Position numbers and translations under genes: made by a program
NCBI GenBank assembly: GCA_963808715.1
Contig: CAWEHG010000034.1
Location: 35,909-99,908, forward strand
Direction of reading: 5' to 3'
Origin: Ignavibacteriota bacterium
GTDB lineage: Bacteria; Bacteroidota; Ignavibacteria; UBA10030; UBA6906
Length of the DNA: 64,000 nucleotides
The notes under the pieces: model-generated
The model's input: only the letters and a program-made list of their open reading frames with translations
Databases searched by the model: none
Told to the model about the DNA's origin: nothing
In this document: positions 1 through 64,000 of the stretch, piece after piece
How positions within the stretch are numbered: the first letter of the stretch is position 1
How the letters are laid out: each line of letters starts with the position of its first letter

Positions 1-1949
1 GGGAGATGGCCCGCCCTACGTCGTGCACCGAAGTGAAGCCGGTGACGTCGACCTTTCCGGTCTCCGTGTCCACCTCCACTTCGGCGACGTTCGCGCCGTA
101 GACGAACGTGAAGTACGCCTCCCCTCTTCCGGAGGCTTCCTGCCACGATGTGGGCGGGGCCTTGTACCACCCGAAGCCGAACATCGGGCGCCCCTGGGCG
201 AAGCAGGCGGCGGCGACCTCGGAGAACGAGGCCAGGTGCTCTCCCGTCCGGCGATCCGCCAGATACCCTCCCCGCAACACCAGGTCCGCGGGGTTTCGAG
301 AGACCATCTGCCCGCCGGCGGCGAGAAGGTGTTCCCGCACATGTTCGGCGGCGGCTTTTGCCGCGGAACCTCCCATGATGGTCCCGCGCGACGCGACCGT
401 CGGGCCGGAATCGGGAACACGGCTCGTGTTGGTGTTGAGGAAGACGATCCTGTCCATCGGGATCCCCAGCACCTCGGCGGCGATCTGTGACATCTGCGTC
501 TGCGCCCCCTGCCCCATGTCGGTGATCCCTGACGAAACGATCACACTGCCGTCGGTCTGCACCGACACGATGGCGCCCGCGGCGTCGGTTCCCTCGGCTC
601 CCAGCGACACCCCCCGGTAGCTGCAGGCCAGCCCGATGCCGCGTTTCACGGGGGAGTTCGGCGCGGAGCGGCAGGAGTTCCACTTCCGGAGAAAATCTGA
701 TGTCTCGGCGGCCTTTGTCAGGACCTCCTTCAGGCTGACCGTGTGCTCCAGCCTCTGGCCGGTGGCGGTGACATCCCCCCGCTCGAAACCGTTCTGCAGA
801 CGGATGGAGAGCGGGTCTCTCCCGACCCGGCGTGCGAGCTCGTCCATCATCGATTCGATCGCGAAGTTGACCTGCGGCGAGCCGAACCCCCTCATCGCGC
901 CGGTGTAGGTGTTGTTGGTGTAGACCGCGAAGACATCGGTGGACACGTTGGCACAGCGGTACGGACCGGCGGCCTGCACCACCGATCGCCAGGTGACGAA
1001 CGGACTCATCGATGCGTACGCGCCCCCGTCGGCGATGCATCGGATCTCCATCGCGGTGATGGAGCCGTCATTGCGCGCCCCCCATCGATAGTAGAGAACG
1101 TACGGATGTCGCTTGTAGCTCTCCAGCATCGACTCTTCGCGCGAATTGACGATCTTGACCGGTTTCCCGGTCCGGAGCGCCAGCAGCGCCGCCCTGCAAC
1201 ACATGGCGGTCATCACTTCGTCCTTCCCGCCGAACGATCCCCCGAGCGTCGACTGGATCAGCTGCACCCGGTTCAGATCCAGGTCAAGCGCATCCGCCAC
1301 CGACCGCCGCGAGGAGAAGAGGTTCTGGATCGAGCCGGTGATGCGGACCCCTCCGTGCTCCGCGGGTTCCGCCAGAACGCATTCCGGCTCGATGTACGCG
1401 TGCTCGATGCGCGGGGTCCGGAACGTCCGTTCGATGACGAAGTCCGCTTCCGCGAATCCTTTCTGCAGATCTCCCGCGCGGACCTTGTGGTGCACGAACA
1501 CATTTCCTTCTTCGTGGATCTGTCACGGCCTCCGGTCGCATCGCCTCTTCCGGATCGTCCAGCACGGGGAGCGGCTCATAGGTGACGTCGATGAGCTGGA
1601 GGGCCTGCCGGGCGATCCCGTCCGTCGTCGCTGCGACGAGCGCCACGGCGTCGCCGAGATAGCGGACCCGGTCATCCGCGAGGATCCGCTGGTTCTTCGT
1701 GACGATCCCGAAAGTGTTGCTGCCGGGAACATCTTGCGCGGTCAGCACGGCGGCGACCCCATCGAGCGCCTTCGCACGGGTGACGTCGATCCGCAGGATC
1801 TTCGCGTGCGGATGGGGAGGTCTGAGCACCCGGCCGACGAGCTGGTGAGCAAGGTTGTGGTCGTCGGCGAATTTCGCCCGGCCGGTCACCTTGCCGACGG
1901 CGTCCACCCGCCGCCGCGTGGTGCCGATGATCTCAAACGGAGAGGGCAT
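1..1949 (-). CDS. Xanthine dehydrogenase/CO dehydrogenase-family molybdopterin-binding large subunit (CoxL/XdhD-like). 5'-partial at the window edge, with an apparent frameshift near 1510-1520.
   Basis: The N-terminus MPSPFEIIGTTRRRVDAVGKVTGRAKF...TYEPLPVLDDPEEAM is a typical a/b-hammerhead start. After about position 1515 the homologous frame changes (IHEEGNVFVHHKVRAGDL...VIERTFRTPRIEHAYIEPE). The ATG at 1947-1949 overlaps the stop of the upstream amidohydrolase. Confidence 0.6.
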
Positions 1950-3240
1950 GCATGCTCTCCCAGAGTTTCTGTGCGGCCCGCGGACATTCCGCAAGAAGCG
2001 CGCGCTCGTCCACGCGCACGAATCGGCGGTCGCGGAGCACCCAGCGTCCGTCCACCAGTACCGACCTGACCATCGACGAGTCAAGCCCGAACAGCAGGTG
2101 CGAAGGAAGCGTCCCGGCGTCCACTGGAGACGGAGGTGCGTACTCCAGGAACACGAGGTCGGCGACCGCCCCCGGAGCGAACGAGCCGAACGATCCGCCG
2201 AACAGCCCGGCCGCCAGACGGCAGCCTCCGGCAAGGAGGGCGATCATGGAGCGGACGTCAGTACGTCCGTCGGCCTGTTCCTGCCCTCTCAGATAGCCGG
2301 CGCGGGCCTCTTCCCAGAGGTCCGCCGGCCAGCCGTCGGTGCCGAGCGCGGCCCGGTCCCCGAACAACTGGACCGGCGCTCGTCCCACGCCGTTGTTCAT
2401 GTTCGAGCGGGGGTTGTGGATCAGCCAGGCGCCGGATCCACGCAGTTCCGCGAATTCTTCATCCTGGAGGTGAACGCAATGGGCGAAGACGGATCCGTTC
2501 CGCAGGACCGCCGACCGCCGGAATCGCTCGAGGATCGTCGACCCGTGCGTAGCCCGCGTGAGATCCAGATCGGACCGGTCCTCCGCAAGGTGGATATGGA
2601 CCCCCGTGTCGTAGCGCCGGGCCAGAGCCCCCAGCGCTTCGAGCGTGGCATCCGAAAGGGTGAACGACGCGTGCGCTCCCACGAGGCCGCGGCAAAGCTT
2701 CCCCGGAGCACGGAGGAACCGTTCGTTCTCCGCCAGAGCTTCGTCTCTGCAGCGGGAACCGTCCCTGTCCGAGGTTTCGTAGCAGAGGACGCCGCGGACC
2801 CCGACCTCCCGCACCACGTTCGCGATGATGTCGAGCGATCCACCGATCGCGTTCGGGGAGGAGTGGTGATCGACGATGGTCGTGACGCCGCAACGGACGG
2901 CCTCCAGCACTCCGGCAACGGCGCTTGCCCTGATCGTGTCGGCATCGAGCGCTCGGTCCAGTCTCCACCAGATCTTTGCGAGCCGGTCCGGGAAATCTTT
3001 CGGCGGCTTTTCCGGGAAGGGCATGCCGCGGGAGAGTGACGAATAGAGATGCGTGTGCGCGCAGACCAATCCCGGGAGTACCACGAGCCCGGCGCAATCC
3101 AGAACCTCGTCGCCCGGCCCTGGCCGGAGGTCCGCCCCCCTGGCCGCGATCGTACCCCCGGAGATCCGGAGATCACCGGAAAAGACCCCCGGCGGGTCCA
3201 ACGTCCAGCATTCTGCGTTCTTGAGGAGGATGTCGTTCAT
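1933..3240 (-). CDS. Metal-dependent amidohydrolase (SsnA / chlorohydrolase / guanine-cytosine deaminase-like)
   Basis: Motifs VLPGLVCAHTHLYSS, HIHLAED and HCVHL match the amidohydrolase superfamily. The start ATG at 3238-3240 overlaps the TGA of the upstream gene (ATGA overlap). Confidence 0.75.
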   Translation of the reverse strand: MNDILLKNAECWTLDPPGVFSGDLRISGGTIAARGADLRPGPGDEVLDCAGLVVLPGLVCAHTHLYSSLSRGMPFPEKPPKDFPDRLAKIWWRLDRALDADTIRASAVAGVLEAVRCGVTTIVDHHSSPNAIGGSLDIIANVVREVGVRGVLCYETSDRDGSRCRDEALAENERFLRAPGKLCRGLVGAHASFTLSDATLEALGALARRYDTGVHIHLAEDRSDLDLTRATHGSTILERFRRSAVLRNGSVFAHCVHLQDEEFAELRGSGAWLIHNPRSNMNNGVGRAPVQLFGDRAALGTDGWPADLWEEARAGYLRGQEQADGRTDVRSMIALLAGGCRLAAGLFGGSFGSFAPGAVADLVFLEYAPPSPVDAGTLPSHLLFGLDSSMVRSVLVDGRWVLRDRRFVRVDERALLAECPRAAQKLWESMHALSV

Positions 3241-4475
3241 CAGTTCCCCAGCGCCTCCTCCACCGCGACGAGCGAAGGGGGGATGGACCGTTCGCTCCCG
3301 GCGGCCTGGCGGGCCGCGCGGATGTCTTTCAGGCCGCTGCCGGTGATCACCACCAGCGCCGATTCCGATCTGCCGATGAGACCCGTCGCCAGCGCCCTGC
3401 GCAGACCGGCAATGCCGGTGACCGCCGCCGGCTCGCCGAAGACCCCGCCAAGCCTGGCCGTGAGCCGCATCGCGTCGAGGATCTCCTCGTCTTCCACCGC
3501 CACCATGGCCCCGTGTGAATCCTTGATCTGCGCGATGGCGCGCCGCCAGTTGCGCGGCATTCCCACGGCGATGCTGTCCGCCACCGTCGCGGGTTCGCAC
3601 GGGACCAGCGGCGTGCCCGAGGTAAAGGCGTCGACGACGGGCCGGGCACCCTCCGCCTGCACCCCCAGGAGACGCGGCATCCTCGGGATACGGCCGAGAC
3701 GCACCATCTCCCCCAATCCTTTGCCGATCCCTCCCAGAGTGCAGCCGTCCCCTACCGATACGACCACCCAGTCGGGGAGCCGGCCGGCACACTGCTCGGC
3801 GATCTCCAGCCCGGCGGTCTTTTTCCCTTCGACCAGGAAGGGGTTGGTTCCGCTGTTGCGGCTGTACCAGCCGAACCTGGAACATGCCTGTCGACAGAGT
3901 TCGAACGCTTCCGCATAGGAGCCGCGCACCCGGAAGACCGTGGCTCCGAAGATGAGCAGTTGCGCCACCTTCGGCTCGGGTGCCGCCTGGGGGACAAAGA
4001 TGTAGGCGGAAAGTCCGGCGGCGGCAGCCATGCCGGCAAGTGACGATGCGGCGTTCCCCGTCGACGCGCAGGCGATCTTCGTGTAGCCGAATTCCAGAGC
4101 CTTCATCACGCCGACCGAGCTGGCCCGGTCCTTGAACGAGGCGGTGGGATTACGGCCGTCGTCCTTCAGCAGGAGTTTCGCCGCACCGATCTCCGCCGCC
4201 AGACGCGGGAGATCATAGACCGGCGTCCATCCGACGACCGGGTGGGGCGGAACTGCATCGGGGGAAACCGGGAGCATCTCGCGGTACCTCCAGTGGTCGG
4301 CTGAGCGCGATGCCAGGATGTTGCCGGTCATTGCCGCAGAGATCCTCTCGTAGTCGTATTCCACGTCGAGGATCCCCTCGGCGCCGCACCGCGGGCAGGT
4401 CTGGAGGTCGCCGTGAGGGTAGACCGCATCGCACAGGAGACAGCGGAGGCCGGTCACGAACGGAGGGGCGGTCAT
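3240..4475 (-). CDS. Threonine synthase-like fold-type II PLP-dependent enzyme with an N-terminal Cys4 zinc ribbon
   Basis: CLLCDAV...CPRCG zinc ribbon, then NPTASFKDRASSV (PLP-lysine motif of the ThrC/TrpB family) and a Gly-rich loop GSGLKD. Translationally coupled on both sides. Confidence 0.7.
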   Translation of the reverse strand: MTAPPFVTGLRCLLCDAVYPHGDLQTCPRCGAEGILDVEYDYERISAAMTGNILASRSADHWRYREMLPVSPDAVPPHPVVGWTPVYDLPRLAAEIGAAKLLLKDDGRNPTASFKDRASSVGVMKALEFGYTKIACASTGNAASSLAGMAAAAGLSAYIFVPQAAPEPKVAQLLIFGATVFRVRGSYAEAFELCRQACSRFGWYSRNSGTNPFLVEGKKTAGLEIAEQCAGRLPDWVVVSVGDGCTLGGIGKGLGEMVRLGRIPRMPRLLGVQAEGARPVVDAFTSGTPLVPCEPATVADSIAVGMPRNWRRAIAQIKDSHGAMVAVEDEEILDAMRLTARLGGVFGEPAAVTGIAGLRRALATGLIGRSESALVVITGSGLKDIRAARQAAGSERSIPPSLVAVEEALGN

Positions 4476-6794
4476 GGGGTTGCCTCACGTGCAGGAACGC
4501 GCCGGTTGCGCAGCGCCTCCGCAGAAAGCAGGATCACTTCGGTGGTCGCCGGCAGCCCGAACGGCGGTTCGACCTCGTGGTGCGCAACCGCCGAGAGGGC
4601 ATCCTTGACCGCCAGCCAGACCGAGAGGGCGAGCATGAACGGTGGCTCTCCCACCGCTTTGCTTCTCCCCACCACTCCGGGGTTGGGAAACCCCGGGAGG
4701 AAGTCGACCCGGAAGTCGAGGGGCACATCCTGTACGGTCGGGATCTTATAGGTGTCCGGCGAATGGGTCAGCAGGTGTCCGCCGTCGTCCCACAGGATCT
4801 CCTCGGTCGTCACCCAGCCTACTCCCTGGAGAAAACCTCCCGTGACCTGGCCGAGGTCGATCCCCCGGTTCACCGTTTCCCCGACGTCGTGGAGAATGTC
4901 GGTCCGAAGCAAACAGAGACGCCCCGTCAGCAGGTCCACCTCCACCTCGGAGACCGCCATCCCGAACGCGAAGTAGTGGAAGGGCCGGCCTTCGAACTTC
5001 TGCTTGTCCCAGCCGATGCCCGGCGTCCGGTAGAAGCCCGTGGCGCTCAAGCTCACCTGGCGCAACCGCATCTGTGCCATCGCCTCGGCGAACGGGAGCC
5101 GGCGCGAAGGATGTTTGTGCGTCGAAGATGACGTTTCCCTGGAACCGGATGTCCGCGGGTTTCGTGGCCTCTCCACCGCCGGATCCGGAGAGGATCGGGG
5201 CAAGGGCCCGGGAGATCCGGTCTTTCAGCGTTTCCACAGCGTCCAGCACGGCCGCGCCGTTCAGGTCGGTTCCGGTGGAGGCCGCGGTCGGCGGCGTATT
5301 GGGGACCTTGTCGGTCGCGGTCGGACTCACCCGGACGCGATCAAGATCGACGCCGAATCCGGTCGCGGCGATCTGCCGGATCTTCGTGTGGATCCCCTGT
5401 CCCATTTCCGTGCCGCCATGGTTGACGAGGACCGTCCCGTCGTCGTACACGAGCACGAGCGCGCCGGCCTGGTTCAGGAAACTCGTGGTGAAGGAGATGC
5501 CGAACTTCACCGGCGTCATCGCGAGCCCGCGTTTCCGGAACTCCTGCCGTGCGTTGAACTGCCGGACGGCTTCGCGCCGCGAGGCATAGTCCGAGGAGCG
5601 TGTGAGTTGCTCGTGGATGACGGGGAGCCTGTTCCGTTCGACCACCTGCCCGTAGTGGGTCTCGTTCCGGGTTTCCGTCCCGTAGTAGTTGCGGCGCCGG
5701 ACCTCGGCAGGGTCCAGCCGCAGGGAACGCGCGACCCTGTCGATCACCTCTTCCATCACGGCCATCCCCTGCGGCCCGCCGAATCCCCGGAACGCGGTGT
5801 TGGAGGGATGGTGCGTCTTCCAGACGCGCGCGCTGACCGACATCGCCGGGACGTAGTAGGCGTTGTCGCAGTGGAGCATGGCCCGTTCCATGATCGCGTG
5901 CGAGAGGTCCGTCGCCATGCCGGCGTCGCTGTTCAGCTCGAAACGTGCCGCCAGCAGCCGACCCTCGCCGTCGTACCCGGCCTCGTAGCGCGAGAGGAAC
6001 CGGTGGCGTTTGCCGGTGATGATCATGTCGTCGTCACGGAACAGGCGGATCTTGACCGGACGTCCCGTCGCGCGGGCCAGGAGCGCCGCCCAGCAGGCGA
6101 CATGGTTGGCCTGGGTCTCCTTCCCTCCGAACCCACCGCCGATACGCCGGACCTCCACGTTGACCTGGTGCTTGCGGATCCCCAGGACCTCAGCAACCAG
6201 CGTCTGCGTTTCCGAAGGGTTCTGGGACGAAGCATGGACGGACATCGTTCCCTGCTCTCCGGGGATGCAGAGGGCAGCCTGCGATTCGAGGTACCAGTGC
6301 TCCTGCGCACCGGTACGCAATTCCCCCTGGATCCTGTGCGGGGAGGACCGGAGCGCTGCCTCCACGTCCCCTCTCGAGACCGAGCGGGGACTTCCGAGCA
6401 TGGAATTGGCGGCGATGGCCTCGTCGATGGTCAGGATCGCCGGAAGCGGATCGTAGTGCACCGTGATCAACGACGCCGCACGGCGGCACTGGTCCTCGGT
6501 CTCCGCAGCAACGAGAAAGACGGCCTGTCCGCAACACAACACCTCCGCCTCCGCAAGGCAGGGCTCGTCCTGGACCACGGGACCCATCTGATTGTGGCCG
6601 GGAACATCGCGATGGGAGAGCACGGCGTGAACCCCGGGCACTGCGCGCGCCGCGGTCAGGTCGAATGACACGATGCGGGCGTGGGCAAGCGGACTGGTGA
6701 CCACCAGGCCGGCCAGTGCGGGGATCGCGATGTCGTCGACGTAGACCGCCTCGCCGGTGACGTGCAGCTCTGCACTCTCGTGGGGATGGTCCAT
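4472..6794 (-). CDS. xdhB: Xanthine dehydrogenase molybdopterin-binding subunit (XdhB-like), with an apparent 1-bp frameshift near 5100
   Basis: MDHPHESAELHVTGEAVYVDDI, GGGFGGKE, GQGIHTKI and ...RRLPFAEAMAQMRLRQ... are all xanthine dehydrogenase/aldehyde oxidase motifs. The C-terminal 240 aa continue in a different frame (ORF 4472..5203). Confidence 0.7.
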
Positions 6795-6808
6795 GGTCTC
6801 GTGCCGGC

Positions 6809-8260
6809 CTATGCCGTCCTCGTCTCGTCCCAGAGTTTCAGCAGGAGGTTCCTGGCCGCGACCCGCCGCATCCCGGCGCTGCCCCGGACGTCGGAGATCG
6901 GCGAGAAGTCGGAATCCAGGATCTCCATGGCCTGCTCGACCGTGGAGCGAACCCAGGGCTTTCCTTTCAGGAAAGCTTCGGTGTGTTTCGCGCGGGTGGG
7001 ACGATCCGCCATGCCGCCATAGGCGAGCACCACGCGGGTGACGAGGGATCTTTCGCCCAGCTCCAGCCGGAATCCCCCGCTCACGGTGGCGATGTCCAGG
7101 TCCCTGCGTCGTGATACCTTGTAGGCACGCAGCACGGTCCCGGCTTCGGGGCGAGGGATCAACACCCTCGAGATCAGTTCTCCCGCGGCAAGAGCAGTGC
7201 GACGGTAGCCCGTGAAGAAATCGGCGGCCGGTATCTGCCGTTCGCCCCCGGGACCCGCGGCCACCACGATCGCATCGTAGGCGATCAGGACCGGAGGCAG
7301 ATCGCCGATGGGCGAAGCGGTTCCGAGGTTCCCGCCGATCGTGGCGACGTTCCTGATCTGTCTGGCGGCAAAGACCTCCAGCATTGCGTGGAGCGCCGGC
7401 ACGCGTTCGCGGGTGAATTCTCTGATCCGGCAGAGCGGCAATCCCGCACCGATGACCAGCGTTCCGTCCTCCTCCTGGATCGATCGCAGTTCGTCGATCG
7501 CTGACAGATCCAGGATGGTATCGAGCACGTCATGCTTCTTGGTGACGCGCAGCGCGACGTCGGTCGCCCCGGCGACGACCGTCGCATCCGGATGTTCGGC
7601 CAGGATCCCCAGCGCCCCGGGGAGGGTCTGCGGCCGGAAGTACCGCGCACCGGGGGTCTCGACGCGCAGCGGCTCCTGAGGCATGGCATTCAGCAGATGG
7701 AGGATCCGGGGAGCGTCGCCGGTGAAATGGTCCGGGCCGGTCCGGCGGCAGGCCTCGGCACAGGCATCGATGACGCTCTGGTAGCCCGTGCAGCGGCAGA
7801 GGTTCCCTGCGAGTGCCGCGCGGATCTCGTCGGTGCCCGCCCCGGGGTGCTCTTTATAGAGAGCGAACATCGACATGACCAGCCCCGGAGTGCAGAAACC
7901 GCACTGGCTCCCGTACATCCGGACCATCGCTTCCTGCACAGGATGCAGCTCTCCCGACGGTGCCCGGAGATCTTCCACGGTGATCAGCTGCTGGCCGTCG
8001 AGCATCGGTAGAAAGATGAGGCACGAATCGACCGCGCGGTAGTGGAGGCGTCCGTTGACGGGAGCGGCAAGAACCACGGTACATGCGCCGCAGTCTCCCT
8101 CGGCACATCCCTCTTTGACCCCTTTGCGGTTCGGCAGGGAGCGCAGGTAGTTCAGCACCGTGGTTGTCGGGGCCGGGGCACCCTCCAGGCCGAGGTCCAG
8201 CGCGACGGCCCGGCCGTCCAGGACGAAGTGTACGGAGGATCTCACGTGAGGCTCTCCCAT
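6809..8260 (-). CDS. xdhA: Xanthine dehydrogenase small subunit (2Fe-2S ferredoxin + FAD-binding, XdhA-like)
   Basis: EGCAEGDCGACTV and CGFCTPG 2Fe-2S motifs, then an FAD-binding/CO-dehydrogenase flavoprotein-like region. Start chosen at the internal Met before VHFVLDG. Confidence 0.7.
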   Translation of the reverse strand: MGEPHVRSSVHFVLDGRAVALDLGLEGAPAPTTTVLNYLRSLPNRKGVKEGCAEGDCGACTVVLAAPVNGRLHYRAVDSCLIFLPMLDGQQLITVEDLRAPSGELHPVQEAMVRMYGSQCGFCTPGLVMSMFALYKEHPGAGTDEIRAALAGNLCRCTGYQSVIDACAEACRRTGPDHFTGDAPRILHLLNAMPQEPLRVETPGARYFRPQTLPGALGILAEHPDATVVAGATDVALRVTKKHDVLDTILDLSAIDELRSIQEEDGTLVIGAGLPLCRIREFTRERVPALHAMLEVFAARQIRNVATIGGNLGTASPIGDLPPVLIAYDAIVVAAGPGGERQIPAADFFTGYRRTALAAGELISRVLIPRPEAGTVLRAYKVSRRRDLDIATVSGGFRLELGERSLVTRVVLAYGGMADRPTRAKHTEAFLKGKPWVRSTVEQAMEILDSDFSPISDVRGSAGMRRVAARNLLLKLWDETRTA

Positions 8261-9630
8261 CCCCGGACCGCGCGTCGGAGGAACCTTCCCTCTCCCCGGT
8301 TTCCGAGCCATGACGGGCCGCGGACGATGATCTTCCCCCGTGCGATCACGGTCTCCGCGGCCCCCGTCACCTCGATCCCTTCATACAGGGAGTAGTCCAC
8401 GCGCATGTGTTGGGACATGGCCGTGATCTTCCGCTTGCCACGGGGGTTCCAGATGACGACGTCGGCGTCGCTTCCCGGCGCGAGGGCCCCCTTTCGGGGG
8501 AAGAGGCCGAAGATCTTGGATGGGAGGGTTGACACCAGGTCCACCCACCGCCGGACGGTCAGTTTCCGCAACGCGACGCCAAAATGATAGAGCAGTTCAA
8601 GCCGGTGTTCGATCCCCGGTCCGCCGTTCGGGATCCGGGTGAAATCCGTCGTATCCGCGAGCTTCTGCGTCGCGAAGAAGAAGGGGCAGTGATCCGTGGA
8701 AACCACCTGCAGGGTGCCCGCGGCAAGAGCTTTCCAGAGCGCCTCCTGGTCGGGGTAGCCGCGCAGAGGCGGAGTGAGGACGAACTTCGCCCCTTCCCCT
8801 CCTGGCCTGGCGAGGTCGTCCGCGTTCAGCAGAAGGTAATGAGGACAGGTTTCCCCGAACACAGGGAGTCCGCGGTCGCGGGCAGCGGTGATCTCATCGA
8901 GCGCCATGCTGCAGCTGACGTGGACGACGTAGAGCGGCGCGCCTGCCTGTTCCGACAGAAGGATCGCCCGGCGGGTCGCTTCCGCCTCCGTCTCCGGGGG
9001 GCGCGTGAGGGCATGGTACACCGGCGAGGTATACCCCGCGGCCAGGGCCTTCGCCGTCAGCCCGGCGATCGCGGGGCCGTTCTCCGCGTGGACACAGACG
9101 AGGGCGCCGAGCTGACGCGCTTCCCTGAGCACCCGCAGGATCGCCGCGTCATCGAGCATCAGCACGCCCGGGTAGGCCATGAACACCTTGAAGCTGGTGA
9201 CGCCGGCCTCGACCATCTCCCGCAGCTCCGCCGTGCGCCCCTCCGGGAGATCCACGACGATCATGTGCAGGCCGTAGTCGACCGTGGCCCCTTCAGCCTT
9301 GCGTCGCCATGCCGCCAGCGTGGCCCCGAGCGGTTCGCCCGGTCGCTGGGTAGCGAAGTCGACGATGCAGGTCGTCCCACCAAAAGCCGCCGCCCGCGTG
9401 CCGGTCTCGAAGTCGTCGCTCGAGACGGTCCCGCCGACCGGTGCGTCCAGATGCGTGTGGACGTCGACCCCGCCGGGGATCACCCAGCGCCCCGAGGCGT
9501 CGATCACGGTCTGCCCGTGGCGCGGGAGATCGCGTCCGACCGCCGCGATGGTCTCTCCATCGATGAGCAGGTCTGCGACGACTTCGGCCTCCGGGGTGAC
9601 GACCCGGCCGTTGACGATCAGGATGGACAT
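8242..9630 (-). CDS. Dihydropyrimidinase / D-hydantoinase (cyclic amidohydrolase)
   Basis: MSILIVNGRVV...GGVDVHTHLD, FKVFMAY and VSTDHCPF are hydantoinase/dihydropyrimidinase signatures. Confidence 0.75.
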   Translation of the reverse strand: MSILIVNGRVVTPEAEVVADLLIDGETIAAVGRDLPRHGQTVIDASGRWVIPGGVDVHTHLDAPVGGTVSSDDFETGTRAAAFGGTTCIVDFATQRPGEPLGATLAAWRRKAEGATVDYGLHMIVVDLPEGRTAELREMVEAGVTSFKVFMAYPGVLMLDDAAILRVLREARQLGALVCVHAENGPAIAGLTAKALAAGYTSPVYHALTRPPETEAEATRRAILLSEQAGAPLYVVHVSCSMALDEITAARDRGLPVFGETCPHYLLLNADDLARPGGEGAKFVLTPPLRGYPDQEALWKALAAGTLQVVSTDHCPFFFATQKLADTTDFTRIPNGGPGIEHRLELLYHFGVALRKLTVRRWVDLVSTLPSKIFGLFPRKGALAPGSDADVVIWNPRGKRKITAMSQHMRVDYSLYEGIEVTGAAETVIARGKIIVRGPSWLGNRGEGRFLRRAVRGWESLT

Positions 9631-9758
9631 GTGATAGCAAAGTAGTGCACACAATATCGAGAATCAATCGGCCTGGAGGGGGGGACGTTGATTTTTGTCG
9701 CAGAATTACGGAATTTGGACAAGAGACTGCTCTTTTCCCCGATCACTACGAGGTCGCC

Positions 9759-10835
9759 ATGCACAAGAAACTGTTCATTCCCGGTCCCACAGAAGTGCAT
9801 CCTGACGTTCTGGCGAAGATGGCCACGCCGATGATCGGCCACCGCTCCAAGGACGCGTCGAAGCTCCAGCGGGAGATCACGGAGAAGCTGCGACAGGTGT
9901 TCCACACCCAGAACCCGATCCTGCTGTCGACCACCTCCGGCTCGGGGCTGATGGAGGGTTCCATCCGCTCGATGACCGCGAAACGGGCGGCGGTCTTCTC
10001 GGTCGGGGCGTTCGGCAACCGCTGGGCCAAGATGGCCGAGGCCAACAACGTTCCGGTCGACAAGTTCGAGTCGAAATGGGGGGAACCGACGACGCCCGAA
10101 ATGGTGGACAAGGCCCTCGCCACCGGCAAGTACGACGTCTTCACCGTGACCCACAACGAGACCAGCACCGGCGTGATGAATCCGTTCGACGAGATCGCCG
10201 AGGTGCGCCGGAAGTATCCCGACGTGCTCTGGCTGGCGGACGCGGTCAGCTCCATGGCCGGCGCCAAGATCGAAGTGGACAAGCTGGGCATCGACCTCTG
10301 CATCACCTCGACCCAGAAGGCCCTGGCCCTTCCGCCCGGGATGGCCATCTGCAGCGTGACGCCGCGCGCCCTGGAGCACGGCAAGCAGATCAAATATCGC
10401 GGCTGGTACCTGGATATCCTGGAGCTCTACAAGTACGTCGAGACCAAGGACCACCAGTATTCCGCCACCCCGTCGCTGTCGCACATGTTCGCGATGAACT
10501 TCCAGCTGGACCGGATCCTGGCGGAAGGCCTGGAGAAGCGGTATGCGCGCCACAAAGAGATGGCGGAGTACACCCGCGCCTGGGCAAAGAACACCTTCGC
10601 GCTCTTCCCGGTGGAACGCTACGCATCGGTGACCCTCACCACCATCACCAACACGAAGAACATCAACGTCGCCAACCTGAACAGCGAGCTGGGGAAGGTG
10701 GGGTTGCAGATCTCCAACGGTTACGGCGACCTGAAGGAGAAGACCTTCCGGATCGCGCACATGGGAGAGCTGACGATGGCCGACATCAAGGAGGTCATCG
10801 GCGCGATCGACAAGGTCCTCCCGACCCTGAAGTAA
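9759..10835 (+). CDS. Class V aminotransferase (serine-pyruvate/alanine-glyoxylate aminotransferase-like)
   Basis: MHKKLFIPGPTEV start. The full-length fold resembles AGXT/SPT, with the conserved TQKAL(A) PLP-lysine region. Confidence 0.8.
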   Translation: MHKKLFIPGPTEVHPDVLAKMATPMIGHRSKDASKLQREITEKLRQVFHTQNPILLSTTSGSGLMEGSIRSMTAKRAAVFSVGAFGNRWAKMAEANNVPVDKFESKWGEPTTPEMVDKALATGKYDVFTVTHNETSTGVMNPFDEIAEVRRKYPDVLWLADAVSSMAGAKIEVDKLGIDLCITSTQKALALPPGMAICSVTPRALEHGKQIKYRGWYLDILELYKYVETKDHQYSATPSLSHMFAMNFQLDRILAEGLEKRYARHKEMAEYTRAWAKNTFALFPVERYASVTLTTITNTKNINVANLNSELGKVGLQISNGYGDLKEKTFRIAHMGELTMADIKEVIGAIDKVLPTLK

Positions 10836-10850
10836 CGATGTTCCATCCAT

Positions 10851-10882
10851 CCCCGTCCCGCTCCGGCGGGACGGGGGTTTCC
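10851..10882 (+). terminator. GC-rich hairpin (10-bp stem cccgtcccgc / gcgggacggg) followed by GGTTTCC; candidate intrinsic terminator
   Basis: Perfect inverted repeat at 10852-10875, immediately after the aminotransferase stop. The U-tract is weak. Confidence 0.4.
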
Positions 10883-10901
10883 CTGACTATCCGAATTCTC
10901 C

Positions 10902-12144
10902 ATGGCCACCCTCCGCCCCTTCAAAGGATTCCGTCCCGTCCCGTCCCTTGCCGCACAGGTCGCGGCCAAACCGTACGACGTGCTGAACTCCGACGAGGCC
11001 CGCGCCGAAGTCTCGGGCAAGCCGCTCTCCTTTCTCCATGTGGGGAAACCGGAGATCGACCTCCCGCGCGACGTGGATCTGTACGATCCGCGCGTCTACC
11101 AGAAGGGAGCCGACAATCTCCGGAAGCTGATCGCCGACGGGGTGCTCCGCGAGGATCCCCGGCCCTGCCTGTATGTCTACGCGCAGACGATGGGAGGACA
11201 CACGCAGTATGGCATCGTCGGGTGCGCCTCGGTGTGCGGAGTATCTGAACGACACCATCAAGAAGCACGAGCTGACCCGCAAGGACAAGGAGGACGACCG
11301 GACCCGGCACGTGGAGGTCACCAACGCCCATTCCGGCCCGATCTTCCTGACCTACCGCGCCCGGCCGGAGCTGGACAGGATCGTCGCGAGCGTCACCGCC
11401 TCTTCACCCGTGAACGATTTCACCGCGGAGGACGGGATCGGCCACCGGCTCTGGGTGATCAGCGACCCCGCCACCATCAGTGAGGTCTCATCGGAGTTCG
11501 CGAAGATCGATCTGCTCTACGTGGCCGATGGGCATCACCGCTCGGCCGCGGCGGCCAGGGTCGGCAAGGCGCGGGCCGACAAGAATCCCGGGCACCGTGG
11601 GGACGAAGAATACAACTTCTTCCTCGCGGTCCTCTTCCCGCACAACCAGCTGCGGATCATGGACTACAACCGCGTGGTGAAGGACCTGAACGGCCGGACC
11701 CCCGAGCAGTTCCTCGAAGCGGTTCGGAAGCAGTTCGACGTGCGGGAACATACGGGGCAGGCTCGTCCCGGGAAGAAGGGGGAGGTCGGACTCTATCTTC
11801 GGGGGCGGTGGTTCATGATGAATGCGTTTCCGGAGCTGCTTGCCGCGGCCGATCCGGTGGAGCGGCTGGACGTCTCGATCCTTCAGCGGCACCTGTTGAC
11901 GCCGGTGCTCGGGATCGACGATCCGCGGACCAGCAAGAGGATCGATTTCGTGGGGGGGATCAGGGGATTGCAGGAACTGGAGAAGCGGGTGGATTCCGGC
12001 GAGATGGCGGCGGCGTTCGCGATGTATCCGACCTCCATCGAAGAACTGCTGGCGATCGCCGACGCGGGGAAGATCATGCCTCCCAAGTCGACCTGGTTCG
12101 AACCGAAGCTGCGGGACGGGATGGTGGTGCACTTCCTGGATTGA
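10902..12144 (+). CDS. DUF1015 family protein, with an apparent frameshift near 11235
   Basis: GIVGCASV then (after the shift) YLNDTIKKHELTRKDKEDDRTRHV...GPIFLTY...LYVADGHHR are conserved DUF1015 blocks. Two overlapping ORFs (10902..11483 and 11173..12144) together cover one protein. Confidence 0.65.
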
Positions 12145-12147
12145 GCC

Positions 12148-12798
12148 TCAGAGCTCCTTGATCAGCTTCACCACCTTCCAGACGAAGTTCACGTCCTTGC
12201 GCCTGACCGTGACCGGTTCGTAATCCGGATTCAGCGGGATCAGGTGCACGTACGTCCCCTCGAATTTCACCTTCTTCAGGGTGTCCTCCCCTTCCACGCG
12301 TACCACGCAGATGTCGCCGTTGCGCGCCTCCGCCTGGGGACTGACGATCACCACGTCGCCGTCCTCGATGCGCGGCGACATGCTGTTCCCCTTCACACGC
12401 AGCGCGAAGGCGCCGGGATCCCGGACGTCGTCCACCGTGACGTAGTCGTCCACGTGGTCGGGGTGGAACATCGTCGCCACCTTGCCGGCGGGGACCGCCG
12501 AGATCAGCGGGAGCTCCACCAACCGGTTCTTCTTCCGCACCGTCATCGGAAGGGAGTAGACGTTTTCCGGTCGGGACGGAAGCGGGTACATCTCTCCTTC
12601 TCCTGTGAGCAGCCAGGTCGGCTGGACGCCGGTCGCGCGCGCGATCTTGGTGATCGAGACACCGTCCGGCACCTGCTCCCCCTTTTCCCAGCGCTGCAAC
12701 GTCCGCGTCACCACACCGGCCTTGTCGGCCAGCGTGGACTGGTCCAGCTCCTTGTTGTCCCGCGCCGCGCGTATGCGGTCACCGATGGTGGTCTTCAT
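12148..12798 (-). CDS. LexA-like / CI-like transcriptional repressor (HTH_XRE N-terminus + S24 peptidase C-terminus)
   Basis: An N-terminal helix-turn-helix (LADKAGVVTRTLQRWEKGEQ), then a C-terminal S24 autoprotease with GNSMSP (Ser) and ...LKKV (Lys). Confidence 0.75.
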   Translation of the reverse strand: MKTTIGDRIRAARDNKELDQSTLADKAGVVTRTLQRWEKGEQVPDGVSITKIARATGVQPTWLLTGEGEMYPLPSRPENVYSLPMTVRKKNRLVELPLISAVPAGKVATMFHPDHVDDYVTVDDVRDPGAFALRVKGNSMSPRIEDGDVVIVSPQAEARNGDICVVRVEGEDTLKKVKFEGTYVHLIPLNPDYEPVTVRRKDVNFVWKVVKLIKEL

Positions 12799-12874
12799 GT
12801 CTGCGTACCCGCGAGTGAACGATCCGCCGGCGGTCCGCCCGCCGGGCCGGTCGACAATTTTGGCGCCCGGGGAC

Positions 12875-12928
12875 TTGACAGAGCGACAAAAATGTCATAT
12901 CTTAACGTCGTGAATATAACGATTCACG
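12875..12928 (+). promoter_or_regulatory. Sigma70-like promoter (TTGACA-17-TATCTT) plus a perfect palindrome CGTGAAT-N6-ATTCACG (12909-12928); candidate operator of the adjacent S24 repressor
   Basis: The -35/-10 hexamers are read directly. The inverted repeat lies immediately downstream of the -10, between the divergent repressor and DUF72 genes. The GAGGAGG RBS is at 12951. Confidence 0.4.
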
Positions 12929-12962
12929 GTCTGGATGTCAAGTCTTTCTTGAGGAGGTCCTG

Positions 12963-13874
12963 ATGGAACGACGGAGAGTGGAGGTGCTGGTGGGGATCGG
13001 CGGTTGGGAGCACGAGGTGCTGGACCGATGCCTGTACGGCGCGCATGGGTGGGACGCCGCGAAGAAGCTGCGCGCATACGCGCGCTCGTTCCGCACGGTG
13101 GAGGTGAGGCCCACGTTCTGGGACGATGCGTTGTCGGGCGCCGACGCGCGACAGTGGGTCGAGGCGGTCAGCGGTGAGAAGGGCTTCCTCTTCCAGGTCA
13201 AGCTCCATTCGTCCTTCACGCATCAGAAGCAGATCCGGCCGGCTCTGGCGCGCAGCACCAGGGAGATCCTGCAGGTCCTTGCCGGGGCCAACCGGCTCGG
13301 AGGGCTGTTGATGCAGTTCCCGTACGCCTTCACGAACGTCGGGGCACACCGCTCGCATCTCCAGCGGCTCGCGGAGGAATTCCGCGAGTTCCCCTCTTTC
13401 GTCGAACTGCGCCACGATTCATGGAACCAGCCGGGTCTGAGCGGCTCCCTCGCCCGGACCGGATTGAGGATCGTCCAGTCGGACATGCCGCGCCTGCGCC
13501 AGTTCATGCCGTTCACCACCGGCATCGTCGGCGAGACCGCTTACCTTCGACTGCACGGGCGCAACGAACGGGGCTGGCTTCAGAATGGGATGGACGCGCG
13601 TTACGACTATCTCTACAACGGGCGTGAGCTGAGGGAGATCTCGAGGAGGATCGAAGCGATGATCCCGCGATGCTCCCGGGTCATCATCATCTGCAACAAC
13701 ACGACGAATGGCAAGGCTGTTGCCAATGCCTTCCAGCTCACGTCCGCGGCCCTGGACCGCAAGGTCCAGATCCCTCTGCCGTCGCTGAAAGAATTCCCCC
13801 AACTCGCCGAGGTTGCACTCGGTCAGGAGGGTCACCCCCTCTTCGTCGAGGGGGATTACCGGCAAGCAATGTAA
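12963..13874 (+). CDS. DUF72 (YecE-like) family protein
   Basis: Full-length similarity to the DUF72/UPF0759 pattern (EVLVGIGGWEH...FRTVEVRPTFW...). Confidence 0.75.
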   Translation: MERRRVEVLVGIGGWEHEVLDRCLYGAHGWDAAKKLRAYARSFRTVEVRPTFWDDALSGADARQWVEAVSGEKGFLFQVKLHSSFTHQKQIRPALARSTREILQVLAGANRLGGLLMQFPYAFTNVGAHRSHLQRLAEEFREFPSFVELRHDSWNQPGLSGSLARTGLRIVQSDMPRLRQFMPFTTGIVGETAYLRLHGRNERGWLQNGMDARYDYLYNGRELREISRRIEAMIPRCSRVIIICNNTTNGKAVANAFQLTSAALDRKVQIPLPSLKEFPQLAEVALGQEGHPLFVEGDYRQAM

Positions 13875-13879
13875 GACCG

Positions 13880-15224
13880 CTATCTCGCGGGGCCGCCGGA
13901 CCTTGGGCCGCCACCCGACCTCGGGCCACCGGACCTCGGGCCACCGGACCTTGGGCCACCGGACCTCGGGCCACCGGACCTCGGGCCACCGGACCTGGCC
14001 CGCCGGACCTCGGGCCACCGGACCTCGGCCCACCGGACCTCGGGCCACCGGGCCTCGGCCCACCGAACCTCGGGCCACCGTCCTCGGCCCCGGCCTGGAG
14101 CCACCATGGGGTCCGCTGCGGCCCGGACCACCGCTGCCACCCGGCCTGAATCCACCAGGTCCCCGCGAATCCTGTCCGCCCGGCCCGCCGCGACGCGGGC
14201 CACCGAATTTCGATCCGCCCCCTCCTGGACCCCTGTAGCCCGGGCCACTTCGGCCAGCGCCACCGAATTTCGAGCCTCCAAACTTCGAGCCCCCGAACTT
14301 CGGGCCTCCGTATTTCGGACCTCCGGCCCTGGGCCGGTCTTGACCCGGGCCTGCCGGTCTTGGCCTGTCGAATCTTCCCCCTCCGGACGCAGGCCGGCCG
14401 TGCTCCTGACCTTCCGGCCTCGGCTTGTCGAACCGGGGCCCTCCGGGCCGAGACCTCCGGCTGGGACCTCCGGGCCTTGGACCTCCGGGCCTTGGCCTTA
14501 CCGTAGCCAGGTCCGCCGCGGCCGGATCCACCGAACTTCCTCTCCCCGGGTCCCGATCCTCCAGGACGCCCCCCTTCACCACCCTGGCCGCCAAACTTCG
14601 GAGCGCCCGGCTTGAATCCACCGCTTCTGTATCGGACCGGCCGTTGACCCCCTGCATCTGAACCTCCGGTTTCCCTCGGTCTGGCCCCTCGGGTCTTGAC
14701 CCTTCGTGCTCTTCCTTCTTCTCAGGACGCGGAAGGATCTCCGCGACCGAATTGACGAAGGAACCAAGCAGCGCATAATCCTCCGCACGGCGCACAAAAC
14801 CGGCCTTCACCGCCAGCATGAAGAGAGCCCTTGCGGCGTCGATCGTCCCCTCCTCCTTCCGAAGGACCCGCTCCTGGTACTTCTTCGACCAGAGCGTGTG
14901 TTCCCGTGAAGCCTCATAGACCGTACCCGATGCCGAGCGGAACGCCTGGAGAAAGACCTTGAAATCCGCCTCATCGGTCTTCCCTCGCACGATCATCCCG
15001 AGCCGGTCGGGGAGGAAGCAGTAGGCATACACGTCGAACTGGTGCGTCTGCGCCGCATCCCGCAGGGCGCCAAGCACCCCGAAAACGATCTCCCCTTCCG
15101 CGAACGCCGCACGCTCGCCGTACGTCGGGAGCGTGACCAGATACCTGTGCGTCCCGCGGTAGTCGAACCGTTCGCGGTCCGGGTCCGGGGTCTTCTCCAG
15201 ATGCATCTCGTCGATAGTGGTCAC
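13880..15224 (-). CDS. IS200/RAYT-like Y1 'transposase' fold domain with a degenerate HuH motif, fused to a roughly 280-aa Gly/Arg/Pro-rich low-complexity tail (FGG/RGG-like, SGGPR repeats). The 3' end is uncertain.
   Basis: The N-terminus HRYLVTLPTYGERAAF...VYAYCFLPDRLGMIV...TLWSKKYQERVLRKEE...LAVKAGFV matches the COG1943 blocks, but HxH is replaced by RLG. The tail reads GGPKFGGSKFGGSKFGG...RGPGGFRPGGSGGPG. The SGGPR frame ends with a stop at 13880; the listed ORF runs on to 13419 only because of a frame slip inside the repeats. Confidence 0.5.
13891..14090. repeat. Tandem array of a 15-bp unit (ccggacctcgggcca, about 13 copies). Degenerate related repeats continue to about 14700.
   Basis: Directly visible. 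All three frames stay open on both strands. On the minus strand the frames read RGPVA / VRWPE / SGGPR. Confidence 0.85.
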
Positions 15225-15271
15225 AATGCTCCCGTGTCTGTCTGATACCGTTGTTTCGTTCGTTGCCCTGA

Positions 15272-16060
15272 CTAGAACAATCCGCGGACCTGCCCGCCGT
15301 CGACCCCGAAGGTCGCTCCGCTGACGTAGCTCGCCCGTTCCGATGCGAGGAAGGCGATGACGTCCGCCAGCTCCTCAGGGCGACCGAGCCGGCCCGCCGG
15401 GATCTCCTTCGCCTGTTCCTGAAGGTACTGCTCGAACGACAGTCCCTTGCCTGCGGCCCGCGTCCGCGCCAGTTCCTCCTGACGCGCGGTGAGGAAGTGC
15501 CCCGGCGCGACGTTGTTCACCAGTATCCCCTCGTGGGCGTACTGGTTCGAGAGGATCTTCGCCAGCCCGAGCACGCCGGGCCGTACGGAGGAAGAGATGA
15601 TCAGATCGTTCATTGGCTGTTTCACCGTCAGGGAGGTGATGTTGATGATCCGCCCCCAGCGGCGTTTCTGCATATGGGGCAGGACCGCGCGGATGCACCG
15701 GACGGTGCTGAGGAAGTTCCTCTCGAACCCGGCCTGCCAGTCTGCGTCCGTAAGCGCCGGGAAGGTCCCCGTCGGCGGCCCGCCGGCGTTGGTCACGAGC
15801 ACGTCGATGCGGCCGAACTCCTTCACCGCCTTTGCGACGAAGCGGGTGATGTCCCGCGGCTTCGTCAGGTCGGCTGCGATCGCAACGACACGCCCGTTGC
15901 CGGTCCCGATCTCCTTCGCTGCAGCGGCGATCTTCTTCCGGTCGCGTGAACAGATGACCACGTGAGCCCCTTCACGGGCGAGGGCGGCGGCCGCCGCCTT
16001 GCCCAGACCCTGACTGGCCGCGCAGACCAGTGCCACGCGGCCCCGTAATCCCAGATCCAT
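15272..16060 (-). CDS. SDR family oxidoreductase (3-oxoacyl-ACP reductase-like)
   Basis: GRVALVCAASQGLG (TGxxxGxG-like), NAG, and a catalytic region S...Y...K (YAHEG...). Confidence 0.75.
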   Translation of the reverse strand: MDLGLRGRVALVCAASQGLGKAAAAALAREGAHVVICSRDRKKIAAAAKEIGTGNGRVVAIAADLTKPRDITRFVAKAVKEFGRIDVLVTNAGGPPTGTFPALTDADWQAGFERNFLSTVRCIRAVLPHMQKRRWGRIINITSLTVKQPMNDLIISSSVRPGVLGLAKILSNQYAHEGILVNNVAPGHFLTARQEELARTRAAGKGLSFEQYLQEQAKEIPAGRLGRPEELADVIAFLASERASYVSGATFGVDGGQVRGLF

Positions 16061-16101
16061 TGTTTGAGTCCTTTTGGTGAGAATCGTCCGGTTCCGCCGG
16101 C

Positions 16102-16683
16102 CTACCGGCCGTGGATCATCGCCTGGATCCCGGTCCGGATCATCATCACGGCGATCCCGGTGAGGAACAGCGCAACCACCTTGGCCACAGCACGCGCGCC
16201 TGCCACGCCGAGCACCCGGGAGACCACCTCGGCGCGGGAAAAGACCAGCCACACGATCACCAGGTTCGTCAGGAGCGAGGCCACCGCCAGCACATAGCCG
16301 TAGGCGTTCACCACCACGATGATCGTCGTGAGTGCGGCCGGCCCCATGATCAACGGAATGCCGATGGGCACCACCCCGACCGTCGCATCGGGCCTCCGCT
16401 CAACGTCGCCCGAGAAGAGCAGGTCGTGCACGGCCAGCACCAGGAGCACCACTCCGCCGCCGACGCGGAAGTCGTCCTCGGTGATACCGAGGAAGGCGAA
16501 CAGCATCTTTCCTGCGACCAGGAAGGCCAGCGACACGATGAACGCCGTGACGGTGGCCTGGACGATGAGGCGCCTGCGTTCCGCCGGCGCCATTCCCTCG
16601 GTGAGTCCGACGAACAGCGGGAGGACCCCCAGGGCATCGATGGCGACGAACAGCGGAATGAAGGCAAGAAGGAAGGATTCCAT
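16102..16683 (-). CDS. MarC family (UPF0056) integral membrane protein
   Basis: A six-TM hydrophobic profile and the MarC N-terminal motif (FIPLFVAIDALG). Confidence 0.7.
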   Translation of the reverse strand: MESFLLAFIPLFVAIDALGVLPLFVGLTEGMAPAERRRLIVQATVTAFIVSLAFLVAGKMLFAFLGITEDDFRVGGGVVLLVLAVHDLLFSGDVERRPDATVGVVPIGIPLIMGPAALTTIIVVVNAYGYVLAVASLLTNLVIVWLVFSRAEVVSRVLGVAGARAVAKVVALFLTGIAVMMIRTGIQAMIHGR

Positions 16684-16705
16684 GGAGGATTCCCCGCCTG
16701 CCGCG

Positions 16706-16969
16706 TTACAGTTCGATCCCCCGCCCCTTCAGGAAGACGCGGATCCGGGCAACCGCATCCGCTTCGCTGATCTGCAGCCGTGCCCGGGCGGTGGTGACGG
16801 CGACCTCCAGCGGGTCGCGCCGGTCCCTCAGAGCCAGGTAGACGTTGTAACCGAGCCGGTCCAGGTCATGGGGATCGGTCGTGGGGATTCCTGCGACAGC
16901 CGCATAGGCGGTCTGTTCCAGGGTGTTCTCGCCCGCAGGCTTGACGGTGGACGGGGTTTTGGTGGTCAT
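16706..16969 (-). CDS. Small hypothetical protein (87 aa)
   Basis: An ORF in operon-like position between the Omp85-patatin and marC genes. No recognised motif. Confidence 0.3.
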   Translation of the reverse strand: MTTKTPSTVKPAGENTLEQTAYAAVAGIPTTDPHDLDRLGYNVYLALRDRRDPLEVAVTTARARLQISEADAVARIRVFLKGRGIEL

Positions 16970-17031
16970 GGGATATCCGGGTGTGTCGTGTCTGTAATAT
17001 ACCGAATCGGCGGACGAGTTGCTTCCGCGGG

Positions 17032-19798
17032 CTACAGCACATAGCCGAACATGAAATAGAGCAACAGCGGTCCTTCCTGCAGCGGATTGTTCGGGAGATC
17101 ACGGCCGAAGTAGAATCCCTTTCCGACGCTGAACACCGCGGGGCCGATGGGCGTATCGAGGGCCAATTCCAGGCCGAGACCGTAGCGGACCGTCTCGAAC
17201 TTGATCTCTCCCGGATCGGTGGACATGGACGCCATGTCGAACCGACCGCGCAGGTACGAGTCGACCAGGATCCTGAACGGGAGCAGATACCGGAACTCCA
17301 GGTTCAACTGCAGGAGCTGACGGCCGCGACGGTCGTCCTCGCGCACGCCGAACATGGATTCCTGCCCGCCCAGGCGGAACTCTTCGCTGAACGGCATCGA
17401 CTGGTCGGCATAGCCGAGGGTCACCCGGGGCCGCACCGTGAAGCGTCCCACCGTCGCGTAGCGCTCCCAGACCAGGTGCAGGGAGCTGTACGCCACCTGG
17501 CTGCCGAACGTCTTCGAAGCCGTCTCGTAGCTCAGCGTCAGGCCGATCCCGGAGGTCGGGAACGGGTACCGGTCCTTCGAATCGATGATCGTGCCGAACC
17601 GAAGCTTTCCGATCCGGGTCCGTTCTTCGAGCTGCGGGACACCGCCAAGATCCTCGGTGCGCACGTCCTGCAGCACATACTCGGCCGTCAGGTTCCCGAA
17701 CCGCTCCAGTTGCAGGCCGAACGCCACGATCCCGCCGTACCGCGTGTCCCGGTATTCCCCCACGTTCACCCGGTCCCATTGATTGAGCCCGGGAGGGGGA
17801 GCGTCCTCGTAGAGATAACTGTCGAGCGAGCTGGCGAAGGCTGCGGCCCTGAATGTCAGATGGGTTGCGAAGAGCCGGTAGGCCTTGTACTCCAGCAGCG
17901 CGCCGGCGGAGCGCTGCCCGCCGTATCCCGTGAAGCCGAGCTCCGTACCTCCGCCGCCGAGGCTGATGTCGCGGATGTCGACCTGTCCCTGCACGTGGCG
18001 TTCATTGTCGCCCCGGACCCCGAGCCGGATCAGTTGCGAGGGACGTTCTTTCAGCCGGATGACCAGGTGGTTCTCCCTGCCGGCATAGGCCACCTCGAGG
18101 TACATCTGGTCGAAGAGAGCGCCGCTGTTGATGTTGCGGAACCCGCTCCGGGCCTTCGAGATCTCGAACACTTCGCCCGGTTGCAGCGGGAAGTCCGAGA
18201 GGACGAACTCTTCTGACGCGCGAACCGTCCCCAGCACGCGGATCGAGGAGATCACCCCCTCGTTCAGTTTCCAGTGGAGGATCCCCGAGGCCGGATCGAA
18301 GGTGGCCGTATCGATCCGCGCCAGGGAGTACCCCCGCGACCGATACAGCCGGAGGATGTCGTCTCTCCCTTTCTGGACGCAAAGGTGGTTCAACGGCCTC
18401 CCCACGGCGCACCTGGTGAACGACAGCAGTTCCTCGGCACGGACCTTGACGCATCCCTCGATCGCCACCCCTCTGACCGGAGGGTTCCAGGTGGTGTTGA
18501 ACGTCACCGTGCTGCGCGTGCTGTCGGTGGAGATCTCGGCCCGGACGGACGCGTAGTCCCCGTTTCGTAGAGCAGGTTCACGTGATCCTGCACGTCCACC
18601 AGTCTCACGCCGGTCGCCAGGGTGTCGGCCAGGATGTGGCGCCAGAGAGTGTCGGGGATCGGATCTCCCGTCCGGGCAAACAACGGATGGGGCAACACCA
18701 TGCGGGCACTGTCGCCCGCCATTTCGAGCTTCTCCCGTGCGTAGATCGTCAGGATGTTCCTCACGACCGCGGCTGCCGCCTCCTCTCCCCGCAGGATGAG
18801 CGAGTCCAATCCGCCGAAGTCCGAAGAGAGGTGCCTGCCGATATCGGGGGTAACGACCATGTCGGCCCGGGCGAGCTGGAGAGCGTTGGCGGGTCCCATC
18901 ATGATGCCCATGATCTGGTCCGCCGTCTCCCACGGTGCCTTCATCTCCCCGGCGGAGCGCAGGCCGCTGGCGGAGTTCACCGCGATCACGATGTCGCAGC
19001 CGAAGGTCCCGGGCCACATCCACCGGGATGTTGCTGAGGAGTCCACCGTCGACAAGCCTCAGGCTGTCTCGCTCGACCGGGTCGAAGAGGAGCGGGACCG
19101 TTGCGCTCGCCCTGAGCGCCTCGGCCAGCGAACCGCTCTTCAGGATCACCCGGCTGGCCCGACACGAGGTCCGTCGTCATCGCGCGAAACGGGATCCGCA
19201 ACTCGTCGAACGTGGGAAAGGGGTGGTAGATCGCCTGGAGGGTGAGATTGCTCAGGTATTCCGTCAGCCGCTGTCCCGACGACACCGCGGAAGGGAGCAC
19301 CGGCTCGAGGCCTTCGAAGCGAAGGACGAGGAATCCTTTCTGCACCGCCAGCTTCTGGTCGAGGTACAGGTCCGTCCGTTTCGTTTCATCCGCCAGCGAA
19401 AGCACTTCGTCCCAGTCGGTGTGGACGCAGATGCTCTCGAGTTCCGTGGTCGTATACCCGGAGGCGTACAGCCCGCCGATGATCGACCCGATACTCGTCG
19501 CGGCGATGAAGTCGATGGGAACGCCGCTCCGTTCCAGTTCCCTGATCACCCCCACCTGGGCCACGCCCCGCGCACCTCCGCCGCTGAGGACCAGGCCGAC
19601 CCGGGGCCGCCGGATGTGCCGGTGACCGGCGGGGACAGAGACCGCGGCATGTGTGGTGTCCAATACCGGGGTGACCACCCACGTTTCTGCGCCGTGGCGG
19701 GGAGCCAGGCGCAGAGGAGCAACAGCGCCACGCCGGCGGCCGACGCGCCGGAAACTCACCGGGAGCCCCCTGGAGGGGAGGATGGGGGTGCAGTGCAT
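17032..19798 (-). CDS. Patatin-like phospholipase fused to POTRA + Omp85/BamA-type beta-barrel (PlpD-like), with apparent frameshifts near 18500-18560 and 19000-19050; the 5' end is uncertain
   Basis: The patatin [17 protein letters not shown] (GxSxG) and DGG-region are split across three ORFs/frames. The C-terminal 480 aa have surface-antigen D15 barrel features and end in an aromatic terminal (FGYVL). A probable signal peptide ([14 protein letters not shown]) sits in a third frame near 19690. Confidence 0.65.
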
Positions 19799-19875
19799 GT
19801 GGTTTCGCAGGTCAGGTCAGAACATAGTGTAGAGTTTTTGGGAGGGAAAATCAAGAAACGCGGAAGACGGCAGGC

Positions 19876-19983
19876 CTATCGCGGAACGTCGGTGCTGAGT
19901 CTGAAGCGCAGGATCTGCCCCTGTGCGCCGTCGAGCACATAGAGGACCTTGTCGGCGTAGGCCAGTCCCGTCGGCCGGCGCAT
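19876..19983 (-). pseudogene. Remnant of an NHL-repeat protein C-terminus (about 36 codons) inside a 620-bp non-coding gap
   Basis: Translation MRRPTGLAYADKVLYVLDGAQGQILRFRLSTDVPR* aligns with the C-terminus of the NHL lipoprotein at 30143..31249 (YGVAYFDKTVYVADRGNNRILRFKLSTDR*), about 17/27 identical. An in-frame stop lies just upstream. Confidence 0.3.
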
Positions 19984-20421
19984 CGCGCTCGTTCTCGGTC
20001 TTCATGGACGCTCTTCACGCATTGGGGTTGGCCGTTTCCTGACCTCTCCTGCATCATGCCCGAAGAAGCTGCGGCAGATCCCGCTGACGACGAGGTCCAC
20101 GTGCCGCGGGGCGAGAACGAGCGCGCACGACGCATCATCTTCTTGCCCGAAAAGGTTCTGATCAGAATCATCTTGCTTCTTTAGGCGAACTGCCACATAT
20201 TCACACAGGCAGGCCTCCGGCGCTTTCGGACGTGACCGACACGAGGACACCGCAACACTGCGGGACCTGTTGTCGTTTCTCTGAGCGCCCCTTCTGACGT
20301 GCACATCCGTTCAATTGTGTGAATCCGGTCCGCCGTCCGGGCCTTGCACCCTGCGCTATCGTTTCGCCATGTCGGGGCAGAGGCAAACACCCCCCCTTTC
20401 ACCTGATCGATCGCTGTTCGT

Positions 20422-22497
20422 ATGAAACTCACACTCGCGTTCATCGGCCTTTTAATGGTGTTGGCGATTCCCCCGGTTCGCTCCCAGGGGATCACCGCCC
20501 TCTCCAAACCAGCAGGAGACGACAACACGAAGTACACCAGCGTCGGCAACATCGCCATCACGATCACGAACTTCGGCACTCTCGGGCACGGCTTCCGTCT
20601 GTGGCCACAGCAACCCTCGTTTCAGTATCCGCGCGGATCGGGGATCGAGCACATGTTCATTGGCGGCATCTGGATCGGGGCGTATCATCCTTCGAACGGC
20701 ATCCGCGTCAGTACCGCCGCGGTGGACGTCTCCTCGCTCCGTCCCGGAGCCGCAGAGGGATTTGAGTTCACCACCGGGATCGACTCCCGGGTCGTCGAGC
20801 GCTCGACATTGCCGGACAATCGATTCTATCTGCCCGGCGCTGTCAGCCATCAGGACTTTGTCGCAGATTTCACGGACACGAACACCGTCAATCCAAATCA
20901 GAACAACGAGCCGATCCCCAACCATGCGCCGCTTGGCGTGAACGTGCACATGGAGACGTACGCGTTCAACTATGCCTTCGCCGACAACTTTGTCATTCTC
21001 AATTACTGGATCAAGAACAACAACTTCTTCCCGCTGGACAGCGTATACGTGGCATTGTGGGCGGACATTGTGGTCCGGAACACGATCGTTTCTCCCCCTA
21101 CCGGCGGCACGTCGTTTTTCAACAAGGGGGGCCTCGGCTATATCGACTCACTAAACGTCGCCTACGGATTCGACTTCAACGGGGACAACGGGCTCGCCGA
21201 TACGTACGGGGCCATGAAGTTCCTCGGATCGACGCCCTTCCGGCATACCACGACCTACCAGACCTGGCAGTTCCGGAATTCGACCGACCCGGTGTTCTTC
21301 TCCCCGGCGAACGACGCTGACAAGTTCACCAAGATGTCCAGCGGGCTTCTCCCCTCACAGATCGCGGCGGTCACCTTCCCGATCAACAACATGACGATGA
21401 TCACCGCGGGCCCATACTCGCGCATTCCCGCCCGGGATTCGATCAATGTCGTGTTCGCCCTGATGGCCGCGAAGATGGTGAACTGGTCGATGCAGGATTC
21501 GAAGAACAACCCCGATATCCCGGAGAACCGCACCAATCTCTACCTGGCGTGCAAGTGGGCACAGCGCACGTACGACGGAGAGGACAAGAACGGGAACGGC
21601 ATTCAGGATTCGGGAGAGGTGTGGACGGGACCAATCATTCATGGCGAACAGATGCCGAAACGATTCTTCCTGCCGGCTCCTCCGAATGCTCCTCATGTGA
21701 AGGTCGTGCCGGGCGATCAGACGATCGACATCTATTGGGACCGTAATGCCGAGGCCTCCATCGATCCGATCTCCAATGTGCCGGATTTTGAGGGATATCG
21801 CATTTACGGCACGAATGTCGGATTCGACCTCACCGTTTCCCAGGATATCCTTGCAGGGATGAATACGCTCGGAGACTTCGACCGGAAAGACGACGATATA
21901 GGATACAACACCGGCTTTGGTGCGATCAGGCTGGCCCAACCCGTACAGTTCCCGCCAGACACCACGCACTATGCATACAAGTTCACCATGCCGGGCGTAT
22001 TGAACGGCTGGCAGTACGGGGTCGCCGTGACCGCGTACGACTCAGGCGACGCATCGATCGGGCTGGAAAGCCTTGAAAGCAGCCGGCTCCAGACTCTTGC
22101 ACGGGTGTTCCCGGGCACGCCCCCCTCCACCTCGACCAAGAACCCTGTTGGCGTGTATCCGAATCCGTACTACGCGAACGCGTACTGGGATGGAGCCCGG
22201 GAACGGCTGCGCAAACTCTATTTCCGGAATCTCCCCGCCCACGCCGAAGTGCGCATCTATACGATCACCGGCGATCTCGTTGACGCATTCACCCACGATG
22301 CGGAGACCTATACGGGGAGCGAGATCCAGTGGTTTCAAACCTTCTCCGACGGGACCCAGCGATTCGCCGGAGGCGAGCATGCCTGGGACCTCATCTCAGC
22401 CAAAGACCAGGCCATCGCAACAGGTCTCTACCTCTTCACAGTGAAGGATCTCTCCTCGGGAGAGACTCAGCGGGGGAAATTCCTTGTGGTCAAATAG
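20422..22497 (+). CDS. Secreted protein with a signal peptide and a T9SS C-terminal sorting domain (function unknown)
   Basis: N-terminus MKLTLAFIGLLMVLAIPPVRSQG. The C-terminal roughly 90 aa (VGVYPNPYYAN...VRIYTITGDLV...GLYLFTVKD...RGKFLVVK) have the type-A T9SS CTD pattern. Confidence 0.6.
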   Translation: MKLTLAFIGLLMVLAIPPVRSQGITALSKPAGDDNTKYTSVGNIAITITNFGTLGHGFRLWPQQPSFQYPRGSGIEHMFIGGIWIGAYHPSNGIRVSTAAVDVSSLRPGAAEGFEFTTGIDSRVVERSTLPDNRFYLPGAVSHQDFVADFTDTNTVNPNQNNEPIPNHAPLGVNVHMETYAFNYAFADNFVILNYWIKNNNFFPLDSVYVALWADIVVRNTIVSPPTGGTSFFNKGGLGYIDSLNVAYGFDFNGDNGLADTYGAMKFLGSTPFRHTTTYQTWQFRNSTDPVFFSPANDADKFTKMSSGLLPSQIAAVTFPINNMTMITAGPYSRIPARDSINVVFALMAAKMVNWSMQDSKNNPDIPENRTNLYLACKWAQRTYDGEDKNGNGIQDSGEVWTGPIIHGEQMPKRFFLPAPPNAPHVKVVPGDQTIDIYWDRNAEASIDPISNVPDFEGYRIYGTNVGFDLTVSQDILAGMNTLGDFDRKDDDIGYNTGFGAIRLAQPVQFPPDTTHYAYKFTMPGVLNGWQYGVAVTAYDSGDASIGLESLESSRLQTLARVFPGTPPSTSTKNPVGVYPNPYYANAYWDGARERLRKLYFRNLPAHAEVRIYTITGDLVDAFTHDAETYTGSEIQWFQTFSDGTQRFAGGEHAWDLISAKDQAIATGLYLFTVKDLSSGETQRGKFLVVK

Positions 22498-22566
22498 TAT
22501 CAGGTGATACTAACCTAAAATGAGTGGTGCCGTACTCAGTCAATCTCGTCATAACTGGAGGTCATC

Positions 22567-24918
22567 ATGAACCCTCGATGGATATTGAGTGCCGTAGTAA
22601 TCCTGCTGCTGGCCGGCGCACTGACCGCGCAGGCACAACTGCCACCCTACGCGAAGGTTGTATCGCTATCCCAGTTGCAGGCTGTTTCACGGGATTCATT
22701 GCTGAAGCTGGACACCCTTCAGAGTGCGACCGCCGGCAGAGCTCTCGATGACAGCTGGTACTGGCACGGCGGGGACGCGAACGCCGACACGGTCGCGATG
22801 ACCGGCGTGGTCATCGTAGCCCCCCGTACGCTGACGTACACGCTTGCGCGGTTCAACATCTTCATCCAGGATTCGACGGGCCGGATGACAGGATTGAACG
22901 TCCTGACCGACGACACGCTTGCCGCGGCGAAATCCACCGGGATCACAGCCCTGGATACGGGCATGGTGGTGACGATCGTCGGGAGGGTCACCGAGTTCGG
23001 AAGCGCGAACAACTCCCTCAGCGAAGCATTCGCCTACAAGTCTGGTTTCTTCACTGCCGTTACGCCGATTCAGATTCTCGGATACTGGGACAACGCCACG
23101 TTCGCGCGTCCGGCGCCGATCCCCGTGACCGTCGACAGCTTTGCTGCGGGCACCAAACCCATGCCGTCCCGGGGTGAAAGGTACGAAGGCACCTACGTAA
23201 AGATCTCGAACGTGACCGTCGTTTCCCTGAACACCAGCTCCGGAGCCTTCACGTTCCAGGATTCTCTCGGCAATCAGATGTCCATGTACGACGGTTCCGG
23301 ATGGTATACCTACCGCGGTCACAAACTCAGCGGTTCGAGATACTCCGCCCCTCCCGTCGGCACCAAGTTGAAGTACATCCAGGGAGTCATCATTCCACAG
23401 TCGAAGTCAGGGACGTGCGGCGACTACCAGATCATGCCGCTCTACCCGGGGCCAAAGGAACAGACCGGCTCGAAGTATGCGGGCGATATCGCCATCGACA
23501 GGTTTGCACCGTCGATCACGACGATCCGCCGCACGCCAACGCCTCCGCACACCACGGATGCGGTCACCGTGTCGTGGCAGGCGAAGGACCTGAACACGAG
23601 CGGACAGGTTGACAGCACCTTCCTGAATTACAGACTCCAACAATCCGGAGCATGGGTATCCGTGAAGGCACCGGCTCCGACGTTTGCCGGGGCCGACACG
23701 CTCTACAAAGTCGTGATCCCGCCGGGGGCGAAGGACAGTATCGTGAGCTACTACGTCTCCGCCTATGCCGGAGGGATCTATGGCACAAGCCCTGACCCGA
23801 CAATTCCGAACTACTATCGCGTCAAAGACACCGACTATTCGATCTATGATATTCAGTACACGCCGTTCACCAACGGCGTGCCGGGATTCTCGTTCGACAC
23901 CCTGACCGTACGCGGCACCATCACTTCAGACACGTCCTCCATCAAGGAGTTCCCGACCAGCGGCGCCCAATCCGGCCGTCCATCACTGTGGCTGCAATCC
24001 GGAACCGGCGGCTGGAACGGCGTCTGCATCTGGGGCGCTTCTGCCGCGGTGGGCATCGACACACTCCGGGTCGGCGACAGCGTCTCTGTGACCGGTGTCG
24101 TCTACGATTACAATGGACGCACGGTCCTCAAGGCAACGGCCTACACGATGATCCGACGCGGAGTGACGTTGCCGGCACCGAACCCCGTCAGCATCAGCGG
24201 CAGCGGATCACTGAGCTACCAGTTGAGTAATCCGCCGGTAAGCGGAGCCTCGCCCTTCGAACAATGGGAGGGAACGCTGATCCAGATCACCAATCCGTAC
24301 CTGATGCAACGCAATTCGGATGATGCGACCAATGGAAGCAACTCCTGTTTTGGCGAATTCTTCATCAGTTCGGCGAATACGGGTAGCAGCTCCACGTTCG
24401 GCCTGCGTGTCAACGACAATGGCATCAACGAATTCTACGCGGACACGAACGCGTACTATCGTTCGACCAGATACGGCCTCGATCATCCGCAAACGCCGAA
24501 CTTGAAGAAGACGCTGATCAGGCTCGGGCAGCGAATCTCGTACCTGCGTGGCATTCTCGACTACTCCTTCAGCAACTACAAGCTGGAACCCAGAACGAAC
24601 GCGGACTTCGGCACGATCACCTCCGTTCTTTTCGAGGATCCGACCGCGGTTGTCCGGTCGTACGAACTGTCGCAGAACTATCCGAATCCATTCAATCCGA
24701 CAACCACCATCCGATACGCGGTTCCCGTCGGCAGTCACGTCGAATTGAAGGTCTTCAATGCGCTCGGCCAGGTGGTCGAGACCCTTGTCGATCAGGAGCA
24801 AAAGGCCGGGGCGTACGTGGTCTCCTTTGATGCCTCCCGGCTTGCCACTGGCGTATACTTCTACGCATTGCGGTCCGGCGATTTCCGGACCGTGAAGAAG
24901 ATGCTTCTCGTGAAGTGA
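22567..24918 (+). CDS. Large secreted protein with a signal peptide and a canonical T9SS type-A C-terminal sorting domain
   Basis: C-terminus SQNYPNPFNPTTTIRYAVPVGSHVELKVFNALGQVVETLVD...TGVYFYALRSGDFRTVKKMLLVK. Confidence 0.7.
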   Translation: MNPRWILSAVVILLLAGALTAQAQLPPYAKVVSLSQLQAVSRDSLLKLDTLQSATAGRALDDSWYWHGGDANADTVAMTGVVIVAPRTLTYTLARFNIFIQDSTGRMTGLNVLTDDTLAAAKSTGITALDTGMVVTIVGRVTEFGSANNSLSEAFAYKSGFFTAVTPIQILGYWDNATFARPAPIPVTVDSFAAGTKPMPSRGERYEGTYVKISNVTVVSLNTSSGAFTFQDSLGNQMSMYDGSGWYTYRGHKLSGSRYSAPPVGTKLKYIQGVIIPQSKSGTCGDYQIMPLYPGPKEQTGSKYAGDIAIDRFAPSITTIRRTPTPPHTTDAVTVSWQAKDLNTSGQVDSTFLNYRLQQSGAWVSVKAPAPTFAGADTLYKVVIPPGAKDSIVSYYVSAYAGGIYGTSPDPTIPNYYRVKDTDYSIYDIQYTPFTNGVPGFSFDTLTVRGTITSDTSSIKEFPTSGAQSGRPSLWLQSGTGGWNGVCIWGASAAVGIDTLRVGDSVSVTGVVYDYNGRTVLKATAYTMIRRGVTLPAPNPVSISGSGSLSYQLSNPPVSGASPFEQWEGTLIQITNPYLMQRNSDDATNGSNSCFGEFFISSANTGSSSTFGLRVNDNGINEFYADTNAYYRSTRYGLDHPQTPNLKKTLIRLGQRISYLRGILDYSFSNYKLEPRTNADFGTITSVLFEDPTAVVRSYELSQNYPNPFNPTTTIRYAVPVGSHVELKVFNALGQVVETLVDQEQKAGAYVVSFDASRLATGVYFYALRSGDFRTVKKMLLVK

Positions 24919-24928
24919 TTGCTGTCCG

Positions 24929-24966
24929 CCGGGAGGAGGGTGCCCCTCCTCCCCGGACCTTTTCGC
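24929..24966 (+). terminator. Intrinsic terminator: hairpin ccGGGAGGAGGGtgcCCCTCCTCCCcgg followed by a CTTTTC run
   Basis: Seen directly, 11 bp after the stop at 24918. Confidence 0.5.
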
Positions 24967-24970
24967 AAGG

Positions 24971-26359
24971 ATGCCTGTGCGCCCCAGCTCTCTCGTCTTC
25001 CTCGTGGTCGTGGTGATGGCGCTTGGATGTTCGGACCATCTCACCGACCAGCCGCTCCCGGACCTGCCGCCCGAGACCTTTGTCGCGCTGCGGCCGGACG
25101 GGACGATGCGTGCCACTGTGAGTGTTCAGCACATACAGTGGTGGGCCGTCGATCCCGACGGATTTGTCGCCGAGTATCTCTGGTCTTTTGACAGCCTGAG
25201 ATGGTCGTCTACAACGAAGAACGACAGTCTCTTTGCGCTGAGTTTGAACGGGCTGGACACGACGTACTCGTTCTTCGTAAAAGCAGTCGACAACGCGGGG
25301 AACATTGATCCGACGCCGGCCTCGATCCGTTACCCGATCAAGAATTCCCCGCCAACGATCTCTTTCGTGCTGAATTCTGATGTGCCGGAGTCCACGTTCA
25401 CCGTCGCGTCATTCCAATGGACGGTCCGGGACATTGACGGAGACGCGTCGATCCAGAGCGTCTACTACGCGGTGGACGATACGCTCAACCCGTCCTCCTG
25501 GCACCGGCTCACCGGCACATCACGGTTGGTGACGCTCCGGAAGTCCGACGGCCTGACCGAAGGCAACCATGTGTTCTACGCGCGAGCTCAGGATGTCGCG
25601 GGAGTGTTCAGCACCACCGTCCGCATGCCGCGGGACACCACCAGGCGCTGGTATGTCAGGGAACCCCGGGGAGACTTCCTGGTCGTCGACGACTATGGCC
25701 CGCTGGATGGAGCCCAGGCCTTCTATTCCGGAGTGTTCGACACGTTGATGAACGGCCGGCTGCGCATACGGGACATCTTTGACATCAAGCTGGGAGCAAC
25801 GAGCTCTTCGCGAGGGAAGCTCGTCCCCCCGCTCGTGAATCCCGATTTTGTCGAAACCTTGAGGCTGTTCAAGTACGTGCTGTGGTACGGCGACAACTCG
25901 CCAAGCCTGGACATCGGTCAGGTCTCGCTACCTGAATTCCTGAAATCGGGCGGCAAGGTCCTGTTCACGACAGGGTTTCCCGATGGGCCGCTGGACCTCA
26001 CGGGGCTGGTCCCGTTCGCTCCGATCGACAACGTGGAACCGTCTCGTATCGCCCCCATCCTGCTTCCGAGGGACACTCTCGTATCACTCGATCCTTCATA
26101 TCCGGCACTTCTGCGGGACGATGCGTTCGCGATCTACACGTTCCCCCGCGGGCTCCTGCCGAAAGTGAATGCGCGCCCGCTCTACAGGATGGCGGTCATT
26201 CCTCCCCGACTGGCGGGGAACCATATCATGGGCGTGAAAGATGCCGACCAGGCCAGCTTCGTGCTGATCTCCGGGTTTCTTCACCGGTTTGGCACGCCGC
26301 CGGACAACGCTGCGGCGTTTTTCCGAAGAGTCTTCAAAGGTGAATTCGGAGTACAGTGA
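24971..26359 (+). CDS. Lipoprotein of unknown function (lipobox MALGCS)
   Basis: A signal peptide ending LGC, then a predicted beta-rich secreted domain. First gene of the four-gene co-directional cluster. Confidence 0.55.
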   Translation: MPVRPSSLVFLVVVVMALGCSDHLTDQPLPDLPPETFVALRPDGTMRATVSVQHIQWWAVDPDGFVAEYLWSFDSLRWSSTTKNDSLFALSLNGLDTTYSFFVKAVDNAGNIDPTPASIRYPIKNSPPTISFVLNSDVPESTFTVASFQWTVRDIDGDASIQSVYYAVDDTLNPSSWHRLTGTSRLVTLRKSDGLTEGNHVFYARAQDVAGVFSTTVRMPRDTTRRWYVREPRGDFLVVDDYGPLDGAQAFYSGVFDTLMNGRLRIRDIFDIKLGATSSSRGKLVPPLVNPDFVETLRLFKYVLWYGDNSPSLDIGQVSLPEFLKSGGKVLFTTGFPDGPLDLTGLVPFAPIDNVEPSRIAPILLPRDTLVSLDPSYPALLRDDAFAIYTFPRGLLPKVNARPLYRMAVIPPRLAGNHIMGVKDADQASFVLISGFLHRFGTPPDNAAAFFRRVFKGEFGVQ

Positions 26360-29160
26360 TGCGTACACCTCGGATCATCTGGCGGACAAGTCTTCTGCTC
26401 TTCCTCTGCTGGTCGACGACCCTATCGCAGGAACGGGGGACGATCAAGGGAAGGGTGTTCGACAACGTCACCAGAGACGGTCTCCCCGTCGTGAACGTGA
26501 AGGTGAAGGGGACCTACTACGGCGCCGCGACCGACGTCAACGGCAACTTCATGATCCCGAACGTGGCCCCTGGCAGCTACACGCTGGAGTTCACGATCGT
26601 GGGACACACCACTGTGCAGCGGACCGACGTCCGGGTACAGTCCGGACAAACGACGACGATCAACCAGGGATTGAACGAAACGGTCCTCTCGCTCGGCCAG
26701 GAAGTCATCGTCGTGGGCGAAAGACCCCTGTTCAACCTCGAAGAGACCTCGAGCAAGCGGTCAGTCAACGCTGAGGATCTGAAGGCGACAGCAATTGTGG
26801 ATGTGACCGGGATCGTCAGCCAGCAGGTCGGCGTGGTGCAGACGGACAACGAGATCCATATTCGGGGCGGGCGGTCGAACGAGAACGCCTATCTTCTTGA
26901 CGGAGTCTCCATTCAGGATCCGCTGGCGGGGACCGGGTTCGGGCTGCAACTCAGCGCTGAGGCCATTCAGGATCTCCAGGTCATCACCGGCGGCTATAAT
27001 GCCGAGTATGGCCAGGCGACCTCCGGCGTGGTCAACGTGTCGGTGAAGGACGGCGGTCCAGTCTACAGCGGCAGTCTTGCGGCCAAACATGATGTCGGAG
27101 GAGAGAATTCTTTCTTTCGGGGATTCGGAGGCGAAAGCTACGAGCTCACTCTCGGGGGCCCCGAGCCGATCACGACCTATCTCCTCCCCGCCCTGGGTAT
27201 CACCGGGATCGGGGACGTGACCTTCTTTACGAATCTTTACGGAGGATTCTCGAACGGCTTCTACGGACATCAGGCGCGCCAGGTCAATTCCTCGACATTC
27301 TACGGTACCCGTTTCGCGCCCAAGCAGGAGAACAACTGGTTCTGGCTTGCGAAACTGACGTGGCGCCCCACGCCCCTGTTTCGGGTGACCTACTCCTTCA
27401 ATCAGTCCGTGACCATCAACCAGAACTCCCAATCCCTCCAGACGAACCTCGAATATGTGGAGCCGAGTCCTGGCTATCAATACGATTTCCAGAACATCCT
27501 GGACAGTGCGAATACGTACACGCACAACAACCAATTGCACACGATCGGCATCACGCACACCCTTTCGAACACGACGTTCTACGAGCTCAAGTGGTCTCGA
27601 TTCTACACCAATCTCCGCACCGATGCCAACGGGAAGGACTACGCGCAGTATCGGGAGCCGAAGGACATCGTCAGGTTTCCCATTGAGTACTACGATCGGG
27701 GAGGGGGCAACATCGGCGTCATTCCGGGCGACGGATTGTACGACCTCGGGAATGGATTCACGTGGCATGACCATTTTGTGATCGAGAATGGACTGAAATT
27801 CGATCTGACACATGCCTTTTCGGACCAGAACAGGTTCAAGGCGGGCTTCGACGCGACATTTCAGCAGATGCAGAACATTGACATCTATCAGCCCTGGGCG
27901 GGGACGCTGGGTCTCAACAACGATGTGTACGAGGTCTATCCCGCCTTCGGCAGCATCTACGCGCAGGACAATATCACGTTCAGCGGAATGATCCTGAATG
28001 TTGGCCTGCGGTTCGACTACTGGTTCCCGGGGGATCTGGTCGACCAGGCCGTACAGGATACGAATGTCATCACCATCCCTCCAGAGGTCCGGAAGGACTA
28101 CATGGAAAACACGTATTCCTTTTTCGGCCACCGGTGGAAAGGGCGGATCAGCCCACGGCTCGGCATCTCTCATCCGATCTCCGACAATCAGATGCTGTTT
28201 CTCTCGTACGGGCACTTCTCCAAACGCCCGAAACCGCAATTCGTCTATGCAAAGCTGACTCCGGCGGCTTCACAGTCGACCTTTCAGAAGTTCGGCAATC
28301 CGGATCTGGACCCGGAAACGACGGTCGCCTACGAACTCGGGATCCAGAATCAGTTCTCGAACAACGACGTCCTGACCGTCACGCTCTACTACAGGGATAT
28401 CTTCGACTATGTGGCAACAAAACAGGCGAAGATCACGACTTCGCGCCTGAGCACCTCAGGCTATATCACCTATATCAATCAGGATTATGCGCGGGCGCGT
28501 GGGATCGAAGTGGAGTACCGCAAGCGGGTGGGCAGGTGGTTCCGCGGCCAGTGGTCCGGATCGTATTCCGTGACGACGGGTAAAAGTTCGACCGCCGACC
28601 AGGCAGTGCTGGTAGCGCGCGGACTCGAAGACGAGACCATCAAGGAGAACTACGTCCAGTGGGACCGGCCGTGGCAGTTCAACATGGCCATGACCTTCAG
28701 CGTTCCGAAGGGGGAAGCAACGTTCGCAGCCGGAGCATTCGACGATCTCTCACTCTATGTCCGGATGTTCTATCAATCCGGGAAACGATATTCTCCGTAC
28801 GTATTCGACGGCAATTCTCCGACAACCGGCCGCCCGATCTACGTGGTGGATCCGGAGAATCTCCTGGCGGAAACGGGAAGGGACTGGTTCTGGATCGACA
28901 TGAACCTTGAGAAGTCCTTCGATGTTCTGGGCGTGACCTTTGTCGCGTCCGCACAGGTGAAGAACCTCCTCAATACACAGAACTCGGCGATCATCAATCC
29001 CGTGACCGGGCGCGCGTACGAAGACGGCGATAATGTTCCATACAGCTGGAATGATCCCCGGTACCCGCAGCTGCAGGCTCCGGTCTCTCCGTACCCGTAC
29101 AATCCGGCGCGCTACCTGACGCCGCGCACGATGATCCTTGGCTTGACCGCGAGATTCTGA
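26356..29160 (+). CDS. TonB-dependent outer-membrane receptor, SusC/RagA-like (carboxypeptidase-regulatory-like N-domain + plug + 22-strand barrel)
   Basis: The N-terminus IKGRVFD...TDVNGNFMI...GSYTLEF is a CarbopepD_reg domain. Plug motifs IHIRGGRSNENAYLLDGVSIQDP, and the barrel ends in ...GLTARF. Confidence 0.8.
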   Translation: MMRTPRIIWRTSLLLFLCWSTTLSQERGTIKGRVFDNVTRDGLPVVNVKVKGTYYGAATDVNGNFMIPNVAPGSYTLEFTIVGHTTVQRTDVRVQSGQTTTINQGLNETVLSLGQEVIVVGERPLFNLEETSSKRSVNAEDLKATAIVDVTGIVSQQVGVVQTDNEIHIRGGRSNENAYLLDGVSIQDPLAGTGFGLQLSAEAIQDLQVITGGYNAEYGQATSGVVNVSVKDGGPVYSGSLAAKHDVGGENSFFRGFGGESYELTLGGPEPITTYLLPALGITGIGDVTFFTNLYGGFSNGFYGHQARQVNSSTFYGTRFAPKQENNWFWLAKLTWRPTPLFRVTYSFNQSVTINQNSQSLQTNLEYVEPSPGYQYDFQNILDSANTYTHNNQLHTIGITHTLSNTTFYELKWSRFYTNLRTDANGKDYAQYREPKDIVRFPIEYYDRGGGNIGVIPGDGLYDLGNGFTWHDHFVIENGLKFDLTHAFSDQNRFKAGFDATFQQMQNIDIYQPWAGTLGLNNDVYEVYPAFGSIYAQDNITFSGMILNVGLRFDYWFPGDLVDQAVQDTNVITIPPEVRKDYMENTYSFFGHRWKGRISPRLGISHPISDNQMLFLSYGHFSKRPKPQFVYAKLTPAASQSTFQKFGNPDLDPETTVAYELGIQNQFSNNDVLTVTLYYRDIFDYVATKQAKITTSRLSTSGYITYINQDYARARGIEVEYRKRVGRWFRGQWSGSYSVTTGKSSTADQAVLVARGLEDETIKENYVQWDRPWQFNMAMTFSVPKGEATFAAGAFDDLSLYVRMFYQSGKRYSPYVFDGNSPTTGRPIYVVDPENLLAETGRDWFWIDMNLEKSFDVLGVTFVASAQVKNLLNTQNSAIINPVTGRAYEDGDNVPYSWNDPRYPQLQAPVSPYPYNPARYLTPRTMILGLTARF

Positions 29161-30146
29161 TGACTCCACGAAATGCCTTCGTTCTGATCCTGATCCTGAG
29201 CTTCGCCGCGCGTCCTGCCGCGTCGCAGTTGCTCCCGATCCTGGGCGCCCAGCGCACGGGGACCGCCGCCGCCGTGTTCCTCAAGATCGGCGTTGGGGCG
29301 CGGGCAGCGGGCATGGGGGAGAGCTTCGTGGCCGTGGCCAACGACGCATCAGCGCTGTACCACAATCCCGCCGGCATTCTTCAATTCCCCGAGACACAGG
29401 TGCTGCTGTCGCATGCCAACTGGCTCGTCGATTTGAAGCACCAATTCGCCGGCGCAGTCTACCACATCACCCCGGATGACGCCCTCGGCCTCTCGGTGAC
29501 GGCGCTGCATACGGATGACATGAAGGTCACCACCGAAGCGCGCCCGGACGGCACTGGCGAGTATTTCCGCTACGGCGATCTTGCGCTCGGCCTCACGTAT
29601 GCACGGCGAATGACGGAGCAATTCGGCGTCGGCGTTACGGTCCGTTACCTGGACGAAACGCTCGCGTCAGTGCACATGCGCGGCGTGCTCGTCGATCTTG
29701 GCACGTACTACTGGACAGGCCTGGGCACAAGCCGCTTTTCCGCTGTGGTCTCGAATTTCGGCAACCAACTGACCCCAACGGGCACCGCGGAACCCTGGGG
29801 GAGCACGCCGGTCACGTCATTCCAGACGTTTCCACCGCCGACGATGTTCAAGCTCGGCTTTGCCTGGGAACCCGTGAAGAACGAGACGCACGTTTTAACG
29901 ACGTCCGCCCAGCTTAACCATCCGAACGACAACTCGGAGAGTCTCGCGTTCGGCCTGGAATACGGTTGGCAGAGCACGGTCTACCTACGCGCCGGATACA
30001 AGCTCAATGTCGAGGAAGAGGGTTTGACCCTGGGGGCAGGGGTTGAAGCGGACCTGGGCACGCTGGCGCTCGCCGTGGACTACGCGTACGCCTCTTTCAC
30101 AAATCTTGGCCTCGTCCAACGGATCTCGTTGTTAATGAAACTATGA
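29160..30146 (+). CDS. PorV/PorQ-like (FadL-like) outer-membrane beta-barrel protein
   Basis: The N-terminal motif FLKIGVGARAAGMGESFVAVANDASALYHNPAGI is characteristic of the PorV/PorQ/UPF0164 family. Size (about 330 aa) and beta-rich composition fit. The start overlaps the TBDR stop (ATGA). Confidence 0.5.
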   Translation: MTPRNAFVLILILSFAARPAASQLLPILGAQRTGTAAAVFLKIGVGARAAGMGESFVAVANDASALYHNPAGILQFPETQVLLSHANWLVDLKHQFAGAVYHITPDDALGLSVTALHTDDMKVTTEARPDGTGEYFRYGDLALGLTYARRMTEQFGVGVTVRYLDETLASVHMRGVLVDLGTYYWTGLGTSRFSAVVSNFGNQLTPTGTAEPWGSTPVTSFQTFPPPTMFKLGFAWEPVKNETHVLTTSAQLNHPNDNSESLAFGLEYGWQSTVYLRAGYKLNVEEEGLTLGAGVEADLGTLALAVDYAYASFTNLGLVQRISLLMKL

Positions 30147-31249
30147 AAAACCGCATCGTCGGCCCGCTTGCGCTTGTGGCATTCATTGCGTTCGCCTGCG
30201 AACAGCCGAACAGCCCTGACATCTCATCCTTGCCTCAGCCGGGCAAGCAACCTCCGCCGGGCGACACGACCTATGTGTTACAGTCTCCCCCATGGGGCGG
30301 GTTCAATCAGCCCGAGGCCGTGATCGTTGGCAACGAGCCATTCATCTATGTCGCGGATACGGAAAACGATCGTATCGTGATGCTCGATCTCGGCGGCGGT
30401 TTCGTCGGCGTGTCACCCCCGATCAAGCACCCGGTCGCCCTGACGGAGGACAAGCGGTTGCAGCTCATCGTGTGCGCACAGTTCGACACGCTGCTGCCGG
30501 GGCGAACCGCACCAACGACCTTTGGAGCGGTCTATCGCCTGGATCTGGTCTCCGTGATGCACTCTATCGCGTCGGTGACGCCGCGGCGTGTCTTCTACGA
30601 ACCGGGCGATTCGAGCCGCCGCTATACCGGCGTGGCCGCGTTGTACGACAATTCGTATTATCTTACCCGCGTCGGACCCAAGAACAGCCTCATCAGCTTC
30701 GATCGCGACAACGCCATTCTCCAGTTCTCGAAGAACGACTCCCTCATCAATTCCATAAGCGCCTCGAGCAACTTCGCCCCGGATGGGACCGGCCTGATGG
30801 CGATCCACCATCTGAATGGGATCGCCACTCTCCCGAACAAGCCGACCTCGGAGTTCGTCTATTCCCAGATCGCCGGGAGTTCCGGGATCGAACCCCTGTT
30901 CAAGGTCCAATGGATCAAGTTGGTGGCCGAAGGACTGACACAGAACTGGCAATCGAAGTTCTACGCTTACCGCGACGGGGACATCGATTTCCTTCGGCCG
31001 GGCTTTTTCGGCAACCCCCGGGGAGTGACGTTGGACCAATCAGAAAACCTGTTCGTGGCCGACGCGGACAGCAACGCGGTATTCCGGTTCACCTCGCGAG
31101 GTACGGAGCAGTTCTCGATCGCGAAGGACCCGGATGGAAAGGCGTATTTCAACCATCCGTACGGCGTCGCGTATTTCGACAAGACCGTGTACGTCGCCGA
31201 TCGAGGGAACAACAGGATCTTACGGTTCAAGCTCTCAACGGACCGCTGA
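30143..31249 (+). CDS. NHL-repeat beta-propeller lipoprotein
   Basis: Lipobox IAFACEQ. Repeated NHL-like blocks (FIYVADTENDRIVMLD, LFVADADSNAVFRF, VYVADRGNNRILRF). Confidence 0.65.
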   Translation: MKNRIVGPLALVAFIAFACEQPNSPDISSLPQPGKQPPPGDTTYVLQSPPWGGFNQPEAVIVGNEPFIYVADTENDRIVMLDLGGGFVGVSPPIKHPVALTEDKRLQLIVCAQFDTLLPGRTAPTTFGAVYRLDLVSVMHSIASVTPRRVFYEPGDSSRRYTGVAALYDNSYYLTRVGPKNSLISFDRDNAILQFSKNDSLINSISASSNFAPDGTGLMAIHHLNGIATLPNKPTSEFVYSQIAGSSGIEPLFKVQWIKLVAEGLTQNWQSKFYAYRDGDIDFLRPGFFGNPRGVTLDQSENLFVADADSNAVFRFTSRGTEQFSIAKDPDGKAYFNHPYGVAYFDKTVYVADRGNNRILRFKLSTDR

Positions 31250-31292
31250 CCGCAGTTGCATTTCACCCCCATTTTCTCCTCATTGCATCGGC

Positions 31293-33467
31293 ATGGTGTT
31301 CCTCAATCCCTGGTTCCTCCTCGGCCTCGCGGCAGCGGCGATCCCCGTCCTCATCCACCTGCTCCATGTCAAAAAACTGCGGACGGTGGAGTTCAGCTCG
31401 CTTCGCTTCCTCAAGGAGCTGCAGAAGTCGCGCATCCGGGCCGTCCGGATCCGGCAGCTGCTCCTGCTCCTCCTGCGCACACTGCTGATCATCGCCCTGG
31501 TCATGGCTTTCGCGCGCCCCACGGTTCGCGGCTCGTTCTTCGGATCGTTCGGCGGCGCGATGCCACGCACCACGTTGATCCTCCTGGACGACAGCCCGAG
31601 CATGACCGTGCGCGACGAGCGCGGGGTCCGTTTTGAACAGGCACGCCTCGCGGCCCAACGTATCGCCGCAACCGGTGATGAGGAGGACCGCGTGATCTTC
31701 TCTCCCGCCGCACCGCTGCGGGTCTCCGTGCCCGCGGCAGCACCGGCGCGATCAGCACTTGACCGCGCCATCAACGGCTCGGCCCCCTCCGTGGTCCATG
31801 TCCCATTTGCGGAGGCGCTTAGGCGTCTACGACCCGCCTTGAACGAACAGCCGGCGTCGGAACGGGAGATCTTCCTGATCACCGACGCTCAGGCGTCACA
31901 GTTCGCCCTCCCCGCACAGCCGGACGGCGAACCACCCGACCCTTTGCTGCACGCGACGGTCGTGCAGGTCGGCAGCGGAACCCCCGGCAACACGGGGGTC
32001 GTCGGGGTCGACCTCGAGAGCCAGGTCCTCGGCGCGCACAAACCGATGCGATTGAAGGTGACGCTCCGGCACACAGGAAACGATCGGCAGGGCGAGACCT
32101 TCGTGAGCCTGTATCTTGACGGCACCCGCGTCGCGCAGCGGTCGGTCGACCTGCCCGCTGGACTGCCAACGACGGTGACTCTGGACCCTCTCCCGAAGCG
32201 GACGGGAGCGATCGCCGGGTACGTGCAGATCGAGGACGACGCCCTGGAGACCGACAACATACGCCACTTCACCGTGCGGATCCCCGAACAGATCCGGGTC
32301 ATGGTCGTCGGCGAGTCCCCGGCGGACCTGGAATACCCCATGCTCGCGTTCACGCTGCGCGGAGATTCCTCCTTTGCCCGGATGTTCCGGGTGACCCCCC
32401 TCCCGCGCCAGCGGTTCGTCGCGTTCGACGGACGGACCTGCGACGTGCTGGTCCTGTGCGGGCTCCGCTCAGTGACCGCTGCCGAGGCCGCGGCGATCAC
32501 CCGCTTCACCGCCGGAGGCGGAGGAGTGATCCTGTTCGCGCCCCCGGGGGCGGACCAGGCCTCCTATCGCGATATTCTGCTGCCCGCACTGGGTCTGCCG
32601 AGGACGGTGCGCGCGCGCGTGGTGTCCGCCGATTCATCGGGCAGAGACCGTGGGTTCGTGACCTTCTCCTCGGTGGACCGCGACCATCCGTTGCTCCGCG
32701 ACCTGCTCGAGCGGACGCGCCGTGACCGCCCTTCCCCACCGACAGTGGAATCCCCGCGTGTTACCAGCACGTTCGCTCTCCCGACGGCCGGGATCGGACA
32801 GGCCATCATCAGCCTCTCCAACGGCGAGACGTTCCTGTCGGAATTCCCCGTGGGCAAAGGGCACCTTCTCTGGTTCTCGGTGGACGGGGGGAGACTCGCA
32901 TCCGACTTTCCCCTGCGAGGGATCTACGCCCCGCTGCTGCACCGGGCGGTGCTGTATCTTGCTGGGCGCGCCGACGCCGAACCGACCTTCCTCGCCGGCG
33001 AGCCGGTCGCGCTGATCCCTCCGGAGGGCCTCGACCGAGATCCGGAACGCCTCGTGGTCAAGTCACCATCGGGGCTGGACGAGCAATACGGACCCCAACC
33101 TGCGGGTCCCCGCCGCAAGGCGGCGGTGAAGACCGGACCCGCCATGGAACTCGGCATCTACGAGCTGAGGAGCCGGGATGCGACCGCACGCTCCGCCCCG
33201 GTGGCCCTGGCAGCCGTGACGCTTGATACCGCCGAGTGCGATCTGCGCACAGCCACCGACGAAGAGTTGGCCCACTTCTGGAAAGCGATCGGCGTCGCTC
33301 CCGACCTCACCCGGCGGATCTCCGCGGACGGCTCTCTGGAGCAATCCATCCTTGAGACGCGCAACGGTACCGAACTCTGGAGGTTCTTCGCCGGACTCGC
33401 CCTTCTCTGTGCGCTTCTCGAGATGTATGTCGCACGAATCTCCCGCGCCGAGGTCCCCGATGCCTGA
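31293..33467 (+). CDS. BatA-domain (N-terminal double-TM, TIGR02226-like) membrane protein, 724 aa
   Basis: N-terminus MVFLNPWFLLGLAAAAIPVLIHLLHVKKLRTVEFSSLRFL is the BatA N-terminal signature. A C-terminal TM helix is present. Confidence 0.6.
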   Translation: MVFLNPWFLLGLAAAAIPVLIHLLHVKKLRTVEFSSLRFLKELQKSRIRAVRIRQLLLLLLRTLLIIALVMAFARPTVRGSFFGSFGGAMPRTTLILLDDSPSMTVRDERGVRFEQARLAAQRIAATGDEEDRVIFSPAAPLRVSVPAAAPARSALDRAINGSAPSVVHVPFAEALRRLRPALNEQPASEREIFLITDAQASQFALPAQPDGEPPDPLLHATVVQVGSGTPGNTGVVGVDLESQVLGAHKPMRLKVTLRHTGNDRQGETFVSLYLDGTRVAQRSVDLPAGLPTTVTLDPLPKRTGAIAGYVQIEDDALETDNIRHFTVRIPEQIRVMVVGESPADLEYPMLAFTLRGDSSFARMFRVTPLPRQRFVAFDGRTCDVLVLCGLRSVTAAEAAAITRFTAGGGGVILFAPPGADQASYRDILLPALGLPRTVRARVVSADSSGRDRGFVTFSSVDRDHPLLRDLLERTRRDRPSPPTVESPRVTSTFALPTAGIGQAIISLSNGETFLSEFPVGKGHLLWFSVDGGRLASDFPLRGIYAPLLHRAVLYLAGRADAEPTFLAGEPVALIPPEGLDRDPERLVVKSPSGLDEQYGPQPAGPRRKAAVKTGPAMELGIYELRSRDATARSAPVALAAVTLDTAECDLRTATDEELAHFWKAIGVAPDLTRRISADGSLEQSILETRNGTELWRFFAGLALLCALLEMYVARISRAEVPDA

Positions 33468-34752
33468 ACTGCTCACTCTCGGCAAGAACGGAACGATGCG
33501 CACGGAACCCGAACGGGCCATCCTTGTGGGAGTCGTCTTCCCGGGCATGCGGCGGGCGCACGTGGAAGAATACCTCGCGGAGCTGGCCCTGCTTGCGGAT
33601 TCCGCAGGCGCGCTGGTGGTGACCCGGGTCCTTCAGGAACGGCAGCGCATCGATCCCACCACCTACATCGGGAAGGGGAAGGCGGAGGAGATCGCTTCCC
33701 TCGTCACCGAGCGGGACATCCAGCTGGTCATCTTCGACGACGACCTCTCGCCGGTCCAGGTCCGCAATCTCGAGCGCCTCATCAGCTGCAAGATCGTCGA
33801 CCGGAGCGGCCTGATCCTGGACCTGTTCGCCTCACGGGCACGCAGCAGCGAGGCGAAGACCCAGGTGGAGCTGGCACAGCTCCAGTACATGCTCCCCCGT
33901 CTCACGCGCCAGTGGACCCACCTCTCCAAACAGTTCGGAGGGATCGGCACGAAGGGCCCGGGCGAAACCCAGATCGAGACCGACCGGCGGGCGATCCGGA
34001 CGAAGATCAGCCATCTCCGGACACGGCTGGCCCGGATCAACAGCGAGCGCGAAACCCAGCGCAAGGGCCGCTCGCGCCTCCCCCGGGCGGCACTGGTCGG
34101 CTACACGAACGCCGGCAAGTCCACGCTGCTCAACTACTACACCAACGCGGGAGTGCTGGCCGAGGACCGGCTCTTCGCCACCCTCGATTCCACCGTGCGG
34201 CTCGTGCGCCTCTCGCCGCTCCATACGCTCCTGCTCTCGGATACCGTCGGATTCATCCGTAAGCTCCCCCATCACCTGGTGGCCTCGTTCAAGAGCACGC
34301 TCGACGAGGTCCGGGAAGCCGACCTGCTGGTCCACGTGGTCGACATCAGCCACCCGCTGTTCGCCGAGCAGATCGCGGTGGTGAACGAGACCCTGACGGA
34401 TATCGAGGCCGGCGGCAAACCGGTGATCCACGTCTTCAACAAGATCGATGCGCTGGAGAACCGGAGCATTCTTGCCTCCCTTCTTCAGAACTACCCGAAC
34501 GCGGTCGCGGTCTCCGCGGCACGGGGGATCAACATGTCGGCGCTGGACGAGCTCCTGAAGCGGCTGGTGGAGCACAGCATCACCGAAGAGACCCTCACCC
34601 TCGCCCAGACGGACCACGATCTGCTTTCGTGGCTCCACGAGGTGGCCGAGGTGCTGGACACGCAATTCGAAGCGGACCACATCACCGTCCGCCTCCGGAT
34701 CCGACAGGCAGAGCTGGACCAGGTGCGCAAGACCCTGGCCGGCCGGCAGTGA
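33460..34752 (+). CDS. hflX: GTPase HflX
   Basis: HflX N-domain, then GYTNAGKSTLLN (G1), DTVGF (G3) and NKID (G4). Confidence 0.8.
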   Translation: MPELLTLGKNGTMRTEPERAILVGVVFPGMRRAHVEEYLAELALLADSAGALVVTRVLQERQRIDPTTYIGKGKAEEIASLVTERDIQLVIFDDDLSPVQVRNLERLISCKIVDRSGLILDLFASRARSSEAKTQVELAQLQYMLPRLTRQWTHLSKQFGGIGTKGPGETQIETDRRAIRTKISHLRTRLARINSERETQRKGRSRLPRAALVGYTNAGKSTLLNYYTNAGVLAEDRLFATLDSTVRLVRLSPLHTLLLSDTVGFIRKLPHHLVASFKSTLDEVREADLLVHVVDISHPLFAEQIAVVNETLTDIEAGGKPVIHVFNKIDALENRSILASLLQNYPNAVAVSAARGINMSALDELLKRLVEHSITEETLTLAQTDHDLLSWLHEVAEVLDTQFEADHITVRLRIRQAELDQVRKTLAGRQ

Positions 34753-34772
34753 ACCCAACAGGAGCACGTCCC

Positions 34773-35546
34773 ATGCTGGAGATCGCCATACAGGCCGCCC
34801 GCGAGGCGGGACAGTACCTCAAAGAGAGCGTCGGCAAGGTCCGGTCCATCGAGGTCAAACAGGGCGAGGAACGGAACCTCGTCTCCGAGATCGACAAGAC
34901 CTCGGAAGCGACCATCATCCGGATCCTGCGCTCGCACTTCCCCACCCACGCTTTCCTCGCCGAGGAGGGGAGCGGCGCGGGGAGCGCTTCGGACTACACG
35001 TGGGTGATCGATCCCCTGGACGGCACGACGAATTTCCTCCACGGGCTTCCGATCTTCTGCGTCACCATCGGACTGGAGTACAAAGGCGAGATCGTCGCGG
35101 GAGTCGTCTACGACCCCAACCGGGAGGAGCTCTTCACCGCGGAAAAGGGGAGCGGAGCCTTCTTGAACGGGACCCGCCTGCGGGTGACCACCACCGACAG
35201 CCTGCTCCATTCACTCGTCGTGACCGGCTTCCCGTACAACATCGCCGAGAACCCGAGAAACGCGGTGGAACGGTTCGTCGGCTTCCTCATGGCCGCGCGG
35301 GGCGTGCGCCGCCTCGGATCGGCCGCGCTGGATCTGTCCTACGTCGCCGCCGGACGGTTCGACGGATTCTGGGAGGTGTATCTCCACCCATGGGACATGG
35401 CTGCGGGGATGCTGCTGGTCAGCGAGGCGGGTGGGACAACGAGTGACTTCGCGGGGAAGCCGATGTCGATCTATCGCCACGACATCCTCGCCAGCAACGG
35501 CCGGATCCACGACGCGATGCTGGAGGTGCTTTCGAAGGCGGGGTGA
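34773..35546 (+). CDS. suhB: Inositol monophosphatase family protein (SuhB-like)
   Basis: WVIDPLDGTTNF, plus GxAAxD and WDxAAG motifs. Confidence 0.75.
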   Translation: MLEIAIQAAREAGQYLKESVGKVRSIEVKQGEERNLVSEIDKTSEATIIRILRSHFPTHAFLAEEGSGAGSASDYTWVIDPLDGTTNFLHGLPIFCVTIGLEYKGEIVAGVVYDPNREELFTAEKGSGAFLNGTRLRVTTTDSLLHSLVVTGFPYNIAENPRNAVERFVGFLMAARGVRRLGSAALDLSYVAAGRFDGFWEVYLHPWDMAAGMLLVSEAGGTTSDFAGKPMSIYRHDILASNGRIHDAMLEVLSKAG

Positions 35547-35562
35547 TCCGGGGTGGGATCCT

Positions 35563-36910
35563 CTAGTGGACCACAGGCGTCCGCCAGGGGTGGACCCCAT
35601 CGTGGTCGACGAGGGCGCGGATGAGCGGCGGGCGATCCCCGGGGGTGTCGGTGAACGTGAGGCATGAACGGAAATCCGCGGGCCCGGGGATCTCGGAGCC
35701 TTCTCTGTCCGTGAACATCACGGCCAGAAGATCTCCGGCGTGGATCTCCTCCCCCGACTTCTTCTGCAGAAGGATCCCCGCCTTGGGATCCACGGCATCG
35801 GCGAGGGTCTTTCGCCCCGCCCCCAGCTCGATGGCAAGCATGCCGATGCGACGCGTATCGAAGCCGCTCAGATACCCGTGTTCGCTCGCTGCGCACCTCG
35901 ATCGTCCGGCCGCGACCGGGGATACGGTGGACGGACCCGCTCAGGAACGAGAGGTCGCCCCCTTGCCGCCGGACCAGCGCGAGGAACTTCTCCAGCGCCC
36001 GGCCGGAGTAGATCGCTTCGCGGCACAACTTCATCCCGGAGGCGATGTCCGGCGCCTTGCCGCCGAGGTACACCATGGCGCCGCCGAGCACATAGGTCAC
36101 CTCCATCAGATCGGCGACAGGCTTCCCCTTGAGGCAGTCGACCGACTCCACCACCTCCAGCCAGTTCCCCACGGCCTTGCCGAGAGGCTGATCCATCCCC
36201 GTGACGAACCCGATCGTCCGTTTTCCCGCGCGGTTCCCGATGTCGACCAGCGCACGGGCGAGCGCCACCGAATCCCGCTCCTCCCTCATGAACGCCCCGT
36301 TGCCGGTCTTGATGTCGAGCACCAGCGCGTCGATCCCCTCGGCGAGCTTCTTGCTCATGATGCTGCCGGCGATCAGCGGGATCGCCTCGACCGTCGCGGT
36401 CACATCGCGCAGCGCATACAGCTTCCGGTCCGCCGGCACGACCTCGGCGGTCTGCCCGGCCAGCACGAGGCCGCACTCGGCGATGATCGCACGGTACTCA
36501 TCCATCGGGATCGCGGTCCGGAAGCCGGGGATCGACTCCAGCTTGTCCAGCGTCCCTCCGGTGTGTCCGAGTCCGCGGCCGGAGATCATCGGGACCGGCA
36601 CTCCGCACGCGGCCACCATGGGCGCGAGGATGAGCGACACCTTGTCGCCCACGCCGCCGGTGCTGTGCTTGTCCACCTTGACGCCGGGGATGTCGGAGAG
36701 GTCGAACACCGCGCCCGAATGGAGCATGAGGTCCGTGAAGGCGGAGGTCTCCGCCTCGGTCATCCCCCGGAACACGACCGCCATCAGCCAGGCGGACATC
36801 TGGTAGTCGGGGATGGTGCCGGCAACGTAGCCGTCGATCAGCTGCCGGAGCTCTTCCCGGGTCAGCTCCAACCCTTCGCGTTTCTTCCTGATCAGTTCGA
36901 CGGGATTCAT
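35563..36910 (-). CDS. Thymidine / pyrimidine-nucleoside phosphorylase, with an apparent frameshift near 35850-35950
   Basis: MNPVELIRKKREG...HSTGGVGDK...SGRGLGHTGGTLDKLE. The C-terminal block (DPKAGILLQKKSGEEI) sits in a second frame (ORF 35563..35841). Confidence 0.7.
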
Positions 36911-37455
36911 CGGATGAGGTGCGGATATTTGCGCGCGGCCAGCAGGATCCCCACCACGGTCTTGCTGTCGAGCAGGATGCCCTGTTCCACCCTGCGGAGG
37001 GCCTCCACGAACGGCAACCGCTCGAGGGTCATGGTGAATTCTCCTTCTTCGCGCTTGTGGCCGCCGGGAGCGGGCCGCAGGTCGGTCGCCAGGAAGATGT
37101 GCAGGAGCTCATCGCAGAACCCCGGGCTCGTGTGGATGGCCGTCAGCTTCTCCAGCTTTCCCGCGAGGTAGCCGGTCTCCTCTTCAAGCTCCCGGGCCGC
37201 CGCCGCGAGAGGATCTTCTCCCGGACTCAGCTTTCCGGCGGGCAGCTCCGCGATGTGCTTCTCGAGCGGGTACCGCAGCTGGGAGACGAGCAGGATCGTT
37301 CCGTCGTCGAAGACCGGAAGCGCAGCGGCCCCGCCGGGGTGCCTTGCGACCTCGCGGACCGTACGTTTCCCCGAAGGGTATTCGACCTGGTCCACCAGAA
37401 GGTCGATGATCCTTCCGCGGAACAGCAGTTCACGGCTGAGTCGTTTGAGTTCCAT
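36907..37455 (-). CDS. NUDIX hydrolase (ADP-ribose pyrophosphatase-like)
   Basis: Nudix box GKLSPGEDPLAAAARELEEETG. Confidence 0.65.
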   Translation of the reverse strand: MELKRLSRELLFRGRIIDLLVDQVEYPSGKRTVREVARHPGGAAALPVFDDGTILLVSQLRYPLEKHIAELPAGKLSPGEDPLAAAARELEEETGYLAGKLEKLTAIHTSPGFCDELLHIFLATDLRPAPGGHKREEGEFTMTLERLPFVEALRRVEQGILLDSKTVVGILLAARKYPHLIR

Positions 37456-38518
37456 TGCGCACATGGACGATACGGTGAGGGAGAGGGATCTCGACGCCAC
37501 GCTCCCGGAACGTCTTGTAGGCCTCCTCGCGCATCCGGGTCTCCACGGCCCAGACGTCGGTCCAGAGCCTGGCACGTCCGACGAAGGTCAGCTGTACGGA
37601 AGCCTCAGACACTGCCGTGCAATAGACCGCGGGGGCGGGATCGGACAGGAATTCGGGCTGGCGCGACGCGAGCTCGAGCAGGAGTTGCCGGATCTGCTCC
37701 GTGTCGGTGCCGTACGCGACCTCGAACTTCAGTGTGACGCGGGTCGGAGGATAGGGATGCGAGAAATTCGTGATCCGCGCTTTGATCAGCTCGGCGTTCG
37801 GGATGATGATCACGTTGTTGTCGAAGTTCACCAGTTTCGTCGACCGCAGCCCGATCTGCAGCACGTCGCCCACCTGCCCGGTCCCGACCTCGATCCGATC
37901 GCCGGTGCGGAACGGTCGGTCCACCAGGATCACGAACCCGCCGATCATGTTGGCCAGAGTGTCCTGGGCTGCCAGCGCTACGGCCAGCGAACCGACGCCG
38001 AGGGAGACCAGCAGGCTGCCGATATTGATCCCGAAATGATCCAGGATCACGATCAGTGCGACCAGGCCGATCAGGACGTTCATCAGCTTCCCGAGGAGGG
38101 GGCCGATGGTGGTCTTGAGCCCCGTTGCCCCATCGGTCGACATCCGGTCGAGGTACCAGCCGATGATCTCCCGGAGGATGCCCAGGATGATGCGGATCAC
38201 CAGCACCGCCGTGAGCACGTACAGCACGGCGTCCGCGTACTGGAGGACCTGCTCGAACGTCAGGTCGGCCGGTGTCAGGCCCTTGCGGATCTCCCGCACC
38301 GCCAGCTGCAGGCCGACGATGAGCATCAGCGGCCTGACGCTCTTCAGGACCACCGCCAGGATCCGGTCGTCCAGCTCGGTTTCCGTCTTGCGGAAGATCC
38401 GATGCCCGAGGAAGTTCAGGAAGGCCCGGACGGCTGACGAGAAGAGATACAGGGCCGTCACGATGACGGCGGCAACGAGAAGATGGAACGTCAGAGGGTC
38501 TGCGAGAAGGGTCTGCAT
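37430..38518 (-). CDS. mscS: Mechanosensitive ion channel, MscS family
   Basis: TM helices plus the conserved MscS beta-domain (RPFRTGDRIEVGTGQVGDV...). Confidence 0.75.
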   Translation of the reverse strand: MQTLLADPLTFHLLVAAVIVTALYLFSSAVRAFLNFLGHRIFRKTETELDDRILAVVLKSVRPLMLIVGLQLAVREIRKGLTPADLTFEQVLQYADAVLYVLTAVLVIRIILGILREIIGWYLDRMSTDGATGLKTTIGPLLGKLMNVLIGLVALIVILDHFGINIGSLLVSLGVGSLAVALAAQDTLANMIGGFVILVDRPFRTGDRIEVGTGQVGDVLQIGLRSTKLVNFDNNVIIIPNAELIKARITNFSHPYPPTRVTLKFEVAYGTDTEQIRQLLLELASRQPEFLSDPAPAVYCTAVSEASVQLTFVGRARLWTDVWAVETRMREEAYKTFRERGVEIPLPHRIVHVRNGTQTTQP

Positions 38519-38564
38519 CGTCAGGACTCCAGCAGGTCGGCCGCGGCGAAAAGGATGCCGGAGA

Positions 38565-39152
38565 TCACGCGTTCCCCCGGCTTCCCGGCTTCATGACGGG
38601 GATCCCCTGTGCGCAGAGCGGGCAGCTCTCGGGCTTGTAGGTCACCACCTCCATGGTCAGCACCGGGTAGCGGATCCCCCCGGGACCCAGGTCCAGCGGG
38701 GCCTTCCCTCCACTCCGGTCCACGATGTAGCCGAACCCGACCACCGTCCCCCCGGCGCGCTTGACGATCTCGACAACCTCTCCGACCGACCCGCCCGTGG
38801 TCACGACGTCCTCGCAGGCCAGCACCCGCTCGCCGGGCCGGATCTCGAATCCCCGGCGCAGCTGCATCACACCGTCCTTCCGCTCCGCGAAGATCGTCCG
38901 CGCCTTCAACTGCCGCCCCACCTCCTGGCCCACCACGATGCCTCCGAGGGCAGGAGCCACGACGACGTCAATTTTTTGGCCCGAGAACCGCGCGGCGATC
39001 TCGCCGCACAGGGTCTCGCAGTGCTCGGGGTACTGCAGCACCCTGGCACACTGGAAATACTGGTTGCTGTGGAGTCCGGAGGTGAGAACGAAGTGACCTT
39101 CCAGCAGCGCTCCGGTCTGTTTGAAGATGGTCAGTGCTCGTTCGGCATCCAT
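38565..39152 (-). CDS. pyrE: Orotate phosphoribosyltransferase
   Basis: PRPP-binding motif [13 protein letters not shown]. Length and profile match PyrE. Confidence 0.8.
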
Positions 39153-39204
39153 GGTCGTCTGTCCAGGTGAAGTGTCGGGGTTTGTCGTGTCCGGGGTTCC
39201 GCCG

Positions 39205-39906
39205 CTACCACGTCATACGAAATCCGCCCCGGATCGACACGGCTGCGCCGAGAACGGGGTCGTTGTGCACCAACACCGCGTTCGCCTCGGCCACGAAAGC
39301 GAGCTCGTCGGTGATGGCCGCATCGATGCCGGCCGACGCGCCGATCGACAGCCGGGTCCGGGCAGGAACGCTGTAGTAGGTGATCTTCACGCTGTCCACC
39401 ACCTGCTTGAAGGAGGCCGGCGTGGGACGCGTCGCGCCGATCTTGAACGTCGCGTACGGCGTCAGCGCCCGGTCGCGGATGAACACGTACCGTCCCAGAA
39501 GATAGAGGTCCCACCAGATCACCTTCCGGTCCAGCGGCGGAGGGCCGGTGGGGTACTTCTCATAGTACCCGGCGTAGCTCCATCGGAGCACGGTGAGGTC
39601 CACGCCGAGGCCGACCGAGAAGCGCCGGCTCACCGACGTCAGGAGATCCAGCGAGAAATTCGGACCATAACGCCAGATGTCGGTCAGGGAGTCCTTGGCA
39701 ATGGGGAAGCCGGCTCCGCCCTGCAGGATGATGGACACCTTTTTCCCCTGGAGCCTGGACTCCGGCTTTGGCGGGGGTTTTGGCTGAGACACGGGCGGGG
39801 CCTTGGACGGAGGCTTGGACTGGGGCTTTGTCTGAGCTCCGGCATGAGTCCCGACGAGGCACACGGCAACGATGATCGAGAGAATGGGCAACGGGCGGGT
39901 CACCAT
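39205..39906 (-). CDS. Outer-membrane beta-barrel protein (OmpA-like N-terminal barrel family) with a Pro/Lys-rich linker
   Basis: Signal peptide [18 protein letters not shown], a PKPPxK linker, alternating beta-strand pattern, and a C-terminal FRMTW. Confidence 0.45.
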
Positions 39907-40376
39907 CCTCGTGCCTTTCGCAGTCCAGTGATCTGTTCCACATGCTTCCGGCCGTGCTCCGCATAGATCGCAAGGATGCGGCCCAGGCTGATCTCCCCGC
40001 GTTCCGGGTGCTGGCCGGTCCGTTCCCACGCGTCATCCGGGATGGTGTCCAGCAGCACGCCCCAACGGGCGTGCAACGCGCGCAGGATCTCCACCGAGAG
40101 CCCCGGATCGGCCGTTGAGACGTCCGCGGTCTTCGCCCAGGCGTCCTGATCATAGGGCTTGAGCATCGGGTGCTCCTCCGTCAGGAGGAGTTTCATCCGG
40201 ATGAAGGCATTCATGTGAGAATCCGCAAGGTGGTGGACCACCTGCCGGATCGTCCAGCCGCCGATGCGGTACGGGATCTCCATCTGCTCCGGGCGCAGGC
40301 CGCGGAGGGCTCCTTCCAGCAGCATCGGGAGCTCCTTGATCGCTGCGATCTTTCCCTTGCGTTCGTCGGCGCTCAT
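39900..40376 (-). CDS. DinB/YfiT-like (DinB_2) putative metal-dependent hydrolase/thiol transferase
   Basis: Histidine triad spacing (HHLADSH...H...H) typical of the DinB_2 four-helix bundle. Confidence 0.55.
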   Translation of the reverse strand: MSADERKGKIAAIKELPMLLEGALRGLRPEQMEIPYRIGGWTIRQVVHHLADSHMNAFIRMKLLLTEEHPMLKPYDQDAWAKTADVSTADPGLSVEILRALHARWGVLLDTIPDDAWERTGQHPERGEISLGRILAIYAEHGRKHVEQITGLRKARGW

Positions 40377-40404
40377 CGCTCCTCCGCCTAATCGGTGATG
40401 GTGT

Positions 40405-41418
40405 TCATGGATCGATATTGTCTGCGCCACCGGTGAACGGGGCGTCCCTGCGGGCGAATTCCGGCCGGTAATACTCGGACGATCCGTACTCCTGGGCCCA
40501 TCCCCGCTCCATCCCGAGCCGTTCCAGCGTTCGCAACACGCGTTCGAATTCACTCTCGCGGACCTTGCGGTCCAGCAGCGGGGTCGACAGGGCCTTGTGG
40601 GTGGGAAAGTACTGGGACATCAGGCTGATCGTCGTGTGCGGCCCCAGGGCGTCATGGATCCACTGCATGGATTCGCGACTCCCGGCGATGTCGTTCGGAA
40701 GCACCAGGTGCCGGATGATCAGCCCGCGCTTCACCAGCCCGTCATCCCCGACCACCAGCTCGTTCCCCACCTGCCGGTGCATCTCGAGGAGTGCGGCGTG
40801 CGCATGCCGCGGGTAGTCCTTCACGCCGGAGTATCTGTACCCCATCTCGGCATCGCCGTATTTCAGGTCCGGCAGGTAGATGTCCACGATCCCATCGAGC
40901 AGCCGTAGCACCTCCAGGCTGTCGTAGGCGTTGGTATTATAGATGAGGGGGAGCGACAACCCCTGGCCGGCCGCCAGATCCAGGGCGCGGACGATCTGAG
41001 GGACCACATGGCTGGGGGAGACCAGACCGAGGGAGTGGCATCCGCGCCCCTGGAGCTCCAGCATGATCTGCGCAAGCCGGTCGACCGTGACCTCGTGCCG
41101 CCGTTCTTCCCGGTGGTTCTGGCTGATCTCGTGGTTCTGACAGTAGACACACCGGAGGTTGCAGTTGCCGAAGAAGATGTTCCCCACCCCCAGCGTTCCC
41201 GTCAGGAGGGGTTCTTCGCCGAAATGCGCCGTGTACGAGGAGACCACGGGATCATAGGCGGTGTGGCAACGGGCCAGTTCTCCCTTCAAGCGATCGTTGC
41301 CGCAGTCGTGGGGGCAGACCGTGCAGGACGCCAGCATGGCCTCCAGCGAGTCCGCACGCCGGGCGAGCTCGCCGGTCCTGAACAGCGGGATATATGACGG
41401 GAGAACGGGAAACACCAA
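40405..41418 (-). CDS. Radical SAM protein (PflX/activating-enzyme-like)
   Basis: CNLRCVYCQN is a CxxxCxxC radical-SAM cluster motif. Confidence 0.7.
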   Translation of the reverse strand: MVFPVLPSYIPLFRTGELARRADSLEAMLASCTVCPHDCGNDRLKGELARCHTAYDPVVSSYTAHFGEEPLLTGTLGVGNIFFGNCNLRCVYCQNHEISQNHREERRHEVTVDRLAQIMLELQGRGCHSLGLVSPSHVVPQIVRALDLAAGQGLSLPLIYNTNAYDSLEVLRLLDGIVDIYLPDLKYGDAEMGYRYSGVKDYPRHAHAALLEMHRQVGNELVVGDDGLVKRGLIIRHLVLPNDIAGSRESMQWIHDALGPHTTISLMSQYFPTHKALSTPLLDRKVRESEFERVLRTLERLGMERGWAQEYGSSEYYRPEFARRDAPFTGGADNIDP

Positions 41419-41491
41419 GCACCTGGTGCCTTGTCAGAGGGATCGGTTGCGGAGTAATATAGTGAAAGGGGTGTTGGGAGTCCACCTCGGC

Positions 41492-42013
41492 TCAGAGCGG
41501 GAGCCCTCTCGTCTCACCGAGCTTCAGCCATTCGTCCCGGTAGAGGATGTGCCGCGAGTCCACGGCCCTGTCGATCGCCAGGATCCCGTCCAGGTGGTCG
41601 ATCTCGTGTTGCAGGAGCTCCGCCAGGGCGCCTTCCGCCCGGAGCGAGTGCGGACGGCCTGCCGGGTCCTGGTAGTCCACTTCGACGCGGAGATGGCGGC
41701 GGACCTTCACGATCAGGTCCGGGAAGCTGAAGCAATCGTCCCAGAGGGTCATCCGGGTCCGGCTCCGGCGCCGGATCTTCGGGTTGATCAGGGGAAGTTC
41801 CGTCCCGACGTTGAGGAACACCACCCGTTGTGCGGACCCGATCTGCGGCGCAGCGATCCCCCGTCCGAATCCGTTCCGCACCCGGAAGTCCGCCAGCGTG
41901 TCGCGCAGGTCCGCGACCAGTCTCGCAAGTGAGTCGCCGCGAAACCGGCTGACCGGCGCACAGACCTCCCGGAGGCCGGGATGTCCGAGCCGCAGGATCT
42001 CCTGAATGGCCAC
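41492..42013 (-). CDS. def: Peptide deformylase
   Basis: GIAAPQIG, DDCFSFP (EGCLS-equivalent region) and HEIDHL motifs. Confidence 0.8.
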   Translation of the reverse strand: MAIQEILRLGHPGLREVCAPVSRFRGDSLARLVADLRDTLADFRVRNGFGRGIAAPQIGSAQRVVFLNVGTELPLINPKIRRRSRTRMTLWDDCFSFPDLIVKVRRHLRVEVDYQDPAGRPHSLRAEGALAELLQHEIDHLDGILAIDRAVDSRHILYRDEWLKLGETRGLPL

Positions 42014-42050
42014 TGGTCTTTCTCCTCTCTTCTTCGCGGAGTCTTCGGGG

Positions 42051-42875
42051 TCAACCGCCCGTCACCGCATTCCACTGCTCCCCGGCCACCCTTTGCACCC
42101 GGCCGAGCTTCTGGCCGAGGAACCGTTCCCCTACCTCGGTGAACTTCGCGGGGATGTCGCTCACCGAGAACTGGAGGTTCGGCCGGTCCGTGCTGGGGTT
42201 GCGCAGGCCCTGTTCATCCAGAAGCCGCTCCACTTCCTCGGCCGCTGCCTCCCCGGAATCGATCAGCCGCACCTCGGGGCCGACCGCCCGCTCGATGGCC
42301 AGGCGGAGCACCGGGTAGTGCGTGCAACCCAGGATGAGCGTGTCGATATTCTCGAGCGTCAGCGGGAACAGGTACTCTTTTGCGATCAGATGCGTGGCCG
42401 GGTGATCGATCCATCCCTCTTCGGCGAGCGGGACGAAGAGCGGACAGGCGCGGGCCACCACCCGCACGCCGGGGTCCAGCTGGCGTATGGCATGCGCGTA
42501 GGCGTTGCTGTTGATGGTGGCGATCGTGCCGATGACCCCGACGGAACGACGCCGGCTCGCCTTCACGCACGCCGCAGCCCCGGGCGCGATCATCCCGATC
42601 ACCGGGACGCGGGCGAGTTTCTGCACAACGTCCAGGGCCACGGCGGACACGGTGTTGCAGGCGACCACCACGGCCTTGACGTTGTGGGCCATCAGCACCG
42701 CCACGTCGTGGGCCGCGTATTCGCGAACCACTGCCGGCGACTTCGGGCCGTAGGGGACCCTGGCCGTGTCGCCGAAATAGACGATGTTCTCGTGCGGCAG
42801 GCGGCGCGTCAGCGCCCGGACCACCGTCAGACCGCCGATCCCGCTGTCGAACACCCCGATGGGACGCGTGTTCAT
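42051..42875 (-). CDS. murI: Glutamate racemase
   Basis: MNTRPIGVFDSGIGGLTV...VVACNTVS...GCTHYP catalytic motifs. Confidence 0.8.
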   Translation of the reverse strand: MNTRPIGVFDSGIGGLTVVRALTRRLPHENIVYFGDTARVPYGPKSPAVVREYAAHDVAVLMAHNVKAVVVACNTVSAVALDVVQKLARVPVIGMIAPGAAACVKASRRRSVGVIGTIATINSNAYAHAIRQLDPGVRVVARACPLFVPLAEEGWIDHPATHLIAKEYLFPLTLENIDTLILGCTHYPVLRLAIERAVGPEVRLIDSGEAAAEEVERLLDEQGLRNPSTDRPNLQFSVSDIPAKFTEVGERFLGQKLGRVQRVAGEQWNAVTGG

Positions 42876-45507
42876 GCGAGTTGCTGCTCCTCGATGGAAT
42901 GGATCGTGCGCAAGACCTCCTCGCGCACGGCATCGCGCCGGGCGCCGTCCGCCAGCGGCCCTCCTCCCCGTTCCCGCACGTAGAAGGCATCCACGATCCC
43001 GTCCACCCTGGTGGCGATCTTGGCGAAATAGATATCCAGCCCCAGCCGCGAGATGGTCTCGGTGACGCGATAGAGGAATCCCACGGAATCGGTGGCGTAG
43101 ACGTCGATGATGGTGTACCGCCCGGCGTCTTCGAACTCCACTCCCAATCGTGTTGAGGGGTTGCGCGGATGTCGCGGGCGCCGTTTCCACTTCCGGTGAT
43201 GGGCAGCCAGCAGGTGGGCGACGTCCTTCTCCCCCGCCGTCACTTCGCGGAGGTCATCCGCGATCTTCTGGCACACCCGGTATTCGAGCTGCTGGCGGTT
43301 CGCGGCATCCGTGACCCTGAACCGGTCGATGATGATCCCGTCGTCCCGGGTGAAGATGTTGGCGTCGAAGATGTTCGCGTCGTTGGCGGAGAGCACGGCG
43401 CAGAATCGGGAGAGCGCGAAGGGCGCATCGTGCCCGATCACGGTCACTTCGGTGTATCCGCCCGCGTGGGAGAAGAGTGCGGAGACCGGTTCCCGGGCGG
43501 CGATCTTCTGGAGATGGTCGCCGATCTCCCGGTCGGTGAACGACGCGATATAGGACGGGCTGTCGATCCCGGCGAGGTGACGTTCGACCTCCTCCCGCGG
43601 CATGGTGTTGCTGAGGGCCGAGACCACCTGCTCCGCCGCCTCCTCGTGTTTCGCAGTGTGGTAGGCGTCGATCTGGCTCCCCTGGAGTTTGCGATGGAGC
43701 ACCTCCGCGGAGAACTGGTGCAGCTCCTGCAGGATCGAGGCTTTCCAGCGGGTCCAGACGTTCGGGTTCACCGCGGAGAGGTCGGCATAGGTCAGCAGGT
43801 AGAGGTGGTCCAGCAGCGCCGGCCGGGGAAAGCGGGCGGTGAACTCGCGGATGGTCGCCGAATCGTGGATGTTCCTGCGGAATGCGACCTGTTCCATGAC
43901 CAGGTGGTGACGGATCAGGAACTCCACGTCGTCCGCGAGATCGTGCAGGCCGAGGCGCCCCAGAACGGTCCGGGCGATCGCCCCGCCGGTGATCTCATGG
44001 TCCGCCACCCCGTCGGGTTTCGCGATGTCGTGCAGAAGGATCGCGAGGTACAGCAGATCCTTCCGCTCCACCCTCCGGAAGATCTCGCGCAGGTATCCCG
44101 GTTGTTCGCGAAGGCGCTCCGCATGCTCCACAGCGATCAGCGTGTGCTCGTCGGCGGTGAAGTAGTGATAGACGTTATGCTGAAAGAATGCCACCAGGCG
44201 ACCGAACTCCGGGATATAGCGTCCGAGGACATCGGCGTCGTTCATCTCCCGGAGCACCGGTCCCACGGATCGGGACCGGAGGATCCGTCGGAACCGGGAG
44301 GCGAGGTCGGGGGAGGCCGGAGCGTCCGGTCCGAGCAGGTCCGCTCCGCGTTCGATGGCGGCCCGGAGACGGGCGTCAGGCACGAGGTTCCGCTCCGCCG
44401 CGAGAACCAGCGCATCGAACAGATGCACCGCGTTCGCGAACCCTTCGACCCCCGGCGCGAAACAGAGCCGGTCCTCCTCGGCGCGAAATCCGCCCTGCAG
44501 GGTCTCTCCCGGAGCGTGCCCGCCGGCAGCATCCAGGGTTTCGCGGAATCGCTGCGTGAGCCTCCGGTTCAGCTTGTGGATGACGCGCGCATGCCGGTAG
44601 TACTCGCGCATGAACACTTCGACGGGACGCAGGCCGGGCTCCGGGGAGAAGCGAAGACCTTCGGCGACCGCCATCTGCAGCGCGTACTCGAGCGTATCGT
44701 GCTGACCATCGCGCTGCAGGTGCATTTCGTGGCGGACGCGGAAGAGGAACTCGAGCGCTTCGACCACCGCGCGGTATTCCCTCTCGTCCAGTCCTTCCCG
44801 CTCGCTGAGCACGCGCAGGAACCCCGCATGCGCGGGGCCGGGTCCCTGCTCCGCCGTGGCAAAGGCGGGATCCGCCCCCCGGTAGAGCCAGAGGAGCGTA
44901 TGCGCATCGCGCAGTCCCCCGGCGCTCTTCTTGACGTTCGGCTCCAGCAGCTTCACCGACGTTCCGTACCGTTCGTGCCGCGCCCGCTGGTCGGCGAGCA
45001 GCCCTTCGATCAGCCAGCGCCGGATCTCCGGCAGGCGCGAGGCCATGGACTCGGCGAATCCCCCGGCGAGGGCCGGGTCACCGCACACAAAACGCGCCTC
45101 CAGCTGCGAAACCCAAACGTCCAGCGTCCGGCCTGCGGCAGCCAGCACCTCCGGGATCGTCCGCACGCTGTGGCCGATGTTCAGTCCGGCATCCCAGAGG
45201 ATGTGCAGGAACTTCCTGACGGTTTCTTCGATCTCCCGCCGGTCGTCCGCTTCTTCGCACAGAACCATGACGTCGACGTCGGAACCGGGGAAGAGCTCCC
45301 GGCGGCCGTACCCCCCAGGGCGAAAACCGCAATGCGCGGCCCGCCCGGGTCCATGACCGCCGAATAGGCGGCCAGCAGGGCATCATCAACGGTTGCGGTC
45401 AGTGCCGTCGACGTGTCGAATGCCGACGTCCCGGCGTGGTGCCGGGCGACGATCCCGAGGACCTTTTCGTCACGTGTGGTTCGGATCGACGGCGCAAGCT
45501 CGTGCAT
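42872..45507 (-). CDS. glnD: [Protein-PII] uridylyltransferase / uridylyl-removing enzyme GlnD, with an apparent frameshift at about 45300-45312 (C6 homopolymer)
   Basis: A nucleotidyltransferase N-terminus (RIAVFALGG... then GSDVDVMVLCEE in another frame), an HD domain (LLHDIAKP) and two C-terminal ACT domains. Confidence 0.75.
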
Positions 45508-45762
45508 GAATGCAATATACCTACCTCTCGATGGAGATTCCACCCTCCGGAGCATACGGGTGGGACCACCTGGCGGGTGGCCAGAGCCCGTCCTGCTCGA
45601 CGGTTTTTCGACGAAATCCCCTCTTCTCAATGCCTCTCGAACCCTCAAGAGAGCTGAAAAAGTAAACGGTCCGGTTAAAGAACTCAACAATCCGGTCATG
45701 GAAGTCACGTCATGAGCCGCCAAAACCGTTCACATTAGGCAATTGTTTCCCTGGCTCAACAA

Positions 45763-46248
45763 TTGCATTCTCCAGGCGGAGACAAGGCATCACCATGGAC
45801 CAGTTCGTTCGAGACTCCAGGCACTGCGTTCTTCGATCTGCTTCTGGCCTCCCATACTTCGCTGAAGAAGGTGGCCGGACTCGCCGACATGAGCGCCGAA
45901 GAGGTTCTGTGCCTGTTCGTCCTCCATGAGCACCACCCGGAGAACGTCAAGGCGCTGAGCAGGCATCTCGGCGTACGGAGCAGCCGGATGTCCAAGATCC
46001 TGTATTCGCTTGAGGAACGTGGATTCGTCATCCGATCGATCTCCAATGTGGACCATCGTATGGAAGAGGTCACCCTCACTCCCCGCGGGACCGACCGGAT
46101 GGCAAACATGCTGGCGTTCGGTCGGAGCCTCGCTGAGAGCGTCCCGTTCGCGGGGGGGCACGGCCTCTCTGTCGCGTCTCCGCCGCCGGCCGGGAAAGGC
46201 CACTGGACCCATTCCCGCACCCGTTCCCAGGACCAAGAGCATCATTGA
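45763..46248 (+). CDS. MarR family transcriptional regulator
   Basis: A winged-HTH block ENVKALSRHLGVRSSRMSKILYSLEERGFVIR...EVTLTPRG. The start codon is uncertain. Confidence 0.55.
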   Translation: MHSPGGDKASPWTSSFETPGTAFFDLLLASHTSLKKVAGLADMSAEEVLCLFVLHEHHPENVKALSRHLGVRSSRMSKILYSLEERGFVIRSISNVDHRMEEVTLTPRGTDRMANMLAFGRSLAESVPFAGGHGLSVASPPPAGKGHWTHSRTRSQDQEHH

Positions 46249-46261
46249 CCGAGGTCGACCC

Positions 46262-46903
46262 ATGAGCGTTCCATCTGTCATCCCACTCGCCCCCGTCACC
46301 ACCAAGAAGCACCGCGGGATCGCCCGGCGGATCAAGTTCGAATCCGAGCTGGACCTCGCGTTCGGCGAGACCATGGCCGAAAAGGCGTACGGACAGCGAC
46401 TGTTGAGTTGCATCCAATGCGGCACCTGCAGCGCCACCTGCCCGCTGAGCCACTACATGGACTTCACGCCGCGGCGGATCATCGCGATGACCCGCGAGGG
46501 CTTCCGCGACGAGGTGCTGAACAGCCTGACCATCTGGTTGTGCGCCTCCTGCTACTCCTGCACGGTCCAGTGTCCGCGCCAGATCCACATCACCGACGTG
46601 ATGTACACGCTGAAACGGGAGGCAATGGCGCGCGGTGTCCATCCCAAACACCACCCGATCCCCGTGCTCGCACGCGAATTCTTTGAGCAGGTCCGCCATT
46701 ACGGCCGCAACACCGAGAGCCATGTCCTGGTGAGACTGTTCCTGAGAACGAAACCCTGGAAGATGCTGAAGGAGGCCTGGCTCGGGTTCACCCTCTGGCG
46801 CAAGGGGAGACTCTCCCCGTTCCGCGAGAAGATCCACGGCATCGCCAGCTTGCGCGCCATCCTGACCAGCAGCAGCCCGAAGAACGGAGGACGACCTTCA
46901 TGA
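46262..46903 (+). CDS. hdrC: Heterodisulfide reductase subunit C (two 4Fe-4S clusters)
   Basis: CIQCGTCSATCP and CASCYSCTVQCP ferredoxin-like motifs. Position upstream of hdrB. Confidence 0.75.
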   Translation: MSVPSVIPLAPVTTKKHRGIARRIKFESELDLAFGETMAEKAYGQRLLSCIQCGTCSATCPLSHYMDFTPRRIIAMTREGFRDEVLNSLTIWLCASCYSCTVQCPRQIHITDVMYTLKREAMARGVHPKHHPIPVLAREFFEQVRHYGRNTESHVLVRLFLRTKPWKMLKEAWLGFTLWRKGRLSPFREKIHGIASLRAILTSSSPKNGGRPS

Positions 46904-47802
46904 CCTACCTCTATTTTCCCGGATGCTCCCTGCGCAGCACCGGACGCGCGTACGAGGAATCGATGCTGGCGGTCTTCCGCGCGCTCGAGATCCCGCTCGA
47001 AGAGCTGCAGGACTGGAACTGCTGCGGCGCCACCGCCTACTTCTCGACGGACGAACACCAGGCCTTCGCCATCGCCGCCAGGAATCTCGCCATCGGCGAG
47101 ATCCAGGCGAAGGTGAACGGCTCGGGGCCCGTGGACATCATCGCCCCCTGCAGCGCCTGCTTCCTCGTCCTGAGCAAGACCCAGCGGTACCTTGCGCAAT
47201 ACCCCGAGGTGCATGCGTCCGTGACCAACGCCCTCGCGGCCGGCGGACTGGTATACCACGGAAAGGTCCGCGTCCGCCACCCGCTCGACGTGCTCGTCAA
47301 CGACATCGGGCTCAAGAGAATCGCGGCAAGGACCCGTCGCCCTCTGAAGGGCATCCGGGTCGCCAGCTACTACGGGTGCCAGATGACCCGTCCGTTCACC
47401 ACGTTCGACGATCCTTTCTATCCCACGACGATGGACTCGCTTCTCCGCGCCATGGGAGCCGAGCCGGTGGACTGGGCTCTCAAGACCCGATGCTGCGGCG
47501 GCAGCCTCACCGGGACGATCCAGGAGGCCGGGCTCCGCCTGAACAGGGCCCTTCTGAAGGAGATCAGCAAGCACCGCGCCGACATCGCGGTCACCTGCTG
47601 CCCCCTCTGCCAGCATAACCTCGAGTGCTACCAGGGCCGGATCAACCGGGAATACAACGAGGACCTCCACGTGCCGATCGCCTATTTCACCCAGCTCATG
47701 GGACTGGCCCTCGGGATCCCGGACAAGGAGCTGGGGATCCAGAGATTGTTCCACCCGATCCCCCACCCCGCTTCCCGGCGGGAGGAGGCCGCGCATGTCT
47801 GA
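46900..47802 (+). CDS. hdrB: Heterodisulfide reductase subunit B (CCG domains)
   Basis: MTYLYFPGCSL...NCCGA...CxxC, and a second CCG domain (YYGCQ...RCCGG). Confidence 0.8.
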   Translation: MTYLYFPGCSLRSTGRAYEESMLAVFRALEIPLEELQDWNCCGATAYFSTDEHQAFAIAARNLAIGEIQAKVNGSGPVDIIAPCSACFLVLSKTQRYLAQYPEVHASVTNALAAGGLVYHGKVRVRHPLDVLVNDIGLKRIAARTRRPLKGIRVASYYGCQMTRPFTTFDDPFYPTTMDSLLRAMGAEPVDWALKTRCCGGSLTGTIQEAGLRLNRALLKEISKHRADIAVTCCPLCQHNLECYQGRINREYNEDLHVPIAYFTQLMGLALGIPDKELGIQRLFHPIPHPASRREEAAHV

Positions 47803-49810
47803 TCAGAGCACCAACGGCGCCCCCAGGATCGGATTCTACGTCTGCCATTGCGGACACAATATCGCCGGCATCGTCGACGTCCACGCCGTCGCCGAGGCCG
47901 TGGCTCGCCTGCCCCAGGTGGTCGTGTCGCGCGAATACAAATACATGTGTTCGGATCCGGGGCAGGAGCTGATCCAGCAGGACATCCGCGAACACCATCT
48001 CAACCGGATCGTCGTGGCTTCCTGCTCCCCGCTGCTGCACGAACATACGTTCAGGACCGCAACGGAGAACGGCGGGCTCAACGCCTACCACTTCCACATG
48101 GTCAATATCCGCGAGAACGTCTCGTGGGTGCACACCGACCGTGATGCCGCCACGCGCAAGGCGATCGACCTTGCCCGCGCGGCCATTCTGCGGGTCCAGC
48201 ACCACAAACCCCTCCAGAACCGGAAGGTGCGGATCCACCCCGACGTGCTGGTCGTGGGCGGGGGGATCGCGGGCATCCACGCAGCCCTGACCCTCGCCAA
48301 CGCGGGAAAGAAGGTCTATCTCGTCGAGCGCCAGCCGACCATCGGCGGGCACATGGCCATGTTCGACAAGACCTTCCCCACGCTCGATTGCGCGGCCTGC
48401 ATCCTGACGCCGAAGATGTCGCAGGTGAAGAACCACCGGAACATCACCCTCTGGTCGTATTCGGAGGTGTCTGCGCTCGAGGGGTACGTCGGGAACTACC
48501 GTGTCACCGTGCGCCGGAAGCCCCGCTACATCAACGAGGATCTCTGCGTCGGCTGCATGGAGTGCGTTGAGGCCTGCGTCTACAAAGAGGGCCGCACGCC
48601 AGACGAGTTCAACGTCGGCCTTAGCAAGCGGAAACCGATCTACATCCCGTTCCCCCAGGCAACCCCGCAGGTGGTGGTCATCGACCCCGAGACCTGCATC
48701 CAGTTCAAGTCGGGACACTGCAAGCAGACCTGCGTCGAAAAGTGCGACCGCGACGCGGTGGTCCTGGACCAGCAGGAGACCTTCGAGACCGTGGACGTGG
48801 GCACCATCATCCTCGCCACGGGATTCAAGACCTTCGACGCCTCGCAGTTGCCGGTCTACGGGTACGGGAGGTACAAGAACGTCTACACGTCGCTGGAGGT
48901 GGAACGGCTGGTCAACGCCTCCGGGCCGACCGGGGGGGACCTGATCCTCCGCGACGGCTCCAGACCGAAGACGGTGGGGATCATCCACTGCGTCGGGTCA
49001 CGCGACCGGAACACCAACCGGTGGTGCTCCCGCACCTGCTGTATGTATTCATTGAAGCTCGCCCATCTTCTGAAGGAGCATTCGGACGCGGAGGTGTACA
49101 ACTTCTACATCGACATACGGGCTGCGGGCAAGACCTACGAGGAGTTCTACGACAAGCTGCTCGAGGAGAACGTCCATTTCATCCGGGGGCGGGTGGCAGA
49201 GGTGACCGACTGGACGGCGCGGCCGTCGGAGGAGGGGAAACTGATCATCCGCTGCGAAGACACCCTGATCGGCGTTGTGCGCCGGATCCCGGTGGACATG
49301 GTCGTGCTGGCGGTCGGGATGGAGCCCCAGAAGGACGCGCAGGAGGTACGGCGGCTCTTCAACATCTCCTGCTCCACCGAGGGGTTCTTCCTGGAGCGCC
49401 ACCCCAAGCTCGCGCCGGTGGACACCTTCACCGACGGCGTCTTCATCGCGGGAGCATGCCAGGGACCCAAGGACATTCCCGACAGCGTCGCGCAGGCCGG
49501 CGCGGCCGCCGCGCAGGCGATGGCACTCATCGACGCGCGGGAGATCGAGCTGGAACCCAACGCCGCGGTGGTGGACCAGGACGTCTGCGCCGGGTGTCGT
49601 TCATGCCTGAATGTCTGCCCGTACAACGCGATCTCCCGCGACGAGGCCAAACAGAAGGCGTTCATCAACGAGGCGCTGTGCAAGGGATGCGGGACCTGCG
49701 TGGCCACCTGTCCCTCGGGCGCCATCACGCAGAACCTCTTCGAGGATCAGGAGATCTTCAGCGAGATCGAAGGCCTGCTGACCGAACCGCGCCAGACACA
49801 ACCGGCGTAA
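47795..49810 (+). CDS. hdrA: Heterodisulfide reductase subunit A (FAD, multiple Fe-S; electron-bifurcating subunit)
   Basis: VLVVGGGIAGIHAAL FAD motif, several CxxCxxCxxxCP ferredoxin motifs, an N-terminal Cys cluster (YVCHCGHNIAG) and the inserted thioredoxin-reductase-like domain. Confidence 0.85.
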   Translation: MSDQSTNGAPRIGFYVCHCGHNIAGIVDVHAVAEAVARLPQVVVSREYKYMCSDPGQELIQQDIREHHLNRIVVASCSPLLHEHTFRTATENGGLNAYHFHMVNIRENVSWVHTDRDAATRKAIDLARAAILRVQHHKPLQNRKVRIHPDVLVVGGGIAGIHAALTLANAGKKVYLVERQPTIGGHMAMFDKTFPTLDCAACILTPKMSQVKNHRNITLWSYSEVSALEGYVGNYRVTVRRKPRYINEDLCVGCMECVEACVYKEGRTPDEFNVGLSKRKPIYIPFPQATPQVVVIDPETCIQFKSGHCKQTCVEKCDRDAVVLDQQETFETVDVGTIILATGFKTFDASQLPVYGYGRYKNVYTSLEVERLVNASGPTGGDLILRDGSRPKTVGIIHCVGSRDRNTNRWCSRTCCMYSLKLAHLLKEHSDAEVYNFYIDIRAAGKTYEEFYDKLLEENVHFIRGRVAEVTDWTARPSEEGKLIIRCEDTLIGVVRRIPVDMVVLAVGMEPQKDAQEVRRLFNISCSTEGFFLERHPKLAPVDTFTDGVFIAGACQGPKDIPDSVAQAGAAAAQAMALIDAREIELEPNAAVVDQDVCAGCRSCLNVCPYNAISRDEAKQKAFINEALCKGCGTCVATCPSGAITQNLFEDQEIFSEIEGLLTEPRQTQPA

Positions 49811-49838
49811 TCACGGACCGAACTCAGGAAACCGACTC

Positions 49839-50345
49839 ATGACCACCGCAATAACGCCGACGCCGTCGTGGCAGCCGCGGATCGTCGCGTTCTTCTGCAA
49901 CTGGTGCACCTACACGGCGGCCGACCTCGCGGGCGTCTCCCGGCTCACCTACGCGCCGAACGTCCGCATCATCCGGGTGATGTGCTCCGGACGCATGGAC
50001 CCGCAATTCGTGCTCGACGCGTTCGCCCGTGGCGCGGACGGGGTCTTGATCGGAGGATGCCACCCCGGCGACTGCCACTACGTCGAGGGGAACTACAAGG
50101 CGCTCCGCCGCATACGCCTGCTGGAGCGCTTGCTCGACGACATGGGGATCGCCAAGGACCGCTTCCGCCTCGAATGGATCTCGGCGTCGGAGGGAGAGAA
50201 GGTCCGGGTGGTGGTGAACGATATCGTGGCAAAGGTCAGGGCCCTCGGGCCGCTGGACCTGCCCGGGAAATTCCGCGAGTGGGACAGCGAGATGGACGAG
50301 CTCGAACAGGCGGTCAACACCACCGGGGAGGCCCTCCATGCCTGA
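49839..50345 (+). CDS. mvhD: Methyl-viologen-reducing hydrogenase delta subunit (MvhD/FlpD-like, 2Fe-2S)
   Basis: IVAFFCNWCTYTAADLAG...VMCSGR...GCHPGDCHY are conserved MvhD cysteines. Confidence 0.8.
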   Translation: MTTAITPTPSWQPRIVAFFCNWCTYTAADLAGVSRLTYAPNVRIIRVMCSGRMDPQFVLDAFARGADGVLIGGCHPGDCHYVEGNYKALRRIRLLERLLDDMGIAKDRFRLEWISASEGEKVRVVVNDIVAKVRALGPLDLPGKFREWDSEMDELEQAVNTTGEALHA

Positions 50346-51306
50346 CAAGCCGAAAGTCGCTTTCTACTGGTGCGCCTCCTGCGGCGGGTGCGAGGAATCC
50401 GTCGTGGACCTCGCCGAAGGGCTGCTGGAAGTGGCCGCCGCCGTGGACATCGTCCTGTGGCCCGTCGCAATGGACTTCAAACGCGAGGACGTCGAGGCCC
50501 TGCCCGATGGCTCCATCGCTGCCGCCCTGATCAACGGCGCCGTGCGAACCTCCGAACAGGAGGAGATGGCCCGGATGCTCCGCCGCAAGAGCCTCGTGGT
50601 GATCGCCTACGGCTCCTGCGCGCACACCGGCGGCATCCCCGGACTTGCCAACCAGTTCGACCGGGAGGAGATCCTCCGCTACGTGTACGACGAGGCACCG
50701 TCGACGGTGAACCCCGAACACACCCGTCCTGCCCTCTCGTTCGGCATCAACGGCGCTACGGTCAGGCTTCCCGAGTTCCGCCGGATGGTCCGGACGCTGG
50801 ACCAGGTGATCGATGTGGACTACTACCTGCCCGGCTGCCCGCCGACACCCGCACTGCTCAAGGCGGCGGTCCAGGCATTGCTGACCGGCACCCTTCCACC
50901 GAAGGGATCGGTGCTGGCCCCGGACGTTGCGCTGTGCGAAGAGTGCCCCAAGAAGGACAGCAAACCGTCCGACCTCTCCTTCACCGAGTTCCGGCGCCCG
51001 CACACCACGGCCATCGACCCGAACACCTGCTTGCTGGCCCAGGGGATCGTCTGCATGGGACCCGCGACCCGGAGCGGTTGCGGCGCACTGTGCTGCACGG
51101 GCAACATGCCGTGTACCGGCTGTTTCGGGCCGACCTCCCGGGTCAGGGACCAGGGAGCCAAGATGCTCTCGTCCCTCGCCGCAGGGGTGGCGGCGAAGGA
51201 CGAAGAGGGGATCCGGGAGACTCTCACAGGGCTCCCCGATCCGGTCGGGACGTTCTATCGGTACGCATTGCCGGCGTCGATGCTCCGGCGCAAGATCATC
51301 CACTGA
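50338..51306 (+). CDS. mvhG: NiFe hydrogenase small subunit, group 3c (MvhG-like)
   Basis: N-terminal CASCGGCEES proximal-cluster motif. Downstream Cys clusters (CPPTP..., GCGALCCTGNMPCTGC). Confidence 0.75.
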   Translation: MPDKPKVAFYWCASCGGCEESVVDLAEGLLEVAAAVDIVLWPVAMDFKREDVEALPDGSIAAALINGAVRTSEQEEMARMLRRKSLVVIAYGSCAHTGGIPGLANQFDREEILRYVYDEAPSTVNPEHTRPALSFGINGATVRLPEFRRMVRTLDQVIDVDYYLPGCPPTPALLKAAVQALLTGTLPPKGSVLAPDVALCEECPKKDSKPSDLSFTEFRRPHTTAIDPNTCLLAQGIVCMGPATRSGCGALCCTGNMPCTGCFGPTSRVRDQGAKMLSSLAAGVAAKDEEGIRETLTGLPDPVGTFYRYALPASMLRRKIIH

Positions 51307-51411
51307 GAACCCGCTGCCCGCCGGCGCGGGCCCGGAGAACGGAACCAGGACATGGACAGACACATCACCGAACGCTGGGATCAAGCCCACGCCGCAGCCA
51401 ACACGGCGTAC

Positions 51412-52905
51412 ATGAACACCCGCAGGATCGCCATCGACCCGATCACCCGCCTCGAAGGGCACGGGAAGATCGACATCCTCCTCGACGAGCGGGGCGAGGT
51501 GTCAAAGGCCTACTACCAGATCCCGGAGCTCCGCGGGTTCGAGGTGTTCACCCGCGGCCGGCCCGCGGAGGAAATGCCCCAGATCACCAGCCGGATCTGC
51601 GGCGTCTGTCCCACCGCCCACCATATGGCGGCGACCAAGGCCCTCGACGACCTGTACAAGGTGGTCCCGCCCCGTCCGGCACTCAAGATCCGCGAGCTCA
51701 TCTACAATACATTCATGCTGGAGGACCACGCGCTCCACGTGTACGTGCTGGGGGGACCGGATTTCATTGTCGGTCCGACCGCACCCAAGTCGGAGCGAAA
51801 CGTGCTCGGGGTCATCAACAAGGTCGGCATCGAGACCGGCAAACGGGTCATCGCCATGCGGCGGCGGCTGAGGGACTTCATCACGCAGGTGGGTGGCAAG
51901 GTCATCCACCCGGTCTTCGGACTCCCCGGAGGGGTGGCCAAAGGGATCTCCCCGGACCAGGTCGCCCCGCTCCGCGAACTCGCCGCCGACGGCGTGGAGT
52001 TCGCACGGTTCACGCTCGAGGTCTTCCGTTCCCTGGTGCTGTCGAACGACGAGTACCTGCGCCTGATCACGGGCGGCATCTACACACACCGCACCTCCTA
52101 CATGGGGCTGGTGGACGACCAGCAACGGGTGAACTTCTACGATGGACGCCTCCGGGTGGTGGACCCCGGGGGGGAACAGTTCGCGCTCTTCCCGGCCCAG
52201 GAGTATCTGCAGCACATCGCGGAGCACGTGGAACCCTGGAGCTACGTGAAGTTCTGCTATCTTCGCAAGACCGGCTGGAACGGCTTTGTCGAAGGGAAAG
52301 AGGGGGGCGTGTACGCCGTAGCGCCGCTCGCGCGGTTGAACGCGGCGAAGGGCATGGCCACGCCGCTGGCGCAGGCGGCCTACGAAGAATACGTGAAGAC
52401 CCTCGGCGGGACCCCGGTGCACCACACGCTGGCGAACCACTGGGCCCGCATCGTCGAGATGCTGCAGGCTGCCGAGACCATACAGATCCTCGCCAACGAT
52501 CCGGAGATCACGTCGCACGATCTCCGGGTCCTGCCGACGGCCACCCCCACCTCGGGGATCGGCGTGGTCGAGGCGCCGCGCGGGACGCTGCTGCACCACT
52601 ACGAGACCGACGACCGCGGGATCATCACGCGGGCGAACCTCATCGTGGCGACGCAGAACAATGCCGCCCGGATCGCCATGAGCGTCGAGAAGGCGGCGCG
52701 GGAACTGATCCACGATGGGAAGGCGGACGACGGGCTGCTGAACATGATCGAGATGGCCTTCCGGGCGTACGATCCCTGTAACGCCTGCGCCACCCACACG
52801 CTTCCCGGCCAGGTGCCGCTGGTGATCCGGCTCTTCGACAGCGATCATACGCAGGTCGGCGAGCTGCGCCGGACCCCACCCGGGTCCGCACGGGGTCCCG
52901 CATGA
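51412..52905 (+). CDS. mvhA: NiFe hydrogenase large subunit, group 3c (MvhA-like)
   Basis: N-terminal RICGVCP and C-terminal DPCNACATH NiFe ligand motifs, then a cleavable C-terminal extension. Confidence 0.8.
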   Translation: MNTRRIAIDPITRLEGHGKIDILLDERGEVSKAYYQIPELRGFEVFTRGRPAEEMPQITSRICGVCPTAHHMAATKALDDLYKVVPPRPALKIRELIYNTFMLEDHALHVYVLGGPDFIVGPTAPKSERNVLGVINKVGIETGKRVIAMRRRLRDFITQVGGKVIHPVFGLPGGVAKGISPDQVAPLRELAADGVEFARFTLEVFRSLVLSNDEYLRLITGGIYTHRTSYMGLVDDQQRVNFYDGRLRVVDPGGEQFALFPAQEYLQHIAEHVEPWSYVKFCYLRKTGWNGFVEGKEGGVYAVAPLARLNAAKGMATPLAQAAYEEYVKTLGGTPVHHTLANHWARIVEMLQAAETIQILANDPEITSHDLRVLPTATPTSGIGVVEAPRGTLLHHYETDDRGIITRANLIVATQNNAARIAMSVEKAARELIHDGKADDGLLNMIEMAFRAYDPCNACATHTLPGQVPLVIRLFDSDHTQVGELRRTPPGSARGPA

Positions 52906-53390
52906 AGGGAGAGCCACGCACGCTCCTGCTTGCGCTTGGCAACGACCTGCTGGGCGACGATGCCGTGGGTCTGGAAGCCGCGCGGGAGATCGCGCGGTCT
53001 TCCCCTGACGGCGTGGAGATCGTCGAGGCTGCCGCGGGAGGGTTCGCCCTGCTGGACCTGCTGGAAGGATACCGCGAAGCGGTCATTGTGGATGCGGTGG
53101 CCACCGGAACGTTCCCGCCCGGCACGGTCCGCGAGGTGCTCCCGGAGGAATTCGCCACTCTGGCCCCCGCCTCGCCCCACTACGCCGGACTCCCGCACCT
53201 GATGCAGTTGGCCGCACAGCTCGGCATGACCGTACCTGACCGGTTGCGGATCATCGTGATGGAAGTGGAGGATCCCCATCTCCTCCACGAAGGGTTGAGC
53301 GAGACGGCACGCGCCGCACTTCCCGCCCTCGTGCTTCGCCTTCGCGCTGCCCTCACGGAGATGGCCCCGGCCCAACGCACTCCGGCCTGA
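52902..53390 (+). CDS. Hydrogenase maturation endopeptidase (HycI/FrhD/HyaD family)
   Basis: LLLALGNDLLGDDAVG...VDAV are protease family motifs. ATGA overlap with mvhA. Confidence 0.7.
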   Translation: MKGEPRTLLLALGNDLLGDDAVGLEAAREIARSSPDGVEIVEAAAGGFALLDLLEGYREAVIVDAVATGTFPPGTVREVLPEEFATLAPASPHYAGLPHLMQLAAQLGMTVPDRLRIIVMEVEDPHLLHEGLSETARAALPALVLRLRAALTEMAPAQRTPA

Positions 53391-53415
53391 TCGTCCCCTG
53401 TCCTCACTCCAGCGG

Positions 53416-54021
53416 TCACCAGCCCGCGCCGATCGTCTCCTCGAACGTTGCGTACGCCGCCATCCGCCCGTACTGCCCGAAGGAGAACATCGCGACCTGC
53501 TCTGGCTCCTCCGGCAAGCCCTCCGGAAGCGGATGGGGAGCCTCCAGATGATAGAGGTGGCTCTTGACCAGAAAGTCGACCTGGGCGGTCACATACCGGG
53601 GATCCCGCCCGGCGGCCTTGGCGTCCGCGGAAACGGAAAGGATCCTCACGCCGGTCCTGGAGAATTCGGCGGACGCTTTGAACACCAGCGCGCCGGTCCA
53701 GCTGCGGGCGAAGTAGAGCTGACCGTCGAACAGGAAGATATCCCACTTCTCTTCCATCTCGCCGGCGAGGTACACCGGGCCGTCGATCACCCCCTTGAGG
53801 GGAGGATACTCCAGGCCGCACGGAACCAGAAGGGTATTGACGGGCAGTCGGCTGCGGACGTGTTCCCCCTGCGAACTTCGGAGCATCGCAAAAGTATTTG
53901 CCACCGACGGTTCGCCGGTGGAGCTCACCAGTTGACGGGCGAACTCCCTGCAGTCGAGGCAGCGGATGCCGAAGCGGTTTTCGGCGGGGGCGAGCCAGCG
54001 CGGAGGAGCGGTGTGCTTCAT
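53416..54021 (-). CDS. Hypothetical protein (201 aa)
   Basis: An ORF with coding-like composition between the two hydrogenase loci. No recognised motif. Start chosen at MKHTAPP. Confidence 0.4.
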   Translation of the reverse strand: MKHTAPPRWLAPAENRFGIRCLDCREFARQLVSSTGEPSVANTFAMLRSSQGEHVRSRLPVNTLLVPCGLEYPPLKGVIDGPVYLAGEMEEKWDIFLFDGQLYFARSWTGALVFKASAEFSRTGVRILSVSADAKAAGRDPRYVTAQVDFLVKSHLYHLEAPHPLPEGLPEEPEQVAMFSFGQYGRMAAYATFEETIGAGW

Positions 54022-54114
54022 GGACGGTTCTTCACGCAGGGAACATACTAAACCTCCCCGAAAGAAAACAGGCCCCCGTTTGCAACTCCGGCACCTCCCT
54101 CCTATATTTCTTGC

Positions 54115-54942
54115 ATGAATCCAGCGGACACACCGGCGAAACGTACCGTTCTGGTGACCGGTGCAACGGACGGCATCGGCAGGGAAACGGCCCTGGCGCT
54201 CGCCGGGCGCGGCATGCGGGTTCTCGTGCACGGCCGGGATCGCCGGCGCACGGAGAACACCTGCGATGATCTCCGTGCCAGGGTCCCCGGAACGCAGCCC
54301 GAACCGCTGGTGGCGGACCTCTCCTCGCTGGCCACCGTGCGGTCACTGGCGGCCGAGGTCCGCTCCCGCACGGACCGGCTGGACGTGCTCATCCACAATG
54401 CCGGTGTGTTCATGAAACGCCGGCAGTTGTCGGGAGACGGCTACGAAATGACCTTCGCCGTCAACCATCTTGCGCCGTTCCTCCTGACGGCCCTCCTCGG
54501 CGACCTGCTCGCCGCCTCGGCGCCGGCCCGGGTGGTGACCGTCAGCTCCGTCGCCCACCAGCGCGGGAAACTGGACTTTGACAACCTTCAATCGGAGCGG
54601 TCGTTCGACGGCTACGGGGCCTATTCCGCTTCCAAGCTTGCCAACGTGCTGTTCGCCTTTGAGCTCGCCGCGAGGAAGCGTCTGGAGGGCATCACCAGCA
54701 ACGCGCTGCATCCCGGCGTGGTGACGACCAAGCTGCTGCACGAGGGGTTCGGGAGCACCGGGATCAGCCCGGCTGACGGGGCACGGAACTCGGTCTACCT
54801 CGCGACGTCCCCCGAGGTGGAAGGGATCAGCGGGATGTACTTCGACAATTGCCGTCCGGGCCGCGTCGCGCCGGCCGCGGAACAGGCGGACCTGCGCGAA
54901 CGGCTCTGGATCGTCAGCGAAGAGCTTACGGGGCTCTCATGA
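54115..54942 (+). CDS. SDR family oxidoreductase (retinol dehydrogenase/WWOX-like clade)
   Basis: VLVTGATDGIGRE, NAG, and YSASK catalytic motif. Confidence 0.75.
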   Translation: MNPADTPAKRTVLVTGATDGIGRETALALAGRGMRVLVHGRDRRRTENTCDDLRARVPGTQPEPLVADLSSLATVRSLAAEVRSRTDRLDVLIHNAGVFMKRRQLSGDGYEMTFAVNHLAPFLLTALLGDLLAASAPARVVTVSSVAHQRGKLDFDNLQSERSFDGYGAYSASKLANVLFAFELAARKRLEGITSNALHPGVVTTKLLHEGFGSTGISPADGARNSVYLATSPEVEGISGMYFDNCRPGRVAPAAEQADLRERLWIVSEELTGLS

Positions 54943-54990
54943 ATCGGATCCTCCGCGGTACGATGGACGGCCCTCCTTGCGTGGCCTTGC

Positions 54991-55398
54991 ATGGCGCTCG
55001 CTCAGCACACCGAAGGGTTCATCGGATTCCGCTGGGGGACGCCTCTGCAGGAGATCCGCCAGAAACTGGAGCTGACCCCGGTCCGGGAGGAAGGCCGGTA
55101 CGCTCTGTACGAGCTCGGGGATCTGCCGTTCGAGGGGATCGACCTCCGTGGCTGCGGCCTGGAATTCGTGGACGGAAGGTTGTCCGGGGGATTCTGCCAG
55201 ACCAGGGGAGTGGAAGATGCCCGCCTCCTGAGGCTCCGCCTGGAGCACCAGCTCGGCAGGCCTCTGAGCGTCAGGCAATACACGGCGCAGTGGGCCGGCC
55301 CCGACACCTTTGCGGACTATGACGAGGACGCAACCGGGAACGCCTATCTGTACATCTATTCCCGGAGACTGAACAAACCCGTGGAGCCGGAGCACTGA
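54991..55398 (+). CDS. Small hypothetical protein. A likely signal peptide is encoded just upstream in another frame, so there may be a frameshift near 54955.
   Basis: ORF MALAQHTEGF.... Upstream, ...RWTALLAWPCMALAQ looks like a signal peptide, and MNRILR at 54940 in a third frame suggests a shifted true start. Confidence 0.35.
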   Translation: MALAQHTEGFIGFRWGTPLQEIRQKLELTPVREEGRYALYELGDLPFEGIDLRGCGLEFVDGRLSGGFCQTRGVEDARLLRLRLEHQLGRPLSVRQYTAQWAGPDTFADYDEDATGNAYLYIYSRRLNKPVEPEH

Positions 55399-55401
55399 CC
55401 G

Positions 55402-55761
55402 ATGCACGAACTCTCGATCGCCCAGAGCATCCTCGAGATCGTCTTCGACCACGTGCCTGCGCCACAGCGCCCGCTGGTCCGGACCGTGCGCGTCCGGGTG
55501 GGCGCCGCCTCCGGTGTCGTACCGGAATCTCTCGAGTTCTGTTTTTCCGCGGTGGTCGTGGAAGGCCCCCTGGCGTCGGCCACGATCGAGATCGAGTCGG
55601 TTCCGTTCGTTCTGCGTTGCGGAGCCTGCGGAGCAGAGACCTCCGCCGAGAGCGGCATCCCGATCTGTGCGAACTGCGGGGCACCCGCAGAGATCCTTTC
55701 CGGCACCGAACTCCAGGTGAAGGAGATCGAGCTCGCCGAACCATCCACGGGAGCATCATGA
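55402..55761 (+). CDS. hypA: Hydrogenase nickel-incorporation / maturation factor HypA
   Basis: MHELSIAQSILE start; CGACG...CANCG zinc motifs. Confidence 0.8.
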   Translation: MHELSIAQSILEIVFDHVPAPQRPLVRTVRVRVGAASGVVPESLEFCFSAVVVEGPLASATIEIESVPFVLRCGACGAETSAESGIPICANCGAPAEILSGTELQVKEIELAEPSTGAS

Positions 55762-56411
55762 ACGTCATTACCATCGAACGCAGGGTCCTGGAAAAGAACG
55801 ACGAGATCGCCGCACGGAACCGGGAGAAGCTCCGGAAGCACGGGATCTTCACGATCAACATGGTCAGTTCCCCCGGTGCCGGCAAGACCAGCATTCTCGA
55901 GCGGTCGCTGGACATTCTGAAGAGGGACGTTCGCGTCGCGGTGATCGAGGGAGACGTCCAGACCGACCTCGATGCGCAACGGGTGGCGCGGTACGGAGTG
56001 CCGGCGGTGCAGATCGTCACCCGCGGCGGCTGCCATCTGGAAGCCAACCTCGTGAGCGACGCGCTCGGGACGCTCGACCTGGCGACAACGGACCTGCTCA
56101 TCATCGAGAACGTCGGGAACCTGGTCTGCCCTTCGAACTACGACCTGGGAGAGGACCTCAAAGTCGTGGTGGCGAGCACGGCAGAGGGTGACGACAAGCC
56201 GCTCAAATATCCGGCGATGTTTCGCAAGGCCGACGTCCTGATCATCAACAAGATCGACCTCGTTCCGTACGTCAACTCCAACCTCGTCATCCTGCGTGGC
56301 AACGCCCTGCAGGTCAACCCCTCTCTGACGGTCTTCGAAACCTCCTGCACCACGGGAGCAGGCATCGAGCAATGGTGCGCGTGGCTCGTTTCAAAAACGA
56401 CGCCACACTGA
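55758..56411 (+). CDS. hypB: Hydrogenase nickel-incorporation GTPase HypB
   Basis: SSPGAGKTS P-loop, ENVGNLVCP and NKIDL motifs. Confidence 0.85.
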   Translation: MNVITIERRVLEKNDEIAARNREKLRKHGIFTINMVSSPGAGKTSILERSLDILKRDVRVAVIEGDVQTDLDAQRVARYGVPAVQIVTRGGCHLEANLVSDALGTLDLATTDLLIIENVGNLVCPSNYDLGEDLKVVVASTAEGDDKPLKYPAMFRKADVLIINKIDLVPYVNSNLVILRGNALQVNPSLTVFETSCTTGAGIEQWCAWLVSKTTPH

Positions 56412-56614
56412 TCTCGTCCGTTTTGTTGAGAAACACCACAGTGTCGATGTTTCCGTAATCGGGAACGTCCCCCCGCCGGTTCGCATTTCTGCCAACTCCT
56501 CGCGCTCCACACCGCCCGATTCGGCCCGTTCCAGGGAGTCCACACGATGGCATACAAGTTGCGCTTCCCGTTGGCGCTCCGGCCGCGCGCCGGATCTCCG
56601 GAAAACCTTCGCCC

Positions 56615-57139
56615 ATGACCATGCCAACACCAGAAAAGAAACCGACCCACCCGAGCGGCGACAACAGATTCAAGCTGCTCGACCGCGCCATCACGAAACA
56701 CCAGGGACGCGGCGATGCGCTGATCGAGGTCCTGCACGCCGCGCAGGGGATCTTCGGATTCCTCGAGAACGACCTGCTCGTCTACGTCGCGCGGAAACTG
56801 AAGCTTCCCCTCAGCCGCGTCTACGGGGTCGCGACATTCTATCACTTCTTCACCCTGAAACCGAAGGGGGAACACACCTTCGTCCTCTGCACGGGAACCG
56901 CCTGCTATGTCAAGGGGGCGGGCGAGATCCAGAAGGCTGTGGAGTGTCACTGCGGGACGAAGTTCGGCACGACGACCGCTGACAATGCGGTGTCGCTGGT
57001 CTCCGCCCGCTGTGTCGGATCGTGCGGCCTCGCGCCGGTCGCGGTCCTGGACAACGAGGTCGCCGGCAAGCTGACCCCGGACGGGGCGGTCGCAAAGGTC
57101 AAGGCCTGGCAGGTGCAACCACGAGCGGAGGCAGTATGA
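56615..57139 (+). CDS. hoxE: Bidirectional NiFe hydrogenase diaphorase subunit HoxE (NuoE-like 2Fe-2S)
   Basis: Thioredoxin-like 2Fe-2S motifs [10 protein letters not shown]...CVGSCGLAP. Confidence 0.75.
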
Positions 57140-58770
57140 CACTCGAAGATCTCCAGGAGCTCGCCGACAAAGAACGCGATCGCCAGCGGCAATTCAAGTG
57201 TCGGCTGCTGTACTGTTCCGCCGCCGGGTGCGTCTCCTGCGGCAGCAAGACCATCAGCGAAGCCCTGACCGCCGCGATCAAGGAGCGCGGCCTCGGGAAC
57301 GAGGTGGAGGCCGTCGGGACCGGATGCATGGGGCTCTGCGGTGAAGGGCCGCTGGTGAAGGTCGAACCGGACGGCACCCTCTACCAGCACGTCGACGCGG
57401 AGGCCGCCCGCCGGATCGTGGAAGAGCATGTGGCGGGCGGCACGAAAGTGGCGGAATACCTCGTGGACACCACCACCCCCTTCTTCGCCTCGCAACTGAA
57501 GGTGGTGCTGGAGAACTGTGGCCGGACGAATTCTGAGAGCGTCGAAGAGTACATCGCCGCCGACGGGTACTCCGCCCTCGGCAAAGTGCTCACCGAAATG
57601 CAGCCCCAGGAGGTCATCGAGGAGGTCCGCAAGAGCGGGCTGCGGGGCCGGGGAGGCGGAGGCTATTCCACCGGACTGAAATGGGGCATCGTCCGCAAGG
57701 CGGCAAGCGAACAGAAGTACGTCATCTGCAACGCGGACGAAGGGGATCCGGGCGCGTTCATGGACCGGAGCGTGCTGGAAGGCGATCCGCACCGCATCCT
57801 GGAGGGAATGACCATCGCCGGCTACGCGGTGGGCGCCAGCCAGGGGTTCATCTACGTCCGCGCCGAGTACCCGCTCGCCATCGAGCGGCTCCGCATGGCG
57901 ATCAAGCAGGCCGAACGCCTCGGGTTGCTCGGGAACCGGATCCTGGAATCGGCCTACAACTTCCGCATCGACATCCGGATCGGTGCCGGGGCGTTCGTCT
58001 GCGGCGAGGAGACCGCGCTGATACGCTCCATCGAAGGACGCCGGGGCCGTCCCCGCCCGCGTCCGCCGTACCCCTCCGAACGCGGCCTCTGGGGCATGCC
58101 CACACTGATCAACAACGTGGAAACCTACGCCAACATCGCGCCGATCCTCCGGAACGGCAGCGGCTGGTTCGCCCGCATCGGGACCCCGAAGAGCACCGGG
58201 ACCAAGGTCTTCGCGCTCGCGGGGAAGATCCGGAACACCGGCCTGATCGAGGTGCCGATGGGGATCCCGCTCCGGCGCATCATCTTCGACATCGGCGGCG
58301 GCACGCCGGAGGGAACCACCTTCAAAGCCGCGCAGACCGGCGGTCCGTCGGGCGGGTGTATCCCCCCCGAGTACCTGGACCTGCCCGTCGACTACGAATC
58401 CCTGCAGACGGTCGGCTCCATGATGGGGAGCGGCGGGCTCATCGTCATCGATTCCACCTCCAAGATGGTGGACATGGCGAAGTACTTCATGGACTTCTGC
58501 GTCGACGAATCCTGCGGCAAGTGCATCCCCTGCAGGGTCGGCACGGTCCACATCCACAAACTCCTGCAGAAGATCGCCGACGGGAAGGCCACACGCAACG
58601 ACCTCGCCCTGCTGGAGGAGCTGTGCGCGATGGTGAAGGACACGAGCCTCTGCGGGCTCGGACAGTCCGCCCCCAATCCGGTCCTCTCGACCCTGCGCTT
58701 CTTCCGGAATGAGTACGAGGAACTGCTGCGGGAACCGATCACGTTCGTCCAGACACCCAGCGGAACATAG
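57136..58770 (+). CDS. hoxF: Bidirectional NiFe hydrogenase diaphorase subunit HoxF (NuoF-like, NAD(P)H/FMN/4Fe-4S)
   Basis: [13 protein letters not shown] (FMN/NADH), [12 protein letters not shown] (4Fe-4S) and an N-terminal 2Fe-2S domain. Confidence 0.8.
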
Positions 58771-58773
58771 ACC

Positions 58774-59505
58774 ATGTCAGTCATCACGTTCACGATCAAC
58801 GACGAACAGCTGAGCGCCCGGGAAGGCGAAACCATCCTCGACGTGGCACGGGAGCACGGGATCGCGATCCCCACGCTCTGCCACCTGGAGGGCCTCTCCG
58901 CCGTCGGCGCCTGCCGCCTCTGCCTCGTGGAGATCGCGGGGATGTCGAAACTGCTCCCCGCCTGTACCACCCATCCGCAGGAAGGGATGGTGGTGCGCAC
59001 GGACACCGAGCGCCTGAAGCGCAACCGGCGGATCATCATCGAGCTGCTCGCCTCCGAAGGGAATCACCAGTGCGCGGTCTGCGTGGTCAACAACCACTGC
59101 GAACTCCAGAACCTCGCCTACGACGTCGGCCTCCTGTACGTCCGCTTCCCGTATCTGTACCCGGCCAAACGGCTCGACGCGACCCACGAGGACTTCATCA
59201 TCGACCGGAATCGCTGCGTCCTCTGCACCCGCTGCGTGCGCGTGTGCCACGATGTGGAGGGAGCGCACGTCTGGGACATCGCCGGACGGGGCATCGATTG
59301 CGAGATCGTGGCGGACATGAACCAGCCCTGGGGCACGTCGGAGAACTGCACCTCCTGCGGCAAGTGCGTGCTGGTCTGTCCGACCGGCGCCCTGATCAAG
59401 AAGGGGGAAGCGGTGGCGGAGATGGAGAAGCAGCCGAACTTCCTGAAGTTCCTGGTCACCGCCCGGCAGAAACGCGAATGGATCAACGTGGATACGGAGG
59501 AATGA
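58774..59505 (+). CDS. hoxU: Bidirectional NiFe hydrogenase diaphorase subunit HoxU (NuoG N-terminal-like)
   Basis: 2Fe-2S CxxC...C, then CxxCxxC ferredoxin motifs ([23 protein letters not shown]). Confidence 0.8.
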
Positions 59506-59509
59506 GGGC

Positions 59510-60047
59510 ATGAAACCAAGGGTCGCAACGGTCTGGCTGGGAGGATGCTCGGGATGCCACATGTCGTTCCTGGACATGGACGAGCGGTTGATCGAGCTGG
59601 CGGACAAGATGGACCTGGTCTACTCCCCCATCGCCGACGTCAAGGAGTTCCCCGCGAACGTGGACGTCACGCTCGTGGAAGGGGCGGTCGCCAGCGTGGA
59701 GCACGAGGAGTTCGCCCTGCAGATCCGGAGGAACTCCCGGTATGTCGTCTCGTTCGGCGACTGCGCCACCACGGGGAATGTCACCGCCATGCGGAATCAC
59801 ATGCCCCTCCAGCAGGTCCTGGAACGGTCGTACGTGGCGCTGGCGGACCATCACGCCGCAGGTTCCCCGCGACCATCAGTCGATCGCGGAACTGATGCCC
59901 CAGGCCCGGCCGCTTCACGAGTACGTCACGGTCGACGCCTTCATCCACGGATGCCCCCCCACCGCGGACCAGATCTGGTTCGCCGTGAACGAGCTGCTGC
60001 AGGGCAAGATGCCCGCGTATTCACACGTGTACCTCCGGTACGGATAA
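59510..60047 (+). CDS. hoxY: NiFe hydrogenase small subunit, group 3d (HoxY), with an apparent frameshift near 59845-59865
   Basis: [16 protein letters not shown]-terminus. The C-terminal HGCPP motif appears in the second frame (ORF 59742..60047). Confidence 0.7.
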
Positions 60048-60092
60048 CCGCCGGAACGGGAAGCAGAGGAAGGAACCACGAAGAGCCAGCGC

Positions 60093-61520
60093 ATGTCCAG
60101 AACCATCAGTATCGCCCCGGTGACCCGGATCGAGGGTCACGCCAAGATCACGATCCTCATCGACGACGCCGGCAGCGTGCAGGACGCACGGTTCCACGTC
60201 AACGAGTTCCGCGGCTTCGAGAAGTTCTGCGAGGGACGGGTCGTCTGGGAAATGGCAGGCATCACCTCCCGCATCTGCGGCATCTGCCCGACGAGCCACC
60301 TGATCACCTCCGCGAAGGCCGGCGACGACATCCTGGCCGTCGAGATCCCCGTTGCCGCCGACCGGCTGCGCAGGCTCATCACCCTCGCGCAGTGGCTCCA
60401 GTCCCACGCGCTGAGCTTCTTCCACCTCTCATCACCCGATTTTCTCCTCGGGTTCGACGCAGATCCGGCCAGGCGCAACATCTTCGGTCTGATCGCCGAC
60501 CACCGCGAGTTCGCGCGGCGGGGGATCCGACTGCGGAAGTTCGGGCAGGAGATCATCGAGGTACTGGGCAGCCGCCGCATCCATACCCCCTGGGCGGTTG
60601 CAGGCGGGGTACGAGAGCCGTTCGAGGTCGGGAAACGCGACTACCTGCTCGGCTGGATCCCCGAGGCAAAAGAGACCGCGCTGCTGGCCCTCGCCGAACT
60701 GAAGAAGATCCACGTCCGGCTGGCCGGCGACCTGCCGAACTACGGGAACTTCCACTCCCTGTTCATGGGTCTCGTGGCACCCGATGGCGCCCTCGAGTAC
60801 TACGACGGATCCATCAGGATCATGGACGCCACGGGGAACATCATCGCGGACCGGATCGACCCCAGGACCTACCATGAGCACTTCGGAGAGGCTTCGGAAC
60901 AGTGGTCGTACCTCAAGTTCCCCTACTACAAACCCTTCGGATACCCCCGCGGCATGTACCGGGTCGGCCCCCTTGCACGGGTCAACATCTGCGACTATAT
61001 TGACACTCCCCTGGCGGAGACCGAACGCCGGCTGTTCAAGGCGTTCGCGGGCGAGACGGGGGCCGTCAACAATTCGTTCTTCTACCACTACGCGCGCCTG
61101 ATCGAGATGCTGTTCGCGGTGGAGAAGATCGAGATGCTTCTGCACGATCCGGTCCTGCTCGGCACCAACGTGCGGTCCAAGGCGATGATCAACCGCGAGC
61201 AGGGGATCGGCGCCTCCGAAGCGCCCCGGGGCACCCTGTTCCATGAATACCACGTCACCGAGGACGGAATGCTGACGGCGGTCAACCTGGTGATCGCAAC
61301 CGCCCAGAACAACCTGGCGATGAACCGCACGGTGCGGCAGCTCGCCACCCACTACCTGGACGGCGTCGTCCCGACGGAAGGGCTCCTGAACAGGATCGAG
61401 GCCGGGATCCGGTGCTACGACCCGTGCCTCTCCTGCTCGACTCACGCGATCGGCCAGATGCCTCTGCACCTGGAGGTCGTGGATCCCGCGGGACGCCTTC
61501 TCGCCGAACTCCGTCGATGA
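60093..61520 (+). CDS. hoxH: NiFe hydrogenase large subunit, group 3d (HoxH)
   Basis: RICGICP and DPCLSCSTH NiFe-binding motifs. Confidence 0.85.
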
Positions 61521-61966
61521 ACGCCGTCCTCGTCATCGGCTACGGCAACACCCTCCGGGGCGATGACGGCGCCGGGGTGATCGCGGCCGGCCGGGCTCGC
61601 GATCTGGTGAAGGGAGTGGACGTGGTGACAGCGCATCAACTGCAACCGGAGCATGCCGAGGCCGTGGCCGGTCACCGGTGCGTGCTGTTCGTGGACGCGA
61701 GTGTACGCCGCCACACCCTGGGAGTCACCGAGATCGGCCCGAGGGAGCAGTCGCCACACGGCTCGACCCACAACCTGTCACCCGCAGGACTCCTGGCGCT
61801 GGCACAGGAGGTCTACCGCGAAACTCCCGAACGAACCCTCCTGCTCGAGATCCCGGCGTTGTCGATGGAGTTCGGGGACGGGCTGACGCCGGAAGCGTCG
61901 GCCTGCGTCGAAGAGGTCCTCGTCCATATCCGGAACGAAGTGGAGCTCTTTCTCGATCGAGTCTGA
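61517..61966 (+). CDS. hoxW: Hydrogenase maturation protease HoxW
   Basis: VLVIGYGNTLRGDDGAG family motif. ATGA overlap with hoxH. Confidence 0.75.
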   Translation: MNAVLVIGYGNTLRGDDGAGVIAAGRARDLVKGVDVVTAHQLQPEHAEAVAGHRCVLFVDASVRRHTLGVTEIGPREQSPHGSTHNLSPAGLLALAQEVYRETPERTLLLEIPALSMEFGDGLTPEASACVEEVLVHIRNEVELFLDRV

Positions 61967-61978
61967 CACCGGGAGCGG

Positions 61979-64000
61979 GTGATGATGCGGGCACATGTTG
62001 CCGTGCGCGGAGCTGTGCAGGGGGTCGGATTCCGCCCGTTCGTCTATCGTCTGGCTACCCAACTCGGGCTCAACGGTCACGTCAGGAACTCCCCGCAGGG
62101 CGTCTCGATCGACGTTGAGGGCACACAGGACGCACTCGGAGCCTTCCTCGCCCGGCTCCAGACCGAACTCCCCCCCCGCGCGTTCATCCAGAGCCTCGAA
62201 TCCGCGTTCGTCGACCCGGCCGGTTACACCGGCTTCGAGATCCTGGAGAGCACGGCCGGCGGAGTGGTCAGCGCGCTCGTCCTTCCGGACGTCGCGACCT
62301 GCCCGGAGTGCCTCGCGGAATTCCTGGATCCCGCCAACCGCCGCTATCGCTATCCGTTCACCAACTGCACGAACTGCGGCCCGCGTTTCAGCATCATTGA
62401 GCGGCTCCCGTATGACCGCCCGAACACCACCATGCGGCGTTTTGCGCAGTGTCCCCGGTGCCGGGCCGAATACGACGATCCCCGCGACCGCCGGTTCCAT
62501 GCCCAGCCCAACGCCTGCCCGGATTGCGGGCCGCAACTCCGGCTGCTGGACCGCTCCGGGTCGCTCCTCCGCGAACGGGACGAGGCGATCGCCGCAACGG
62601 TCCAGCGGATCCGTGCTGGAGAGATCGTGGCGGTCAAGGGACTCGGAGGGTTCCATCTGCTGGTGGACGCCGCCAGCGACCCGGCGGTTCGGAGGCTGCG
62701 CGAGCGAAAACACCGCGAAGAGAAGCCCCTGGCGGTGATGGTCCCGGACCCTGCCGCCGCCCGGCGGATCGCAGAGATCACAGAGCTGGAACTGCGGATG
62801 CTCACGGCGCCCGAGGCGCCGATCGTCCTTGTCGCGGGAAAGGCAGGCGGCCTCGCCCCTTCCGTCGCTCCCGGGAACCCCTACCTCGGCATCATGCTCC
62901 CCTACACACCGTTGCATCATCTTCTCCTCCGTGATCTGGGTTCGCCGGTGGTGGCAACGAGCGGGAACCTCTCGGACGAACCGCTCTGCATCGACGAGGA
63001 CGAGGCCCTGGACCGGCTCGGGGGGATCGCCGACGTCTTTCTTGATCCACGACCGTCCGATCTACCGACACGTGGACGACTCGATCGTCCGGGTGATGGC
63101 CGGTCGTGCGATGGTCCTCCGCCGCGCGCGCGGATACGCGCCCCTGCCGGTCACCGTGACCACGGATCTGCCGGCGGTGATCGCCGTGGGCGCGCACCTC
63201 AAGAACACCGTCGCCGCAGCCAAAGGGAGGGACGTGTTCATCAGCCAGCACCTCGGCGACCTGGAGACGGAGGCTTCGCTGCGCGCGTTCCGGAGGGAGG
63301 TGGAGGAATTCCGGATCCTCTTCGACGTCTCTCCCGCCCGTGTTGTATCTGACTCCCATCCCGACTATCTTTCCAGCAAGGAAGCCGCCGCGATGGGACT
63401 TCCGCGTCTCACGGTCCAGCATCACTACGCTCACGTCCGTTCCTGCATGGCCGACAACGAGCTGGACGGGCAGGTGCTCGGGGTCTCGTGGGACGGCACC
63501 GGACTCGGGACCGACGGAACCGTGTGGGGAGGGGAGTTCCTGCTTACGACGGTTGAAGGATTCCGGCGCGTCGCCTCCCTCCGGCTCTTCCCTCTCCCCG
63601 GAGGCGACGCCGCGGTCAAGGAACCCCGGCGCAGCGCGCTGGGACTCCTGTACGCGATGCTCGGCGAGGAGGTCTTCGACCGCAACGATCTCCTGCCGGT
63701 CCGCGCGTTCTCTGCCGAAGAACTGCGGGTGCTCCGGCAGATGCTGGCGAGGAGCGTGAACTGTCCACTCACCTCCAGCGCCGGACGGTTGTTCGATGCG
63801 GTGGCTTCGCTCACCGGAGTCCGGCACCGTTGCACGTTCGAGGGACAGGCCGCAATGGAGCTGGAGTTCGCCGCCCGCAACGCCGGCGACGGAGGCGAGT
63901 ACCGGTGGGATCCCTTTTCCACGGAACTTCGGATCGACTGGGAGCCGATGATCCGGGACATCATCGCCGACCTCGCCGCGGGCATGCCGGCACCGGTCAT
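61979..64000 (+). CDS. hypF: [NiFe] hydrogenase maturation carbamoyltransferase HypF. 3'-partial, with an apparent frameshift near 63040.
   Basis: Acylphosphatase domain (VQGVGFRPFVY), two CxxC Zn-fingers and a YrdC domain. The Kae1-like domain (IYRHVDDSIVRV...HHYAHV...) continues in the +1 frame to the window end. Confidence 0.8.

Follow-up and report, generated by a model that had tools for sequence, protein, structure and literature searches.

The S24-peptidase repressor analyzed here is probably a chromosomal CI-type analogue of LexA in Ignavibacteria, which would act through a GACA-N4-TGTC operator on a small repair and mutagenesis regulon that includes the divergent DUF72 gene. This interpretation, drawn from sequence comparison, agrees with the original prediction in that the module looks damage-inducible.

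Results

The repressor and the DUF72 protein

In the 64-kb stretch of DNA that was analyzed (the window), the repressor and DUF72 genes diverge and are separated by 164 bp, as originally described. The coding features are the following:

12148..12798, minus strand: repressor gene, an open reading frame of 216 aa with Pfam HTH_3 and Peptidase_S24
12484..12489, minus strand: codons of Ala104-Gly105, the predicted autocleavage bond, aligned to Ala84-Gly85 of E. coli LexA (phmmer)
12382..12384, minus strand: codon of Ser139, the predicted catalytic nucleophile (GNSMSP), aligned to LexA Ser119
12274..12276, minus strand: codon of Lys175, the predicted general base (LKKV), aligned to LexA Lys156
12963..13874, plus strand: DUF72 gene, 303 aa (Pfam DUF72, PF01904, E 1e-40, 140.6 bits)

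The repressor consists of an XRE/CI-type HTH (aa 5-63; HTH_3 at aa 9-63, E 1.5e-10), a linker, and a C-terminal S24 self-cleaving peptidase domain (aa 97-207; PF00717, E 9e-27, 93.5 bits against a cut-off of 23.3). Its N-terminus matches the Pfam families HTH_3, HTH_19, and Phage_CI_repr, and the protein nearest to it among solved structures is the C-terminal domain of LexA (E 2.5e-13, 35% identity), together with the N-terminal domain of P22 C2 (E 2e-6). The canonical LexA model TIGR00498 gave 74.4 bits, below its cut-off of 110.95, and covered only aa 92-215; with the XRE HTH at the N-terminus, this rules out a canonical winged-helix LexA. Thus, the Pfam and TIGR00498 results and the LexA alignment bear out the earlier description of an XRE-type HTH joined to an intact S24 Ser/Lys dyad with no LexA winged helix. 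The Ala104-Gly105 cleavage site had been overlooked in that description.

Residue conservation was counted over 88 distinct family members. The catalytic Ser and Lys are each invariant (88/88), the scissile bond has Ala in 86 and Gly in all 88, and the recognition-helix stretch RTLQRWEKGE is nearly invariant. In total, 823 relatives were found at E<=1e-10, and the 120 of them that were listed are 216-250 aa long (mostly exactly 216) and 76-100% identical to the repressor.

The DUF72 protein has the solved homologs 1VPQ (E 5e-22) and 1VPY, and its structure model is a TIM-barrel (pLDDT 83.7). A Foldseek search with this model, a comparison of folds only, returned 1ZTV and 1VPQ at TM 0.71-0.82 and then xylose-isomerase-like barrels, including SacUVDE at rank 15 (TM 0.44, E 7e-4), with the ASFV AP endonuclease at rank 36; sugar epimerases of the same superfamily outrank both of these. 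The likeness is at the superfamily level only and does not identify DUF72 as a UVDE-like enzyme. The role of the protein rests on context, which points to DUF72 as most likely an enzyme that processes DNA damage.

Chromosomal setting

The two genes are neighbored by genes for DUF1015, Aminotran_5, a Y1-like protein, and an SDR, in an order that is conserved across many genomes. The predicted coupling of the repressor to DUF72 was found in 55 of the 55 loci that have sufficient flanking sequence and whose repressor shares at least 70% identity, and synteny extends to DUF1015 (47/58) and Aminotran_5 (27/40).

Could the gene be the CI immunity repressor left by a prophage or other mobile element, with DUF72 as cargo? 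The full-length match to the CI-like repressor family phrog_4 (E 7e-46), the HTH, which among solved structures is nearest to the P22 C2 and 434 repressors, and a viral contig (L103) that carries the same promoter-operator cassette all speak for it. However, among the window open reading frames, Pfam detected no integrase, cro, structural, or lysis genes near the pair, where the housekeeping neighbors stand in conserved order. The GC content of the locus resembles that of its flanks, without a compositional break. IMG/VR contains no close relative of the repressor (three weak matches, two of them to the HTH only), and no relative in cultured phages exceeds about 35% identity, whereas the identity and uniform length of the listed cellular relatives fit vertical inheritance. 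A scan of viral sequences with the 18-mer operator pattern gave 33 matches, about the chance level by our estimate, and none lies beside a repressor homolog; some are functional but unrelated sites, namely iterons, which form arrays within replication-initiator genes of phages, and the promoter of a hicA gene. On these grounds of synteny, composition, and viral distribution, we reject the prophage explanation, to which we give hardly any probability, in agreement with the earlier judgment that a prophage CI is unlikely. An ancient phage origin of the repressor is plausible; it does not describe its present role.

Promoters and predicted operators of the intergenic region

The intergenic region contains the following features:

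12951..12957, plus strand: Shine-Dalgarno sequence GAGGAGG, 5 nt 5' of the DUF72 ATG (by inspection)
12875..12903, plus strand: DUF72 promoter, TTGACA (12875-12880), 17 nt, TATCTT (12898-12903); promoter scan, 10/12 matches
12913..12941, minus strand: repressor promoter, TTGACA (12941-12936), 17 nt, TATATT (12918-12913); promoter scan, 11/12 matches
12884..12897, no strand: predicted primary operator O1, CGACAAAAATGTCA, core GACA-N4-TGTC at 12885-12896
12853..12864, no strand: predicted auxiliary operator O2, GACAATTTTGGC, one mismatch to GACA-N4-TGTC
12909..12928, no strand: palindrome CGTGAAT-ataacg-ATTCACG, perfect 7+7, overlapping the -10 of the repressor promoter
12827..12845, no strand: GC-rich perfect inverted repeat CCGGCGG-N5-CCGCCGG, within an insertion of about 50 nt in the repressor leader

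The promoter scan recovered the TTGACA-17-TATCTT promoter already proposed for DUF72. The minus-strand repressor promoter, which scores better, had been overlooked. The two promoters interdigitate, so that their predicted starts (about 12906 and about 12910) cross, and the repressor promoter is kept as TTGAC[A/T]-17-TAnnnT in 69 of the 69 orthologs matched by the regular expression. The GC-rich repeat and its insertion are restricted to the lineage of the window; most orthologs have only about 12 nt from O2 to the ATG.

In the DUF72 promoter, O1 fills the 17-nt spacer, and O2 is centered 32 bp (three helical turns) from it, upstream of the -35. The sequence TACGACA-W4-TGTCGT occurs at the same position in 69 orthologous metagenomic loci with repressors 64-84% identical to that of the window, and in these loci O1, O2, and both promoters keep a fixed geometry, the centers of O1 and O2 being 32 bp apart in 58 loci and 31 bp apart in 11. 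In the window, O1 has a perfect core with T for C at one flank, and O2 has a mismatch in one half-site; the degenerate half-site is also found in L006, whose repressor is 89% identical. The conserved palindrome of the spacer, GACAAAAATGTC, was not mentioned in the original prediction.

The information in the core motif is low (eight fixed bases and an A/T spacer), and functional sites of unrelated systems, among them phage iterons and the hicA promoter, contain the core as well. CGACA-N4-TGTCG with two mismatches gave an uninformative 70 matches in the window against 52 expected, and GACA-W4-TGTC with one mismatch gave O1, O2, and an intragenic site at 20983 that we judge to be a chance match. 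For the complete cassette pattern, the window has a single match, where 0.02 are expected.

The palindrome CGTGAAT-ataacg-ATTCACG had been proposed as an operator that occludes the transcription start of DUF72 in a compact, stand-alone module. It is present, it is a perfect 7+7 repeat, and it extends over both the -10 of the repressor promoter and the +1 predicted for the DUF72 promoter. The operator role did not hold up in the comparison with orthologs. The palindrome was found only in contigs with repressors at least 98% identical (L001, L002, and L005); none of the other orthologous intergenic regions among about 70 compared contains it, an outcome that the original prediction had named as refuting. 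It is already gone in L006, although the recognition helix of the repressor hardly varies among these loci. Furthermore, shuffling the intergenic region yields a perfect 7+7 inverted repeat with a loop of 0-12 in 10% of cases, and the proposed regulon search with GTGAAT-N6-ATTCAC, carried out within the window at up to two mismatches, found no copy beyond the original site against 1.17 expected by chance. We therefore reject the palindrome as the operator, consider this explanation very improbable, and regard the palindrome as probably fortuitous and specific to the lineage. The conserved sequence lies inside the promoter spacer instead of at the transcription start, and the comparison indicates that (C)GACA-N4-TGTC(G) is the likely operator, presumably bound by the repressor.

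Another possibility is that some other factor binds GACA-N4-TGTC and that the S24 protein is a co-regulated target. Unrelated systems, such as arrays at phage replication initiators and the hicAB promoter, do use the same palindrome. However, whatever its surroundings, the repressor gene has the sites in front of it, at 57-100% identity: where it is divergent to PolB2 operons (L154, L206, and L218), where it lies behind an inserted Cdd1 gene (L008, L040, L050, and L202), and where DUF72 is missing (L080-L083). No other DNA-binding gene is consistently linked to them. A 14-bp dyad with an A/T-rich center fits a dimeric HTH of the 434/P22 type. An unrelated binding factor is thus very unlikely, and the repressor itself remains the probable ligand of the operator.

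The predicted regulon in related genomes

We scanned 185,579 species genomes for ATACGACA-W4-TGTCGT and obtained at least 120 matches. The pattern included bases of the -10 'TAT' and favors promoters with the operator in the spacer over single or differently placed sites, as might occur at recA or uvrA. Among the matches listed, 51 of 120 immediately precede a gene or operon of four kinds: the repressor/DUF72 pair, (Zn-ribbon)-dinB-iRadA-PPB2-PolB2 operons, iRadA-PPB2-PolB2 operons, and DUF72b, a second DUF72 clade. These promoters share the order auxiliary site, TTGACA, operator, and TATnnT. Two of these elements were not part of the scan pattern, and among the listed matches both are strongly enriched: TTGACA stands exactly 17 nt before the -10 in 50 of the 51 regulon promoters against 2 of 69 in the background, and an auxiliary site is present at a distance of 30-34 bp on the upstream side in 40 of 51 against 3 of 69. 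By name, about 30 of the 51 records are Ignavibacteria-type, and the remainder, again among the listed matches, are mostly Bacteroidota or Bacteroidetes. Pfam confirms DNA_pol_B, IMS (Y-family polymerase), DUF72, and Cdd1 at the cassette loci.

In four assemblies, the repressor/DUF72 site and the polymerase-operon site are on separate contigs:

CAWDEM01: L143 and L225
PMBF01: L208 and L214
JAOUDE01: L158 and L175
DASWHW01: L128 and L124

The module is thus not the compact, stand-alone unit first envisaged, since in related genomes the same cassette also precedes dinB and PolB2 operons at other loci. Because the cassette would also drive dinB, iRadA-PPB2-PolB2, DUF72b, and Cdd1, DUF72 appears to be a core member of a small repair and mutagenesis regulon. 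The 64-kb window contains neither dinB nor polB2 and no second cassette; the wider regulon is therefore known from relatives of this organism. The convergent Y1-like/RGG gene, once suggested as a further output, has no copy of the operator upstream, and its membership in the regulon is not supported; its product has no Pfam match and a sub-threshold NCBIfam match to a REP-associated tyrosine transposase.

Discussion

The arrangement of the sites suggests how the circuit may operate. Repressor dimers would bind the 12-14-bp palindrome (C)GACA-N4-TGTC(G), with its A/T-rich center. At O1, they would occupy the stretch that separates the -35 from the -10 in the DUF72 promoter and would at the same time sit about 10-21 nt downstream of the predicted start of the repressor's own, opposite-facing promoter; the weaker O2, three helical turns away, probably permits cooperative binding. 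With O1 and O2 bound, DUF72 would therefore be off and the repressor autoregulated. Upon DNA damage, RecA-ssDNA filaments may stimulate self-cleavage at Ala104-Gly105 by Ser139 and Lys175, which would part the HTH from the dimerization domain and derepress the regulon. In relatives, the same cassette is predicted to drive dinB, the iRadA-PPB2-PolB2 mutasome operon, DUF72b, and the small HhH (Cdd1) gene.

Alternatively, the protein may be a local autoregulated repressor that acts on GACA-N4-TGTC and is insensitive to RecA and DNA damage, whether constitutive, controlled by a ligand or partner, or cleaved upon another trigger. The RecA dependence of our repressor is a prediction, and there are S24 repressors that require co-factors or other means of inactivation, as in UmuDAb with DdrR (PMC11332147) and a ClpX-dependent CI (PMC10584840). 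In addition, recA and uvrA are not among the targets seen in the listed matches. However, Ala-Gly, Ser, and Lys are so strictly conserved that selection appears to maintain cleavage. The cassette precedes just the kind of genes that SOS systems hold silent (a Y-family polymerase and the PolB2 mutasome), and archaeal PolB2 operons are reported as damage-induced (PMC11791011). We thus consider a damage-independent repressor unlikely, and damage-triggered cleavage of a LexA analogue the better account.

CI-like S24 proteins are SOS regulators in Bacteroidetes (PMC8565304) and in Francisella (PMC13148647). The non-canonical LexA family was stated to be exclusive to Bacteroidetes by Sanchez-Osuna et al. 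(2021, PMC8565304), whose paper does not mention Ignavibacteria. Our repressor resembles that family, which belongs to the same FCB group superphylum, in joining a CI-type HTH_3 (PF01381) to an S24 domain with Ala-Gly, Ser, and Lys. Those proteins are chromosomal and autoregulated via a short dyad whose spacer is odd or short, as we would expect of ours; they repress translesion polymerases and are often divergent to a regulated repair gene, as comparative genomics suggests for ours. However, in BLASTP, the C-terminal domain of the repressor scores 25-33 bits to four of their sequences and 57-64 bits to LexA of E. coli and M. tuberculosis, lambda CI, and UmuD. Their extra C-terminal helix of about 30 residues is missing from the repressor, which ends three residues past the S24 core. 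Their motifs GGA-N5-TCC, CTAA-N5-TTAG, and TTAC-N5-GTAA are absent from the 164-bp intergenic region, and COG1801/DUF72 and COG0417 are missing from their supplementary tables. Judged by the BLASTP scores against their supplementary alignment and by the missing helix, the repressor does not belong to the Bacteroidetes clade. With regard to the functional definition (autoregulation and control of SOS genes), the cassette lies, at the level of comparative genomics only, upstream of the repressor, dinB, the PolB2 operon, and DUF72.

FddR of Francisella (PMC13148647, 2026) and HdiR of Lactococcus are likewise co-opted phage-type S24 repressors that control themselves and divergent genes in a self-contained DNA-damage unit. 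They differ in lineage and motif, the FddR motif GTG-N11-CAC being absent from the repressor/DUF72 intergenic region, and in Ignavibacteria the cassette has spread to unlinked polymerase operons. Canonical LexA shares the C-terminal domain (the top structure match, with cleavage and catalytic residues in register) and, as it appears, the logic of autoregulation and repression of translesion polymerases. It differs in the N-terminal domain, which in the repressor is a five-helix XRE HTH and not a winged helix, and in the operator, which is unlike every known LexA box tested. The repressors lambda CI, P22 C2, and 434 cI have the same domain architecture (phrog_4), with HTH similarity to P22 C2 and 434, and the same 14-bp dyad with an A/T-rich, non-contacted center and two operators spaced for cooperative binding. 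In contrast to them, our repressor lies outside a prophage, and its targets would be host repair and mutagenesis genes.

In the available parts of two studies, bacterial polB2 neighborhoods are described as enriched in lexA and DUF72 (Makarova 2014, PMC4104785; PMC11791011, 2025). The same gene order, iRadA-PPB2-PolB2 next to an S24 repressor and DUF72, is present in our loci L083, L154, L156, L202, and L222. Those parts of the studies report gene-neighborhood enrichment only, without an operator, promoter architecture, or regulon. In the literature, we found no description of a repressor/DUF72/PolB2 system of Ignavibacteria. The comparison provides the first regulatory evidence we have found that places bacterial PolB2 mutasome operons under an S24 repressor with a defined site.

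A further-reaching explanation, which we put forward tentatively and hold to be somewhat less probable than its opposite, is that LexA was replaced in Ignavibacteria by an independently recruited CI-type S24 repressor, with DUF72 as its ancestral, always-linked target and a damage-inducible repair enzyme. If so, Ignavibacteria would add a third lineage to the non-canonical LexA proteins, next to those of Bacteroidetes and FddR, and DUF72 (the E. coli YecE family) would be an unrecognized repair enzyme alongside the translesion polymerases PolB2 and DinB.

The repressor, which is no ortholog of the published family, extends the idea of a non-canonical LexA to another lineage of the FCB group, and this supports the repeated co-option of CI-type repressors as SOS regulators. 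With CGACA-N4-TGTCG and the fixed cassette, DNA-damage regulons may be predicted in uncultured Ignavibacteria. Furthermore, the widespread and uncharacterized DUF72 family, paired with the repressor in every suitable locus (55/55), gains a testable role in the DNA-damage response.

The repressor and its divergent partner

An XRE-type HTH domain and an S24 peptidase domain were both found in the repressor described by the original prediction, and the divergent DUF72 gene, the 164-bp region between the two genes and the TTGACA-17-TATCTT promoter were likewise recovered. The features of the locus, in window positions, are as follows.

12148-12798, minus strand: repressor gene, 216 aa; HTH_3/XRE at aa 9-63 and Peptidase_S24 at aa 97-207
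12853-12864: O2, predicted auxiliary operator, GACAATTTTGGC, one mismatch
12875-12903, plus strand: DUF72 promoter from promoter scan, TTGACA(12875)-17-TATCTT(12903)
12885-12896: O1, predicted operator, GACAAAAATGTC, perfect core
12941-12913, minus strand: repressor promoter from promoter scan, TTGACA(12941-12936)-17-TATATT(12918-12913)
12963-13874, plus strand: DUF72 gene, 303 aa

In a phmmer alignment against solved structures, repressor residues 95-206 align to the C-terminal domain of Escherichia coli LexA, with Ala104-Gly105 at LexA Ala84-Gly85, Ser139 at Ser119 and Lys175 at Lys156. These cleavage-site and dyad residues are retained in 86 to 88 of 88 distinct relatives, which hardly vary in the recognition-helix stretch RTLQRWEKGE. 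A canonical LexA was rejected, as TIGR00498 gave 74 bits (cut-off 111), in the C-terminal domain only. The N-terminal domain is nearest to the P22 C2 and 434 repressors, and phrog_4, a phage CI family, matches the protein over its full length (E 7e-46). That the repressor is no prophage CI, as originally proposed, was borne out by conserved non-phage neighbours (Aminotran_5, DUF1015, a Y1-like gene and SDR, in conserved order), by a GC content like that of the flanks, by IMG/VR (three weak matches only, two of them HTH-only) and by cultured phages, whose best identity to the repressor is at most about 35%. Across the same genome set, the repressor (76-84% identity) is much more conserved than its partner DUF72 (52-60%).

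The gene convergent to DUF72 (13880-15224, minus strand) has a Y1/REP-tyrosine-transposase-like domain, which scores 59.6 bits with NF047646 (under the cut-off of 80 bits), and a tail rich in Gly, Arg and Pro derived from a 15-bp tandem repeat of 13.4 copies (13910-14105). It adjoins DUF72 in 27 of 47 loci, and its homolog in the same position of L003 is 189 aa long and lacks the extended tail. The listed 601-aa ORF overlaps DUF72 by 455 bp; since the 'GGPRS' frame of the tail shifts 0->2->1 along the array, with a stop (at 13880) in frame 1 only, this overlap is probably due to indels, from assembly error or slippage. The DUF1015 gene (10902-12144, plus strand) occupies two overlapping frames, of 193 aa and 323 aa, whereas its L003 ortholog is one 413-aa ORF; this break, a frameshift or an indel from sequencing, is the second indication that the assembly contains indel errors.

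The predicted operators

The operator had been placed at a palindrome, CGTGAAT-ataacg-ATTCACG, at the DUF72 transcription start. This sequence exists (12909-12928); with two mismatches allowed, it is the single match in the 64-kb window, where 1.17 are expected by chance, and a perfect 7+7 inverted repeat occurred in 10% of shuffled intergenic regions. Among 80 metagenomic loci with repressor relatives (62-99% identity) and 4 contigs from exact protein look-up, the palindrome is restricted to those with a repressor identity of 98% or more (L001, L002 and L005), and it was not found in L006, with a repressor 89% identical. Because it is missing from orthologs with repressors below 98% identity, an outcome named in the original prediction as refuting, its role as operator was rejected; judged by sequence comparison, the operator is misidentified there.

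One rigid intergenic layout is common to 69 loci. In the repressor direction it reads TTGACA, 17 nt, TAnnnT (the repressor promoter), 12-14 nt, (A)TACGACA-W4-TGTCGT(C), TGTCAA, 14-15 nt, GACA-N4-TGTC, about 12 nt and ATG. On the opposite strand, the first dyad fits the 17-nt spacer of the DUF72 promoter exactly, TTGACA-[nnnCGACAwwwwTGTCG]-TATCTT, and the second lies upstream of its -35. The dyad centres are 32 bp (58/69 loci) or 31 bp (11/69) apart, which corresponds to three helical turns. The full cassette (auxiliary dyad, TTGACA, operator dyad in the spacer, TATnnT) matched once in the window, against 0.02 expected. Another site, GACAACTTTGTC at 20983-20994 inside a 691-aa ORF (20422-22497), is one mismatch from the A/T-spacer rule; without promoter context, it is probably a chance match.

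The minus-strand repressor promoter, absent from the original prediction, scores better than the DUF72 promoter. Their predicted starts cross (about 12910 rightwards and 12906 leftwards), and therefore the two promoters would compete for RNA polymerase; we infer that a single repressor array would cover both. In the repressor leader, the lineage of the window has a GC-rich, hairpin-containing insertion of about 50 nt.

The predicted regulon in related genomes

In L080-L083, with repressors 57-67% identical, the dyads are kept before the repressor gene and DUF72 is not adjacent. In L083, a TTGATA-17-TATCTT promoter has a perfect ATACGACAAAAATGTCGTAT in its spacer and precedes genes for 247-aa, 90-aa and 772-aa proteins, the last a family-B polymerase (PF00136); this is the arrangement reported for PolB2 operons of bacteria, iRadA-PPB2-PolB2. 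One genome per GTDB species was then scanned with ATACGACA-W4-TGTCGT. Among the 120 matches listed, 51 lie directly upstream of repressor, DUF72 or polymerase-operon targets, with gene identities confirmed by Pfam. In 14 loci the target is the divergent repressor/DUF72 pair, and in about 30 it is an operon of the form (small Cys-rich ORF)-dinB-iRadA-PPB2-PolB2 or iRadA-PPB2-PolB2. Other targets are a repressor gene divergent to a PolB2 operon and, with the same cassette, a second DUF72 clade that shares about 32% identity with the DUF72 of the window (L215 5905, L220 4786, L140 7299), which in L215 and L220 is divergent to an SF1 helicase of about 960-1000 aa (AAA_11/AAA_12). By record name, about 30 of the 51 are Ignavibacteria, Ignavibacteriota, Ignavibacteriales, Ignavibacteriaceae or Ignavibacterium; the others are mostly Bacteroidota/Bacteroidetes, with Chlorobi (1), Chitinophagales (2) and 'bacterium' (1).

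Two features outside the search pattern served as an internal control. TTGACA precedes the -10 by exactly 17 nt in 50/51 gene-associated matches versus 2/69 others, and an auxiliary dyad lies 30-34 bp upstream in 40/51 versus 3/69 (120 listed). In four assemblies (L143+L225, L208+L214, L158+L175, L128+L124), the repressor/DUF72 site and the polymerase-operon site are on different contigs, and therefore the cassette acts at unlinked loci of a single genome assembly. Neither dinB nor polB2 was found within the 64 kb of the window. The proposed stand-alone compact module thus gives way to part of a wider regulon, since the same cassette precedes dinB/PolB2 operons in relatives.

The operators and the repressor gene are separated in some lineages by an inserted small gene with a helix-hairpin-helix (Pfam Cdd1 PF11731, E 9e-28; L008 ~726-1030, L040 3696-3998, L050, L202 317-610), which would share both transcript and control with the repressor. 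Many dinB/PolB2 operons begin, after the operator, with a conserved Cys-rich ORF of about 84 aa without Pfam match, possibly a zinc ribbon (L152 6094-6348, L157, L162, L183, L221, L233, L224, L164); divergent to these operons there is usually a gene for a Yip1-domain membrane protein. Sites in Ignavibacteria-type genomes at L138 346, L189 141, L196 5407 and L234 330, two of them dual, possibly mark further regulon members; the downstream genes are truncated at the locus end or without Pfam match.

The dyad also occurs in viruses. Viral contig L103 (IMGVR_UViG_3300045988_028691) has a complete cassette at 3288-3330 with 31-bp spacing (auxiliary dyad, TTGACA, operator in the spacer, TATAAT) before a 152-aa ORF and a 150-aa XRE protein, and this phage may be wired into the regulon of the host repressor. 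Arrays of 3-5 copies of ATACGACA-N4-TGTCGTAT inside phage replication-initiator-like genes look like origin iterons, and a two-site cassette lies upstream of a hicA-hicB pair (array and hicA-hicB loci: L113 3984-4090; L099 205-281; L117 50-260, L094 7483-7690; L090 6044-6092, L106). Therefore, the same dyad serves unrelated DNA-binding systems.

Comparison with known regulators and model

Conceptually, the window repressor comes closest to the non-canonical LexA of Bacteroidetes (PMC8565304), with which it has architecture and role in common. However, its C-terminal domain scores 25-33 bits against those sequences and 57-64 bits against LexA, lambda CI and UmuD, it is without their terminal helix, and their motifs are GGA-N5-TCC as well as CTAA-N5-TTAG; membership in that clade was rejected on score, helix and motif. 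Neither these motifs nor the E. coli, Gram-positive or FddR boxes were found in the 164-bp intergenic region. PMC8565304 does not mention Ignavibacteria, and its tables do not include DUF72/COG1801. By its sequence, the repressor appears to work like a non-canonical LexA outside that clade. FddR of Francisella is a co-opted CI-type regulator (PMC13148647) and, like the window repressor, is arranged as a divergent unit. The proximity of lexA and DUF72 to bacterial polB2 was noted before in the accessible text of PMC4104785 and PMC11791011, which describes no operator for them, and we found no published description of the Ignavibacteria repressor/DUF72 operator system.

The AlphaFold model of the DUF72 protein (pLDDT 83.7) matches DUF72 crystal structures (TM 0.7-0.8) and, more remotely, xylose-isomerase-like TIM barrels, among them Sulfolobus UVDE (rank 15, TM 0.44) and, at rank 36, an AP endonuclease. 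A DNA-repair role was predicted computationally for Tm1631 (PMC4939058).

The predicted damage module stands with its repressor and promoter, and we consider the overall model of an SOS-type repressor/DUF72 module in Ignavibacteria quite probable. Most likely, repressor dimers would bind O1 and O2 cooperatively, their occupancy would repress DUF72 and the repressor gene at once, and RecA-stimulated self-cleavage would lead to derepression, with RecA dependence itself somewhat likely. The regulatory context independently supports a role of DUF72 in DNA repair, and the DUF72 protein may thus have DNA-repair activity.

Follow-up and report, generated by a model that had tools for sequence, protein, structure and literature searches.

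A chromosomal protein family of Ignavibacteriota and Bacteroidota with a RAYT fold, a replaced active site, and a basic Gly/Arg/Pro-rich tail

The gene at positions 13880..15224 (minus strand) of the window, the whole 64-kb stretch of Ignavibacteriota DNA analyzed here, encodes a protein of ~448 aa, given four single-base frame changes. Its ~140-aa core keeps the RAYT fold, and its ancestry lies among the class 2 HuH-Y1 proteins (RAYT/TnpA_REP). As judged from alignment, every RAYT active-site residue has been replaced, namely both His, the catalytic Tyr, and the Asn of the Y---NP motif. The gene belongs to a family, here called dead-RAYT, that is real, uncharacterized, chromosomal, and vertically inherited. 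We favor, at a probability of about 0.6, a joint reading in which this family was exapted for non-catalytic nucleic acid binding and the frame changes in the window copy are likely assembly indels. As all catalytic residues are lost and a disordered Gly/Arg/Pro tail is carried, binding without cutting is the most likely activity. No paper describing a dead RAYT fold joined to a long Gly/Arg/Pro tail was found in the literature, in agreement with the first-pass annotation, which knew of no characterized protein with this architecture.

The start was assigned to the GTG codon at 15224 because the N-terminus MTTIDEMHL resembles homologue N-termini, e.g., MTTIDVMKL in P0002; the TAG stop is at 13882-13880. 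The core domain occupies 14754..15170 (minus strand; aa 19-157). The ~160-aa N-terminal domain matched the NCBIfam model NF047646 (REP_Tyr_transpos) with E=1.9e-17 and 63.5 bits, under the 80-bit cutoff of that model. Pfam PF01797 (Y1_Tnp) is blind to the window protein, with no match even at E<=1 for either the full ORF or the N-terminal domain, and detects only 4 of 23 family members. PF01797 and RAYT models had been named earlier as checks on the proposed Y1/RAYT-type fold of the first ~160 aa; the Pfam check failed, while the RAYT model gave a positive match short of its cutoff. Pfam being unable to decide the fold, the assignment was drawn from NCBIfam, a PDB profile search, and a predicted structure. 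A family profile (alignment A1; 20 invariant columns across 23 sequences) matched 4er8_A, the E. coli RAYT YafM, with E=5e-8; this profile was required, since a single-sequence phmmer search against the PDB was marginal (E=0.37). The AF2 model had a pLDDT of 86.7 overall and >90 across most of the core. It has strands at residues 27-34, 63-71, 74-81, and 117-121 and helices at 44-60, 88-104, and 127-140, arranged as in HUH-Y1 proteins, where alphaB and alphaC lie on one face of a four-stranded sheet and alphaD lies on the opposite face. With this model, the best Foldseek match was again 4er8_A (E=8e-9; TM 0.67/0.71; rmsd 2.7 over 138 columns). RAYT is thus the best structural and profile match, which bears out the fold assignment. 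Residues in common with RAYTs include W94, the E-(H/R)-x-(I/L)-R strand, the P-V-K-x-G segment of alphaD, and the C-terminal Y/W-x-x-x-GS motif.

The active site of E. coli TnpA_REP contains H59, H61, Y115, and N119 (PMC3479197). The Y---NP motif has been defined previously (PMC3479197, PMC6006769), and its combination with DHxH is the class 2 signature (PMC6006769). In the window protein, H59-M60-H61 of 4er8 aligns to R74-L75-G76 (cgg ctc ggg; 14997..15005, minus strand), and the R-L-G reported at the HuH position was therefore read correctly. The metal ligand N119 has given way to L137 (14814-14816, minus strand), and H123, a further ligand, is also replaced. The first-pass annotation held that the catalytic tyrosine was kept; however, Y115 of E. 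coli, in helix alphaD, aligns to A133 (14826..14828, minus strand), and the catalytic Tyr must therefore be counted as lost too. The residue at issue, Y116 in LWSKKYQER (14877..14879, minus strand), is a structural aromatic of strand beta4 that aligns to F98 of 4er8 (WQPRFWEH), and its position is Y or F in dead and intact relatives alike. Across the 71 family members in the census, His is absent throughout from the H59 and H61 positions, Tyr from the Y115 position, and Asn from the N119 position, whereas the nearest intact relatives keep these four residues in 21-23 of 23 cases. The Pro of Y---NP survives in 65 of 71 family members. Structure prediction confirmed an HUH fold, and in the alignment no catalytic residue remains.

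It is extremely improbable that transposase or nuclease activity persists through non-canonical residues. In its favor, the fold is kept, and three conserved residues (Y116, E118, and R119) lie close to the former active site. Against this, the substitutes for all metal ligands and for the nucleophile differ from member to member (R/K/Q/E at H59, V/A/L/I at H61, and E/Q/D/A/G at Y115), and the gene is single copy and syntenic, with gaps of 5-51 nt to its neighbors and no terminal hairpins or REPs. Repeat finding and k-mer counts detected no REP-like elements in the 64-kb window; outside the tail, no 16-mer and only one 14-mer occurred in three or more copies, and Rfam gave 0 matches on the whole window. 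Unlike RAYT genes, the dead-RAYT gene has no flanking REP/BIME within the window, and it leaves no room for flanking hairpins, its neighbors, an SDR gene and a DUF72 gene, lying 51 nt and 5 nt away. The likeness to IS200/IS605 TnpA (IS608, ISDra2; 2A6M, 2XM3, 2XO6) lies in the HUH ferredoxin-like core (Foldseek E of 1e-6 to 1e-5); the molecule ends superpose poorly (rmsd 8-13 at full length). In contrast to these transposases, the window protein has neither HuH nor Y---Q, and the locus shows no inverted or terminal structures such as subterminal hairpins, no tnpB context, and no IS.

The dead-RAYT family comprises >70 sequences drawn from MAGs of Ignavibacteriota/Bacteroidota (P0001-P0047, P0050-P0071, L001-L032, and L046), which share core similarity, a D-R-L-type HuH replacement, a basic C-terminal tail, and a common neighborhood. 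Such MAGs are present in fen and soil samples, and a profile search gave 6548 matches. The window protein matches them with E values of 1e-26 to 5e-44 and 42-65% identity over the full-length core; in a scan of genome contigs, its best match was 58% identical. The dN/dS values of 0.06-0.30, typically ~0.15, indicate purifying selection. There is one copy of the gene within the 64-kb window and one locus per MAG, and the order patatin-Omp85, orf87, optional MarC, optional SDR, dead-RAYT gene, convergent DUF72, LexA-like, DUF1015 is kept in >20 genomes. This synteny may be a mere product of close kinship among the genomes, in which case it would be uninformative on function. The invariant columns, low dN/dS, conserved synteny, single copy in the window, lack of room for flanking hairpins, and lack of dispersed repeats in the 64 kb together argue that the gene is functional and not decaying. 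As in RAYTs, the gene is single copy, chromosomal, and vertically inherited. The earlier view of a domesticated, catalytically altered protein that is no active transposase is upheld, on stronger evidence than was first offered, by the replacement of H59, H61, Y115, and N119 in 71 of 71 members, by the synteny, and by purifying selection.

Intact relatives (P0072, P0074, and Terriglobia loci L033-L042) are 27-33% identical and share the F-D-V-Y-A-Y-C-F-(L/M)-P-D strand and the LW...(D/E)R-V-L-R segment. They differ in the presence of DHxH and Y---NP and in tails of 6-24 aa (one of 51 aa) that are not basic low-complexity sequence. Family cores carry a net charge of +6.7, versus about +1.6 in these relatives; the window protein and L046, at only +2, lie under the family mean.

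The C-terminal tail of the window protein, ~286 aa and rich in Gly, Pro, and Arg, is spread over three reading frames, with single-base frame changes at four places, near 14651, 14499, 14081, and 13989. The 1345-nt length of the gene is not divisible by 3. Read in one open frame from 15224, it gives an ORF of 601 aa, of which 455 nt are antisense to the DUF72 gene and whose exact product has no counterpart on record; this reading was rejected, as its last ~150 aa would be antisense to DUF72 and the stretches 14651-14499 and 14081-13880 would be A/V/L/W-rich, as in out-of-frame Gly-rich DNA. Three-frame translation and a Viterbi frame path instead gave the following course on the minus strand. 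The tail starts in the frame of the domain (ILPRPEKKEEHEGSRPEGPDRGKPEVQMQ; 14652..14735) and continues with a segment that is Gly/Arg/Phe-rich at offset 2 only (GGQRPVRYRSGGFKPGAPKFGGQGGEGGRPGGSGPGERKFGGSGRGGPGYG; 14500..14651); the shift between them, near 14651, adjoins a G5 run and survives in the Viterbi path even when each shift costs 12 nats. Offset 0 then returns (RPRPGGPRPGG...GGPKYGGPKFGGSKFGGSKFGG...GGSRPGPR; 14082..14499), with a 15-nt KFGGS repeat at 14259-14325 inside this segment, followed by a further segment at offset 2 (DGGPRFGGPRPGGPRSGGPRSGGPRSGGPGP; 13990..14081). The final segment, at offset 1 (13883..13989), consists of (GGPRS) repeats ending in GGGPRSGGPAR. It is preceded by a 14-nt repeat unit, i.e., a 1-nt deletion in a 15-nt array. 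This tandem array (repeat family D1; TRF) covers 13910..14105 on the minus strand with a 15-nt period, 13.4 copies, and 85% matches, and encodes a GGPR(S/F/P) pentapeptide.

The long Gly/Arg tail described earlier is therefore only partly as claimed: the KFGG and SGGPR repeats are present in the DNA and a long tail occurs in L046, but the window tail is not one ORF and includes four frame changes. That a long tail is real follows from L046, a 65% identical homologue whose uninterrupted 399-aa ORF closes with like terminal GGPRx repeats (GGPRQGGPRQGGPRQGGPRRGGPRRGGPRRSGGG, then the stop) just before the convergent DUF72 gene. Two conserved neighbor genes of the window are frame-broken as well, with a frame change near 11230 in DUF1015 and four frame pieces in the patatin-POTRA-Omp85 gene, which is a single ORF in L002, L011, L020, and L028. 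Since both are affected, assembly indels, rather than biology, are the likeliest source of the tail frame changes.

A different account would leave the family functional elsewhere and make the window copy a pseudogene, or its product truncated or aberrant, with real frame changes in a slippage-prone GC-rich repeat. We consider this unlikely. It draws on the four frame changes within ~0.8 kb, which are denser than in the neighboring genes and contrast with none across the 8-kb stretch at 26.3-34.7 kb, where other long genes align in one frame; on the shift that is a 14-nt unit in a 15-nt array; and on junctions not all of which are homopolymers. However, the four further frame breaks held by DUF1015 and patatin-POTRA-Omp85 point to sequence quality. 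Moreover, the N-terminal domain is intact, and because each tail segment retains a clean, stop-free KFGG/GGPR-type frame, no further decay of the tail is apparent.

It is very improbable that the Gly/Arg-rich region is noncoding, as an expanded intergenic tandem repeat 3' of a ~170-aa protein would be. In the window, the domain and the 13880 stop share no single frame, and the high GC content keeps all frames open; both speak for such a repeat. Yet L046 and at least 7 other family representatives have long tails in frame with the domain, all tail repeat periods are multiples of 3, and the tail stops exactly at the neighboring gene (stop-to-stop gap to DUF72 of 5 nt in the window and 13 nt in L046). 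In addition, short tails of relatives have motifs in common with the window tail, e.g., RFGRPRPG and GGKFRKPGR. Some relatives have a ~3-kb insert between the dead-RAYT gene and DUF72, which was considered as a source of the tail and rejected, as it is an unrelated PAS-histidine-kinase/receiver gene on the opposite strand.

Basic tails of the other family members range over 19-227 aa, are rich in Gly, Pro, Arg, Lys, and aromatics, and have expanded independently via different, lineage-specific tandem repeats that stay in frame. Intact long tails are found in L046, P0051, P0063, P0069, and others, and those of P0051, P0056, P0062, P0063, P0069, and P0071 reach 100-227 aa, each from differing repeats. 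The window tail is the longest seen, and tails span ~20 to ~290 aa overall, with a family tail charge of +0.22 per residue. As reconstructed, the 286-aa window tail is 36% Gly, 18% Pro, and 15% Arg, has a net charge of +40, and includes 8 [KR][FY]GG and 14 GGPR motifs but only 2 RGG. In composition it is of the RGG/FGG type, i.e., low-complexity Gly/Arg sequence with aromatics and strong positive charge. Tails of bacterial DEAD-box helicases (RhlE1/RhlE2; DeaD) are similarly low-complexity, Arg/Gly-rich, length-variable, and fast-evolving, with scattered aromatics, and those of RhlE, which are basic and disordered, strengthen RNA binding and promote phase separation (PMC11260450). The likeness is compositional and not homology: the window tail is joined to a dead HUH fold in place of the RecA-like core of a helicase, is unusually Pro-rich, and is built of KFGG and GGPRS units, not RGG. 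It also differs from the RAYT C-terminus, an auto-inhibitory stretch of ~25 aa with E161, in place of which the family protein has a basic disordered tail.

The core net charge, the basic disordered tail, and two retained basic residues are the pointers from which we infer, reasonably from sequence, nucleic acid binding by the dead-RAYT protein. The E. coli residues R78 and R97 contact the hairpin (PMC3479197) and align to family R96 (at least 90% conserved) and K115, and the family thereby resembles RAYTs in having basic residues at two of three base-specific hairpin contacts. These residues could be structural instead. In the favored reading, DNA would no longer be cleaved or joined, and the protein would work by non-catalytic nucleic acid binding. 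The dead HUH fold would recognize specific structures, such as single-stranded or hairpin DNA or RNA, via its retained alphaB/alphaC face, and the tail would add high-avidity non-specific binding, possibly with condensation, comparable to that of the disordered C-termini of bacterial DEAD-box helicases. Tentatively, and with a probability well short of even, this can be extended to a prokaryotic HUH pseudo-enzyme derived from a RAYT exapted in an Ignavibacteriota ancestor, a housekeeping protein which would bind hairpins, ssDNA, or RNA with the Arg at the old metal site directly gripping the phosphate backbone and the rapidly expanding tail driving condensation. The RGG/FGG-like tail might then act as a nucleoid- or RNA-granule-type organizer, and, if true, eukaryotic RRM-plus-RGG proteins would have in it a bacterial counterpart built on a transposase fold.

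Alternatively, the dead HUH domain might be a protein-interaction or regulatory module, such as a scaffold, an inhibitor of an active HUH enzyme, or a decoy for one, with the tail as a flexible linker or solubility tag. Conservation of the N-terminal peptide M-x-x-V/T-T/D-E-M-x-L despite its predicted disorder might mark a short linear motif for interaction; furthermore, no repeated hairpin or target sequence was found within the window. However, an active RAYT or IS200-type partner is absent both from the window and from the syntenic loci, and a basic, aromatic-bearing tail on a more basic core is typical of polyanion binding. An interaction module therefore appears rather improbable.

RAYTs are the textbook example of a domesticated bacterial transposase and are still nucleases. 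The dead-RAYT family would show a step beyond them, with catalysis lost, the fold under purifying selection, and a fast-evolving basic tail gained, and would give a tractable bacterial example of a transposase exapted as a binding protein. Its tails of 20-290 aa form a natural length series for the tuning of nucleic acid binding by disordered tails. The labels "putative transposase" and "RayT" now attached to these proteins in metagenome annotations are misleading for mobile-element censuses.

PADLOC gave no match for the domain, orf87, or DUF72, and a defense-island reading was therefore rejected. A link to stress or DNA damage had also been suggested via the LexA-like-controlled DUF72 gene; it is not borne out, as the dead-RAYT gene is merely convergent to DUF72 and no LexA-like operator (CGACA-N4-TGTCG) occurs near or just upstream of it. 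This motif was observed 9 times in the window versus 4 expected, which is not above chance, and its sites lie solely between the LexA-like gene and DUF72 or at a few isolated positions. The conserved operator-like palindromes are confined to the divergent intergenic region between the LexA-like gene and DUF72.

The N-terminal domain of the dead-RAYT gene product (minus strand, 13880 to 15224) was not detected in a Pfam search of the window protein; the Y1_Tnp model, proposed as a check in the first-pass annotation, had no match in the window domain and matched only 4 of the 23 family members. The Y1/RAYT-type fold assigned there was borne out by agreeing NCBIfam, profile-versus-PDB and Foldseek matches. 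Residues 25 to 151 scored 63.5 bits against NCBIfam NF047646 ('REP-associated tyrosine transposase'; E=1.9e-17), short of that model's 80-bit cutoff. In the PDB, a profile built from 23 homologues matched E. coli TnpA_REP (4er8_A; E=5e-8) and IS200/ISDra2 transposases (~3e-3). Strands and helices come in the expected order in the AlphaFold model (pLDDT 86.7, pTM 0.79), whose top Foldseek match in the PDB was likewise 4er8_A (E=8e-9, TM 0.67/0.71, rmsd 2.7), followed by ISDra2, IS608 and IS200 transposases. RAYT/TnpA_REP is the closest known protein by fold and ancestry.

The active site of TnpA_REP consists of Y115 together with H59-M60-H61, N119, H123 and E161 (PMC3479197), and Y---NP is the class 2 signature (PMC6006769). 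These positions were read from the 23-homologue profile alignment and from a MAFFT alignment of 97 sequences in which the 4er8 segment served as anchor. Both placed R74-L75-G76 at H59-M60-H61, the R-L-G replacement already noticed in the first pass, and A133, L137 and A141 at Y115, N119 and H123, respectively. The tyrosine that had been taken as kept is instead Y116 in LWSKKYQERVLRK, which aligns with F98 of WQPRFWEH, an aromatic position of strand beta4 occupied by Y or F in catalytically intact as well as dead proteins. In the MAFFT alignment, no sequence of the family proper (n=71) retained His at H59 (R in 56), His at H61, Tyr at Y115 (E in 43) or Asn at N119, whereas these residues were present in 21, 23, 23 and 21 of the 23 nearest intact relatives. 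As the HuH motif, Y115 and N119 are replaced and Y116 is a structural-strand aromatic, the domain is, judging by its sequence, fully dead for HUH chemistry. The earlier description as 'catalytically altered' therefore stands for the loss of catalysis and not for its being partial, since all catalytic positions are replaced.

A tblastn search with the window's neighbours revealed a gene order shared by more than 20 genomes: patatin-POTRA-Omp85, an 87-aa ORF (orf87), optional MarC, optional SDR, the dead-RAYT gene, a convergent DUF72 gene, a LexA-like gene (HTH_3 + S24) and DUF1015. Copy number and flanking REP elements had been proposed as checks in the first pass: the window holds one copy, flanked by gaps of 51 and 5 nt, and no dispersed repeats were found within its 64 kb. 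The domain dN/dS was 0.06 to 0.30, mostly ~0.15 (Nei-Gojobori, unsaturated pairs), and the 23-homologue alignment contains twenty invariant columns. Together, synteny, copy number, small gaps, the lack of dispersed repeats, low dN/dS and invariant columns argue at the sequence level for a gene that is functional and passed on vertically, neither mobile element nor relic. Filing it as a RAYT was rejected, because the catalytic residues that define RAYTs are missing and so, within the 64 kb, is their REP association.

In 32/32 Ignavibacteriota loci the dead-RAYT gene has orf87 (16706 to 16969, minus strand; 47 to 64% identity) on its upstream side, directly adjoining where MarC and SDR are absent. 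orf87 had no match in Pfam or PADLOC; it is a possible functional partner of the dead-RAYT protein. About ten relatives (L009, L010, L011, L014, L018, L020, L021, L024, L025 and L027) carry a ~2.9-kb PAS/histidine-kinase/receiver hybrid gene between the dead-RAYT and DUF72 genes (for example, L011, 10658 to 13534); the window, L002, L003, L028, L030 and L046 lack this hybrid gene. Rfam returned no family at gathering score over the whole window (1 to 64000).

A homologous-protein search recovered 49 proteins (160 to 214 aa, 42 to 58% identity) from Bacteroidota MAGs, currently annotated as 'putative transposase', 'RayT' or 'hypothetical'. A scan of GTDB representatives gave 32 Ignavibacteriota/Bacteroidota loci, one per MAG, and 10 further loci, mostly Terriglobia, with 27 to 33% identity and DHxH and WYIFNNP retained. 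Among 6548 matches of an exhaustive profile search (1.84 billion representatives), a top tier of ~23 cluster representatives was clearly set off (184 to 244 bits, 171 to 383 aa). The family is real and conserved. Our literature search for a catalytically dead RAYT clade, or for a RAYT fold with a basic tail, found no description; a HuH-Y1 phylogenomic survey took proteins without the HuH and Y motifs to be non-functional in all likelihood and left them out (PMC6006769).

Family tails span 19 to 227 aa (+0.22 charge per residue), versus 6 to 24 aa, and in one case 51 aa, in intact relatives; the window's is the longest seen in the family. Long top-tier members differ in their tandem repeats, with KPWEQKPSGHRPPGN x10 in P0051, RPDFRKSGPSQGG x8 in P0069, QRKDFR units in P0056, RDGKPSGGPSRGG in P0062 and a Ser-rich tail in P0060. 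These unlike repeats indicate that the tail is a family trait that has expanded several times over in independent events, each time in frame. A possible short linear interaction motif is the N-terminal peptide M-x-x-(V/T)-(T/D)-E-M-x-L (aa 1 to 16 of the window protein; 15177 to 15224, minus strand), which is conserved family-wide although AlphaFold predicts disorder there (pLDDT <50).

In TnpA_REP, a positive surface of alphaB and alphaC holds the hairpin (R46, R78, K81, K82, Q83, T85, H86, K91, R97), with base-specific contacts by R78, K82 and R97 (PMC3479197). R78 aligns with R96, at least 90% conserved in the dead family, and R97 with K115. Mean core charge is +6.7 in the dead family versus +1.6 in intact relatives, i.e., 5 units more positive. 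The least basic cores (only +2) are those of the window protein and its 65%-identical homologue L046, whose tails are the longest; these very long tails perhaps compensate. In bacterial RhlE helicases, RNA binding and phase separation are promoted by C-terminal regions that are basic and disordered (PMC11260450), and the window protein's tail resembles these in composition. From the retained R96/K115, the more basic core and the RhlE-like tail, we infer that the dead-RAYT protein would bind nucleic acid (DNA or RNA) in single-stranded or hairpin form without catalysis, and that the tail would add avidity or condensation.

Frame breaks compromise the gene copy in the window itself. A GTG at 15224 (minus strand) opens a frame that continues for 601 aa, to 13419, the final ~150 aa being antisense to the convergent DUF72 gene (12963 to 13874; Pfam E=1e-40). 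The interval 13880 to 15224 does contain the tail in its DNA, as first annotated; its 1345 nt are no multiple of three, so frames had been joined unstated. Three-frame translation of the minus strand placed Gly/Arg/Phe-rich sequence in offset 0 (15224 to ~14652 and ~14499 to 14082), offset 2 (~14651 to 14500 and ~14081 to 13990) and offset 1 (13989 to 13883), ending in ...GGGPRSGGPAR and a TAG stop (13882 to 13880). TRF detected a 15-nt tandem array (13910 to 14105, 13.4 copies), in which one unit has 14 nt, and a second 15-nt repeat (14259 to 14325). The metagenome contig L046 (65% identity in the N-terminal domain) encodes an uninterrupted 399-aa ORF with tail (REGFDRDRRQGPQGGFGKSGG)x4 and C-terminal end GGPRQGGPRQGGPRQGGPRRGGPRRGGPRRSGGG*, 13 nt from the convergent DUF72 stop; this ORF and the long tails of other members uphold the initial view that the Gly/Arg-rich tail is coding. 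With amino-acid log-odds trained on the L046 tail (in-frame versus out-of-frame), a Viterbi path over the window's three frames had to change frame by a single base at four places, near 14651, 14499, 14081 and 13989, all persisting at a 12-nat penalty per change, and terminated at TAG 13880. The reconstructed protein has ~448 aa and a 286-aa tail (G 36%, P 18%, R 15%; net charge +40) with eight [KR][FY]GG and fourteen GGPR motifs.

These four changes could mean that the tail has truly degraded in the window's strain, which we consider unlikely; the simplest reading is indel errors in the window sequence across one coding region, because neighbouring genes carry the same frame defect. The patatin-POTRA-Omp85 (PlpD-like) gene (17035 to 19696, minus strand) lies in four frame pieces (19696 to 19154, 19152 to 19012, 19001 to 18558 and 18564 to 17035), with three breaks within 600 nt (near 19153, 19005 and 18560), none obviously in a long homopolymer. 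The DUF1015 gene (10902 to 12144, plus strand) switches near 11230 from frame 3 (10902 to ~11240) to frame 1 (~11236 to 12144), a frameshift or indel error. Each is one ORF in L002, L011, L020 and L028, the former of ~920 to 1000 aa.

The stress or DNA-damage role hinted at in the first pass rests on adjacency only, since no operator-type palindromes were found in the vicinity of the dead-RAYT gene or on its upstream side (the window-wide site count was not above chance) and the gene shares its orientation with orf87, MarC and SDR and not with DUF72. The divergent LexA-like/DUF72 intergenic region (12799 to 12962) contains TTGACA and CGACA-N4-TGTCG / GACA-N5-TGTC palindromes, at 12852 to 12865 and 12884 to 12897, strongly conserved across eight aligned loci. 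The palindromes resemble operator sites for the S24 repressor (LexA-like, HTH_3 + Peptidase_S24), and DUF72 may well be under its control.

Follow-up and report, generated by a model that had tools for sequence, protein, structure and literature searches.

The ddbABCDEF genes form a DNA utilization locus in Bacteroides thetaiotaomicron (Sharan et al., PNAS 2025, PMC12478041), where the transporter DdbC is partnered by DdbD, a DUF5689-family protein predicted to bind DNA (PMC12478041). The homologues of Riemerella anatipestifer, RA0C_RS04915 and RA0C_RS04920, are required for natural transformation (PMC12478041, PMC8459023). In T9SS-mediated export, cognate PorV-like barrels keep uncleaved CTDs bound, and the PorQ-PorZ, PorV-PorU, and SprF-type pairs are reserved for particular cargo or encoded alongside it (review PMC10202324). 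BamG, a FadL-like barrel, has BamA and a surface lipoprotein as its binding partners (PMC12578637). The alginate locus of Rhodothermus marinus includes a TonB receptor (2,805 nt), a T9SS type A protein, a PorV/PorQ-family protein, and a hypothetical gene (PMC9530828, Fig. 2). Here, we describe a cluster from the Ignavibacteria for which these systems are the closest known. A literature search for this set of genes in Ignavibacteria, or for TonB receptors flanked by PorV-like paralogues, returned annotation-level mentions only and no study of the cluster.

Organization and conservation of the gene cluster

The window that we analyzed is a stretch of 64,000 nucleotides from an Ignavibacteriota bacterium (contig CAWEHG010000034.1, positions 35,909 to 99,908); coordinates below refer to this window. 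Genes A (20422 to 22497) and B (22567 to 24918) encode a 691-residue secreted protein with a long CTD-like end and a 783-residue putative T9SS type A cargo with two DUF5689-like modules, respectively. They are followed by gene C (24971 to 26359), encoding a 462-residue lipoprotein with the lipobox MALGC, and gene D, encoding a TonB-dependent transporter, which extends to 29160 from an ATG at 26359 or a GTG at 26356. Gene E (29160 to 30146) encodes a 328-residue outer-membrane barrel of the PorV/PorQ family and gene F (30143 to 31249) a 368-residue NHL-repeat lipoprotein of the beta-propeller type with the lipobox AFAC. Direct reading of the junctions revealed overlaps of 1 nt (TGATG) or 4 nt (GTGA) between C and D, depending on the start codon chosen for D, of 1 nt between D and E, and of 4 nt (ATGA) between E and F. 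The first-pass annotation had described C, D, E, and F as a unit of co-directional genes, the last three overlapping by 1 to 4 nt. The four open reading frames do lie on the plus strand at these coordinates and their coupling stands, but the unit was drawn too short, since it consists of the six genes A to F (20422 to 31249).

A GC-rich hairpin followed by UUUU is located between B and C (24924 to 24958, plus strand). Its folding energy is -32.3 kcal/mol (z = -3.9), and none of 200 shuffled sequences was equally stable. Across species, the B-C gap is the longest within the cluster (median, 77 nt). The hairpin may act as a partial terminator or as a transcript stabilizer splitting the unit into A-B and C-D-E-F. 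A scan for sigma-70 promoters and terminators gave results no better than those obtained with shuffled sequences. No second PorV-family or TonB-receptor paralogue was detected in the window or in its flanks.

Orthologous loci were examined in 80 species belonging to the Ignavibacteria, Kryptonia, KSB1, and Calditrichota, and adjacency counts and gaps were taken from one locus per species. The order A-B-C-D-E-F on a single strand was found in nearly every sufficiently long locus and was also recovered with independent gene calls, indicating that the synteny holds well beyond this contig, in several deep lineages. D adjoins E in 63 of 65 loci (median gap, -1 nt), F adjoins E in 70 of 72 (median gap, 1 nt), and C adjoins D in 56 of 58 (median gap given as -1 nt or 1 nt), most of the C/D, D/E, and E/F gaps being at most 10 nt. 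The arrangement is not a matter of chance. Gene A was present upstream in 40 of 46 species loci (42 to 65% identity), and other T9SS CTD proteins occupy the upstream slot in the loci devoid of A. The upstream CTD protein is an M4 peptidase or a phosphoesterase in some variant loci; in L001, a Phosphoesterase-family T9SS protein is encoded upstream of C. CTD proteins are also often encoded directly 3' of F, and many species have them on both flanks of the core. Thus, the suspected connection of the cluster to T9SS cargo was borne out, the CTD-type genes A and B being conserved members rather than mere neighbors. More than 2,800 homologues of E were retrieved and its relatives are encoded in at least 558 species, so that, by number of species representatives, few outer-membrane loci of this large and mostly uncultured group are better conserved.

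Transporter D and barrel E

D is composed of an N-terminal CarboxypepD_reg domain (PF13715), a plug (PF07715), and a TonB_dep_Rec barrel (PF00593). Inspection of the sequence located a TonB-box-like LGQEVIVVGERP between the CarboxypepD_reg domain and the plug, and a conserved LGQEVVVIGEKPL motif precedes the highly conserved plug in 63 D orthologues. Judged by its domains, D is a complete TonB-dependent transporter, and its identity across lineages is 45 to 68%. Its earlier designation as SusC-like could not be maintained, since D scored 54.5 bits against TIGR04056 (SusC/RagA; cut-off, 368.25), with a match restricted to residues 29 to 233 (positions 2 to 206 of the 981 in the model). No match to the SusD family was found among A to F or in the Pfam tables of seven related loci. 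Since D is not of the SusC/RagA type, the absence of SusD is expected; the receptor is indeed devoid of a SusD partner, but it should not be regarded as a SusC protein that has lost one. In architecture (CarboxypepD_reg, plug, and barrel), D resembles DdbC and RA0C_RS04915, the Riemerella transporter also having a CarboxypepD_reg domain (PMC8459023). As in SusCD utilisomes and polysaccharide utilization loci (PULs), one locus combines surface binders and enzymes with a TonB-dependent importer; the present cluster differs from these systems by the failure of D in the SusC/RagA model, by the absence of SusD and of glycoside hydrolases, and by putative binders that are T9SS cargo instead of lipoproteins.

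The first-pass assignment of the product of gene E to the PorV/PorQ family was upheld by HMM classification. E scored 212.2 bits against NF033709 (PorV_fam; cut-off, 90), residues 35 to 327 being aligned with positions 1 to 325 of the 326 in the model, and 36 bits against PF19572 (PorV; cut-off, 27). A profile of E matched PorV from Flavobacterium johnsoniae (6h3i_F) at 1.3e-13. The scores fell below the equivalog cut-offs for PorV (NF033710; 82.9 versus 250), PorQ (NF033711; 87.4 versus 220), and PorV2 (NF052325; 70.2 versus 325), and matches to FadL and Toluene_X models were weak (21.7 versus a cut-off of 29.7 for FadL). By these criteria, E is a member of the PorV/PorQ family and is none of the named components PorV, PorQ, and PorV2.

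The cluster shares with the PorV-PorU, PorQ-PorZ, and PorP/SprF-type pairs the association of a PorV-family barrel with CTD proteins, and the role proposed here for the barrel is likewise to hold an uncleaved CTD at the surface (PMC10202324). It departs from these attachment pairs by the position of E below the PorV, PorQ, and PorV2 equivalog cut-offs, by its translational coupling to a TonB-dependent transporter instead of T9SS core or sortase genes, and by the lack of any PorU- or PorZ-like protein in the cluster. BamG offers a parallel in structural role only: a barrel of the FadL/PorV fold is a fixed subunit on a larger barrel, and its loops hold a surface protein, as proposed for E beside D, although the machine is a different one, dedicated to outer-membrane protein assembly (PMC12578637). 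Compared by annotation alone, the R. marinus segment contains the same gene families, with a receptor gene exactly as long as D (2,805 nt) and without SusD, but its gene order is different and it lies among alginate lyases.

Secreted proteins and lipoproteins

B contains two DUF5689-like modules of the OB-fold type, similar to DdbD (22654 to 23451 and 23839 to 24621), an Ig-like domain in the middle, and a Por_Secre_tail CTD (24655 to 24918). The CTD scored above the cut-offs of PF18962 (42.8 bits versus 27; 6.7e-11) and TIGR04183 (41.7 versus 23), which identifies B, at the level of sequence, as T9SS type A cargo. B of the window did not reach the cut-off of PF18942 in a direct search; hhalign comparison of its modules with a Pfam-verified DUF5689 module gave probabilities of 98.8% (1e-16) and 99.5% (4e-22). 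All 18 B orthologues matched the noncatalytic N-terminal part of NF033681 (ExeM/NucH extracellular endonucleases), 10 of the 18 matched the nucleic-acid-binding OB-fold family PF01336, and 10 of the 18 weakly matched CBM_56. Sequence searches of solved structures returned nothing useful for B.

A begins with a large beta-sandwich and continues with an Fn3-like domain and a CTD-like end (residues 572 to 691; 22135 to 22497) with the motif YPNPY...GKFLVVK, which is longer than the B-type CTD and divergent from it. This end is the best conserved region of the protein (64% versus 45% elsewhere in A). Its first half aligned with the type A CTD of B over 37 columns (hhalign probability, 87.9%), and A weakly matched the C terminus of PorZ (4e-4). 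The AF2 model of A is all-beta (pLDDT, 73.5), with a beta-sandwich at residues 577 to 689, and a Foldseek search of the PDB with this model returned generic Fn3 or beta-sandwich matches and no enzyme fold. Neither A of the window nor its 18 orthologues matched any Pfam family, including PF18962, and searches of solved structures with the sequence of A or with a profile of its CTD gave nothing useful.

The lipoprotein C has two Fn3/Ig-like domains, and its C terminus forms an alpha/beta domain of no known family, for which Pfam and PDB searches, including a profile search, found no match. The AF2 model of C (pLDDT, 87.7) matched Fn3 tandems only, and no enzyme fold, in a Foldseek search of the PDB; full-length C gave nothing useful in sequence searches of solved structures. 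Acidic residues follow the lipobox cysteine in C orthologues. The NHL repeats of F matched PF01436 at 7.7e-14.

Nuclease-type genes in related loci

Directly 3' of F, ~40% of the species loci encode a T9SS DUF5689-PLD protein; in two of them, the protein has an EEP-family domain instead. Among 23 aligned genes at this position, 20 encode a T9SS protein with DUF5689 and two PLDc_2 domains and two others contain Exo_endo_phos. DUF5689/PLD genes occupy the post-F position in ~29 species loci, and in L087 the gene overlaps F by 4 nt. The DUF5689 module is N-terminal in the PLD proteins, as in extracellular nucleases. When the PLD core and the DUF5689 module served as tblastn queries, no nuclease gene was detected in the window, nor was one found in or beside the cluster in its closest relatives (L004, L010, L011, L015, and L086).

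Proposed function and alternative explanations

The tandem DUF5689 modules of B and the DUF5689-PLD or EEP proteins encoded after F point to extracellular DNA as the substrate and make the ddb loci the closest known parallel. We therefore propose, with moderate confidence, that the cluster is an outer-membrane locus through which extracellular nucleic acid, most probably DNA, is captured and imported, and that it is an Ignavibacteria-type counterpart of the Bacteroides ddb locus. Both encode a TonB-dependent transporter together with a DUF5689-type predicted DNA binder, secreted nucleases (here in ~40% of the orthologous loci only and not in that of the window), and extra surface proteins of no known function. 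The DUF5689 protein differs in having two modules, in being a predicted T9SS type A cargo, and in being encoded two genes upstream of D, with the lipoprotein gene C in between. The nuclease type, PLD, is also unlike those described for ddb, and the PorV/PorQ-family barrel, the NHL lipoprotein, and protein A have no counterpart mentioned for ddb loci; the terms T9SS and PorV do not occur in the ddb paper (PMC12478041).

According to this proposal, B would leave the cell through the T9SS and, like DdbD in its proposed role, would use its OB-fold-type DUF5689 modules to bind DNA on the cell surface. The barrel E, synthesized together with D, would retain the CTDs of B, A, or both, in the same way as PorQ holds PorZ and PorV holds PorU, thereby placing these binding proteins beside D, in lieu of a SusD- or DdbD-type lipoprotein. 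DNA would be cut by nucleases, namely the DUF5689-PLD or EEP-domain T9SS proteins encoded after F where present. Since the lineage of the window has no nuclease gene at the locus, any such enzyme would be encoded elsewhere. D would import the resulting fragments with TonB-derived energy, and C and F may be accessory subunits, located at the surface or in the periplasm. We infer that D, E, and the cargo form a physical complex, binding of CTDs by E being suggested by the linkage of its gene to those of CTD proteins. Several observations count against DNA as the substrate: the lack of a nuclease gene at the window locus and in its closest relatives, the fact that PLD-family enzymes can be phospholipases, the weak CBM_56 matches of B orthologues, the M4 peptidase or phosphoesterase that serves as upstream CTD protein in some variant loci, and the status of DNA binding by DUF5689 as a structural prediction only in the literature.

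The CBM_56 matches would fit a SusD-less locus for utilization of a glycan or another polymer, in which A and B bind carbohydrate at the surface and D imports oligosaccharides. The similar gene set within the R. marinus Alg-PUL, beside alginate lyases (PMC9530828), and the weak likeness of the N-terminal sandwich of A to the N-domains of glucan phosphorylases in Foldseek searches point in the same direction. However, the B modules fit DUF5689 and the N-terminal part of ExeM/NucH far better than any CBM, no carbohydrate-active enzyme family was present among the cluster neighbors in the loci surveyed, and the enzyme that recurs in the operon contains a PLD or EEP domain and is not a glycosidase. 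In addition, D and E are 45 to 68% identical over phylum-level distances, which is unusual for transporters of PULs that diversify their substrates. We consider this explanation unlikely.

An equally small chance may be given to a T9SS cargo-handling or surface display module, in which E is a private PorQ/PorV-like carrier anchoring A and B for adhesion or surface architecture, and in which D, C, and F provide a structural platform or carry out an unrelated import. The family membership of E, the exceptional conservation of the CTD-like end of A, the CTD proteins on both flanks of the core in many species, and the precedents of PorQ-PorZ, PorV-PorU, and SprF-type pairs with particular cargo (PMC10202324) are all in its favor, but D retains a conserved TonB-box-like motif and plug, as would an active importer, and the recurring DUF5689-, PLD-, and EEP-domain cargo suggests substrate processing more than adhesion. 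Scavenging of phosphorus from phospholipids or other organophosphates, with PLD proteins acting as phospholipases, E as a FadL-like channel for hydrophobic products, and D as the importer of phosphorylated head groups, appears very improbable. It could account for the PLDc_2 proteins after F in many species, the Phosphoesterase-family protein of L001, and the weak FadL/Toluene_X matches of E, but E is below the FadL cut-off and far above that of PorV_fam, the PLD proteins carry the N-terminal DUF5689 module found on extracellular nucleases, and B, which nearly all loci contain, is of the DUF5689/ExeM-NucH type.

If DNA capture and import is the correct reading, ddb DNA utilization systems reach well past the gut Bacteroidales, environmental Ignavibacteria gain a defined route to use extracellular DNA, and a T9SS cargo with a PorV-like barrel can stand in for the lipoprotein partner of a transporter. 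A concrete, testable role would also become available for many PorV/PorQ family proteins outside the core T9SS, including those that neighbor TonB receptors in loci of Rhodothermus and Porphyromonas. More tentatively, and less likely than not in our view, the substrate-binding lid of the transporter may be, in the Ignavibacteria, Kryptonia, KSB1, and Calditrichota, a T9SS-secreted protein instead of a lipoprotein, its CTD plugged into a dedicated PorV/PorQ-family barrel co-assembled with the transporter, and the machine may take up extracellular DNA for food or natural transformation. This would amount to a new way to build an outer-membrane import complex and to a new function of the PorV fold.

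Genes adjacent to the cluster

Flanking genes were considered as a guide to function and were rejected for this purpose: apart from the CTD proteins, the neighbors differ between loci and have housekeeping roles (lipoyl synthase, 2-oxoacid dehydrogenase, and ATP synthase). The gene that follows F in the window, G, encodes a BatA-like protein with BatA and VWA domains, and its true start is the ATG at 31293, 43 nt past F. G had been listed with the cluster; since it adjoins F in none of the 80 species loci, it lies outside the unit, which is not part of a Bat operon. All six proteins of the cluster are annotated just as hypothetical or by a generic family name.

Organization and conservation of the six-gene cluster

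The cluster consists of six genes on the forward strand, two of which encode upstream secreted proteins, A (positions 20422-22497, 691 aa) and B (22567-24918, 783 aa). These are followed by genes for lipoprotein C (24971-26359, 462 aa), TonB-dependent transporter D (26356/26359-29160, 934 aa), PorV/PorQ-family barrel E (29160-30146, 328 aa), and NHL lipoprotein F (30143-31249, 368 aa). Direct reading of the junction sequences revealed overlaps of 1 or 4 nt between C and D, 1 nt between D and E, and 4 nt between E and F, confirming the co-directional arrangement of C-D-E-F and the 1- to 4-nt overlaps among D, E, and F reported in the first-pass annotation. The B-C interval contains a GC-rich hairpin followed by UUUU (-32.3 kcal/mol, z = -3.9 by folding), suggesting that the unit may comprise two blocks, A-B and C-D-E-F. 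Downstream of F, a gap of 43 nt precedes a forward-strand gene (31293-33467, true start at ATG 31293) encoding a double-transmembrane BatA-like protein with BatA and VWA domains.

Homologues of E number more than 2,800, the top-scoring ones being ~55 to 63% identical, and a scan limited to one genome per species located E relatives in at least 558 loci. The best 80 of these species loci belong to Ignavibacteria-type MAGs, Candidatus Kryptonium, "Chlorobi"-labelled MAGs, KSB1, and Calditrichota. tblastn searches with the window proteins showed that the order and strand A-B-C-D-E-F are retained in nearly every one of the 80 loci located on a long enough contig, and the same arrangement was present in independent gene calls from other assemblies. 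D was next to E in 63/65 loci, F next to E in 70/72, and C next to D in 56/58; A was found upstream in 40/46 loci and B in its place in 38/46. Median gaps were -1 nt (C/D), 1 nt (D/E), 1 nt (E/F), 21 nt (A/B), and 77 nt (B/C). The BatA-like gene, previously counted as a member of the cluster, adjoined it in none of the 80 species loci, indicating that the true unit spans positions 20422-31249, including A and B, and not 24971-33467. The C-F core of the earlier delineation stands, in a unit larger than the one proposed.

The G+C content of the window, ~65% overall, drops to 58-60% over 20-32 kb, matching exactly the six-gene cluster. Given the vertical conservation of the cluster within its lineage, this dip may stem from the amino acid composition of secreted and outer membrane proteins rather than from recent transfer. 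In many Ignavibacteriaceae-type loci (L014, L024, L029, L087, and others), the cluster lies between lipoyl synthase/2-oxoacid dehydrogenase and ATP synthase genes, and this conserved housekeeping neighborhood makes it look like a stable core-genome feature. Just upstream of the cluster, on the opposite strand, the window encodes a Patatin-POTRA-Omp85 protein (17032-19149), a PlpD-like outer membrane phospholipase/transporter; genes with Patatin/POTRA/Omp85 domains adjoin the cluster in 3 to 4 further loci.

Transporter, barrel, and lipoproteins

Pfam profile searches identified CarboxypepD_reg, Plug, and TonB-dependent barrel domains in D. The protein scored 54.5 bits against the SusC/RagA model (cut-off of 368), which matched its N-terminal part only. 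By these profile scores, D is a TonB-dependent transporter and not a SusC; the absence of a SusD is therefore no anomaly, and the description of D as a SusC-like receptor missing its partner is not upheld. D orthologues (n = 63) show strong conservation of the plug and of a TonB-box-like LGQEVVVIGEKPL motif.

The assignment of E to the PorV/PorQ family was borne out by a score of 212 bits against NF033709 (cut-off of 90), and the E profile retrieved the Flavobacterium PorV (6h3i_F, 1.3e-13). E falls far under the equivalog cut-offs for PorV, PorQ, and PorV2.

Both C and F contain a lipobox, which is combined with NHL repeats in F. The structure model of C (pLDDT of 87.7) comprises two Fn3/Ig domains and one alpha/beta domain, for which sequence, profile, and structure searches detected no relatives. 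In C and F orthologues, acidic residues follow the lipidated Cys, resembling the Bacteroidota lipoprotein surface-export signal and suggesting that both lipoproteins may be surface exposed. Two loci from "Bacteroidota/Chlorobiaceae"-labelled MAGs (L030:4367-7057 and L059:4470-7100) encode a C of about double length (877-897 aa). The additional sequence in L030 contains BNR/Sortilin-type propeller repeats, and a separate B gene was not detected at the locus.

Secreted proteins

B ends with a type-A T9SS sorting domain detected by profile search and consists of two modules homologous to the DUF5689 module of T9SS-CTD proteins encoded downstream of F in other loci (hhalign, 98.8%, 1e-16, and 99.5%, 4e-22). 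All 18 B orthologues matched the ExeM/NucH family of extracellular endonucleases in its noncatalytic N-terminal part; 10/18 matched the OB-fold nucleic acid-binding domain.

A matched no Pfam family. In its all-beta model (pLDDT of 73.5), sandwiches form both ends, the N-terminal one being large, and are accompanied by an Fn3-like domain; Foldseek matches to this model included no enzyme fold. The C terminus is a longer CTD-like domain, only the first half of which aligned with the type-A CTD (hhalign, 88% probability). This end is the best conserved part of A (64% versus 45% elsewhere), which fits a domain staying bound to a partner and would be unexpected for a signal merely cleaved off. Residues 41 to 80 at the N terminus are also conserved, in a region modelled with low confidence.

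In loci lacking A, another T9SS-CTD protein is encoded upstream of C, such as an M4 peptidase in L009 or a Phosphoesterase-family protein in L001. The latter locus, on a 1.6-Mb contig, also contains a B12-binding radical-SAM gene between D and E (L001:8450-9838). The same-strand gene located right after F very often encodes a large T9SS-CTD protein. Among 23 such proteins, 20 contained two PLDc_2 domains, 2 an endonuclease/exonuclease/phosphatase (EEP) domain, and 1 a subtilase domain, and the N-terminal module matched DUF5689 in all 19 tested (best, 1.2e-18). DUF5689/PLD genes occupy this position in ~29 species loci; the one in L087 has 4 nt in common with F. The locus of the window itself contains no nuclease gene. 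The proposed link between the transporter and T9SS surface proteins is backed by conserved synteny.

Comparison with known systems and proposed function

The ddbABCDEF locus of Bacteroides thetaiotaomicron, which is needed for depletion of exogenous DNA, encodes three nucleases, TonB-dependent transporter DdbC, DUF5689 protein DdbD, and DdbE (Sharan et al., PNAS 2025, PMC12478041). DdbD is predicted to sit atop DdbC and to be similar to OB/HIN-type DNA binders, and both proteins are homologues of proteins required for natural transformation in Riemerella (PMC12478041), whose transporter bears a CarboxypepD_reg domain (PMC8459023). T9SS and PorV are not mentioned in the ddb paper (PMC12478041). 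In pairs such as PorQ-PorZ and PorV-PorU, a PorV-like barrel retains its cognate partner through a CTD that is not cleaved off (T9SS reviews, PMC10202324), and in the Bacteroidota BAM complex a FadL-like barrel is fixed to BamA and holds a surface lipoprotein (PMC12578637). PorV/PorQ-family genes near TonB receptors and T9SS type-A proteins appear in two papers, at the annotation level only: the Rhodothermus marinus alginate locus, whose receptor gene is as long as D (2,805 nt; PMC9530828), and Porphyromonas hmu-like loci, where such genes lie next to TonB receptors (PMC12106395). The cluster is akin to the recently described DNA-utilization loci; its T9SS/PorV-barrel architecture is distinctive and without earlier study.

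By analogy with ddb, the locus most likely mediates capture and import of extracellular DNA. The T9SS would export B, and perhaps A, and barrel E, produced in step with D and possibly in contact with it, would retain them at the surface. B would capture DNA via its DUF5689 modules, nucleases would cleave it, and D would take in the fragments, with C and F acting as accessory lipoproteins. In many species these nucleases would be products of the operon itself; in the lineage of the window, their genes would lie outside it.

The evidence points to DNA as the substrate, with DNA binding by DUF5689 being a prediction and the PLD domains being compatible with a nuclease or a phospholipase. The latter activity would suit a system scavenging phospholipids or organophosphates, an explanation that accounts for fewer of the observations than DNA uptake does. 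The same holds for a glycan locus devoid of SusD and for a module devoted purely to surface display of T9SS cargo.

Other genes of the window

Genes for nucleobase and nucleoside catabolism are located within 1933-10835 and 35471-36910. They encode xanthine dehydrogenase-family subunits (4746-8311), a dihydropyrimidinase/hydantoinase (8242-9654, reverse strand, 4e-148), one more amidohydrolase, and a pyrimidine-nucleoside phosphorylase (35471-36910, reverse strand, 4.5e-113 to 1brw). These genes are compatible with the use of DNA breakdown products and are not conserved as neighbors of the cluster. A hydrogenase region (47795-63352) encodes an Fe-S/FAD oxidoreductase (47795-49810), two [NiFe]-hydrogenase large subunits (51352-52905 and 60093-61520), a NuoF-like flavoprotein (57022-58770), and HypF (61979-63352).

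Follow-up and report, generated by a model that had tools for sequence, protein, structure and literature searches.

A bacterial-type hdrCBA-mvhDGA operon, predicted to encode a soluble Hdr-linked [NiFe] hydrogenase, in an Ignavibacteriota genome

Gene content and layout of the operon

In a 64,000-nucleotide stretch of an Ignavibacteriota contig (hereafter the window), we identified a single, intact operon of eight genes on the plus strand (45763-53390), in which a marR-like gene is followed by hdrCBA, mvhDGA and a hydrogenase endopeptidase gene. Its product is best explained as a whole, with a probability that we put at about 0.7 judging from the sequence, as a soluble bacterial-type Hdr-linked [NiFe] hydrogenase whose acceptor would be a compound other than CoM-S-S-CoB. 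All matches of the operon genes to protein families and PDB entries are well above chance level:

45763..46248, plus strand: marR-like winged-helix regulator gene (TTG start; Pfam MarR 40.3 bits, E=2.8e-10, residues 44-99)
46262..46903, plus strand: hdrC (best NCBIfam match CoB_CoM_SS_C, 85.5 bits, E=3e-24; PDB 8rvu_c, E=3e-21)
46900..47802, plus strand: hdrB (two Pfam CCG domains, E=3e-25; end-to-end alignment with 8rvu_b and 5odc_B)
47795..49810, plus strand: hdrA (full-length matches to PDB 8rvu_a, 728 bits, E=7e-218, and 5odc_A, 698 bits)
49839..50345, plus strand: mvhD (Pfam FlpD, E=2e-54; PDB 5odc_D, E=3e-53)
50338..51306, plus strand: mvhG (PDB 5odc_E, 218 bits, E=2e-63, residues 6-316, full length; NCBIfam VhuG, 212 bits)
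51352..52905, plus strand: mvhA, [NiFe] hydrogenase large subunit (NCBIfam VhuA, 383 bits, E=2e-114; next family 162 bits)
52902..53390, plus strand: hydrogenase maturation endopeptidase, HycI/HybD family (TIGR00072, 92.4 bits, cutoff 47.45; Pfam HycI)

The first-pass annotation of this DNA had listed the same six subunits, endopeptidase and MarR-like gene, and all were found where it had placed them. It had also described tight packing with several ATGA overlaps. The packing stands, with junctions read off the sequence of +13 bp (marR/hdrC), -4 (hdrC/hdrB, ATGA), -8 (hdrB/hdrA), +28 (hdrA/mvhD), -8 (mvhD/mvhG), +45 (mvhG/mvhA) and -4 (mvhA/protease, ATGA), and of the four overlaps two are ATGA and two are of 8 bp. 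Compared with their orthologues, the seven hdr, mvh and protease genes contain no internal stop or frameshift, and GC3 (0.74-0.88) is usual for coding sequence of the same genome. The marR-like product has an atypical C-terminal tail; a 48% identical counterpart occupies the same position in an Ignavibacteriae MAG locus (L032) and is absent from another related locus (L002). A role as operon regulator is what we infer from its position.

Cofactor-binding residues of the Hdr subunits

The hdrC product is a ferredoxin-like subunit with two CxxCxxCxxxCP [4Fe-4S] motifs (CIQCGTCSATCP and CASCYSCTVQCP), all eight cysteines of which are kept at 98-100% among 51 orthologues (the start codon was picked to agree with the N-termini in L002 and L032). 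HdrB retains 10 of 10 CCG-motif cysteines as compared to 8rvu_b and 5odc_B, and these residues (C9, C41, C42, C84, C87, C160, C198, C199, C234 and C237) are 98-100% conserved among 58 orthologues. In methanogen HdrB, coenzyme B is bound by Arg14, Arg201 and Arg240 (PMC13261682), whereas the window HdrB has Thr14, Thr204 and Cys243 at the columns of Mt Arg14, Arg201 and Arg240, together with a two-residue deletion past the second CCG motif. None of the 58 bacterial orthologues (0/58) has arginine at the three CoB-binding columns; this replacement supports a putative acceptor outside the CoM/CoB pair, as the first reading of the locus had proposed.

[quoted passage not shown] The FAD motif GGGIAG is present (residue 155), the cysteine ligands are 99-100% conserved (67 orthologues), and E370 and K421 align with Mt E356 and K409, the pair diagnostic of the bifurcating flavin. 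The FAD and Fe-S motifs are thus not degenerate, and the claim of flavin-based bifurcation agrees, as far as sequence can test it, with the intact state of all the cofactor-binding residues needed. The second motif of the inserted domain reads C-x7-C-x3-C-x3-C throughout the bacterial clade, in contrast to CxxCxxCxxxC in the methanogen protein.

The hydrogenase module and its group assignment

MvhD is, by its sequence, the predicted [2Fe-2S] adaptor that joins the hydrogenase to HdrA, with five of five cysteines kept at 99-100% (72 orthologues). MvhG is a long hydrogenase small subunit that retains the cysteine sets for three Fe-S clusters, and thirteen of its cysteines are 100% conserved (79 orthologues); the group 3d small subunits match it in the N-terminal half only (7t2r_E 81 bits, 5xf9_C 65 bits). 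Across the operon proteins, all ligand cysteines are conserved (51-84 orthologues per protein). At its N-terminus MvhA is extended by about 22 residues, as are orthologues from several bacterial phyla, and a 35-residue C-terminal extension follows DPCxxCxxH, the expected protease cleavage site. The endopeptidase gene is translationally coupled to mvhA, and an orthologue lies behind mvhA in most related loci.

The L1 (RICGVCPTAH) and L2 (AYDPCNACATH) motifs of MvhA fit those published for group 3c, ICGxCxxxH and AYDPCxxCATH (PMC6085437). MvhA shares 38-41% identity with methanogen MvhA/VhuA and 36-41% with group 3d enzymes, i.e. it is no closer to the methanogens, and a 3d protein is the nominal top match in the PDB search (7t2r_D, 365 versus 354 bits). 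In our tree, MvhA falls inside a tight bacterial clade (100% bootstrap), but the tree does not resolve the order in which this clade, methanogen Mvh and group 3d branch (archaeal 3c and 3d are joined at 60% bootstrap). The proposed group 3c label draws its support from the motifs, the presence of MvhD, a small subunit of the three-cluster type and the surrounding genes; phylogeny does not settle it. All NCBIfam scores fall below the curated equivalog cutoffs (HdrA2 852/1100, HdrB 168/345, HdrC 86/160, VhuA 383/800 and VhuG 212/450 bits), so none of these window proteins counts as an equivalog of its methanogen counterpart. Our literature search found no biochemically characterised member of the bacterial MvhA clade.

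Distribution of the operon

Large subunits 65-74% identical to that of the window are found in at least 591 species-representative genomes, from Bacteroidota/Ignavibacteria (many), Verrucomicrobiota, Acidobacteriota, Gemmatimonadota, Armatimonadota and others. The contiguous hdrCBA-mvhDGA order recurs across many phyla, in 47 of the 66 informative loci from species representatives, and a fused Fer4+CCG protein takes the place of HdrB and HdrC in 13 related loci. Such clusters have been described, and annotated alike, in the FCB group and other bacteria, including Caldithrix abyssi, an Ignavibacteriae MAG and Sumerlaeota (PMC5317091, PMC7509429, PMC8092238). Since hundreds of non-methanogenic bacterial species, relatives included, share its gene set and gene order, the operon is ordinary, and the rarity implied by the first-pass annotation does not hold. 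The window's own sequence is absent from the collections compared; the nearest sequences are 96% (a 2-kb JGI contig) and, among GTDB representatives, 74% identical.

Genomic neighborhood

Maturation genes and a second hydrogenase cluster follow the operon:

55402-55761, plus strand: hypA (Pfam HypA, E=1.5e-28)
55758-56411, plus strand: hypB (tblastn with L002 HypB, 71% identity from 55755)
56618..61966, plus strand: hoxE-F-U-Y-H-W, NAD-linked group 3d hydrogenase cluster (Pfam for HoxE/F/U/H); hoxY is frameshifted near 59849, with the HoxY halves in frames 2 and 3
61979..63998, plus strand: hypF (Pfam HypF_C domains), frameshifted near 63040 and continuing past the window end

The nickel-insertion maturation genes hypA and hypB are common to both hydrogenases. 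HoxH is 58% identical to that of Acaryochloris and 43% to that of Cupriavidus necator, and its tree position is in the 3d clade. HypF is a carbamoyltransferase required for the maturation of every [NiFe] hydrogenase; in the alignment with the L002 protein, frame 2 covers residues 1-358 (61979-63043) and frame 3 covers residues 357-675 (63039-63992). The set had been called complete, which stands for the operon genes, all intact, but the enzyme also needs hypF, and that gene carries a frameshift in the assembly.

The layout glnD, hdr-mvh, hypAB, hoxEFUYH, hypF recurs in L002, and in L032 up to hoxF. A T9SS-bearing FCB host, as earlier proposed, agrees with a Por_Secre_tail protein (22555-24918) and a PorV-like protein (29055-30146) in the window, and with the adjacent GlnD, whose organism-named homologues are all from Bacteroidota or Ignavibacteria.

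Comparison with known systems

The six subunits each align over their full length with the methanogen MvhAGD-HdrABC complex (Methanothermococcus thermolithotrophicus 5ODC; Methanothermobacter 8RVU/9SW2), and share with it the ligand cysteines, both CCG motifs, the three-cluster MvhG, the [2Fe-2S] MvhD, the HdrA domain set with inserted ferredoxin domain, the E/K flavin pair and MvhA L1/L2. However, HdrB is only about 33% and MvhA 38-41% identical, the window MvhA is N-terminally extended, all genes form one operon in the order hdrCBA-mvhDGA, and the host is not a methanogen. The reported bacterial clusters (Caldithrix abyssi Cabys_1916-1914 with upstream hdr, Ignavibacteriae bacterium Ch128a, Sumerlaeota and marine Gemmatimonadota) are of the same kind, come from the same or sister FCB-group phyla and share the acceptor question; in species-representative loci of these phyla, MvhA is 65-74% identical and the gene order is equal. 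The window differs from them in the leading marR-like gene, shared only with L032, and in an SDR gene and an unknown minus-strand ORF inserted ahead of hypA.

HdrA and MvhD best match the NCBIfam HdrA2 model (852 bits over positions 1-643 and 186 bits over positions 639-774), which recalls Methanosarcina HdrA2B2C2, where MvhD is fused to HdrA2 (PMC5296606). In the window the two are separate genes, the 1100-bit cutoff is not reached, and input would come from a [NiFe] hydrogenase rather than from F420H2/ferredoxin. Group 3d enzymes (Hox; Hydrogenophilus 5XF9; Acetomicrobium NiFe-HydABCSL 7T2R) are about as near in MvhA as the methanogen proteins, but the operon lacks HoxEFU/NuoEFG-type diaphorase genes, its small subunit is of the long three-cluster type, and its L2 (AYDPCxxCATH) differs from that of the window's own HoxH, which belongs to a genuine 3d enzyme of another clade 3 kb downstream. 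FlxABCD-HdrABC (Desulfovibrio) and HdrCBA-MvhD-MetVF (Moorella, Sporomusa) likewise put an HdrABC and MvhD core to non-methanogenic use, their acceptors being either unknown or different from CoM/CoB; they lack MvhAG and take electrons from NADH or pass them to methylene-THF. HdrA of Sporomusa and Moorella lacks the inserted ferredoxin domain that the window HdrA has.

Proposed mechanism and alternative explanations

Gene content, cofactor ligands, bifurcation-type flavin residues, conservation and synteny are observed directly; from these we infer complex formation, bifurcation, direction and acceptor, the mechanism steps being taken over, on grounds of homology, from methanogen complexes of known structure. 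The co-encoded protease would trim the 35-residue tail of MvhA, whose Ni-Fe site would then split H2. Electrons would travel along the three MvhG clusters and the MvhD [2Fe-2S] cluster to the FAD of HdrA and be bifurcated there, with the uphill branch running via the HdrA ferredoxin domains to ferredoxin. The other acceptor would probably be a disulfide, persulfide or polysulfide on a small thiol or protein. No candidate acceptor gene is found in the 64-kb window, and none recurs in the flanks of 80 loci.

The complex may work in either direction, and the same enzyme could, with a chance that we consider small yet real, run mainly as an H2-evolving one (electron confurcation), in which H2 would arise from the joint oxidation of reduced ferredoxin and a mid-potential donor such as a thiol, a fermentative redox valve beside the NADH-linked Hox. 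Exactly such a re-oxidation role is proposed for the 3c/Hdr complex in the Ignavibacteriae Ch128a paper, the neighbouring Hox is of group 3d (which, per HydDB, interconverts H2 and NAD by cellular redox state), and no uptake-type membrane hydrogenase or autotrophy genes are found within the window. However, sequence cannot tell direction, 64 kb of the genome are in view, and the characterised homologues all run H2-oxidising.

It is improbable that the HdrBC-like module is not a disulfide reductase and hands the high-potential electron on to some other acceptor (a quinone or organic substrate, for instance), like other CCG-domain proteins. HdrB does score nearly as high against SdhE, the CCG-domain membrane-anchor subunit of methylmenaquinol:fumarate reductase (157 bits), as against the HdrB model (168 bits), and it lacks the CoB-binding arginines; acetogen HdrABC-MvhD modules serve non-heterodisulfide reactions (e.g. 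the MetFV complex), and in L022, the one fused-protein locus looked at, the Fer4+CCG protein adjoins EtfAB and a membrane-bound HdrD-like protein. Yet conservation is strict for both complete five-Cys CCG motifs, the ones that form the disulfide-cleaving non-cubane clusters, the operon contains no metFV, quinone-binding subunit or membrane anchor gene, and the Pfam/NCBIfam matches of HdrB and HdrC (domain matches, not helix prediction) include no membrane-anchoring domain.

A decaying or silent cluster, making no active [NiFe] hydrogenase because of one +1 frameshift each in hypF and hoxY, is very improbable. Housekeeping glnD is frameshifted too (in a C6 homopolymer), and a patatin-Omp85 gene is apparently split, so that all of these are probably assembly errors; the seven hdr/mvh/protease genes, for their part, have their full length, functional residues all intact and genome-typical GC3.

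We thus favor the Hdr-linked hydrogenase with a non-CoM-S-S-CoB acceptor, which, lying in a conserved hydrogenase supercluster beside hyp genes and the NAD-linked Hox, probably balances H2, ferredoxin and thiol pools. Two observations refine the first reading, namely the bacterial-clade placement of MvhA and the replacement of the CoB-binding arginines in the window HdrB and all 58 bacterial orthologues. The complex, first described in methane-making archaea, is commonplace in non-methanogenic bacteria, including relatives of this host.

Operon content and gene identity

Using Pfam and NCBIfam, we identified the following genes in the operon:

45763–53390, + strand: eight consecutive genes encoding a MarR-like protein, HdrC, HdrB, HdrA, MvhD (FlpD), MvhG (small subunit), MvhA (large subunit) and a hydrogenase maturation endopeptidase

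In a search against solved structures, the Hdr/Mvh proteins of the window match those of the methanogen complex (MvhAGD-HdrABC; 5odc and 8rvu) over their full length. HdrA scored 728 bits against 8rvu_a and 698 bits against 5odc_A, MvhA 354 bits against 5odc_F, MvhG 218 bits against 5odc_E (full length) and MvhD 184 bits (E = 3e-53) against 5odc_D; HdrB and HdrC scored 146 and 79 bits, respectively, against the methanogen complex. The first-pass annotation had listed all six Hdr/Mvh subunits plus the protease, which the Pfam, NCBIfam and structure searches bear out, and had described tight packing with several ATGA overlaps. The packing is indeed tight, and the overlaps are two of the ATGA type and two of 8 bp (gene junctions, in order: +13, −4 (ATGA), −8, +28, −8, +45 and −4 (ATGA) bp). 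The ORFs of the operon have a GC3 of 0.74–0.88, like the remainder of the window (65% G+C).

The winged helix-turn-helix of the MarR-like protein matches Pfam MarR (40 bits, residues 44–99), and its last 40 residues are of low complexity and differ from canonical MarR. A run of seven G (46154–46160) lies just before this tail, so the odd C-terminus may reflect a further frameshift; the sole homologue found (in L032, the Ignavibacteriae MAG fen_1259) is also atypical. Scans of the glnD-marR intergenic region for promoters, terminators and inverted repeats found nothing beyond shuffled expectation and no convincing operator.

Hydrogenase group assignment

The large subunits of group 3c carry the patterns ICGxCxxxH (L1) and AYDPCxxCATH (L2) (Poudel et al., PMC6085437). 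MvhA of the window has RICGVCPTAH and AYDPCNACATH, which fit these patterns, as do the corresponding motifs in 84 aligned clade members, whereas the window's own group 3d HoxH has a different 11-residue stretch in place of L2. The small subunit is of the long MvhG type, aligned over its full length to 5odc_E with all cysteines of the three clusters kept, while 3d and 3b small subunits match it in the N-terminal part only. MvhA scores 383 bits against NCBIfam VhuA (next family: 162 bits). The [2Fe-2S] subunit MvhD is encoded alongside, and hdrCBA lies directly upstream of mvhDGA in one coupled operon, so linkage to hdrABC, as expected of group 3c, is present as well.

The best PDB match was also tried as a classifier for MvhA and was dropped, because the top match is 3d-like (7t2r_D from Acetomicrobium, 365 bits versus 354 bits for 5odc_F) and the window's HoxH ties with MvhA on 5odc_F (354 bits).

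We computed a neighbor-joining tree with references drawn from the PDB and from annotation, namely three Mvh/Vhu chains of methanogens, four sequences of group 3d and two 3b-like ones, rooted with E. coli HyaB (groups 1d and 3b served as outgroups). The bacterial Hdr-linked hydrogenases form one tight clade (65–74% identical over more than 10 phyla) apart from Mvh and 3d, with bootstrap values of 100% for this clade, 94% for methanogen Mvh/Vhu and 92% for 3d. The order of the three clades is unsettled (a grouping of methanogen and 3d sequences gets 60%), and MvhA is 38–41% identical to methanogen MvhA/VhuA and 36–41% to 3d enzymes. From motifs, architecture and hdr linkage, and not from the tree, we would label the enzyme '3c', in the sense in which HydDB names this group ('heterodisulfide reductase-linked').

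Cofactor sites and integrity of the complex

Orthologues from 83 related loci were aligned per subunit. All cysteines expected as cluster ligands are present in the window proteins and are 98–100% conserved. In HdrA (n = 67), where the cluster cysteines are 99–100% conserved, they comprise four N-terminal cysteines, C199, C202, C399, C411, C415 and C416, those of the inserted ferredoxin domain and two C-terminal CxxCxxCxxxC motifs. Both five-cysteine CCG motifs of HdrB are complete and conserved (n = 58), and so are the two CxxCxxCxxxCP motifs of HdrC (n = 51), five cysteines of MvhD (n = 72), thirteen of MvhG (n = 79) and the two CxxC pairs of MvhA (n = 84). The FAD motif of HdrA is GGGIAG at residue 155. 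In the inserted ferredoxin domain, the second motif has the spacing C-x7-C-x3-C-x3-C in place of CxxCxxCxxxC, and this holds without exception across the bacterial clade.

E370 and K421 of HdrA correspond in the alignment to E356 and K409 of the M. thermolithotrophicus protein and are kept in 67/67 and 66/67 orthologues, respectively; PMC9430772, with reference to Appel et al. 2021, names these two residues as the marker dividing bifurcating from non-bifurcating HdrA. At the sequence level, HdrA, HdrB and HdrC carry the features looked for in an electron-bifurcating HdrABC.

In MvhA, DPCNACATH is followed by 35 C-terminal residues. A C-terminal tail after such a motif is the usual substrate of the hydrogenase protease.

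HdrB pocket and the electron acceptor

According to a 2026 structure-activity paper (PMC13261682), M. thermolithotrophicus HdrB contacts the CoB carboxylate through Arg201 and the CoB phosphonate through Arg14 together with Arg240; for the CoM sulfonate, the contacts are to the main chain of Gly46 and Gly198. In a phmmer alignment against 5odc_B, the three arginine positions (14, 201 and 240) are Thr14, Thr204 and Cys243 in the window HdrB and the two glycine positions are Ala46 and Gly201; two residues are also missing from the window protein behind its second CCG. The remodelling of the pocket is clade-wide: none of the 58 bacterial HdrB orthologues has Arg at the CoB-binding columns, and CCGAT and GSLTGT are nearly invariant instead. 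Both HdrB (168 vs 345 bits) and HdrC (86 vs 160 bits) fall below their NCBIfam equivalog cutoffs. The absence of the CoB-binding arginines, together with these sub-threshold scores, argues for a substrate other than CoM-S-S-CoB, in line with the non-methanogenic acceptor proposed in the first-pass annotation. The sequence features expected of CoB-CoM heterodisulfide reductase specificity are not found here, so the enzyme should not be filed as such.

No genes of the DsrC/TusA, Qmo/Flx, CoM/CoB or lipoate-protein kind turned up when essentially all large ORFs of the 64-kb window were searched with Pfam. We also compared all ORFs of the 83 loci all-against-all and clustered them. Among these loci no acceptor gene recurs; the recurrent genes are hypA-F and those for proteases, Hox and a 3b-type hydrogenase, and etfAB recurs in one variant of the cluster only. 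It is conceivable, if rather unlikely, that the bacterial clade reduces one shared cellular acceptor outside the classical heterodisulfides, with a protein persulfide or trisulfide or a non-thiol compound as candidates.

By analogy, the enzyme most likely uses the methanogen mechanism with a different terminal substrate. H2 would be oxidised at MvhA, and electrons would pass via MvhG and MvhD to the FAD of HdrA, where they would be bifurcated to ferredoxin and, via HdrC, to the non-cubane clusters of HdrB, which would reduce a disulfide or persulfide. Re-oxidising fermentation reductant was the role proposed in the Ignavibacteriae MAG paper (PMC7509429).

Distribution and synteny

A search with MvhA at E ≤ 1e-30 yields at least 8000 relatives, and the best 120 of these are 69–96% identical to it. 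When each GTDB species was represented by a single genome, at least 591 relatives were confirmed; the best 80 of them, 65–74% identical, come under the labels Bacteroidota, Ignavibacteria/Ignavibacteriae, Chlorobi/Chlorobiota, Verrucomicrobiota, Acidobacteriota/Terriglobia, Gemmatimonadota, Armatimonadota/Fimbriimonas, Bipolaricaulota, Elusimicrobiota, Sumerlaeota, Krumholzibacteriia, Chloroflexota, Planctomycetia and Methylacidiphilum. Identity to the nearest relatives reaches 96% in the collections as a whole (short JGI contigs) and 74% among species representatives; the organism itself is absent from these collections, and the assembly collection has no exact copy of the window MvhA on record.

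Sixty-six loci had enough upstream sequence for gene order to be counted. Contiguous hdrCBA-mvhDGA is found in 47 of them and hdrA-mvhDGA without a separate HdrB in 13; another 4 have all six genes in a different order, and 2 are otherwise different.

MvhA proteins of loci L004–L083 are 65–74% identical among Bacteroidota, Verrucomicrobiota, Acidobacteriota, Chloroflexota and Bipolaricaulota, and the clade has very short internal branches with little resolution. The high identity between distant phyla and the very short branches suggest that the whole operon may have been transferred horizontally, repeatedly.

Some loci have no separate hdrC and hdrB (L022, 1390–8506, and L004, L015, L018, L024, L035, L037, L040, L045, L048, L063, L066 and L075). 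Ahead of hdrA-mvhDGA, L022 carries etfB, etfA and genes for a membrane-anchored protein of 674 aa (NarI-like + Fer4 + CCG) and a 412-aa Fer4+CCG fusion, which suggests an Etf/membrane-linked form of the Hdr-hydrogenase complex. In L001 (88–4452; a 5.6-Mb genome contig), a second, paralogous hydrogenase lies immediately upstream of hdrCBA-mvhDGA. The large subunit of this paralogue shares 52% identity with the window MvhA and is sister to the entire bacterial clade, and genes for an HdrA-like flavoprotein of only 442 aa and a Fer4 protein of 387 aa follow downstream.

Downstream hyp/hox genes and frameshifts

Directly downstream of the operon we found two inserted genes, a small ORF and a second hydrogenase system:

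53416–54021, − strand: ORF of ~200 aa with no family match
54115–54942: short-chain dehydrogenase
54991–55398, + strand: 135-aa ORF between the protease gene and hypA
55402–63998: hypA, hypB, hoxE-F-U-Y-H, gene for a HoxW-like protease, hypF
61517–61966: HoxW-like protease

HoxH (NAD-linked, group 3d) is 58% identical to Acaryochloris HoxH. The hdr-mvh-hyp-hox supercluster is conserved whole in L002, a 442-kb JGI contig that repeats the whole window neighborhood (glnD (divergent), hdrCBA, mvhDGA, protease, small ORF, hypAB, hoxEFUYH, hoxW, hypF), and with the same layout in L032 as far as hoxF, where the stretch compared ends. No Pfam family was found for the 135-aa ORF, the minus-strand ORF or the HoxW-like ORF. 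L002 and L003 have counterparts of the 135-aa ORF in the corresponding place (149 aa; 33–34% identical), and the ORF may encode an unrecognised hydrogenase accessory protein. The two genes of the insertion (53416–54942) are missing from syntenic loci, and the region's only sigma-70-like promoter match (54079–54108) precedes the short-chain dehydrogenase gene.

Comparison with orthologues showed three single-base frameshifts. In hoxY, residues 1–96 of L002 HoxY match frame 2 to 59848 and residues 97–161 match frame 3 from 59850; hypF is in frame 2 up to 63043 and in frame 3 from 63039; and glnD is shifted at a C6 run (~45315). By Pfam alone, a patatin-Omp85 gene (~19000–19176) is apparently split, with positions 1–118 and 148–190 of the Patatin profile in two overlapping ORFs. 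The seven hdr/mvh/protease genes are unbroken. The 64-kb window has three confirmed frameshifts, one of which hits a housekeeping gene at a homopolymer, and an apparent fourth, which makes assembly indels most likely and speaks against decay. A real frameshift in hypF would prevent maturation of any [NiFe] hydrogenase, including both of those in the window.

Host and other parts of the window

The description of the host as a T9SS-bearing FCB bacterium is right: wherever a homologue of the adjacent GlnD has a named organism, this is one of the Bacteroidota or Ignavibacteria, and the window has genes for a Por_Secre_tail protein and for a PorV-like one. A 96%-identical relative of GlnD exists in the collections.

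Two other regions were noted:

2–8380, − strand: xanthine-dehydrogenase-family molybdoenzyme cluster (FAD/[2Fe-2S] subunit at 6809–8380)
20001–31000: block of 58–60% G+C (vs ~65% elsewhere)

In the first, molybdopterin-binding domains are on two separate ORFs (2–1522 and 4472–5224) with a PLP-dependent enzyme between them, which may be a real arrangement or an assembly artefact. The second encodes two large proteins without a Pfam match, a T9SS-tailed protein, a TonB-dependent receptor, the PorV-like protein and an NHL-repeat protein, and may be a horizontally acquired surface-protein island.

Relation to earlier reports and implications

The Caldithrix abyssi genome paper (2017, PMC5317091) described a group 3c hydrogenase with heterodisulfide reductase genes upstream and noted the same pattern in other bacteria, with functions 'yet unknown'. 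MvhADG/HdrABC was annotated in an Ignavibacteriae MAG (2020, PMC7509429) and in Sumerlaeota, where CoM biosynthesis is absent (2021, PMC8092238), and marine Gemmatimonadota have been described with a similar cluster. Bacteria make up 26% of the complete genomes encoding Mvh (Poudel et al., PMC6085437). In the literature searched, this clade is represented by genome-based annotations only, with no biochemically characterised bacterial Mvh-Hdr enzyme. The initial observation is confirmed and its interpretation supported, and the feature itself is ordinary: the operon is a member of a widespread, already reported bacterial gene cluster, and for the window itself this matters little.

For the family, the known question is what role a bifurcating H2:ferredoxin/'heterodisulfide' enzyme plays in hundreds of non-methanogenic species. 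The clade-wide loss of the CoB-binding arginines sharpens this question without answering it. Cultures seem to exist for some carriers, among them Caldithrix abyssi (described as cultivated), Limisphaera sp. VF-2 (L073; its record has no MAG label) and Thermoanaerobaculum aquaticum, so the question is open to experiment. If a shared acceptor other than a heterodisulfide were true, the clade would be a distinct functional class of bifurcating hydrogenase, with the enzyme of this window as one member.
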